Positions 1-64,000 of a stretch of DNA of 64,000 nucleotides are shown here, piece after piece (the first letter of the stretch is position 1; each line of letters opens with the position of its first letter). The notes under the pieces are model-generated. The model searched no databases and had not been told where the DNA came from. It was given only the letters and a program-made list of their open reading frames with translations. Both the position numbers and the translations under genes were made by a program. Origin of the DNA: Saccostrea cucullata (taxonomy: Eukaryota); assembly GCF_032062105.1 (NCBI RefSeq), contig NW_026918602.1, positions 1 through 64,000 of the forward strand, in the 5' to 3' direction.

Positions 1-13982: not shown

Positions 13983-14441
13983 AGGGCGCCTGAAGTGTGG
14001 ATCGTTGCCCCCTTTTTTTTAATTAAAAAAAAAAAATTGCAAGAGATAAAATATATAAAAAAAAAATAATAAATCCTGTCAATCACATCTATATGTTGTT
14101 CAATGTAAACAGATTGTACATTTTCTCACCTTTAGAGAATGGCCTTTTACAGTAAAATAATTTAAAATTTATTATATGTATGTACCGTATAAGGCCATTC
14201 TCTAATCCATCCTCGCAATGCCAGGAGTCCTGGAGTCTACATGCAACGTGTTGAGTCCAGACCCCTAGCTCTGCTGGCTTGCGAGGATGTCTCAAAACGT
14301 AAGAAAATGTACGTACAAGCTTTTTGCACAGAGCGACATATAAATGTGGTCGATGTGGAAATTTTATATTTTGAGATACTATTTCTATTACAATTTTTTT
14401 TAATAAAAGGGAGAGGGGACAATCCACACTCCAGGCGCCTG
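13983..14441. mobile_element. Non-autonomous TIR element containing a nested palindrome (14208-14289)
   Basis: GGCGCCTGAAGTGTGGAT... and ...ATCCACACTCCAGGCGCC inverted repeats extend for tens of bp; no clear TSD. Confidence 0.65.
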
Positions 14442-15685
14442 TGCTAGCTCTATTCAGTGACGGAGTTTCGGTCACGCAGTCTTGAGATTAATCGCACAAA
14501 AAAGTTTTACAATTCATTTCAATTACTTTTCATTATTTCTGTTTCATTTTTTTATTGTAAATTCCTTGAATCAATTTGAATTGAATATATTGTGTTATTA
14601 TTACACTGTCGGGTTAAAAATTTAGTGTACATTTCCGTGATACAGAAATGAATGTCTTTGCTGCTTATCGGGGCTTACAAAGAACTGTCATCGATAGTTT
14701 TACGTATGTTCTGTCGTCTACTTCCAAGTCGATTTTCAAATGTTAACTTTTTTTTTCAAATTAAAATTATTAAAGATTTTCAACAAACAACTTATTTGGG
14801 TGAACAATGAGAGATAACTCTGTGATCGTAATGCAAATAGCCAAGAATCAGCTTAGAGGTTTTAAATAGCATATACTTCAGGGTTTTAAATAGCATATAC
14901 TTCAGAAAATTCTTAGAATTTTTATGGATACGAATTCAGAGTTTAATCATTTCACAGGTGCGATTAGAGGGGATACTGTCTGAGAAATTCAGAATTTTTA
15001 GGATAGTTAGAACAATCTGACAGTAATCTCGTCGGAGATTCTGCTGGGCTGGATATTTGGTCTGACGCGTACCTGTAGGTGTTAGACCAAATATCTAGCC
15101 CAGCAGAATCTCTACAGAAATAAATCTAACCGTATATCCTTCCTCGCAATGCAAGGGGTCCAGAGTCAACATGTTGCCGTTGGTCCAACTGCAACGTTTT
15201 GACTTAGGACCCCCGGCATTGCAAGGATGTCGTTTCCTATTGGGAAAGGCCCTCAACGGCACAACCTAGTCCGTTGGACGTAAAGAACATTTTTCTAGAC
15301 TTTCAGGTAAACATAAAGACACACTATTAAGAGTCTCAACTTTAAAAATAAATCAAGCAATCGATACAGAAATTGATCAGATTTAAGTCTATGAGTGATA
15401 AATTAACTAGCAGTGAAAAAGCCTTTTTTGCTGAGTACTAGTATCAAATTTCGTTTACAGTGCCATTAAATTATTTCCTTAAGAAGACATTTCGAAATAC
15501 AGAGTGTTGTTACCTATATGTACTTGCTATGACGTTTTTAAAAACGCTTTTTAAAATCCAACATGGTTATTTTTTGGTGGATTTTTTTATAGAACTATGG
15601 CAATTCCAGTGCGCCGTACATATACCCGTTCATAATATTGATGTCCTTCGCTATGGTAGCGTCGCTGGTAACGGGATAGACTGAC

Positions 15686-18600
15686 ATGGCGCATCCAGGT
15701 AAAATGTTTTATTCCAGCTTTAATCTCATATTTGACTGAAAACAGATTTACTTTTATAAAGATTTTGTTTAAATCACTTTCAACAAAAATTTTGTCTCTG
15801 TAAAGATATATGTACCTTAGTTTTACCTGTATTGTTGCACATGTATTGACTGTGTTGCATGTATGCATGCATTTGAATGAACAGACGAACATTCTAAGCG
15901 ATGCATAAGTGAAAAAAGTTCAACTCGATCAATAGGTGATGACTTCTTTTTTAATAATGTGCACAAAGCAAACATTCTAAGTTCAACATGCACATTTATA
16001 TTACATGATTTTACAAAATCATTTTGAAGACCATAATATTGACCCAATATTTGTCTTTTGAAATTAATTTTACATTATTGTAAATTAAAAAAAATATTTT
16101 TCAATCTTAAATTATTTTCTTGAAGAAACTTTTGTATTGATTCCGATAATGTAATAATAAAGTAAAGTACATTTTTCTTGCTTGTTCCGTGCACAACAAC
16201 GGGCATGTATATATATCGTTTTTGAAAGGGAGTGGGGCAGCAGAGAGAAAAAAAATATAACTTTCTTGTACCTTAAAAGGTTATAACTTGCCTGAAAAAA
16301 TTTTAACTTTCATGTTCAAGAAAAAATCTCGAGAAAAAGATGCATTAAAGCATTTTCTCGCAACTAGATTTGTGTACACTCCATCAAAAAAATTGCTTGC
16401 TGAGGGTGGGGGGGGGTCTACTTTCATTGAACAAACTTTTGAGGGAAAAAAACGAGGGGAGGGGAGAGACAACCCTCTTCTCCATATACTACATGTATGT
16501 ACGATAATATACAAGTTCGTGAATTAATTTAATTGAAGGTAATTTAAGTTAATTTCAAACAAGTATACATGTAATTCACAGGCACTTGTTTCGGAAATAA
16601 ATTTAACCCATAGTTCCGATACAAGTGCCTGTGATGTAATTTAGAAATTCACTATTTTTTTGAAATAATTAAAATTAATATCATTTAAGGTTGTGAGTTT
16701 TTCCAACACAATTTTAATTTGAAATGCCGAATTTTGGATAATAATTTAATTATTAAGGATTAAAGTGTGCGTATGTGGTATTTATTACTTTATTCTATCT
16801 ATAATCCCTGTGTTCTATTAACTCTTTCTCATATCATGTACATATATTTATTTTTTTTTCTTTTAAAAACTAATAATAATATTCATGTATTATAAAACCA
16901 ACTGGATCTACGAATCGTTAACCTTTTAAACTTTAAGCCCTTGGTATCTACGTCACACAGTTTAAAAACAACCAAGTTTGTGTTGTGACGAAATCATTAA
17001 CAACTCCTTATTTCAAAATTCCATGCACCGATCTTTTCAAAGATTATATTTTTAGCTGGCATTGTATAGAGCTTTAATTATTTGTATGGAACAACCTTCT
17101 GGTTCAAAGTCTGGGTTTTCTCCCAAATCTCCCTTGGAAGTCATTTTTAAAATATTAGTTTAGAGAAACTTAAAGTGATACAAACATGCGAAATAAAGAT
17201 TTATTAAGAAATTATCTCTTTAATATTGCGTTTTCATTCAAAACTCGCTAATTAATTAGATGGAATGGATGTTCACCTTTACAGAAATAAATATGATTAC
17301 ACAGGTAGGTATATGAGGTATAAAAGATCCACAAGCACATCAATAGCGATTTTTAGCATATCCAATTTACAGAAGTGACTACACATGATGAAAGTCGGAA
17401 CATTTTCCGACACCCCCCCCCCCCCCTCCTCAAAACAACAATAATTAAATAAAAAGAAAAAAAATATAAAGATTAAATTCTAAAAATTATAGATAGATCG
17501 TTATAATTTTATTATTATATTTATTTATTTACTAGTACTTTTTTCTTGTTTATTTTTCTTGTCTTGATTGATTGATTATTATTGTTTAACGCTGAGTCGG
17601 CACTATTTCAGCCATATTTCGGCGATTAAATCAAGTATGATCATTTTTTAAATATTTGGTTTTAAATGAGCCTACTCTTTTTCAAAAAACCAGAGAAACG
17701 TTCTTTTACGTGCCAAGGGGTTTGTTTGAAAATTAAGTTTAAATTCTTTTTGAATTAAATATTAAAATAACTTAATTTACGATTTTTATTTAATTTTTTG
17801 CAGGTCAAGTCGGAGGACCACCTCAACGTAAGTTAAAAACTAACAATCTCGCGGGCCATAAAATAAATTAAATAAAAAAAACAACAGATTTAATAATTTT
17901 TGGTAGTATCTATTCACATGTTTTAGATTCAAGGTGAAGTATTTAATTAATTTATTTATAAATATTTCAAGTTTAATTATTAATGACATTCATACTCTGC
18001 AATCTAATCAAAATTAGACTTCATAGATCCGCGCCGTATGCACTCTTTCGAAGAGTGTATACGGCGGGGATCTAAGAATTCAGATTTTTTAGATTGTTAC
18101 ACTTACATGTATGTATTCATTAGTAATTTTAAAATGCGAAGTAAATTAAACTTTTTTTTTGCATTTACACAGAATGGCACCCCGGTATGGGTGGCCCGCC
18201 ACCTGCAGATTTAAGGCAAGGAAATGGCCCCCCTCGACGGGGAGGGGGAGGGGGACCTCCTCCAATGGCTCCTCCCCCAATGCAGGGCATGCCGCAGTTT
18301 GCAGGCTACGAACAAGTCGGGGGATTTGGGCAAAGTAAACCCATACATTAATTTATATAAGTTAACTTAGCCATAATAATAATTAACTCAGTAATAACTT
18401 ATTTAATTTTTTTCATGAATCTTTGAAGTACGAATGTTCTTTTTTCACAAATATTTGATATATTCTATTAAAACTGAATTTGTAGCACAATTTTTAAAGT
18501 TTATCATTCTCGACATGCAAATACTGTATATACGATGTACTTATAATTATGATTTTTACAGTGAATTTTATGCCCCCTCCACCGCCACCCCCACCACCTT

Positions 18601-21568
18601 CTGGCCCACCCCCACCAATGGAGTTTTCCGAGTGAGTGCTAAACTTGCTTGTTTTTTGTTTAATCAAAAACAATTCTTCTCACCCATACGGAAATAAAAT
18701 CAAACTTAAAAACTTTTTATTGGTAGAGTTAATAAGTATTATGCTCATTTTTTTTTCAGCATAGCTAATTTGGACGAGGCGGCATGTAGACAAGCTATGC
18801 TTGACTTCGTATCGGAAAACTGTTGTTATGGAGCCAAACCTGCCCAGGAAATGACCATCACCCACCATCATGGTCTTACCGCCTTCCATGTACGTTACAA
18901 TCCGAACTGAAAGAATTTTGAAGATACTAGGTTCTAAAATAGTTGGCATTATATTGTTCCAAAATCCATTTAAAGGAATTAAGTTGAAGTATCATTTAGA
19001 GGTAGTTATTTTGATTTGAAAACTATAATAGTGTTATTTAATAAGAAATTTTTGTTTTCTTTAAAGTATACCCTAGAAACGTTTACTGAAGCAAGAAAGA
19101 CTGGATTCAAGCATGTGCCTTACCGCGGCGGCCCTGTAGATGGCCCTGAAAACGGCCCTCCGCCCCCGCCTTGGAATATCCATTGTATAGCTGACAGTAT
19201 GTTCCACACGCACGTCAAGAAAATGGAGGTTCCTCATACAGCAACCGTTCGGGTAGGTTTTACCAGGCTTGAAAACCTACCCCCCCCCCCCCCCGAAAAT
19301 AAATTACATGTAGTGAGCTTTGACTAACTCTGGTGATGTGTCATCTATATGTTGTTTAATCCGGAGAGTTGTCTTATTATCTGGCCAATCTATATGAAAT
19401 CATTTTGTGTATTTTCACTTTGTACCCTTAATTCTCCAAGGTATTATGCAGGGGGGTGCCAGTGCCCTTGGCAAAGACTTGAAAATGAAAGCGCTCTTAC
19501 TTTTTTACAGCCGTGCCACCGTTGCGATGCCCAGGGATACTTCCGCTGCTGGGAATGTCACGGCTGGGGTCAGACAGAGTGTGAGAGTTGTGATCGGAGA
19601 GGGTTCCATGAACGATTTGACCCCAATCTGGGTCATGCCGTCCATGAAACCTGTCACCGTTGCCATGGTGATGGAATATGTCGGTAAGGACGAAATGCAC
19701 TGAGTTTCTTAAAATAATTTAAATTATCTGACAGGTCCATTATTTTCTCTTGATAAGGAAAAAATCATTCCGTCATTCAAGACTTATGAACAGTCAATAA
19801 ACATGTGGCTCAATTAAAATGCTGTACGTTTGGATCTGAAAACTAAAGTAACATTGTTGAGATTTATATAATATGTCTTTATTACAGATGTGATAGATGT
19901 GGTGGTGATGGTAGAATAACTTGTGATGAATGTGATGGTTACAGGAATATCAAAACGTACATAGAACTCACGGTCACATTGTAAGTATATGTATTTTCAT
20001 AGAACTGTCACATTGTAAATATCATAACATAGAATTCTTAATTTCTAAACATCCATAAAACCCACCATTATGATACATAAACCCACCGGTATATTGTTTG
20101 TATAAAAAATTTCAAACACATCGTCACATTTTAAAGAACATAATCTACTAAGAATTTCCTAAACGAGACAAACTATTGACAAACAAGTCGATGAAACAAG
20201 GACGTAAGTAGTCTCATTTGAAATCAACGTTTGAAAATTTCGATTTCAATGATAAGGAGCACAGTACACGGCAGGTGAATCACAAATAGACAGGGGATGC
20301 TTACACCCCAATACATGTACATGGTACCTGATGCCAACTCTTATGTTATAAGTGGTCCGTGTTTGCTCTGCTTCCGAAATGTGTCATTTCAATGTTATTT
20401 GAGCTTGATTAATTTTTGTTATACCTTAGCTATCCTTTATTAGAATTTGTTCTTTTTCAGTACAAATCATGTTGGTGAGCACATTATTGAACGTTCCGAT
20501 ATGCCTGACCACTTAGTGAAAGAAGTGGGCGGAGAAATGGTGTTTGAACAAGTTCTAGACCAAGTAAGCATGTAAACATTCAATTCATAATAGTATTAAA
20601 TTGTTTGCCTATGAGTATTTGTATTGTTTTCTCAAGCTGAATTGAGATAGTTAATTCTGTTAAGTAGCATACTTGACTGAAAAAAAGGGATGAATTCCTA
20701 TCAAATTCGTTTCAGAGCATGGAACTACGGATCAACTGTTTAAGATTTACTTCTTATCTGTGTTTTAAGAACATGATTTTTTAAGAGAATAAAGATTAAC
20801 TGTATACACATGTATTTATTTATTACTTTTTTTATGTACTTATTTATTTATTTCTAGGTATTCCCGATAACATCGTACCCAATCGCTGAGATTAACAACA
20901 ATTCTATCAGGATTGTCAATTCCCACAAGGGAGCATTCCCAAATGAGAGAATGCTAAAACAGGTACTTTCCTCTATCATTCAGTAAATTTTGACAGCTGT
21001 TTTTATGATGCCATCTCTCAAGGAATATAAATCTAAAACATAACATTTTCTTCAGATCCTCCTTTACGTTTAATAATGCTTGTGCTGGAAATGAAGTTTT
21101 TGAAAATTAAAGCTTATCAGTACTTAAACCAAAACATGCTATTATTAAAGACGATGAAGACATATATAACCTCTTAAAATCATTTATTTTTGATTTGGCG
21201 ATTGTGGCCACGACCTACATAATACAATATATATTTTATATGTTTATCCATAAATGAAGGATAACTACGTTATAACCGTAAGAAAGATTCTTTGCAGTAT
21301 TGTAGCACTCAAGTTTAAAAAAATGCAATATTGATATTTTTGGATAATGATGATCAATAGATTCTTCTAATTTGAAAAAAAATGACATACAGCTGAGTCT
21401 GAAAGCATTTTTGATTAACAGAGACAACAGTTGCGTGCTGTTCCGGTGACTGAGGTCCACTACACGTGGGAGGACGTTAGTACACGATACTGGATCTACG
21501 GTCTGGAGAGGAAGGTCCATGCCCCGGACTATCCACAACAGTGCTGCTGGGGCTGTACCATTCTGTAA
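15686..21568 (+). CDS. SSUH2: SSUH2-like protein copy 1, ~401 aa: Pro/Gly-rich N-terminus, six CxxCxGxG-type repeats, C-terminal CCWGCTIL CaaX box
   Basis: Exons 15686-15698, 17804-17827, 18173-18334, 18562-18631, 18760-18889, 19067-19252, 19511-19683, 19888-19980, 20461-20563, 20858-20962, 21422-21568 (1206 nt, open). Motifs: ENCCYGAKPA, YTLETFTEAR, VDGPENGPPPPPWNI, VPHTATVRPCHRC, QRQQLRAVPVTEVHY, YWIYGLERKVHAPDYPQQCCWGCTIL. The first two micro-exons are the least certain. Confidence 0.9.
16577..16633. mobile_element. 57-bp micro-MITE with an 8-bp TSD (hAT or P-type)
   Basis: CACAGGCACTTGTTTCGGAA / TTCCGATACAAGTGCCTGTG TIRs; ATGTAATT is duplicated at 16569-16576 and 16634-16641. Confidence 0.8.
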
Positions 21569-22955
21569 ACGGCTTGCAACAAAATCCACTCAGGGGGGCT
21601 AGGAATACCCAGTCATTCAAAACAAATGTTATCTTGTATTTTTTTTTTTTTTTTGAAGTACATGTTATAACTAAATGCATTATAATTTTGATTCCCTGAT
21701 ATATTTTTATTGCTTTCTGAGAAATGTTTTAAATCTAAAGTATTTACTTTTTGAATTCGTGAAATTAAAATGGTGAATTACCTTATGTGGACTATCACTC
21801 TGTTTGATGTGAAATTATGGATGATAAAAAATAGCTGTAGTCATTCTTTGAGTGAGAGAATGATCTAACAATGTTGCCAATGCCTTATTAACTTTATGAA
21901 CATGCTATAAAATATTGTGAAGGTGTATAATGTAAGTTACTAACCATGGTTCTTTCTTTATTGGTATGAAGGCTGTGTTCTGTGTAAAGTCCATGTATAA
22001 TATCTCCACTTCGTCTTAATTTTCCGTTAGCTTACTCCAGCAGCATCAAGTTTAAATTAGGTGATCAAATTGATGTTAGTAATCTATATTACTGTATATT
22101 ATTATCAGAAGTTGCTCAAAGCACTGAAATATTGCAATAAGTTAGTCCTAGAATATTATTTCATCACCAATATACTTTAGAGCAATATTCTTATGAGATT
22201 GTTAAAGACTTGTTTATCTGCACTTAAAGAGATTAACATGCATCGCAATAAATGTAAATGATATTTATTTATACATTTGAATAAATATTATACCTTTGAA
22301 TAATTTTACTTATGAGAAAAAAATATTTGAGATCAAACATTCAATGATTTTACCTTTCATTTTATTTAGGTCAAGTGACCCCTTCTGTGTATTTTATCAT
22401 GTTAAATTTCTGTTGAAAATTTTCGTTGACAATCGGTTACATGCATTCTTTAATAAGAATGTTTAGTATCCGTGTTTAAAAATTATACATATACTGCATT
22501 ACATATTCATCGTATGAAATATTTTATTGAAGGGTATTGAAATTCAGCTGTTTATTATAACTTAATCGTACCTGTACCATTGTTATTGTGATCCATATAA
22601 TTGACAAGTATGAATATCTTTTTGATTCATATAATATACTTTAACCACTTCTCTTGATGAGTGCTTTCTATTTTTGTTACATTTCTTTTGAAAATATATG
22701 TGATTTTTCTTATTTTGGAATAAACTTCTGCAAGAATGCCTATATTTTATTCTTGTCTCTTTTTTGCTTTATATTCCGTGAAAATGATGGGCGCAAGAAT
22801 AATTTTACTAATCAGTCCATCAAGGCAATGAATAATATCTTATTTATGAAAGGTGTAAATAAATAAAGGTAATTTTTATTAAGTTTGCAATTCTCTTTTC
22901 TCTAAATAATATTTACCTAAAATAGACCCTATCTGAACAACTTTCTAAACTTTAA

Positions 22956-23246
22956 CTAGAGGTATTGTAAGCAGTGAGCTCACTAAATGATACCCCCGCC
23001 TCCCATATGAATATAATGGCAGTGTCCATGTTTTGCTACGGGAAACCCAAAATATGTGTCGGATCAAAACGTAAAATAGGAGATTGCAATGGAAATATGT
23101 AATAAAGATTCTGACAATCTGTGAAAGTTTCGTCAAATTTCATTCAGTATTATGAGAGGAGTTGCGGATAAGAGATGGGTAACCGGAGACGGACGGACGG
23201 ACAGCTAGACGTACTGACAGACTTTTCAAGCGGGGGGGGGGTATAA
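22956..23246 (-). mobile_element. Non-autonomous Helentron/HINE element
   Basis: Reverse-complement match to 58835-59244 (CTAG end, GGAC tract, CAAGCGGGGG-TATAA end). It is absent at the equivalent site in the duplicated copy near 44880. Confidence 0.8.
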
Positions 23247-26200
23247 TAAACTTAGTCATAGGCCACTATTTACACACTGAATTGTCTACAGACGTCTCTC
23301 AATCGTACCAGGGAGCACACGAAGAGTGTGACCATTGGACAGGCGATGATCACTCCTTCATGACACCTGATCCCATCTCTGATGCCTTTTAGAGAACTAT
23401 ATTTGCTATTCTCCAGATTTGTATTGTTTAATTGGCATTTTGAGTTTGATAACTGTTCCTTGTCTTTATATTTCATTGAAGAAAATTTCGTTATAGAAAT
23501 TAATTGAAGATACTCGTTAAAGCATGTTGTGGCAATTATATCTAGATCCATGTGCTTTATATTAAGTAATTGGAAGTCAGACTGAGTATCTATGGTGTGC
23601 AAAGAAACAGTTGGTTTAAGCGATGAGGAAATCAGGAGAGAAGGGATGTCAATTATTATGAAGTTTTCAAACTTTTGCAAATTTTTTTTTTCTTCATCAT
23701 TTATTTCCCACACCTATAACAGTCAACAGCTGATAAGTAGGGCAGCTGCCAGGGATGGGACCCTGACTAAGCTCCCTCTATAACAATAAATGATAATAAT
23801 CCCCTACAGCACCACGCAGGGTGCTTTATTATTTAAGAGTCAGATTCAGCAAGCATCGAGCATTTAGTTAAAAAATGTGGAAAGTGGCATAGAAACAGAT
23901 TTGGTTAAAACTCATATATAAATTTTCAGAACAAAGGGTATAATAGAAAAAAGCAAGCCAAAAATAATTTTTCGCATTGTTGCTATGGAAACCACGCGCC
24001 TTTCAAATAGCGTGTTTTGTACTTTATCAAGACACTTGAATTTATGGTTAAACAAATATTTTTTTATTACTAGTCATTAATAAAAGCTTTTTAAATTTTT
24101 ATTTTATTTATATAAAAATAGTCTATTTTAACAACTGTTGATTATTGAAATTCTTTTCACCTTTTGATAAATAAAACTAGTTTTTGGAGGTTACTTTTGC
24201 TTTAAAAAACAGCAAATTTGAAGTACTCTATAAGAAATCTACAACCACATTAAAGCTTATTAACATAAAATATATATTAAACAGTATTTGTTCTAGAAGA
24301 ATCAAGAAAAAAATCTGCAGGCAACTAAAGCATTTATATATGATAACTGATTTAAATCCATAATTTTCTGTCACTTTTGCTTCAAATTACCTCCCTTTGG
24401 TATAGCTCTCTAACATAGGAGGAATAAACGGTAGATTGCTTACATTGTTTTCAATAACAGTGTACAGAAGACTAGCAGAAAATTACAAACTTGGAGCAGT
24501 CTGAGCCTCAGTTTTGGCGTTTTCATGAGTCTTAATTACGGTGAGTGACTGAAATTTTTACAATTTACCATTACAACAGTTAGTGAAGAATGTATAACAT
24601 AAATTAACCATGCAGTAAAATATGTAACACTTGGCAGGTGTTTTTGCACATGTATTTCAATTTAATAGTCTGATTGATTACTAGTATATATGTTAGCATT
24701 ACTTTAGTATTTTATAACTAAAAAGAAAAGATTATGCATTATGTGAGGAACCAGGAGGAGGGGGTACCCCCCCCCCCCATAATATTGCCGATATTAAACT
24801 ATAATATGATAAAATTAAATTAAATTCCCCAACATAGATTGTTTCTGCGGGCCTAACGTGAAAAAGTTGGTCATGATCAGTTACATAACTGTATCCCAAA
24901 TTAATAAAATTTAATTTGAAATATTAGTTTAATTTTGATTTGTTGTATTCACGGCATGTGTTACCAAGTCACTCGAGTGATGGTCGGGTAAATAAAAATT
25001 CTGTATATAATAATAGATATCTTTATTTACCATTTAAGATAATACCTGCTTTTTACATAAAAAATTATGAATTTATGAAAACCAACACTATAATGAATTA
25101 TTTGTAAAATGGAATGACCTTTGTTATGGCGTCCGTAAAAAAAAGGGGGGGGGCAGGGGGTTAACTCTGTACTTAATATATTTTAGTTTAGGAAAGGGGA
25201 TTACCTTGGAAGTATTGTGATATATACAGACAAGTGTATTATGTAGTGGACTAGTGGTAGCTGAATTGTATATATACCACAGTAGAATAATTAATTAAAA
25301 AAAAAATTGCTGATGTCATCCAGTGTTTACTTATAAAAGAAAATTCATATTCAGCTAACATTTTCTCCGGTACCACTGAACTAATTTAAGCCAACTAGGT
25401 TCAAATAATAAGCATCATTAGATTTAAAGCACGTAAATTTATGAAAAGAATATCTATACCCCATTTTTTCTTGGGGGAGGGGGGTATTGGAAAGAAATGA
25501 AAACCATAATCTTAGAGTTTTGACAAAACCTAGAACCAATTGACCTTTTTATTACAAGTTTTTTTGAATTTAAAGAATATCTAAAATCAATACGGTCTCA
25601 ATTTTGTGTTGTATACTTCTGTTTTTAGAATGAAATTCGGCACTTTGAAGCCAAACTCGGAAAAATTGGATGAGCTGATATAGAATTAGACAGGAAAACA
25701 TGTAAATAATACATTTAGTAAAAACGTTAACTTTTTAAAATAAAATGATTAACCATTGAGATCTCTTGGAATTTAATTGATTCCAATAAACATGCTTTCC
25801 ATTCATCATCATTGCTCAAGCTCAACTAGAAATGGTTCTAAGTAAGTATCTGAAGGCAAAGCTGTATAATATTATTACATTTTAATTTTATCACTTTTTC
25901 AGATTATCATTATGAGAATACATCATTACAGTACAGACCATTAATGCTGGAAGTGAGTGGATAGTGTTACCGGAGACTCAGGGATCCAGAAAATAGATCC
26001 ATAAATTGTACAGTGTATTCATGAAAGTGGATCAAATAAAAATGTTCAATTCAAAAGTAAAATAACATTCTTTGTGCGTTAGCATTTTTTTTATTGATGT
26101 AAATCTAATAACTATCAAATTTTAGCATGCAGATTCATAAATAGATAGTAGAAGAATCTGAAACATATCTTTATATTCTGCATTTTGAAGTATCATAATT

Positions 26201-26400
26201 AATATTAAATGATTAATTAATTTCAAAACTGACAAAATGTTTTTGTGAGAAAAAAGAAAGAGCGCTAATTTATATATTGTACCTCATGTACCACTGATAT
26301 TGGTTTGAGTGAAATAAAAATGATGATGATGATCGATGAACTAGTTCAAAGTCGGACGACACGTTCCTCAAATTTATATGTTTTGTATCTCTAGGTATTA

Positions 26401-26723
26401 GGCCACACCAATTTAATTTCTTGTTCGTCGGACATTTGATTTAAAAAGGTACATGCGGGCAAGCGGTTAAATAATAATATTATTACTTTTTTTCTGACCA
26501 ATTATTTTAGGCGGAGCGTGAAAAAATTTGAGCGGACAATTATATTTTTTCTGATTTAAGGAGTAAGCAGATTAAAAATACAATAAATAGAGCGGAAATG
26601 AAACAGAAAATAGCACAGAATTCCTATGATGCGGGAAATTTAAATTAATATTATTTGTATCGTTTTGTTTAAATACGAGCGCGCGGGTCCGACGAACAAA
26701 TATTTTTAATGGTACGTGTGGCC
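26401..26723. mobile_element. PIF/Harbinger MITE nested in the Kolobok-like element
   Basis: GGCCACAC...TTGTTCGTCGGAC / GTCCGACGAACAA...GTGTGGCC with a TTA TSD. Confidence 0.8.
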
Positions 26724-27050
26724 TTACACATGTATATATAAAATATTCAATATTTTTCCTTCTCTTCTGATTTCTACATTGCTTTCAAAATGTTTTTAAA
26801 TATAAGTACAATAAAAATTTCGATATATGCCATTCAAAGATCGCCCATTAGGGTTATTAATGAATTTCTTTTAGGGTCAGTTCAAATTTAGACATTCATG
26901 CATATTTAGCCCTTCCAGATTTTTATTTAGGCACCAGTAGCTACTGAGGTCTTAGCTGTCCTGCAATATTGTTTCTAAATTAGGACAGTAGGAGAATATA
27001 TCATCAGTTCAATACCAAAGACAGACATGGGATCGTTTTTGAAAGTGCAT

Positions 27051-27325
27051 CACTGAAAGAAATACATAGTGATTTTAACTAGTGTGCCTCGTAAAGCGTT
27101 TGTAGTGATTAGTAATCTTTCTGTTTACTGTCTAAGATAGTTAGACGTGGAGCGGGGGTTGTATAGATACTTAAATACCTAATGAAAGTTACTTATCAAT
27201 TCTAGATTTACTAATCTTATCTAATAAATCTAATCAATACCCAGTAAAACTACTTTTAAGGTAGTGATTGTATGGACAGTAAATTTACTAGTCTTCTTAG
27301 TACTTCAACTAGTTTTTTTTCAGTG
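27051..27325. mobile_element. CACTA/EnSpm-like MITE nested in the Kolobok-like element
   Basis: CACTGAAAGAAA / TTTTTTTTCAGTG termini, 3-bp CAT TSD, and repeated ACTAG motifs inside. Confidence 0.65.
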
Positions 27326-29399
27326 CATGGTTTGGGGTAGGCATTAAAAAAAACTGCAAAAAAAGTGGGGGAGGGGGTAAACATCAGGTTATGTTGAGAA
27401 AAAAGTTGGGTGGGGGATGTCATCTTGATGCTACATGCCTGATTGACATGGTTTTACTTTAAAATTATGTGAGCTGTCATAGTGACTCTCTTTCATAAAC
27501 TAGAATTATTGTGAGCAAGCTCATAAAATGATACCAACCCTCCTGCTATTGCATTAAATGTTTTTTTATTACAAAAAAGGTTCAAATATTAATGTGAAAC
27601 CTTTTAAAATTTTGCTAGTGCAGATATACATACCAAAAATGACTATGACAAATACTCAAGTCATAAGTAGTAATACCGTCGTGTTGAGCACAAACTCATA
27701 CAGTACACTTTTACTGCAGTGACCTTGAAAAAGCTATGTCCTTGAGTCAAGGTCAAACATGTCCAAATGAACTTTGATCAAGGTCATGACAAACCTACAG
27801 CTCAAAAATAATTCCCGAGATGAAACCAAGTCTTTTCATTAGAATGTTACAGAATGGGCAAAGATTGCACTTTTCTTCTACCAATGACCTTGAACTTGTT
27901 CAAATGACCTTGAGTCAAGTTTTTGACAATCTCTCGATCACAAGCAATTTTAATATCAAGTATGAACTTTCAGTGGCACTTCATTGAAATATTATGGACA
28001 AGTCAAAATTTTACATACATATGGATCGGTGAACAAGGTGATTACTACCCCCCCCCCCCCCTTTTTTTCAAAGTTTTGTTTGTGAGGAATATAAAATTCC
28101 TTTTGAAATTTAATGGGCATTTATTTATCAACAATAGTAAAATTATGAGTATGGATTGATCAGAACCAATATGACCAATATAATGGACACTGTACATGTA
28201 TTCAAATTACCCCCACCCCTTCAAAAAAAGCTTTATAAATGCCAGATTATCACACATTTTAACCATTTGAAACTTTTTTCTACTAAAGTTGCCTGCAAAT
28301 TTTATTGTATAGATATGACATATAGTTAACCCGTAACAAGATCACACCATTCAGTTTTCCAGCAGTGGTTGTAGATTTTGTGTATATAGTGATAAACATA
28401 TGTAACTTTTTTCAAAATTAATAAGCATTGACGCCATGTTCTTTTCCCGTTGTCATGGCAACAATATCACCACAGAAATTTTGTTTTTCCTGTTTTGGGA
28501 GAATAAAGTAATTCCTTCTTTTAACAAATAAAGTAACCAAAATACCTTATCTTATCACGTTCAGAAAACATATTCATAGAAAAATGTCTAAAAATCATTG
28601 ATTTTCATAAGGATTTATGAACCCATTGCTAAGGAAATGAATTTCCTTGGATACCAGTCCCTTCATACGTTCAAAAAAAATTTTTAATTGTGTTTTAGCA
28701 TTAGGTAGGACAAAATCTTTTATACACCAAAAGCTTTTGAAAAAATAAAATTTTGACTTTCCATTCAATGCTCGATGCTTGCTGATTTTGACTCTTAAAT
28801 ACAAAGTCACACATAATTTTACATCTAATACATATTATAAATCAAATAATATAAGTATTGTAACGTGTACCCCTGCGTAGGGTTCTTATAGGGGATGAAT
28901 TTTCCTCTTACTCTAACTGAGTTACTCTATCTGAGTATTTGATCTAATGATATAAATATTTACAATATAACAATTTTCCTTTAACCTATCTGGGTTATTA
29001 TTTTTTTTCTTTAATCACAAAATATATACAGGCGTGGTTAAATTATGACTTGGTAACAAAGCACCGTGTACCTTGCCCCAGGTTCCTATTGATGGCAGAT
29101 ACTAGGAGTTTCGTTCTTATGCAGATCTACAGCCCCCAGTATCTCGCCTCAATTCCCCGGGATTCTTGCCACTGGTGCAATGTATACTTATTTCTTTTAT
29201 TTCACCTTTTCTTATTCTTACCCAAATTCTTCTACTGCTTCTTCTTTGCAGCTCCGCAAACGACTGACTGACCCTGAAACTCTCAGAGCGTTCTTATAAA
29301 TACCCCTTTTGGGCGAGTCTATTTCAACTCAGATAGGGGAGACAGGTTATTCCATTTAACCCGCATTCTTGGTCTTCTTAACGTTTATAGTTACAACAA

Positions 29400-31600
29400 G
29401 TCATTACAGTATATATAAATATGGAATCAGTTTTGATGAAAATGTGACAATAAAATGTAAATATATAACTATGAAAACATCATTGTATTATTATATAAAT
29501 CTGTACTTAGGAAAACAGGTAATAGTTAATCAGAGTCTGTAAGCATATCTAATGTTAGTTTTAAATTTCTGTTGAAGTTACTCTTATTATTTCTTAAGAG
29601 TTGAAAGATTGATTTCATTTCTTTCTTGAAATCACTCAAGAGTGCTGAATTTGTAATATTTTTATTTTCATACTTGATGCTGTTTCTTGTTTTCCATATT
29701 GACCACTTGTATATATAAATCAAGGTATTAATACATATTCGAACATTTTTGGGTTCTACAGCGAATCCCAATAAAACAATACATACATCAACTTTGACTG
29801 GATTTTCTACAGAGATTTTTAACATTATATTTTGTACCAATTCTAAAAGTGGTTTGAAATGTTTACATTCATAAAATAGATGTTTCTGACTCTCAATATT
29901 TGATACACAGAAAAAACAAATACCATTTGAAAAACCCATTTTGCTTAATTTTTCTTCAGTGTATAAGATGATATGCAAACATTTCCATTGAAATTCTTGA
30001 ATCTTTTGTTTTAACCTAACTTCATAAATTGAGCCCCAAATCTTTTTTCATGTAATTTCAATTTGCATCAGTTTCTCCCATTTTTGTTGGGATTTTGGAG
30101 TGATATTTTTGTTTAATACTTTTTGTATATCTTTGAGTTTTATATCTTCAAAATTTATTAACTTGTTTGTTTTTCTTACAAATAAAAAATTATCACACAT
30201 CACAAAAAAATTATTTATTTCATTATCTTTTCTATTTACAGTATTTCTCCCTTCTAGAATGCTATAAAAAAATAGCGGTTTTTATTTTACTGTATTCAAA
30301 AATCCAACTTCTTTTATCAAGTAGTTTTGAAAATATGTAAGCATTAGTCTTAAAAGTCTTAGTATCATTATCCCAAATATCTCCAATAGTTTGTAGACCA
30401 CATTTAATAAAAGACTCTACATATAGGCTTTTGCCTCGAAATTGTATATCTTTATTTCCAAAAATCTGACATTTCAAAAGTTCATCTTTGCTTTCTGGTG
30501 GAAAGTGTGATCTAAATTCACTGTATGCCAATAATGCATTTTTATAAAATGTGGGTAGTTTATTAAGAGATATGTTCATAAGATCAGAGCAATTGCAAAT
30601 AAAATATTCCTGTTTTGGATGAATATCTTTACTTTTTAGCCAGAGCTTTCCTATAGCATTCCAGTTTTCAAGTTCAGAGTGCATTATTTTGTATATAGTT
30701 TTAATTTGTTTACTTTTAATAAATGTAAATAAATTTATCATGTCTAATCCCCCCCTCAGCTTTACTAAGGCAACAAACATTTCTATCTACTTTGTTTACT
30801 TTCTGATCCCATATGTAAGACCAGATAATGTCATTAATTTTTTTACCGTAAATATTTGGTATGCCTCTCATTTCAATTTCATAACCAATAATAGGAATTA
30901 CAAGATTTTTAATTATTAATGTTTTTCCTTTAAATGTCAAATTTCTAGTTTTCCAAACATGAAGGCAATTGGTTATTTTTTTTATTTCTCCATCCATATA
31001 GCTTCAATATCAATATCGTATCCATGGTTCACGCCTTAAGTTTTAACATGCGTTGTGGTCCACTGAATTTTATTGAATTTAGGTTTTTTACCCCTTGATT
31101 TTCCAATATATAAGCCCTTTGTTTTAGCAAAATTTATTTTTGCGCCTGATGCTTTTTCATATATTTCTAAGATTTTAAAAGGATTCTTCTATAGATTCTT
31201 CGTCTTTATTGAACAATTGGGTATCATCAGCAAACATATTGATTTTGCATTCAATGTGCTGATTATTATTAGGAATATGTATACCTTTAATGTTGGGATT
31301 TTGGCGTATGGCGCAAGCGAAAGGTTCTATTTGTAATACATATAGCAAGGGAGCTATAGGACACCCTTGTCTAGCTGATCTTGTTATTGTAAAGTATTTG
31401 GAGAGGAACCCATTTGTTTTAATGCAGGTTTTTGCATTTATTAACAACATTTTTATCCAGTTACAGTATTTATTTCCAAAATTAAAGTTTTTAAAGGTAG
31501 AGTCTAACCATTCCCTTTCTAATCTATCAAATGCTTTTTGTTGACCAAGAAAAATTATTGCTCCTTCTACTTTTACAAAATTTAAGATTGTCTGCATACG
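29400..31600 (-). mobile_element. Decayed, 5'-truncated Tx1/L1-group LINE ORF2 (RT and C-terminal Cys/His knuckle)
   Basis: Frameshifted ORF pieces 31175-31597 (QQKAFDRLE, SARQGCPIAPLLY, MFADDT), 30716-30997 (WKTRNLTFKGK), 30262-30780 and 29526-29978 (CFFC...ESQKHLFYEC, WSIWKTRN). Confidence 0.9.
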
Positions 31601-32137
31601 AAAAGTTTTTTAACAGATGAGGAGCGTTTTCGGTAGTTTTCTGATCCTAAAAACCATGAAACTTCAAATACTTAATTTGATTAATTACAATGCTGTAGAA
31701 TAGAAATCGTTTTATGGGGCTAAGATTTCGTTCTTTGAGAGGAAAATGATTCTTGAAAATATGATTGTATTTTTTTAATAGAGAAAATCAAAAGACATGG
31801 ATTTCAAACCCCACGTAAGTAGATATTTGACAATGTATAAGTATTTCCTTGGTTTTATTCCTGCATTTTTGGGGTTAACCGTTTAAAACACATTCGGTAT
31901 CGTTTGTTTTTAAATTTTATATCTAAAATAAACAAAGTCAAAAACCTATTTCAATTTTTTTTGATAAGCTCAAGTGGCAATCTAACTCAATTGAATCTTT
32001 TTATTTGATAGGTGTTTTATAAAAAAAATATATCCTTATTGACATCATGATAAACAAAACTAGTCTTGGATACTTTCATTGATTCAGAATCAGTTCTATA
32101 AAACCTTTAAAACCAGATAAAGGAAAGCATAATAAAC

Positions 32138-32772
32138 TAGAGGTACTGTGAGCAGTAAACTCTTGATCACTAAATGATAACCCCCTCCCATATGATGATA
32201 ATGGCAATGTCCTTGTTTTGCTCTTGGAGTCCCGAAATAATTGTCAGATCAAAAAGTAAAAAAAGACGGTGCAGATTGGCATTATGTAATAAAAAACCTA
32301 TCAAAGTATCATTCAAATTAAACAGTAGTATAGAGGGAGTTGCGGTTAAGATATGGTTACCCTTCAAAATTATAAGTATCAGATCAAAAAGTAAAATAGG
32401 AGTTTGGCATTATGTTATTAAAAAGAATCTGTGAAAGTTTCATTCAATTTTATTCAGTGAATTAAGTGGAGAAGAGATGAGTACCCTTCAATATTATTTG
32501 AAAATGACAGTGTAAATGTTTTGCTATGGGGAACCTGCAATACGTAAAAAAATTAAAAAAAAAAAATAAAAAAAGAGGTAAACAATAAATTATTACACTG
32601 TATAATAAAGATTAATTAAGTTTTATTCAGTGGTATCAGAGGGGTTGCAGTTAAGAAATGGGTACCCCAAAGTGTAACAGACGTAAGGACGGACATAGAG
32701 ATGGATCGATTTGCAGACAGATGGACATCCCGATCACTATATTCCCTCCCATTTCTCCTCCGGGATTATAAC
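32138..32772 (-). mobile_element. Helentron/HINE element with internally repeated core
   Basis: CTAGAGGTACTGTGAGCAGT end, repeated TCAGATCAAAAAGTAAAA core, and GGAC/AGAC tract; same family as 58835-59244. Confidence 0.7.
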
Positions 32773-33159
32773 AATTATATATTGCATTCGTATAAGGAAG
32801 ACTATCTTTATGTTGAAAAGGGTATTGGACCCGGTCTTTCCTAGTATCAAAACACTTCATAACATTGTATATTAATATATAAAGAAACCTGAAAATAGAT
32901 TATTTTATATGATACAAATATCATTGCGTAATACATATTTTATTTAGGTAAACAAAATTTTATAATGCTATAATATATAAGTTTTTCGAACAAAGAGAAC
33001 GAAAAAAGAAACCTTTTTTTTCATATTTTTAATGATTGTCTTTGCAAATCCAGATATTTTTCCTATACATTTCAACATTGCATATGGAGTCAACATCATC
33101 AATATTTTCCTCATCTTCAAGTCATATTTGACATTTAACTCCTTTGAATAAGTGAATCA

Positions 33160-34190
33160 TATGGATAACAGTATTCAAGATCAAAAGTCCATAAAAATAT
33201 TAAATAGGAGCAGAACAAACGGACCTCCATAACATCAGAGGTGAGATCAGCTTCCATGGAGGAGTGAGCATCCCCTGCCAATGGTCACACCCGCCGTGTG
33301 CTCCTTGTCATGATCGGCAAATAATGGAAAAATCCGTCGTCAATTCAGTGTATAAATACTGGACTAACAATTAGTATGAAAAACGTCAGTCAGCATTTGA
33401 CTCATGCAATGATAAATTGTATTTGCTGACAAGGTCATTGTATCGGCCATAGAACTTACAAAATAATGACTTTGAACGAGACTGCTGTTTGTTTTTTTTT
33501 TGGTTTCATCTACTTGTTTGTCAATAATTTACCTCGTTTTAGAAATTGTTTATACGTAGAGTATGCTCTTTCTTATCGAATCAACTGAGATATATATAAA
33601 CTCCGTATGCAGGTGATGAAGGTATATTGCTGCATAAGTAAGGGAAGTTGACGGTAGAAAAGTTAAAGTCATCACGTTTATCATAGAGCTTGGTTGTTAG
33701 ATTACCATTTACGTCTTTTTCAAGTAAAATATCCAAATATGAAACAGATGTGTCAAACTCTGTGATATCTAATACATGAAGCTCACCAGGATATACCGTA
33801 TCGATATAAAAATAGAAATTAACATGATTGTTAATTGACAATACGTCGTCGATAAACCTGTTATCTAATTGTCGAGTTGAAGGCCACAGCAAGGTTTTTT
33901 TTTTCACACATACGACTTTGCACAAATTCTGCTTGATATGAATACAAAAATAGGACTGCTTATAACGTGGCGCAATTGGTATTCATGGGAATTCCAAAAG
34001 ATTGTTGTCGGAATTAAGACATATCATGGTTGGTCCCCTATATCATGGTTAAGCAATTTCGAAGTGCTAGTGAAACATATAATGGAGATAACGAACAGTA
34101 TTCAAGATCAAAGTCCATAAAACAATACAAAGTAGTAGCAGAGCAAACAAGGACCTCCAAAATATCAGAGGTGGGATCAGGTGCCAAAAT
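33160..34190 (-). mobile_element. Penelope-like retroelement remnant with direct terminal repeats
   Basis: ORF 33581-33925 has RT motifs RFIDDVLSINN, SYLDILL, TKLYDKRDDFNF, SNIPSSPAYGVY. It is flanked by ~100-bp direct repeats at ~33163-33255 and ~34087-34186. Other fragments occur at ~20265, 23320, 41620, 45010, 45680, 52400, 61680 and 63520. Confidence 0.8.
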
Positions 34191-34477
34191 ATTTCCTGAG
34201 TATATTCGCAAACATATTATTCATAACTAATTAAGGAAGCTAAGTTGCTTAAGGAAGTTCTCAGTAATGTTTGTTTTGCAATGTTCTCAACTATATCCTT
34301 CGACATTAACAAGCCCTTGAGTTTACTACTAGTATATTCTTAACTACGTATTTTCAACTGATAACAGTTCTAAATAAAAGCCAATGCATTTAGTGTGAAT
34401 AATATCAATTGAGAAAATAGTCGACAACTGTAAACATCTTTTATAATTCACCATTTGCTGATTTTTTACACACTACA

Positions 34478-37400
34478 AGTAAGTCTTTTTCAGTGAATAT
34501 CAGTGAAAACTAACATTTATAAGCAAGGGGTCATCTTTTAAGTAAATTGAATTATTTAACTTTGCATAAAATATAGAACAAGCAAATCGTATTGTGTTAT
34601 TTTTGTATTTTATAATGTTTTCTTTACGTCGATATCTTTGCTAATTATCTAATAAACCCTTTATAAAGTTCATGTATAAGTGATTACTAATTGACACGTT
34701 GTTATGTTTTCATTTCAGTGGAACTTATCCCACCTCCACCGATGCCTGTTGCTGAGCGATCTTCACCTATGGAGTTTACAGAGTTCAATAATTAACTCAT
34801 ATTTTAAAAATATTAATTTGACGTATAGAGCTACTATATTCAATAATTCTCCTTCAAAGACTATCTTGAAAACATACTGTATCATGTCATTTTTATTTTC
34901 ATTCTTGATATGTACCGTAATATTCCGAAATCAGCAAAATTCATATGAATTTACTTTCAGAATTTGACAACTTAAATATGTCTTTATTATTTTTCGGTAG
35001 CATTGCGGATCTTTGTGATATAGATGAATCAGAATGCAGGCAGTCATTGCTTGATTTTGCATCAAAAGAGTGTTGCTATGGAACGAAACCAGCTTCAGAA
35101 ATGAGCATTATTCGCCATCAGACCGTAACCGCTTTTACAGTAAACTTTACATTTTGTTCATTATCGCACATTAGTGCAATTTCGGGAAATTATTTCTCTT
35201 CCAATAAACGTGACTGTAATGATACTTTTATTTTAGTATACCCTAGAAACATTTACAGAGGTTAGGCAGACTGGGCCGAATCACACGCCGTACATAGATG
35301 GACCTGTGGATGGTCCTGAGAATGGTGATCCGCCTCCTGTCTGGGATATTCCGTGTTTGCCACGTACTATGTTCCACTTTGATATTAAAACGATGGAACT
35401 TCCTCACACGGCAACAGTTGCTGTAATTGTGTTTGAGACTTACTCAGTATTCAGTCAGAAAACGTTCGATTTATTACAATTTAAAATACTTTGATTAACG
35501 TGTCTAAAAGCATATAATATTATGTCCTCCTTTTGACAGGTTTGTCATTTTTGTTCGGCAACAGGCAAAACTGTATGTACGGAATGCGATGGCAGAGGGA
35601 AGAAACAGTGTATATGTTGTGGAGGACTGGGACGAGTCTTCTACTATGATTCTTACAATCAATGCAATATGAGCCAAACGTGTATCGCCTGTTTCGGTTC
35701 TGGAAGAGTTATGTAAGCATACGATTTTTATTTCTAGGTACATTAGGTAATTGTATTTGAAATTTTATAAACACAAAAAGGTCGCAGAGACCTTCATTAA
35801 AGTAAAAAACTTAAAACCAATGTCTCATGGCGATTTTTCAAAAGAATCCTTTAACTTTTCAATGACTCTGAGTTCCGGGTAAATTAAAGACGTTTATTTG
35901 AACATGTATGTGATGAAGTCTTTAAATGAGTGAAAATTTCTTAAGTAGAATATCAAACAGCATACAGTAAATTAATATAAACATAATGAAGGGAAATTGT
36001 GCAAAATATTGATATTTGTTGCATAAAGATGTCTATTTGATGCTATTGCAATATTCTTGCATTGCTTTTCATTTGTATATTTTTCCAATACATAATGCAA
36101 CCAAGCAGTTTATTTTTTATGTAAAAGGTGTGCAAACTGTTTGGGCCAAGGAGAAATAATATGCACTGATTGTTGTGGAAATAAGAAAATAAAAAAGTAC
36201 ACAGAATTAAAGGTAACATTGTAAGTATTTTTTCGTGTTATTTTAATGTGACCCAGGATTATTTATCTAAATATAAAAAGAATGTCCTAACACCAACCTC
36301 TGAAAAGCTGTTCTTCATATATTTATGTTTCTTCTTTATATTTATCAGTAAAGATTCAAACCCGTTACTTATACCACTGTCCAAATGGCAAAAACTCCAC
36401 TTATAGATCTTAGTAACTTCACAATAGCTACATCGTTACATCGGTATGATTTAATTGCATTATACTCAGTATTAATTTTTAGGAATTAACTTTGGCTGTT
36501 GTCCTGTTATAATATATAATATTCAATAGACTCTATGAGTTTGACACCCTAAATGATATACCCGCTATTGTCAATATCATGACTTGCATCTCCTTTACAT
36601 ATCAATGAGACTCATTGTGACCCTTTCGTTCTAAGATTAATGTAGATCTTATTCTATTAATTCTGAACCTATGCATTCAATACTAATATATTTACCATAC
36701 AAGTATAACCCTTTTGATGAGATTGTCCATAATATATAATATCGACCGAGCATGAATTACGAGCTTCATATGCTTTTCTAAGAAATAGAAATATCCAATC
36801 TGATAAAAGGTCTACATTTATTATATGATTATACCCCACTTAAAAATGGTGGAATAGTATGATGGGGGTTTCCGTCGGCCTGTCTGCATGGCCTTCCGTA
36901 ACGCTATAGTGTACCTATATCCTTTCTGCAACTCCTCTTATATCGCCTTAAAAATTTTTTTTTTTTTAAACTTCACAGAATCTTTGTTACATAATGCAAT
37001 TTGGCACCCCCTTTTTTACTTTGGGACGAACACATATTTAGGGTTTCCCTTAGCAAAACGTGAACGCAACCATTCTTTCTACAATATTGATACAAACTAG
37101 AAGCAACTAAGAGCAACCATGGACCTCCAAAACATCAGATCGGGTACACATTTACTTTCACAGATCGTTTATTTAAATTACATATTACATATTGTTGTTC
37201 CATTGTGCACCTTATATATTTTACTTTTTGATCTGACACTTAATTTTGGTCGACCTTAAAAAGATATGGAGGCGGGGAATCATGAACACAATGCTCACAC
37301 TACCTCTTGTTTGAGCAGAGATAAGCGAGATAAAATTTGAAAGTAATGGAATAAAATTATAATTTTTTCAAATATATAGTGCATTGTAAAACTAGAAATT

Positions 37401-39532
37401 AAATCAAATCAGTCTGGTTGTATTTTTTTATTCTTATAAAGCTATATACGAAATTTGTTAATTGAAAAAAATCATTAATTTATTTTTTCAATTACTTGTA
37501 TTGATTAATTAAAGACATATTTTAATAAAAAGAAAAACCTTGACATTGTAAAGTCATAAGAAATATTATAGAACATCATAATTATAACTAGTAAGCACAT
37601 TCATCCAATTTTGTGTAACATTGCAGTGAAAATCATCTTGAAAAACAAATTGTCAATCGTTCTGACATACCGGATTACATTATCGACACAGAAGACGGAA
37701 AATTAGTGTTTGAGCAAACCGAAGTTCAAGTAATTATAAAATTTTATGGTCTTAAAATAGGGAATACAAAAGAAATATGTTTTAAACATGATCTTCATTA
37801 TGAAATTATATTTATGAAGATGTAATACACTTGCAGATATCTATTTAAAAATATTAAATTGGATCTATCAAGATGATCAATTTAAAGATAGCTTTACAAA
37901 ATATATTTTATTTTAAGATCAACCCAATCACGACCTACACTGTTCCTGAAGTCAACAGTACCTCAAGTCGAATCGTCAATGAACATAAGAACACCTTCCA
38001 CAACGAACGGGTTATAAAACAGGTATGCATATATTATGCAAGTTTATCTATACTATTATTCTAGGGTGTTATTTTAAAATGAGAGCTTATATTCAGCTCT
38101 TAATTTTTGTCGATTCTCTGTTGTTAACTTCTTGAAAAAAGGGTCTTTTTACAAATGTCGAGTTTGATGTCAAACTTTGCCATAAAACACGTTGAGGAAT
38201 ACATTCTGTTTAAAGTATGTCACTCGTCAGCTTTTTAGAAAAGTTTAGACAGATCCTCTCACATCAAAACTATTCATTATAGTTCATGTTTTATAACAAA
38301 TTTAAATTAAAAAATGTAAATTGTTCAACATTCAATGAAAAAACTGCTCAAAAATTCATAAAAAAGCAAGATTTATGAGGGACTTTTTCTTGTGAAGGAT
38401 TTTTAGAAGAAAATTCTGCAAATCTGCACATTTATTGTATTTAATATCTTGGACCTTTAGTCTTACGTACTTTTATTCAGATAATATTTTCCGATTAGTC
38501 TTACATATTTTTATTTAGATAATATTTTCCGATTTTTCGTTATGATATGCTCAGAATATTAAATAGATGTCACAATTTACATAATTAAGAACATATCATA
38601 CACCTTCCCTCGGTAAACTTTGCCGAGAAATGAAGATATATTAATGATGTCAAGATAAGATTGGCACCGTTTCTTGCCTAAAAATTGCATAATTTTACCA
38701 ATATTTCAAAATTTACATCACTCACTCCAACTTTTTCTTTAATAATTTAAACTACTCGATGTTTTTGACTGATCAGCATTAGGTCTTAAAAAGTTTGATA
38801 CAAGAAAATATTTCATTGCCTATTCAGATTTTTAATATCCCAAAAATGTTACTTTTTAGTGAAAAAAGGTCACACAATAATTTACGAGCATTGATTTGCA
38901 AGTTTTGTTCAATGATAAATATTATTTATCCTATTTTACGTAGAATAAGATTATATTTATTGCCATGGTTACATCTGATAAAATATGATAAAGGTTAAAG
39001 TGATTAACCAAAGAATTAAAATATAAGTGCAAAAAGGTCAACTTAATTTACCGTAGTTCAGTAAGATGCACATTGAACCCCTGTTTTCTCTGCGATTTTG
39101 CGTCATACTTTATGAGTATTTAATCAAAATATACTTCTCAAATATTTCTTGATATAACAAATTGCACGAGTGACATACCTTAAGCTCACTATGAAGTAGA
39201 TTTTTTTTTTGATTATGTCAAAATGGGCTGACAATTATAGGAAATGTTTGGAATTTATATCCCAATAAAATATCAAATGTCAAGTATAAGCCTTGGAAAT
39301 AATCTTGTTTCTCATTCTCTTTACTCAGAGGACACACCCTTTGTTTCTTTTTAATTGACACAATATCTAATGATATTTTTTAAAGAGACAACAATTGCAA
39401 GCTGTCCCTATAATAGAGGTTCACTATGCTTGGAAGAATATGAGTTCTCGTTACTGGATTTGTGGTTTGAGTAGAGAGGTTTATGCTCCAGATTATCCTC
39501 AGAAGTGCTGCTGTGGTTGTAACATTTTATAA
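34478..39532 (+). CDS. SSUH2: SSUH2-like protein copy 2, ~336 aa, lacks the long Pro/Gly N-terminus, ends CCCGCNIL
   Basis: Exons (34478), 34719-34782, 35001-35139, 35237-35422, 35540-35712, 36128-36220, 37627-37729, 37918-38022, 39386-39532. Phases match copy 1 and six exon lengths are identical (186/173/93/103/105/147); no stops. Start inferred as split A|TG. The donor at 34783 (GTTCAA) is weak. Confidence 0.85.
36828..37312 (+). mobile_element. Degenerate Helentron/HINE copy in an SSUH2 copy-2 intron
   Basis: TTATACCCCACTTAAAAATGG start, CGCAACTCCTC-like core, GGAGGCGGGG...CTCACACTACCTCTTGTT end. Confidence 0.6.
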
Positions 39533-39618
39533 AATGAAATTTGCGCTAAAAGTCTTCTTCCCAGAGAGAAATTACGATGAATTTATTCATAACTTTAATC
39601 AGATAACTAACTGTATTA

Positions 39619-39858
39619 CCGTATATCCAGTTTTTTTTTTTTTTTTTGGCGATGATCTATTTTTCGCAATTTCTGCTATCATTTTTAATTCACAAAAAAT
39701 AAAACACGCAGAAATTATGTCAGCCATAACGTGACATAAAAATAACCATTTTTTAAATCTTAAATCGTAAAAAAATAACTTACGCAAAATAAAAACTATA
39801 CAAATCTACACCTTTCTCGCAAAATTTCCAACACGCGGGAAAAAAACCGGACATACGG
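39619..39858. mobile_element. Tc1/mariner-type MITE just after the SSUH2 copy-2 stop codon
   Basis: CCGTATATCCAGTTTTTT / AAAAAACCGGACATACGG TIRs with TA on both sides. Confidence 0.75.
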
Positions 39859-39966
39859 TATTCTAGTATGCTATAACATTGAATGTTATAATCACATGGT
39901 AACAATTGTCTAATAATTTGTGAGCTACTAGTATTTAGTCACATATGCTGCAGAGTGACAATATTA

Positions 39967-40131
39967 NNNNNNNNNNNNNNNNNNNNNNNNNNNNNNNNNN
40001 NNNNNNNNNNNNNNNNNNNNNNNNNNNNNNNNNNNNNNNNNNNNNNNNNNNNNNNNNNNNNNNNNNNNNNNNNNNNNNNNNNNNNNNNNNNNNNNNNNNN
40101 NNNNNNNNNNNNNNNNNNNNNNNNNNNNNNN
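39967..40131. other. Assembly gap (N run)
   Basis: Run of n. Confidence 1.
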
Positions 40132-41303
40132 CCCGAAATATAACAGTAACAGAAAAATAAAGGAATAAGAATGGTCATTTATTCAAACAAGTGCAATAAA
40201 TGACAAACAGTAGAAATATATACAATCAAATTAAAAGGACTAGGGACAAAAATATTATGCTGTGAACCCACAAGGTCGGTGGGCAATTCTGACTAGGAAA
40301 AATAAAAAAAAATTATTATTTACAACAAGCACCAGTGTTAAACTAAAAACGTCCCCGAGTCTCAATTGTAAAAATTGTTAATCCAAAAAACATAAATCTA
40401 AATGTCAATTTGTTTTTTTAAAAATCAGTAAAAACGGCTATGTAACAATTAAAAGGAAAAAAGTTATTCACTGTTATTTTAACTCGTTCTGATAAAGATT
40501 AAGCATGCAAAGGAATACATAATGTACTGTAAGAAATGCGGAAGATTAAATTTTAATAACCAAAGTTGTGAAAAACTAGTAAAAAAGATTCTAAGCAAAA
40601 CGATTTCCTATACATTGAACGTGATAGTACATTGAAAACAGAAAGAAATTTTATCGCTTTAAAAATGTATTTCATATTTACAATATTTAATATGCTGATG
40701 AAAATATTTTGCATTTTAGTTGCCTAATTGAAATAAAATTCCTTTTCACCAGATAACCAAGTTTTCTTCGACATGTGACTGCTAGTTACTTTGTCTCTCG
40801 TCTGAAACTGTCAATTTTGTTATCAAAAGTTTATGTGTTTCACGACGTTTTTTAATAAACAGTGTACATTAAACTTGAATTGTCCATTCTTCGTACAATA
40901 TAAATAAGGGTAAATTCAGTAAAACGTGTGATATTTTTTTTTAAATCAAGATCCCCTAACAAATTGTTAATCTGTTAATTTTTTCTTTTTTCAGATACAT
41001 GTAAATCACAAGTAAAAGTAGCACACATATGCTTTTTAACACAAAGTACTGTGACTCTTTTATATAGATAAAAATTCTTGACAATAGTATACTTTAATTG
41101 ATTTTCACCATGGGTGATGTAATTGTTAAAATAAATTACTCCTAATCAATTTTGGTAATCGACTCAGTTCTATTTTATTGATTTTATCAATGTAATTATA
41201 TTCTACTGTTTTTTTCATTTAAATAAACATCATTAGGAGTTTGAGTGTTCTTTTTTCTTCATCTTCCTCAATACAATTGTCAATTTTACTGATTGGATGT
41301 TAA

Positions 41304-41516
41304 AGAGGCTGGGTGGTTGTGGCATTTTTAGACTATTTTGATCTCCTTTAGTAGAAGAGCTCCATATAAAGATATAATAAAATGAGAAATTTCAAACTAA
41401 AATTTATGAAATTTTTCTTTGCCAAATGATAGTTGACAGCTTAAGATATCATATCCCAAAATTTAAGTTACATCTGGTGGTTAATAAGAAAATAATTTGT
41501 TGACCCCCTAGCCTCC
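41304..41516. mobile_element. Kolobok-type MITE
   Basis: AGAGGCTGGGTGG / CCCCTAGCCTCC imperfect TIRs with a TTAA TSD. Confidence 0.65.
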
Positions 41517-43355
41517 TTAAGCATGAATTTTTTTACTGGAATATACTTTTATATACTTATTGTTACCATTATTAACTAAGTAAATTTCCTGAAGAATTTT
41601 CCGTTTTAACAATCATGACGAGGAGCAGATGACGGGTGATATTAGTCGACAGGAGGTCTACATGGTACCTGATCCCACTTCGATCTGATGTTTAAGGAGA
41701 TCATTATTTCCTCTGTTACCGATTTGTATTGCATTTAATGGACTTTTGAGCTTGATTACAGTTCTATTTCTCCATTTTATTTACTTCTATATATGTATAC
41801 AGTTTATATATATGAATATAAATAAATATGCTACAAAAGTATTGACATCGAAATCTGACTATTGCTTAAGTTTTTGGATATTTTTTTCAGCTATAGAAAA
41901 GCTTATTAGAAACGCGAGGAATGTTTATAAAGCATTTTATTGTTTCTTTACAGTTATATTATACTGTAAAAGATGATAAAAATAGACTTGATTTATATTT
42001 TTGTCAAATTTTGAGAATTTCATTTTGTTTATTCTTTCAGAATTTATCGAAACGCATAAAAACTGTAAACTGTAAAACATTTGAAAGAATTTTCACATTT
42101 GCAAGTACCTTGATAATTATGTGAATTTTCATAAAACATAACCTATTGTGGAAAACAGAGAGATAACTCATTTATTTTGGTAACAATTGCGTTTTTTTTC
42201 TCTAGGGATCAAAGGAAAACGGAAAATTACCCCCACCCTACCCCGTAAAACAAAAAATCCTTTTTGGGTTTTATGAGTTGGTACTGCAAATGTATTATTA
42301 TATTTAGCATGTGCAATATTTCGCGGAAATATATTTTTGAACAAGTTAGCAAAGATATGGTTTAGCACAATTCTTAGTTATTATATATATATATATGTGT
42401 AAATGTGCAAGACATTTAGTGATGTACTACTTAAATTCTCAGAATGGCACTTATAAGAATACACAGCGGAATGTAGTACATCTACAGTGTTTCACAAATT
42501 TACATCAAAGCTTTTTGTTGTTTCATGGGGTTGGAAGAGCAGTAATATGCTAACAGCAAAAAAGCTGCAAACATGATCTTAATTATCAGTTTTGAATGAG
42601 ATTACAAATAAAACAATGTCTCTTTTCAGCTTTTTTGTGTGGAGTTTTACTGAATTTAAACATATGGAAATTTTTATGGATCAATTACTTATTTGCAGGC
42701 TATTTTGAAAATCTAGCGATTTTTAAGACCTGATGTCAACTTCAATGGATAAAAAATTAAATAACAACTCTCCTGAAAAGACTCGAAAATAAAAGTTTAT
42801 GGCACTTGTTTGAAAATTGATAATCAATTAGTAAAATCCACCTATGACTTAATTCTTTTGTTTGAGCGCCCCGTTAATTTTCAGGAGTGCAGAATTAAAT
42901 ATTACTTGAAAACGGTATTTCCTATGTTCATATTCTCCTTCCCGTGCCTCTACAGAGGAAAGAACTTTATTTTCACATAAAGAAGATGAAATTAATTTGC
43001 CACTACTGATATTCAAATCTGGTACTTATTTTCACCAAAGTAGTCGGGTACTAAAGTAAATAAACAGATAAATTTATAGAATTGAAAGGGCCTTTACAAG
43101 AATGCAAATTTCTGTAGCGTATTTTTAGCCTTCAATGTCCTTAAGGAAAACAATTGTTAACATTTAATCTAATTATGAAATAAAGTCATATTGACACTAA
43201 AGAGCCCTTTACATACATCGATGTAGCAACTGTTAAGGGCTGAAAATATATTCCTGAACTTCATGAAATATATTGACCAAATTGACCAAAATTTACCTCT
43301 CCAAATCTCAAAAATGATATTGATATATAAAACTGGAGGACATTCTTTTAACCAG

Positions 43356-43501
43356 AGACAACAGTTGCGTGCTGTTCCGGTGACTGAGGTCCACTTACGT
43401 AGGAGGACGTTAGTACACGCTACTGGATCTATGGTCTGGAGAGGAATGTCCACGCCCCGGACTATCCACAACAGTGCTGCTGGGGCTGTACCATTCTGTA
43501 A
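43356..43501 (+). pseudogene. Disabled orphan copy of the SSUH2 terminal exon, followed by a duplicated 3' UTR
   Basis: Near-identical to 21422-21568, but CAC TAC ACG TGG has become CAC TT ACG TAG (1-nt deletion plus TGG>TAG). No upstream SSUH2 exons recognised between the gap ending at 40131 and this exon. Confidence 0.85.
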
Positions 43502-46500
43502 ACGGCTCGCAAAAAATCCACTCAGGGGGGCTTAGTCATTCAAAACAAATGTTATCTTGTATTTTTTTTTTGTTTCTGAAGAACATATTTTAAACTGTAT
43601 TATAGTTTTGATTACCTACTTTTTTTAATTACTTTTTGAAAAACGTTTTCATACTGAAGTATTTACTTTTTGAATTCATGAATTAAAATGGTGAATTACC
43701 GTATGTGAACAATCACTTTGTTTGATGTGAAATTAAGGATGTTAAAAAAATAGCTTTTGTCATTCTATTGAGTGAGAGGATAACTTAACAATGTTGCTAA
43801 TTCCTTATTAACTTTATGAACAAGATCTAGATATTCGTGAGGATATAAAATGTAATTTAAATTACTAACCATGTCTCTTTCTTGTTGGTATGAAGGTCGT
43901 GTTCTATGTAAAATCCATATGTTCTGTTTTCACATCATCTCTATTTTACATCAGCACTATCAAGTTTAAATTAGGGGATTAAATTGATGTTATTTACCTA
44001 TATTACTGTATATTAATTATTATCAGAAGTTGCTCAAAGCACTGAAATAGCAATAAGTTAGTCTTAGAATATTTCATCACTAATATACTTGAGAGCAATA
44101 TTCTTATGAAATTTTTTAAAACTTATTTATCTGCACTTCACGAGATTATTATGAAACGCAATAATTTTAATTGATATTTTAAATTCTAATAAGTACTATA
44201 CTCATTAGAAAAAATATTTGAGATCAAACATTCAATGATTTTACGATTCATTTTAATTAGGTCAAGGAATTTTTTAAGTATACAAGTATATCTTTAAACT
44301 CATCATGTTGAAAAACTTACTAAAATTTTCGTTGACAATCTGGTACATGTATTCTTTGATAAGAATGTTTATTACCTGTGTTTATAAATTATACATATTT
44401 TACATTACCTAATCATAGTATGAAATGTTTTATTGAAGAGTATTGAAATACATACAGGTATATTTTAAAATAATTATACCTGTACCATTGATTCAGGAAA
44501 GTCCATATAATTAACAAGTATAAATATCTTTTGTTTCATATTATACTTTAACTGCTTCTTTATGAGTGCTTTCTTAATTTGTTATATTTCTTTGAATACG
44601 TGGTTTTTCTTATCTGAAATAAACACCTCCAAGCATTTCAATTTTCTGCATTCTTGTCCTTTCTTTTAAATTGCTTTATATTCCGTGAAGAAGATAGGTG
44701 CAGTTATACAGTTGTACTTGTATTTAAACAATCAGTCCAGTAAGTCAGTGATTAATATCTTAATAAATTTAGATACAGATGTTATTTTTTCCAGTTTGAA
44801 AATACTGCTTTTGTTTTCTAATTGAAGATTACATTTATCTGCTGTATTTCTATCAAATACTCAATCTGAACAATTTTCAAAATTGAAAATTAGTCATGTT
44901 AGTAATACGCTTATTCGGAATTAAATTTCAGGCTAATTTTAGGTCATTATTTTCACACTGAATTGTCTTCGGATTTTCCCGTTTTTTTCCAATCATGCCA
45001 AGTAACACATGGCATATGTGACAGGACCCCAGGGGATGCTCACTTCTCCATGGCACCTGATCCCACCTCTGATGTTTCCGATATCTGTGTTTGCTCTGCT
45101 CCTGATTTCTAATGTTTAAATGCAGATTTGAGATTGATTACTTTTCGTATCATCATATTTCATTGAAAAATGTTTGCTTATAAACATGAATGGAAAGGAC
45201 TAGCGCATTCTGGGGCAATTATATAAGATAGTTCTGTATATTAAGTAATTGTAAGTATCAATGGTTTGCAAACATTGTATATTCAAGATGATCTGCAGTT
45301 AAATTTAACATATTTTTCCACAATTAGTTTAGGAACGCACGTAAGGGTCGTTTAAAACCATATTTTCTATATGTTATTTATTCTATTTAAAAATATAAAA
45401 AGGATGATGAAGTCAACTTTTAAATTTAAAAGAAATTATTTTTTGAAATTTTCTGGATAACGATTGAGTTAAGGAGTAAATATTAAAGGAATTGGGAATA
45501 AACAAATTAATAAAAATGTATTCATTCGAATAAATATGAGGATGATTAATCGCCTTTTTTAACAGTCATACCTTATGCAAAGCGTTTACATACATGTTTT
45601 TCTTTTAAAACATGACTGTAACAAACCTTTGTATTTCTTATCTTTTAAATAGTATCAAGTTGTTCCAATGAAGATTCCATTCCAAAAATGCAAATATGGA
45701 GCAGAACAAACACGAATCTCTAAAACATCAGAGATCAGATGCCGTGGATGAGTAAGCATTCCTTTCATGTTCGAGCATAAAAAACAGAAATAAGCCCCAT
45801 CTCTGCAGGTGTTAAGGGTACATGTATATTGTGACATAAGTTCATTGTAAGGGAAGCTAGCGAAAGAAAAGTTGAAGTAATTTATCGTAAATTTTTTATA
45901 TAGGCTACCATAAACATTTTTTTAAAAAAAGGATGTGGATGATTCTGAGATATCGTTTATCTCAAATGCTTTGAGATATATTGATTTAGAGTATGAATAA
46001 AAGTAACAATGCTTAATTAATAATTGCTCGTCGGTATACTAGCTTCTAAATGTTAAGATGAAGGCCACAACAAGCGTTTTCTTCTTTGGGTAAATTTTGA
46101 ATAATATGAATAAGGTTTTGTACTAACCAGGCGAAACTGGTATCCCCGGAAATCTGACAAATTATTGGAAGACCTTATCTTCCAGAAGTTGGAAAATTTA
46201 TGAATTCTCAAAAGAAATGAAGTTGTTCATACCGACAGAAAAATATTGCCCAAATTCGGTTTACAAATTGGAGGTACATGTAACTATATGAAAAAAATCA
46301 TAATCTATAAACATATTCTTAAACAAAACTTAACTGAATTGGCATAGATTGTCTTAAGACAAGTATCCTCTTATAAGTTTTCTGACATCATAATAAATAG
46401 CAATTACTATACGTATTTGAAACTAAAGGAATGTTCAGTTATAAGACATCAATGATATTGTTGTTTTAAAAAGTGAAAACCATATTTGCCGTACTAAGAT

Positions 46501-47351
46501 TACAAACTCGTGATATATTTTTGAAATTGTATTTCTCTTTTAACACAGAATTAGGTCGGATTTTTTGTATAATTGTAGTTTGTTTCCTCAAACCACAAAT
46601 GAAACTCAAACATTTTAATGTGCATTTCTGTATGTATGTACGAAATATATTGAGATAGCGAACAGGTAAAAAGTCCATTAAGGACAGGTGACACCAACAT
46701 TTTTTTCTTTGGAGGAGACTTAATATCATAACAAAGGTATAGAAAAGTGGATAATTCTTTGCATTTTTTTTCTCCTTGGACTCCGAAAATGAAAAAAGAC
46801 TGTTATTGGTTAATATTTCAATAAATATCAAATATTGACAAATCACAATCATTAAAGGTTTACAGATGAAAACAAAATTCAAAATATGTTAGTTTGTTGC
46901 TTAAAGTGTAATATAAACTTTTAAAAAGTATACCAAGGCAGGTGAATTTTATGACGAAAAGCAAAATGGTTAAAACTTCAATTGGTTTTAATTTAATGGC
47001 GCTGGTCCACTAACTTTTTAATAACCCCTCGTATGTTATGTTATACGGCTATAATTATCAAAAAAGATATATGCAATCCAAAAAATGTCCTGATTAACCA
47101 AAAAAAAAAAAAAGAAAAAAAAACACCACCTGTTCAAGTGTTATGTTACGATTCGTAACAGATGAGACTAATTTTGTCTGTGAACTGTTCCTTTCCCGTA
47201 AATGGAACTTAAAATGTTAAAATGAAAACATTCATTTGCATTTTGCGGGCAACAAACATTATCATTTAATATATAAAAAAAAAAAATTTAAATGACAATA
47301 GAAAGAATCACGATATCTTCCTAGTCTACCAAGAACTTATCATTGGCTGTA

Positions 47352-49376
47352 TCAATTTTCTCCACGATTGTCTTCAACATTAAGTTCCATAAGATCCGAA
47401 TAAACGCCTTCAACGGTTTGCTCTTCATTTTTTTTATGCAAACTTTTTCGATATACTCGTATCTCATAGACAATGCACAGGATGAACATACATATCACTG
47501 CTGTCCCCACTGAAATGATGACAACTCTCTTTGAATGGTACATACTTGCAATTGGTAGATGGGAAATTGTGAAATTAGAAACGTCAATGGTTTTCCTTAC
47601 CGTTGTTTGGTGGTGTTGATAAACAGTAACTAAATGAGTAATGTATATTTAGGAAGTGAATGAACATCTTATTAATGTCACAACATTTAAGGTATAGTAC
47701 AAGGTAACAGCAAATCTAGGCACGTAGATGAGACTCTAAACGTCAATGCTTCATACTGAAGTGCACAGTAGTCAACTAGTAAGGTCAAATTAAAAGCACA
47801 ATTAATGTTAAAACACATATAGAAACTTATAGATATAAAAAATACCTTTATCTTTATTGGATTGTTTTATAAGTTCATGATTAAACCTTTATTCCTACTG
47901 TATTTAAGAGATAAATCGCATCTTAATGCATAAAGAATATTTTTTAGAGAAATGATTTGTATATCAGGAAAAAGAGCTGGTAAGTGTAATTTAAAAAAAG
48001 AAAGCTGTAATCACAGATATTTGTAATATGCATGTATTGCTGAGAATTCCAGCACATTATTTTTCGATAAAAACGCTTTGTCAACAATTTTGCCTGTCAA
48101 CCCTTGTATTTATTAAACGAGAGTCAGTTTACTCTTGATGCAATAAGGGTAAATTGTAACGTTTAGTTTGCTCTTGATGCATTAAGGGTAACTTGTTACA
48201 TTTTATCGATTCTTTATTGTATTATATGTGTCGGGAGATTTTAAAAGAAAATGATGATCATCTTACATAAAACAATTCTTCTTTTTAATTGACAAATTAA
48301 GTAGCCTTTAGGACAATGATATATCATGTGTTTGGAAATTTTAGCGAGAGGCAAATTTTTTTTATTTGTCCTTAATATTGGTATTTTATTTTCAGCGATT
48401 GTAAAAAGCCCACAAAAGAATTATATGAATAGTTATACGGAATTGTTTAAAAATTAATACAAATTGTTAAAAATGGTCCATTTAAATACTAGACTGAAAT
48501 GGATATTTCATATGCAATGTTTTGACAATATTTCAGTGTTACATACAGCCTGTATGGATATCTAATGTTTAATTTTTATTAATTGAGAAGAAGCCTATTT
48601 TGAATTAATATTTGAAATATCTAAGTAAAATGATCACCAGTAATGATTTCTACCTTTAATACATCCATATTTGGTGTCACATTCTTCAGCCACACAGTCA
48701 CAGGTCCCACCACACAATAAACCATACGATGGGTATTTACACCTTTTCGAGCAATTCGGTCCAAAACTCCCTAGCGAGCACTCTGTGCAGTAGAAAGTTT
48801 AATATGCCAGTGCTTTTCACCTCTAAGGAGGCAAGGGCAACAAAAAAAACCCACAAATATGGTATATATTAAGCTATGATATCATAATAACATATCAACA
48901 ATCATTTTGCAAAGAACAAAATCAAACATTTTAGTTTTAAATAAGTTTAGTTTTTTTTAAATATCTTTATATGGTGCTCTTCTTTTAAAGGAGATCAATG
49001 TACTAGAAGTCTGAAAATGGCCACAACCACCCACTGTTCTTAAATCTTTATATGCACAGAAATTTCCAAATGGAGTTTACTTAAAGCTAATGCATTCAAA
49101 TATTCTTTTCGAAAATCAGTTATACTTACCAACGCATGTTTCGCCAACCTGCTGATAATTTACATCACACTGATATGCACCATTACTACACCAACGAAAT
49201 TTTATTTTAGAAATAAAAATACATATACATGTACATGTAATACTGCAATTCGACAGTCATGCATATATGAATAATTTGTAGGTTTTTTGGAATACCTACC
49301 TTAATCTGTTTATCAAAAGACTTATCACAAAATAATCATATGTATTCAAAATATTGAAACAGAAAAGTTTCATCAT
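47352..49376 (-). CDS. Small single-pass membrane protein with an EGF-like (MEGF10/SCARF/CED-1-type) Cys-rich module, copy 1, ~179 aa
   Basis: Exons 49376-49300, 49185-49130, 48782-48654, 47629-47352 (540 nt, GT-AG, open). Sequence: MMKLFCFNIL..., CDVNYQQVGETCVECSLGSFGPNCSKRCKYPSYGLLCGGTCDCVAEECDTKYGC, Thr/Ser stalk, TM VVIISVGTAVICMFILCIVY, tail EGVYSDL. The signal peptide is atypical. Confidence 0.8.
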
Positions 49377-49650
49377 TAAATGAAAATCCCATGAAATTGA
49401 GTGATAAACTGTGAAGTAATGAAAGTTAAAAATTTGTCGGATTTTAATTAACCAAACAAGGAAACTTATGATATTAAAAATAACTTTGTCATAGACAGTA
49501 TTCTTTGCATTGTATTGGAAAATATTTTAGATATTGAGGAAAGAGGTGTGAATATTAGGTTTATCTGCTTTATCTTCAATTTGAATATTTATATCAATCA
49601 TTTTTATTTATTTATTACTTTTTTTTATGTATTTATTTATTTATTTATAG

Positions 49651-50268
49651 GTATTCCCAATAACATCGTACCCAATCGCTGAGATTAACAACAATTCTAT
49701 CAGGATCGTGAATTCTCACAAGGGAGCATTTCCAAATGAGAGAATGCTAAAACAGGTACTTTCCTCTATCATTCAGTAAATTTTGACAGGTGTTTTTATG
49801 ATGCCATCTCTCAAGGAATATAAATCTAAAACATAACATATTCTTCAGATCCTCCTTTACGTTTAATAATGCTTGTGCTGGAAATGAAGTTTTTGAAAAT
49901 TAAAGCTTATCAGTACATAAACCAAAACATGCTATTATGTTTATCCATAAATGAAGGATAACGACATTATAACCGTAAGAAAGATTCTTTGCAGTATCGT
50001 AGCACTCAAGTTAAAAAAAAATGCAATATTGATATTTTTGGATAATGATGATCAGTAGATTCTTCTAATTTGAAAAAGAAAATGACATACATCTGAGTCT
50101 GAAAGCATTTTTGATTAACAGAGACAACAGTTGCGTGCTGTTCCGGTGACTGAGGTCCACTATACGTGGGAGGACGTTAGTACACGTTACTGGATCTACG
50201 GTCTGGAGAGGAAGGTCCATGCCCCAGACTACCCACAACAGTGCTGCTGGGGCTGTACCATTCTGTAA
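49651..50268 (+). other. Intact orphan copy of the last two SSUH2 copy-1 exons (49651-49755, 50122-50268)
   Basis: Encodes exactly the same peptide as 20858-20962 plus 21422-21568, with splice sites intact. No preceding SSUH2 exons nearby; upstream of ~49600 the sequence is the 5' flank of the - strand EGF gene. Confidence 0.85.
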
Positions 50269-53200
50269 ACGGCTTGCAACAAAATCCACTCAGGGGGGCT
50301 TAGAATACCCAGTCATTCAAAACAAATGTTATCTTGTATTGTTTTTTTTTATTTTGTTGTTTCTGAAGAAAGTGTTTTAAACTAAGTTATAATTTTGATA
50401 TCCTACTTTTTTTTATTACTTCCTGAAAAACGTTTTAATACTGATGTTTTTTTTTTGAATTCATGAATTAAAATGGTGAATTACCTTATGTGGATTATCA
50501 CTCTGTTTGATGTGAAATTATGGATGTTAGAAAAAATATCTTTAGTCATTCTTTGAGTGAGAGAATGATCTAACAATGTTGCCAAATGAATACCTTATTA
50601 ACTTTAGGAATATGCTATTATAGACATTCGTGAGGATATATAATGTAATTCAATTTACTAACCGTGTCTCTTTCTTGTTGGTATGAAGGCTATGTTCTGC
50701 GTAAAATCCATTTGTTCTGTTTTCACATCATCTCTATTTTATATCAGCACCATCAAGTTTAAATTAGGTGATCAAATTGATGTTATTTATCTATACTACT
50801 GTATATGAATTATTATCAGAAGTTGCTCAAAACACTGAAATAGCAATAAGTTAGTCTCAGAATATTTCATCACTAATATACTTGAGAGCAATATACTTAT
50901 GAAATTTTTTAAAACTTATTTATCTGCACTTCAAGATATTATTATTGAAACGCAATAATTTTAATTGAGATTATAAATTTGAATAAATACTTTACTTATT
51001 AGAAAAAATATTTGAGATCAAACATTCAATTATTTTACGATTCATTTTAATTAGATCAAGGGATTTTTTTCAGTATACAAGTATATCTTTGAACTCATCA
51101 TGTTGAAATACTTAATATTAAAATTTTCGTTGACAATCGGGTACATGTATTCTTTAATAAGAATGTTTAGTGCCTGTGTTTACAAATTATACATATTTTA
51201 CATTACGTAATCGTATGAAATATTTTATTGAATGGTATTGAAAAACATACATGTATATTTTAATATAATTATACCTGTGCTATTGATTCAGAAAAATACA
51301 TATAATTGACAAGTACAAATATCTTTTGTTTCATATTATACTTTAACTGCTTCTTTGTGAGTGCTTTCTATATTTGTTATATTTCTTTAAATATTTGGTT
51401 TTTCCTATTTCAAATAAACATCTCCAAGCATTTCAATTTTTTGCATTCTTGTCCTTTCTTTTAAATTGTTTTATATTCCGGGAAGAAGATAAGTGCAGTT
51501 ATACAGTAGTACCTGTATTTAAAGAATCAGTCCAGCAAGTCAATAATTTATATCTTAACAAATTTAGATACAGATTATATTTTTTCAGTTTGCAGAATAT
51601 TGCTTTTGTTTTCTAATTGAAGATTACATTTATTGCTGTATATCTATCAAATACTCAATCTGAACAATTTTCAGAATTGAAAATTAGTCATGTTAGTAAT
51701 ATTATTTGGAACTAGTGTTACAGATGTTCCCCAAACGCTCCCCAACTCCCTCTTTTGTGCCTAATTCCTGTAAGACATTTTAAAAATATGATCCGTATTG
51801 AAGGATTTCATAAAAGAACTATAAAAGCTACAATGATATCAACCACACGTGCATGCATTCTCGTTTTCATAGTATTATAATGTACGAATCCATTATACCT
51901 ATTCATATTCTAAATTTCATCCCGTTTTGTTGAAAACTAAGAAAGTTATTGGCATTTAAAGTTTCAGCCAATTAGATTACAGCACATGTGCATGCGCATG
52001 CTTTCATGATAATTCTTATATACCATGCTGTAGATATTGTATGACCATGTTCAAAATTTCAAAATACTTTGTCAAAAGCAAGAAAGATACTGAGACTTTA
52101 GTTTCAGGCAATCAGAACGAAGCACACGTGCATGCGCATGAGATCTTGAGATTTTGACCAAATTAATAAAAAAATGTATTCATTAAAATAAATATGTAGG
52201 GTGATTAATCGAATTTTTTTAACATTCGGACCTTATGCAAAGCGTTTACATACATGTACTAGTATCTCCTTTAAAATATAACTGTAACGTAAACTTCTGT
52301 GTTTCTTATATTTTAAATGACATCAAGTTGTTCTAATTTACAGTCTGTTAAGCTTCATGTTATAAAATACAGATATAAAAACAGTAATCAAACTCGAGAT
52401 CATTCAAAAATGCAAATATGGAGCAGAACAAAACGAAACTCTAAAACATCATATCTGAGATGCCATGGAGGAATGAGCATTCCTTGTCATGTTCGAGGGA
52501 AAAGAAAAACAAACTAAAAATCCATATAATAATTCAGTAAGTAAATACATGTAATAGTCTAACAAATTGTATGAAAAAGTCAGCATTCAACTTAATGATA
52601 GATTGTATTTGCATACAGAGTCACTGAATCGACTTTGGAACTTGCAAAATGATGATTTTAAAACGAGACTGTTGATATTCTTTAGTCATTTATTAACTTG
52701 CAATTGTTTTCAATAGCTTGCATCGTATAAGAAATTGCTTTTGGGAGACACAAGCCCCATCTATGCAGGTGTTAAGGGTATATTGAGACTTAAGAACATT
52801 GTAAGGGAAACTAGGAAAAGAAAAGTTGAAGTAATTTATAATGCATTTTGTATATAGGCTACCATAGACATTTCTTTCTTGAAAAAAAAAAGATTTGGAG
52901 GATTCAGTGATATCGTTTATTTCAAATTCTCTGGGATATATTGATTTAGAGTATGAATGAAAGTAACAATTGTTAATTATTAATTGCTCGTCGGTATACT
53001 AGTATCTAAATGTTAAGATGAAGGTCACAACAAGCGTTTTCTTCTTTGGATAAATTTTGCAAAATATGAATAAGGTCTTGTACTAACCAAGCACAGCTGG
53101 TATCCACGGGAATTTCGACAGATTATGGGAAGACCATATCTTCCAGAAGTTGGAAAATTTATGAATTCTCAAAAGAAATGAAGTTGTTCCTACCGACAGA

Positions 53201-54173
53201 AAAATATTGCCAAATAAGGCTCACACCTGAAGGTAAAAATCATCATTTATTACTATTATTATTTATTCTTAAACAAACTTTACTGAATTGGCATAGCTTG
53301 TATTAAAACTAGTACCCTCTTTTAAGTTTTCTGACATCATAATAAATGGCAATTACAATACATATTTGAAAGTAAGGAATGTTTAGTTATAAGGCATCAA
53401 TAATATTGTTGTTTTAAAAAGTGAAAACCATATTTGCCGGACTAAGATTGCAAACTCGTGATATATTTGAACTTGTATTTCTCTTTTAACGCAAAATTAG
53501 GTCGGATTTATTTTTTTTTTTTCCAAAAAAATAAAACTCATTAAAATAATGTGCATTTTTATATGTATATTTGAAATATATCGAGAAAATGAACAGTATT
53601 CCTTGGACTTGGAAAATGAAAATGACTTGAAAAATATTAGTTATTGTTTCAATAAAAATATGGAAAAATCACACTCAGTAGAGGTTTACAGATGAAAAAA
53701 AATTTCAGAATATGTTAGCTTGGTGCTAAAAGTGTACAATAATATAATATATTTTTCAAAAATATGCCAAGCCAGGTGAATATTATGAGGAAAAGCAAAA
53801 TGGAAGAAACCTCAATCGGTTTTAATTTCATGGCGCTAGTCCACTTACTTTTTGATAACCCCTCATATGTTATATTATACAGCTATAGTTATCAAAAAAG
53901 ATAAATGCAATCCAAAAAAATGTCCTGATTAAAAAACACACCTGTTTAAGTGTTGCGAGTCGTAACAGATGAGACTAATTTGCCTATGAACTGCTCCTTT
54001 TCCGTAAAAGGAATTTTAAATGTTAAAATGAAAACATTCCTTTGCAATTGCAGGCAACAAGCATTTTCATTTAATATATAAAACATTTTTTTTAAAAATG
54101 ACAACAGAAAAACCACAGTAAGTTCCTATTCTAGTAAGAATGAACTCTTCATTGGCAGTCTCAATTTTCTCCA

Positions 54174-57100
54174 CTATATATTATCTTCAACATTAACTTC
54201 AATAAGATCCGCATAAACGCCTTCAACGGTTTGCTCTTCATTTGACATGTCATTTCTATGCAAATATTTTCGATATACTCGCATCTCATAGACAATACAT
54301 AAGATGACCATACATATCACTACTGTCCCGACTGAAATGATGACAAATCTCTTTGAATGGTCTATATTTGCAATTGGTAGATGAGAAATTGTGAAGTTAG
54401 AATCTTCAATGGTTTTCCTTAGCGTTGTTTGGTGGTGTTGAGAGACAGAAACTAAATGAGTGATGTATATTTAGAAAGAGATTGAACAGCTTCTTAATGT
54501 ATCAACATTCATGGTATAGTACAAGATAATAGCAAATCCAAGCACATAGATGAGACTCTAAACGTCAATGCTTCATATTGCACAGTTGTCAGCTAGGTAG
54601 TAAGATCAAATTAAAATTATAATTCATGTTTTTAAAAACACATAGAAACTTATAGATAAACACAGGACCAGCAACACAAAATTCCTTTATTTTCAATGGA
54701 TTGTTTTATGATTGGAACTTAATTTCTTAATCTGTATTTCAGAGATTATACGCATATAAATATATCTATAGATATTTTTTTAAGAGAAATGATTTGTATA
54801 TAAAAGAGTTGGAACTTAAAGTTAAATGAAAACCCAATGTTGTAAACACAGATACATGTAATACGCTGAATACCTATTGCTGAAAATTCAAGCTTAGTGC
54901 GCCATTATTTTTCGATAAAAACGCTTTGTCCACGATTTTGCCTGGTAACCCTTGTATTCAATAAAGGAGAGTTAGTTTGCTCCTGATGCAATAAGGGTAA
55001 CTTAAGGGGAGACAGGGCACCTGTCACATGACTAAAAAGACATATTACGTCATAATGATATACATGTTAAACGTTGTTAAAATCAACAGTTCTTGTGTAA
55101 TTTTATTCTAAATTCTAAAATTGTTTTTTAAACTTTAATTAGAAATTTTATTCACAAAATTTTTAAAGATCTTGCTATTCAATCCACACATTTGTTTCTC
55201 TTTACCCTGCAGTTTGACGTTGACGTCAAACGTAGTGTTTGAATTTTGAGTGCAGCGAATCAAGTACACACACCCGCCATGATCACTTTTATTTCATAAT
55301 AAACAGGTCACAGTCAATGTATCGTGATAAATTTCTGAAGCAGATTTTTTAAATCAATATTTTTTCGTTTTTAGTAGCAGAGATTCTCTCTATGTAGATA
55401 ATTTTGAATATTTGTGTTTTCGTGTGACGTCACAATTGATTACCCGCCCTCGGAAAATACAAACGTGAAGCGTTTTTATCATGCTTATGTCTAATTCAAC
55501 GATGTCCTGTGCGATATTTATTTTTATATTTATGCAGTAAATAATTACGATGAAGGACTGACATTCAATCGTAAATTTAGAAATATTTATTGACAGAATT
55601 TTTTCCCAATGAGGTTTTTGTCGTTGAAGCTGCCTTGAAAATGCAGAAATTATCCCACCCAAATGCTATATAGAATTAAAACAATTGCTTTCAGATAATT
55701 TAAACACTATGAAAATTCTGAAATACTTCAGTATTTGAGTATATAGTGTTATCTATAATATTTATCGTTTGTGCGTAAAAATTCGATGATGGACTCCGTT
55801 ATGGGCCCGTAAACATGTATTAATACTCCATACAAACTCTACACAGGGCGGTAGTAAAACAGAAATCCAATGACAGGACCGTTTCAAAATGTTAAGTACA
55901 TATTAAATTAGTAATATAAAAAATACGAAAAAAATTCATTGACAGGATTTTTTTCAGCTAAAGGTCCTGTTCCTCCTGAAACATTGTATCGATTCTTGAT
56001 TGTATCATACGTGTTCGTGAGAATTTAAAAGAAAATGATGATCATCTTACATAAGTAGTTTTATACATGAACTATTATCATTTTATACATAAGAAATGAT
56101 TAACTTCTAAAAGTTTTTGAGTACCTGTAATAAAATGACATCCAGTCACGTGATTGCAATAAGATTGCGAACAATTGCATGTTGCAGCACATAAATGTCC
56201 ATAATATGGATAGGGACATGGAGTACAGTTTGACTGAAAATAACCATTAGGACAAGCTTAAAAAGAAAAAAAAACAATTCTTGTTATTTTCAGATCGCAA
56301 ATTAGGTAGCCTTTAGGATAATGTTATTTTCAATGTTCATATGGATTTTTTTTTCATATTAAAAGTGAGATCTACATACCAGTGAAAACAAAAAAATAAA
56401 CTAAAATTACCTTCACAAGTATTATTATACCCCCCGCTTGTTATACGGGAGGGTATATAGTAATCGTTAATATCCACTGTCCGTCCAGTAAAACTAAATA
56501 GTCCGTCCGTCGTCCGTCTGTCTGTCCGTAAAATGTTACGCTTATTAAACACAAAATACCACATCTCTTATCCGTAACTCCTCTCATACCACTGAATGAA
56601 AGTTTTGATGAAACTTTCAAAAAATCTTTATTACAAATCACTTCCTATTTTACTTTTTGATATTAGACACATATTTTGGGTTTCCCGGCCACAGGAAAAC
56701 ATGGACTTTTTCACCACTTATTTACTTTCCGATGATAAGAGCAACATCTTTGATTAATATCCTCAAGAACTCTACAGTTAAACAAATGAATAAATAAAAT
56801 TCATACATTCCAGTAATATTCTATTTAAAATTAAAAAAAAAATGTTAAACACAAAATACATAAGCACATCTTACCCTACAGAACATCCATGTGATTCTAA
56901 AAAGTTGAAAAAATTGAATTGATATAAGTAATGATTAAAAAAATGATTTTAAAAATTGTTACAAATTGTTTCTTCCTTAATTTTTTTTTATTTTTGATAT
57001 TAGATTGTTAAAATCATGTACGGCGGGGCCACATAGGGAATCCAAGTTTTACATAGATATACACTATATTTGAAAAATTTTTAAGAATCTTATTTCAAGA

Positions 57101-57801
57101 ATGTTACACAAAGCCTGTATGAATATTTACTGTGTACATTCTGTGCATTGTGACCTGATGCAGAATCCTATATTAAAATAATTTGCAAAATATCTGAGAA
57201 AAATGTTTATTGGTTTCTACATTTAATACATCCAGATTTGCTATTACATTCTTCAGGTAAACAGTCACAAGTCCCACCACACAATAAACCATATGTTGGA
57301 TATTTACACTTTTGCGAGCAATTCTGTCCAAAACTCCCTGGCGGGCACTCTGTGTAGTAGAAAGTTTCACATGCCAATGTTTTTCATCTTTTTAGAAGGC
57401 TGGGGATCAGCAAATCCTTTTATGGAGCTCTTCTTTTAAAGGAGATCAATATAGTCTAAAAATGGCCACAACCACTCAGCCCTCTTAAATCTTTATAAGC
57501 ACAGAAATTTCCAAACGGAGTTAACTAGAGAGCAAATGCATTCAAATATTCTTTTCTAAAATCATCTATACCTACTAATACATGTTTCGCCAACCTGCTG
57601 ATAATCTACGTCACACTCATATGCACCATTACTAAACCAACGACAGATTTTTTCAATATAATTACATATAGTAATGCATTTGGACTGTTATATATGAAGA
57701 AATGTACGTTTTTGGCATACCTACCTTAATCTGTTTATCAAAAGACTAATCACAAAATAATTATATGTTTCCAAAATATTGAAATAGAAACGTCTCAACA
57801 T
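54174..57801 (-). CDS. Small single-pass EGF-like membrane protein, copy 2, ~179 aa
   Basis: Exons 57801-57725, 57631-57576, 57349-57221, 54451-54174, the same lengths as copy 1. Sequence: CPPGSFGQNCSQKCKYPTYGLLCGGTCDCLPEECNSKSGC, TM FVIISVGTVVICMVILCIVY, tail EGVYADL. A 4-nt insertion near the end gives an earlier TAG. Confidence 0.75.
55006..55976. mobile_element. Kolobok-type non-autonomous element in an intron of EGF-TM copy 2
   Basis: TTAA|GGGGAGACAGG...CCTGTTCCTCC|TGAA. The equivalent site in unit A (~48190) is empty. Confidence 0.7.
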
Positions 57802-58834
57802 ATTTGCGAATACCAGGACAAATTATTGATAAACTGTGATGAATTGAAAGTTAAATTTGTCGGATTTTGATTTACCAAACAAGGAAACTTATGGTATTAA
57901 AAATAAGTTTGTCATTAAAAGGACTTTTTGCAGTAATGGCAATTTTTTTTTTAAATATTGAGGAAGCAGGTGTGAATATTGAATTTATTTGTTGCATTTT
58001 CAATATGAATATCAACCTCTTTCACCCCTTCTCCAGAAAGTGTTTAGTTGTAAAGACAAAACGAAATATTTCAAAACATAAACGTTTGAAAGTATCACTG
58101 TTGCCTTCAAGAAAGAGTAAAAAAATCTTCCTTAGCCAAATATTAGGTATTAAATACTTCTATGATTTTAAAATAAGCAATAGATCTTTATTTCAATTTA
58201 CTATCCCTCGAAACAGAGTTGGAGGGGGTATAATAATGGGATTGTGAATGGGGGGTTGTACTTTTCCCTTGTGTGTAGCTGAGATATGATCTCCTCCTAC
58301 TATAAGTCATGTTTTTTGTGCTTAATAGCGTTTGCAAACTACGAAAGCCTATATAGCGTTTGCAAATTACGAAAGCCTATTGAGCTAAACAAATATTTTT
58401 TTAACCTACGAAAATGAGCTCAATGGGTTTTCGTTGCAGACATATTAGAACGTAAAATTAATGTGTATTTCTTTAAGTGTCGATGTTTTCTCCTTCTATT
58501 TTTATATTTAAAAAAACGAACGAATTTAAAAGAAAATACTTGAACATTTCCTGTTTCAATATGATGCTTATCAATTTTTGTTACATCATTTCGCACAAGT
58601 ATTATCGTTTATTTTTTTTTTTACACTTCCTCAATTTGTTAAATAAGAGAAGAAAACTCATTTGATTGTGAGTTCATTTAAGCAGTGAAGATAACGAACA
58701 ATGATTAATCTGATAAATTTTTTAATACCATTTACGAGGGATGTTTGAAACGTTTTTGGACCATGGACCTCTGATTTTGAATACTGTTCATTATCTCAAT
58801 ATATTTCATGTCATATATTTTTATGTCATATATT

Positions 58835-59244
58835 TTTATACCCCCCGCTTGAAAAGTGGGAGGGTATATAGTAATCGGGATTTCCGTCCGTCCGTCCGTC
58901 CGTCCGTCTGTTACGCTTTATCTCTTATCCGCAACTCCTCTAATACTACTGAGCAAAATTAAATGAAACTTTCACAGAATCTTTATTACATATTGCCATT
59001 GTGCACCTCCTACTTTACTTTTTTATTCGACACGTATTTTAGGTTTCCCATAGCAAAACATGGACATTGCCATTATATGTTTACACCTATGACGTCACAT
59101 ATAGAAGCTTCTGGATAACATTTGATAGGACGAGTTATTCCCCTATACAAATTACCGTAAAACAATACTAGTATATAGCAACACATGGACATTATGGGAG
59201 GCGGGGGTATCATTTAGTGAGCTCATTGCTCACAGTACCTCTAG
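58835..59244 (+). mobile_element. Well-preserved non-autonomous Helentron/HINE element
   Basis: TTTATACCCCCCGCTTGAAAAGTGGGAGGGTATA hairpin, (CCGT)n tract, conserved core, subterminal GGGGGTAT, GTGAGCTCATTGCTCAC palindrome, CTAG end in a T-run. A partial copy lies at ~56425-56700. Confidence 0.85.
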
Positions 59245-60065
59245 TTTTTCATTTGAAGTCATGTTATCAAAATTTGGTAGAAATATTTTAACAATAAATT
59301 TAATTAATTTGCGTTAAAAGTTTGTAAAATATCAAGATTTAATTATTTAAATTTTATCAAGATTTTTTTTAAAAATCCAAAAATCGAATCATGGAGCAAG
59401 ACAAAATTAATAATTCAATAAATAAAACAATACACGAAATAATGTCTGTAGTCATATTGTGTGTAAAATGGAGTAAAAAATATCTTAGATGTTCAAATTA
59501 AGAATAATTACATCGATTCATATTCCAAATCCATATACGATGTTTGAGAATATCATTTTTTATCAGAATTTTTTTTTATTTTAGAGTATATATTAACTCA
59601 TGAAAGTAGAAAAATAAGCTTTCTGTGAGGAAAAGAAATTGTGGAAAAGTAGTCTTCTACATGTAGCATTAATATAGACTTCGTAAAATACTGTAAAAAA
59701 ATCATTATATATTTTTTGAGCACTAGATTTTGTAAAGAGCACATCTGTCAACAGTTTATCTAAAAATAATAAAAAATTAAAATTAAAAATGCACCATTGT
59801 GTCATTTCTTCCTTGAATACTACGTAAAACCTCTCAAAAATAATTTAATGTTCAATAAAAACAGCACTTTTTCAAATACTTCCAATTCATCAGGAACTTT
59901 GTTTTACCAATTAGGAAGTGCTTATCAATAATTAGGGTTATCAAACAAATCTTATTTGTTAGATAAAAAAGCTCTCAGTGAATACAGATATGTAAAGCAA
60001 GCACAGAGAGAGAGGGAGTGAGTGCTTTTCATTGTAAAATATCTGCTATATCTTTGTTGCACAAA

Positions 60066-63000
60066 AGTAAGTCTTCCATCTTTTTTTTACTCAAAATCTT
60101 TGAAAATCCATAAGATATCTCACAAAAAATTCCACAAAATTTTAAAAGTCTTTTACCAATTTAACATATTTAAAATTTTCTACTAATATTTCAGTGGCTT
60201 TAATACCCCCTCCTCCTTTTCCAACTCATCAGGAACCACAAACTGTACAATCTGAGGCCATGAAGTTTGAAAAGTTTGCATAAATTTTATTTTGTAATTT
60301 ATTTAATGAAAATTAAGAACAATCAAACTCCTTAAACAATTAATGGAAAAAAATATATGTTCATAAATGCCTTTAAAATTAAATTCTTTTGGAGTATCTA
60401 AAGTATTCCCTCTTTTTTCAGCATTGATAACCTTGATAAGGCGGCATGTAAGGAGGCTATGTTCGACTATGCTGCTGAAAGCTGTTGTTATGAATCCAAC
60501 GCAGTAAAAGAAATGACCATCACAAACATTAATGGTTTAACTGCTTATCATGTAAGGACATATATGTCATATATTTTCTAAATCTTTATGTAAAGTAGGT
60601 TTGAATAATAGTTGTTAAGATATAATTGTATCAAGAGTTACAAATACAATATATGCTTTTTCAGTATACATTAGAAACTTTTACTGAAACTCGGAAAACG
60701 GAATCCAAGCGTGTGCCGCACCGTGGAGGCCGAATTGATGGACCCGAAAACGGCCCTTCGCTCTCACCATGGGATGTGCTTTGTAAGGCAGACAAAACAT
60801 TCCATAATGAAGAAAAGAAAATGAAAATTCCTCATACAGAATATGTCCGAGTAAGTTTTCTCAGCATTCAAGGAAATTATGAAATTAAGCTTATAATTTT
60901 TAAAACATAAATAACAAATTTAGAAGAATTTTAGGTAAAAATAACTATCCGTAGGAAAAAAATTGTATTGCACTTTTTTACGTTGTGACCAAAGAAACAG
61001 CGTCTTAATTAGTTGTAGAATCCTTTAACAATCTTTCTATTAAAAAATCCTCCCTTTTCTTATAGCCATGCAACAGATGTATGGGACTTGGTAATATCCA
61101 GTGTTTGGGATGTCGGGGTTCTGGTATGGAGGACTGTTCTTGCCGTAAATGGTCAAACAATCGGGAAACCGACAGACTATTGGGAAGCAATGCTAGAGAC
61201 AATTGTCCTTCATGTCATTTACGAATCTCCAAGTAGGGAGGATAATTTTGTGTTAAATTATGTNNNNNNNNNNNNNNNNNNNNNNNNNNNNNNNNNNNNN
61301 NNNNNNNNNNNNNNNNNNNNNNNNNNNNNNNNNNNNNNNNNNNNNNNNNNNNNNNNNNNNNNNNNNNNNNNNNNNNNNNNNNNNNNNNNNNNNNNNNNNN
61401 NNNNNNNNNNNNNNGATCAGAATAGTACATGACGCTTAAAAAGACCCCTTTCAGATGGGGATGAGCTCTCGATTCATTTTTCATGTTTTTTGCTACTATT
61501 TATTTTAGATGTGGTAAATGTTCCGGTAAGGGCAGAGCATCATGTACTGAATGTGAAGGATCCGGAAACCTAAAGACATACACGGAACTCACGGTCAAAT
61601 TGTAAGTGTTTTGAATGTTTCCTTAGTACCATTAAACGTGTAGATAACGAGAAAATTATTTAATCTCATAAGTCCACAGAAGCAATACAAATTGGAAGCA
61701 GATCAGAGACTTCTAAAACATTAGGTGGGATGGTGCACAATTTTTTTAATTAAGAAAAATCTAAGAAAAAAACCTTTTTTTTCAGAATAAGCATCATTTG
61801 TTATATATTCATTCTCATGTGATAACTTAAATGATGTTTTCCAGAGTAAGAGTTGAAATGTTATAAGCATTTGTATTGATTATAAATGTTTATTTTTTTA
61901 AGTAAGTGGTAAATTTTAACCTAAAAGAAAGGAGAAGATAGGTTAATACCCCTTTCAGGCCTCTGATTTGGGGTGTCTTTTAGAATGATGAAACAGTTTT
62001 TAAATAAAAACCTGTTATCAGCCCTGCTACAAAATGAGTATTGGAATACAAATAGGTCACAAAGGGATAAGAAAATATGCCCATTTTCGAATTTTCACAT
62101 TTTTATGCAAATTTTCATGGATTTTACAGGACATGTTGTTTCAGAAAAATAGAACACAAACTTGCCTTTCTACCAAATTTATGTATTTCATACACTAGTA
62201 TCAGATGCATTTTATGTATAAAAATCTCAGATAGGCAAGCTTGTGCTCTATATTTGCCAAAGAGAAAAGTATCTCAAGTATGACGAAATTCACAACAAAA
62301 CTGAGAAAATTCGAGAAAATTTCCTACTTCTGCACCCTCTTGTGGCCACCATGCAAGATTTGAATCAAAATTAGTGCTGGTTTTAAAACAAACATCATTT
62401 TATGCTCTTAACTACAGTCAATCACAATTTTAACATTGTGCTGGTTTTTACATCAAATAACAAATGGATAAGTATCCAGGATAGTCCGTTACCATACCTT
62501 GTCCTTTTATATTTAATTTTAAGGAATATACATCGTACAATTATCATTAGTTTTGTAAATTCATGAGGCGCTGTAATTTTGTTAATCTCCATGATATATA
62601 CAAATACTTCTTGGCATATGTACATTTGTACTTTGATAATTAGGCTGTTTTTGGAGAACGGAAATACTCAATTAAGGACAAAGACCAGCAGGGTTGTATT
62701 ATTATATTGTAAACTCTTATGCCCGATTCTTTGCATGGAACGATAGAAAAATAAATCTTTATTAAAAAAAATAGATATTTTTTAAACTAAATTTTAGAAT
62801 CACCAATTGTGTCGTTAAGAAGTTTGTCTTGAATTATGCAAAAATTCAGAATTTTATTCATTTATTATCTACATGTACAATTGTATTTACATTTTACTTT
62901 GCATTGTGCATGAGATTAAAACACCTTTTTATCAGATCTTGTACTAGAAATACAAAAGGGACACAAAAATATGTTTTAACCCACGAGCCAGCTTCACTGA

Positions 63001-64000
63001 AATGTTTTTATATAAGATGATATCCAAAAAGTATGTACAAATATCTAACTGATTAATTTTTCAGCACCAATCATATGAGTGATTACGTATATCAGAAGTC
63101 TGATTTGCCAGGTCACTTAATGAGAGAAGTAACCGGCAAAGTGGTGTTTGAGCAAGATTTAGACCAGGTTATAGAATATCTTATAAACCAAATTCCAAAG
63201 CTAATTTGGTTAACATTTAATATCTTAAATATCTTTTCGAGAGCATGGTGATATTCTTTGGGGTTAACGACCTTTGAATTTCAATTTTAGGTATTTCCAA
63301 TAACATCATACCCGATACCTGAGATTAATAATAATTCAATTAGAATCGTCAACGAACATAAAAAGGGTTTCCCCACTGAAAGAATAGTTAGACAGGTATT
63401 CATAACATTTTTACTTCATGATAATGAGCAAAAATTTAATGTAATATATAGCAGAATTGATCTAAAACTTTTGCATTAAAAAGTTTCTACATGTTGTCCT
63501 CGATTCAATATTTAGATATATTGACGGTGTTTTATCAATTAAAAAAAAATCATGTCCATTTGTAAGTTGATTCGACTTATCACTTTGAATTTGAGTGAAA
63601 TACAAGACAGAATCTGACACATCCGTTTCATATCTAGATACCATACTTCAGAAAGACAATATTTAATGGCAAGCTAACAGCTAAACGTAATGATACATGC
63701 ATATTCTGTGGTCTATACAATGACATTGTTAGCAAATACAATCTATTGTCATAGTTTTGCAAATCCACAACTATTTTTAAAAGATGAAAAGTAGGAAAAT
63801 TACCTAGAGTGAGATCAAAACACAGACCGAATTAATTTTTCTATCAAACTGTTTCAGAGACAACGTTTGCATGCGGTTCCTGTTACTGTGGTCCACTTTA
63901 CTTTGAGAGATACACGTTCTCGTTACTGGATCTATGGGACAGAAAGGAAAGTGTATGCTCCTAATTTCCCCCATCAGTGTTGCTGTAGTTGTGACATTCT
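60066..64000 (+). CDS. SSUH2: SSUH2-like protein copy 3, short N-terminus, ends CCCSCDIL (stop lies beyond the window)
   Basis: Exons (60066), 60195-60273, 60422-60551, 60665-60850, 61066-61232, 61509-61601, 63065-63167, 63291-63395, 63858-64000+. Same phases as copy 1. An N-gap (61264-61414) falls in an intron. Confidence 0.85.
61264..61414. other. Assembly gap (N run)
   Basis: Run of n. Confidence 1.

What the first reader, a model, noticed from the sequence alone, without database searches (positions are those of the whole stretch)
49651..50268. Promoterless SSUH2 tail differing from copy 1 only at synonymous sites
Seen: 9 substitutions in 252 coding nt versus copy 1, all silent (CCG>CCA twice, ATT>ATC, GTC>GTG, TCC>TCT, TTC>TTT, TAC>TAT, CGA>CGT, TAT>TAC), with splice sites intact, whereas the sister fragment at 43356 has a frameshift and a stop. 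Its intron resembles copy 1 but its 3' UTR resembles the 43.5-kb copy, so it is a mosaic. Inference: either a functional alternative 3' cassette (the phase-0 acceptor fits donors at 20563 or 37729, giving a swapped 3' UTR or a copy-2/copy-1 chimeric protein) or a recent conversion/recombination from a functional allele. An uncollapsed haplotype is the mundane alternative.
Basis: partly seen in the sequence, partly recalled or inferred. Interest (0 to 1): 0.7.

Follow-up and report, generated by a model that had tools for sequence, protein, structure and literature searches.

The report
Stranded tail of oyster SSUH2 allele
A promoterless two-exon piece of an oyster SSUH2 gene shares most of its silent letters and its 3' end with a longer spliced message from another oyster, so it is likely the stranded end of a second working version of the same gene rather than a new splicing option, an ordinary event in oysters.

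Summary
In detail: exons 49651-49755 and 50122-50268 differ from copy 1 at 9 of 252 bases, all silent (chance 1e-6 to 2e-5), with intact splice sites. The piece starts at a tandem-duplication junction (49588|49605) and switches from copy-1-like (3%) to 14% diverged near 50362. Public RNA contigs explain it. In one oyster sample a single spliced contig joins copy-1-type exons 6-8 to exons carrying up to 8 of the 9 letters (6 listed, 2 by count) and to this tail's own 3' UTR (2.3% different, against 12% for copy 1). That contig's upstream exons differ from copy 1 just as much (6 of 196), so it comes from another working version of the whole gene. The silent-only pattern is therefore inherited from a working donor and does not show that the piece works at 49.6 kb. 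Most likely it was stranded by unequal recombination; an assembly haplotype switch cannot be excluded because no DNA reads were available. No support for a copy-2 chimera. One oddity remains: silent sites differ far more than the intron between them. No earlier scan note on this was found.

The parts
15686..21568 (+). SSUH2-like copy 1, 11 coding exons, 401 aa, intact
   Evidence: Exon model with GT/AG at every junction, identical to P0014; three of its last introns are skipped in RNA contigs
20858..21568 (+). Copy 1's own last two exons (20858-20962, 21422-21568)
34719..39532 (+). SSUH2-like copy 2 (older paralogue; the 8 exons modelled are open and include its own last two exons; first exon not located)
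   Evidence: 67% identity to copy 1 in exon 5
43348..43501 (+). Broken last-exon fragment (frameshift and stop); no detectable upstream intron or exon homology
   Evidence: four shuffle tests for upstream homology gave z from -1.1 to 1.4
43348..49588 (+). First unit (X) of an old tandem duplication: broken exon, UTR and flank
   Evidence: Collinear with 50115-58012 at about 78-89% identity with large indels
49589..49604 (.). Head-to-tail duplication junction: the end of X joins a point 46 nt upstream of the penultimate exon; AT-rich, no long homology
49651..49755 (+). Stranded penultimate exon, 5 silent differences from copy 1
49756..50121 (+). Intron, 2.5% from copy 1, lacking a 96-nt stretch present in copy 1
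50122..50268 (+). Stranded last exon, 4 silent differences from copy 1
50269..51540 (+). 3' UTR: copy-1-like to about 50362, then 14% from copy 1; matched at 2.3% by an expressed contig of sample S1 as far as 51232
50115..58012 (+). Second unit (X') of the tandem duplication
60196..64000 (+). SSUH2-like copy 3 (the 7 exons modelled from 60422 are open; ends at 64004, just past the window)

Best explanation
The piece at 49605-51540 carries the silent letters and 3' UTR of a second working version of SSUH2 copy 1, and it was likely left without a promoter when unequal recombination placed that version's last two exons into the second unit of an older tandem duplication. Shown: the duplication junction at 49588|49605, the mosaic break near 50362, and a spliced contig in another oyster that runs from exon 6 through these letters into this UTR. 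Inferred sequence of events: (1) the last two exons plus flank were duplicated in tandem; (2) a crossover between copy 1's tail and the duplicate, just after the stop codon, made a short haplotype with copy 1's coding exons and the duplicate's UTR, which stayed functional and gathered only silent changes; (3) a later crossover or conversion returned that working tail to a long haplotype. The silent-only pattern would then be inherited, and the piece itself is likely not used.
For: X1 record of 1451 nt (depth 18.7) lies on copy 1 exons 7, 8, 9 and 10, with an exon-6 loose end, and on 50117-51232 with 26 other letters in 1115; copy 1 would give 134 and the 43.5-kb copy 101 over that interval. 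Fragment letters listed in S1: 5 of 9 in X1 and 6 of 9 in X2; 2 more fit the per-piece count of 5; only 50226 is private to the fragment. S1's exons 7-8 differ from copy 1 at 6/196, like its last two exons at 8/252. All 16 codon changes tested are silent: the nine of the fragment and seven more listed in the runs. Two versions within X5/X6 also differ at 3 listed silent sites in a 184-nt contig, so such distances are usual between working versions of this gene. No in-place selection is needed: 2.2 replacement changes would be expected on the fragment's own branch and 0 are seen, P=0.11. Polymorphic segmental duplications are reported as pervasive in Ostrea edulis (10.1101/2025.06.24.661118, abstract read).
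Against: The RNA support is one sample (X1 and X2 are both S1) and comes from assembled contigs, which can join alleles. S1's genomic arrangement is unknown, so the short haplotype is inferred. The return crossover must fall in or before the first ~55 nt of homology, a small target. Silent sites (9/54) differ far more than the intron (9/363; p=1e-4), which simple allelic origin does not explain and which exceeds published oyster allele diversity (pi-s 0.006 in O. edulis, PMC3564993 passages; heterozygosity 2.6-3.3% in Crassostrea, PMC10546077 passages). If the whole 2.3% divergence from S1 lay on the fragment's branch, zero replacements would have P=0.011.
Confidence: 0.5

Rival explanations
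1. Assembly haplotype switch: the animal was heterozygous, one chromosome held an older decayed tail at this place and the other held the working second version, and the assembler or polisher switched between them at the shared exon-intron stretch.
For: The assembly is 1.17 Gb in 23,869 contigs, larger than I recall for oyster haploid genomes (recalled, not from a call). Haplotigs inflate oyster assemblies (10.1101/2022.08.29.505626, one abstract passage). A phase switch gives exactly the sequence seen.
Against: No second contig was found for copy 1's 5' exons, copy 3 or the junction (lower bounds). The junction at 49588|49605 has no long homology, and X and X' differ by about 8-20% over their alignable blocks, so the duplication itself is probably real biology.
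Confidence: 0.25
2. Recent sister gene: a full-length second copy of copy 1 once sat between copies 2 and 3, it is intact and expressed in S1, and its 5' part has been deleted in this haplotype (reciprocal loss).
For: S1's message differs from copy 1 by about 3% along all exons seen. Silent divergence (17%) equals distal UTR divergence (14%; p=0.55), as expected for paralogues.
Against: The S1 runs showed no copy-1-type tail on the copy 1 stretch (2 and 3 records laid). The named cluster members listed (11 of 37 carry a name) give one 401-402 aa SSUH2 of this type per oyster species, apart from re-annotations and shorter Magallana gigas entries. The near-identical intron argues for allelic or converted origin.
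Confidence: 0.13
3. Working alternative 3' cassette: copy 1's exon 8 (donor 20563) splices 29 kb to 49651, giving the same protein with a different 3' UTR; or copy 2's donor 37729 does so, giving a chimera.
For: Phase and splice sites fit. There is no replacement change. X5 and X6 each show one 1019-nt 5' contig but two versions of the exon 9-10 joint.
Against: It requires skipping copy 1's intact last exons and AATAAA signals and reading through copy 2. S1 shows only the fragment-type tail, on upstream exons that differ from this window's copy 1. Eight of the nine letters are accounted for by a donor. The two X5/X6 versions both keep copy 1 letters at 20914, 20917 and 20923 and may simply be alleles.
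Confidence: 0.12

Closest known systems
SSUH2 homolog family (P0014, named 'protein SSUH2 homolog [Saccostrea cucullata]' by its source; P0001, Saccostrea echinata)
   Same: The copy 1 model is identical to P0014; the 83-residue tail matches P0014 83/83 and P0001 82/83.
   Different: The piece holds only the last two exons, with no upstream exons, start codon or cysteine-rich region.
Partial tandem gene duplication followed by non-allelic homologous recombination or gene conversion (general mechanism, from my own knowledge)
   Same: Head-to-tail junction, two diverged flank units, and an abrupt identity break near 50362.
   Different: Here the donor appears to be another working allele or lineage version found in a different animal; the order of events is inferred.
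Polymorphic segmental duplications of oysters (10.1101/2025.06.24.661118, abstract read)
   Same: A duplicated segment holding coding sequence that probably varies between individuals.
   Different: Copy-number variation at this locus was not measured; that paper concerns Ostrea edulis.
Alternative last exons made by exon duplication (general kind, from my own knowledge)
   Same: A duplicated in-frame terminal exon pair with intact splice sites downstream of a gene.
   Different: The protein would be identical, a whole paralogue lies in between, and no sample laid here showed both tails in use.

Membership tests
SSUH2 homolog | Sequence identity to named SSUH2 proteins | tested here: met
   Copy 1 exon 5 is 95% identical to P0001; the copy 1 model equals P0014
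SSUH2 homolog | Cysteine-rich DnaJ-like central region (feature recalled) | tested here: inconclusive
   PF00684 at E=2e-4, below its cut-off, on copy 1 exon 19511-19681; 0 families for the fragment's two exons. The region is absent from the fragment.
Alternative terminal-exon cassette | Intact, in-phase splice sites and open frame | tested here: met
Alternative terminal-exon cassette | Both tails joined to the same upstream exons in one individual | tested here: inconclusive
   The S1 runs show only the fragment-type tail; X5/X6 show two versions, neither of fragment type; contigs drop rare forms
Alternative terminal-exon cassette | Purifying selection acting on the cassette in its present place | tested here: inconclusive
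   Up to 8 of 9 letters are shared with an expressed version; 0 replacements against 2.2 expected, P=0.11
Partial tandem duplicate refreshed by recombination or conversion | Head-to-tail junction and duplicated flank | tested here: met
Partial tandem duplicate refreshed by recombination or conversion | Abrupt change of relationship along the copy | tested here: met
   3.1% to 14.0% after 50362, 0 of 2000 permutations as strong
Partial tandem duplicate refreshed by recombination or conversion | A working donor with the same letters | tested here: met
   Spliced contigs of sample S1; one sample only
False duplication (haplotig or phase switch) | Half read depth or no spanning genomic reads | not testable with these tools
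   All four runs laid proved to be spliced RNA; no genomic reads
False duplication (haplotig or phase switch) | The other haplotype present as a separate contig | tested here: not met
   No such contig in G000 searches; lower bounds
Processed pseudogene | Introns removed | tested here: not met
   Intron 49756-50121 is present

The most novel reading that the evidence does not exclude
Oyster SSUH2 keeps two interchangeable 3' ends with the same protein but 3' UTRs 14% apart; short haplotypes hard-wire one, while long haplotypes carry both and choose between them by a 29-kb splice over a neighbouring paralogue, changing regulation without changing the protein.
Probability: 0.1. Interest if true: 0.55.

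Novelty: new member of a known kind. Interest (0 to 1): 0.22.

Why it matters
Little, biologically: SSUH2 function in oysters is not clarified by this. It is a useful caution that a silent-only duplicate can look selected because it was recently taken from a working allele. It also shows two strongly diverged 3' UTRs expressed on the same conserved protein in different oysters. Only if long reads showed both tails used in one animal would it become a real case of UTR switching by long-range splicing.

Tried and rejected
No RNA holder was listed as such and no genomic DNA run turned up; four of the six listed runs were laid (X3 and X4 were not). A joint from 37729 to 49651 is not among the 15 of 34 joints shown, and copy 2's exons had almost no cover there, so this is no evidence either way. 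A protein search with a copy 2 exon returned 1 hit of 7 candidates (P0001) and no copy 2 or chimeric protein (weak). A decayed penultimate exon or intron upstream of 43348 was not found (4 tests, z at most 1.4). Remnants of copy 2 inside X or X' were not found; the matches were repeats or a 60% stretch that overlaps a dispersed repeat. I hoped to use C18788 and C20852 as an allele control for silent against intron divergence, but they are separate paralogues, not haplotigs. Processed pseudogene rejected (intron present). Paper searches for SSUH2 with oyster (5 listed) and for SSUH2 function (10 of 3,376 listed) showed nothing on this locus by title and abstract start; searches gave nothing used. 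Earlier scan notes near this place: none.

Full report
Observation. The nine silent codon differences, the intact splice sites and the broken sister fragment are all as described. With about 53.5 silent and 195.5 replacement sites, nine of nine silent has a neutral probability of 1e-6 to 2e-5, so these letters were shaped by purifying selection somewhere. The question is where.

Setting. The window holds a tandem array of SSUH2-like genes on the + strand: copy 1 (15686-21568, 11 exons, identical to P0014, which its source names a Saccostrea SSUH2 homolog), copy 2 (34719-39532) and copy 3 (to 64004), with a fourth copy at 65.4-68.4 kb of the same contig. Between copies 2 and 3 lie two collinear units, 43348-49588 and 50115-58012, about 78-89% identical with large indels. 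The end of the first unit joins a point 46 nt upstream of the penultimate exon with no long homology: a head-to-tail duplication junction. Against copy 1 the piece is 3.1% different up to about 50362 and 14.0% beyond (0 of 2000 permutations as strong); beyond that point it is closer to the 43.5-kb copy (9.3%). Searches of G000 found no second contig for the fragment, copy 1's 5' part, copy 3 or the junction (lower bounds).

Expression in other animals. Six runs were listed and four were laid. All four have contigs that skip the introns exactly at GT..AG, so they are spliced RNA whatever their guessed label. In X1 one 1451-nt contig lies on copy 1's exons 7, 8, 9 and 10 at consecutive record positions, with a loose end matching exon 6. 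A record of the same length and depth lies on 50117-51232 with 26 other letters and 10 gap letters; I take it as the same contig. Copy 1 would give 134 mismatches there and the 43.5-kb copy 101. X2, from the same sample S1, has a matching 542-nt contig. Fragment letters are listed at 5 of the 9 sites in X1 and 6 of 9 in X2. Two more (20866 and 20938, near piece ends, where the tool lists no rows) fit the count of five other letters in that exon. Site 21526/50226 keeps the copy 1 letter in both. So the fragment's exons and UTR are the normal 3' end of an expressed SSUH2 message in that oyster.

Allele or long splice? S1's exons 7 and 8 differ from copy 1 at 6 of 196 bases, the same rate as its last two exons (8 of 252; p=1.0). 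All 16 codon changes tested are silent. X5 and X6 (second study) are a third type: copy 1 letters at 20914, 20917 and 20923, a copy-1-type 10-nt UTR insertion, four letters shared with the 43.5-kb fragment, and a loose end implying one amino-acid change in exon 6, so probably another species. They hold two versions of the exon 9-10 joint that differ at 3 listed silent sites in 184 nt. About 3% silent difference is thus the usual distance between working versions of this gene. The fragment needs no selection in its present place: if half of its 2.3% distance from S1 arose without constraint, 2.2 replacements are expected and none is seen (P=0.11; P=0.011 if all of it did).

Mechanism. Shown: the junction, the mosaic break and the expressed donor type. 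Inferred: an old tandem duplication of the last two exons and flank; a crossover just after the stop that gave a short working haplotype with copy 1's coding exons and the duplicate's UTR; and a later crossover or conversion that put this working tail back on a long haplotype (0.5). A phase switch during assembly gives the same sequence (0.25) and cannot be excluded without genomic reads. A recent sister gene truncated here but whole in S1 (0.13) and a true alternative cassette (0.12) are weaker. That the letters come from a working gene I put at about 0.9.

Against my reading. The RNA evidence is one sample and rests on assembled contigs, with output tables cut (375 rows, 19 joints and 1560 pieces not shown; 14 pieces). 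Silent sites differ at 9 of 54 but the intron between them at 9 of 363 (p=1e-4). GC at third positions is 0.55 against 0.29 in the intron, and oyster mutation is reported as GC-to-AT biased (PMC7674689, abstract only), but that accounts for perhaps twofold; conversion of the intron is the other candidate. The silent distance is well above published oyster allele diversity (PMC3564993 and PMC10546077, passages), so the versions may be deep lineages or cryptic species rather than ordinary alleles.

Comparison and verdict. This is a partial tandem duplicate of an SSUH2 homolog with a recombinant history, a known kind of event; polymorphic duplications are reported as pervasive in oysters (10.1101/2025.06.24.661118, abstract; its supplements were not seen), and haplotigs are a known problem in oyster assemblies (10.1101/2022.08.29.505626, one passage). 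A search for SSUH2 with oyster listed 5 papers, none on this locus by title and abstract start. Interest is low: 0.22.

Noticed in passing
window 49651-50268 against 20858-21568: Silent sites differ at 17% while the intron between them differs at 2.5% (p=1e-4); similarly high silent rates appear in exons 7-8 and between the two X5/X6 versions, with three letters seen at 19921 and 21487. Not explained.
   Followed up: partly
window 20899-21541 (runs X5, X6): Both samples have one 1019-nt 5' contig but the same two 184-nt versions of the exon 9-10 joint: alleles, pooled animals or two tails.
   Followed up: no
window 43356-43520: The broken fragment shares four letters (copy 1 positions 21487, 21499, 21575 and a deletion at 21580) with the expressed X5/X6 type, probably ancestral states.
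   Followed up: partly
L010 (contig 65461-68438); L016-L021; L014-L015: A fourth SSUH2-like gene follows copy 3; two more lie in tandem on C20852 and one on C18788, so at least seven SSUH2-like genes are in this assembly.
   Followed up: partly
window 21143-21238: A 96-nt stretch in copy 1's last intron is absent from the fragment and matches the ends of unrelated contigs in X5 and X6, likely a repeat insertion.
   Followed up: partly
window 21554-21565, 39518-39529, 63990-64000: Copies 1, 2 and 3 end in CTIL, CNIL and CDIL, which resemble a prenylation (CaaX) signal (motif recalled, not tested).
   Followed up: no
window 33167-34003 against 52380-53124 and 45824-46167: A same-strand match of about 60% between the region upstream of copy 2 and the duplicated flanks; it overlaps a dispersed repeat.
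   Followed up: partly
window 18000-18100 and 15035-15112: Short palindromic elements; the first has many copies across the genome on both strands (MITE-like).
   Followed up: no
L016-L020 (C20852 about 623900-641300 and 658400-663800); window 6661-7262: Arrays of a roughly 165-bp tandem unit in and between the C20852 paralogues, and a 134-bp-period repeat in the window.
   Followed up: no
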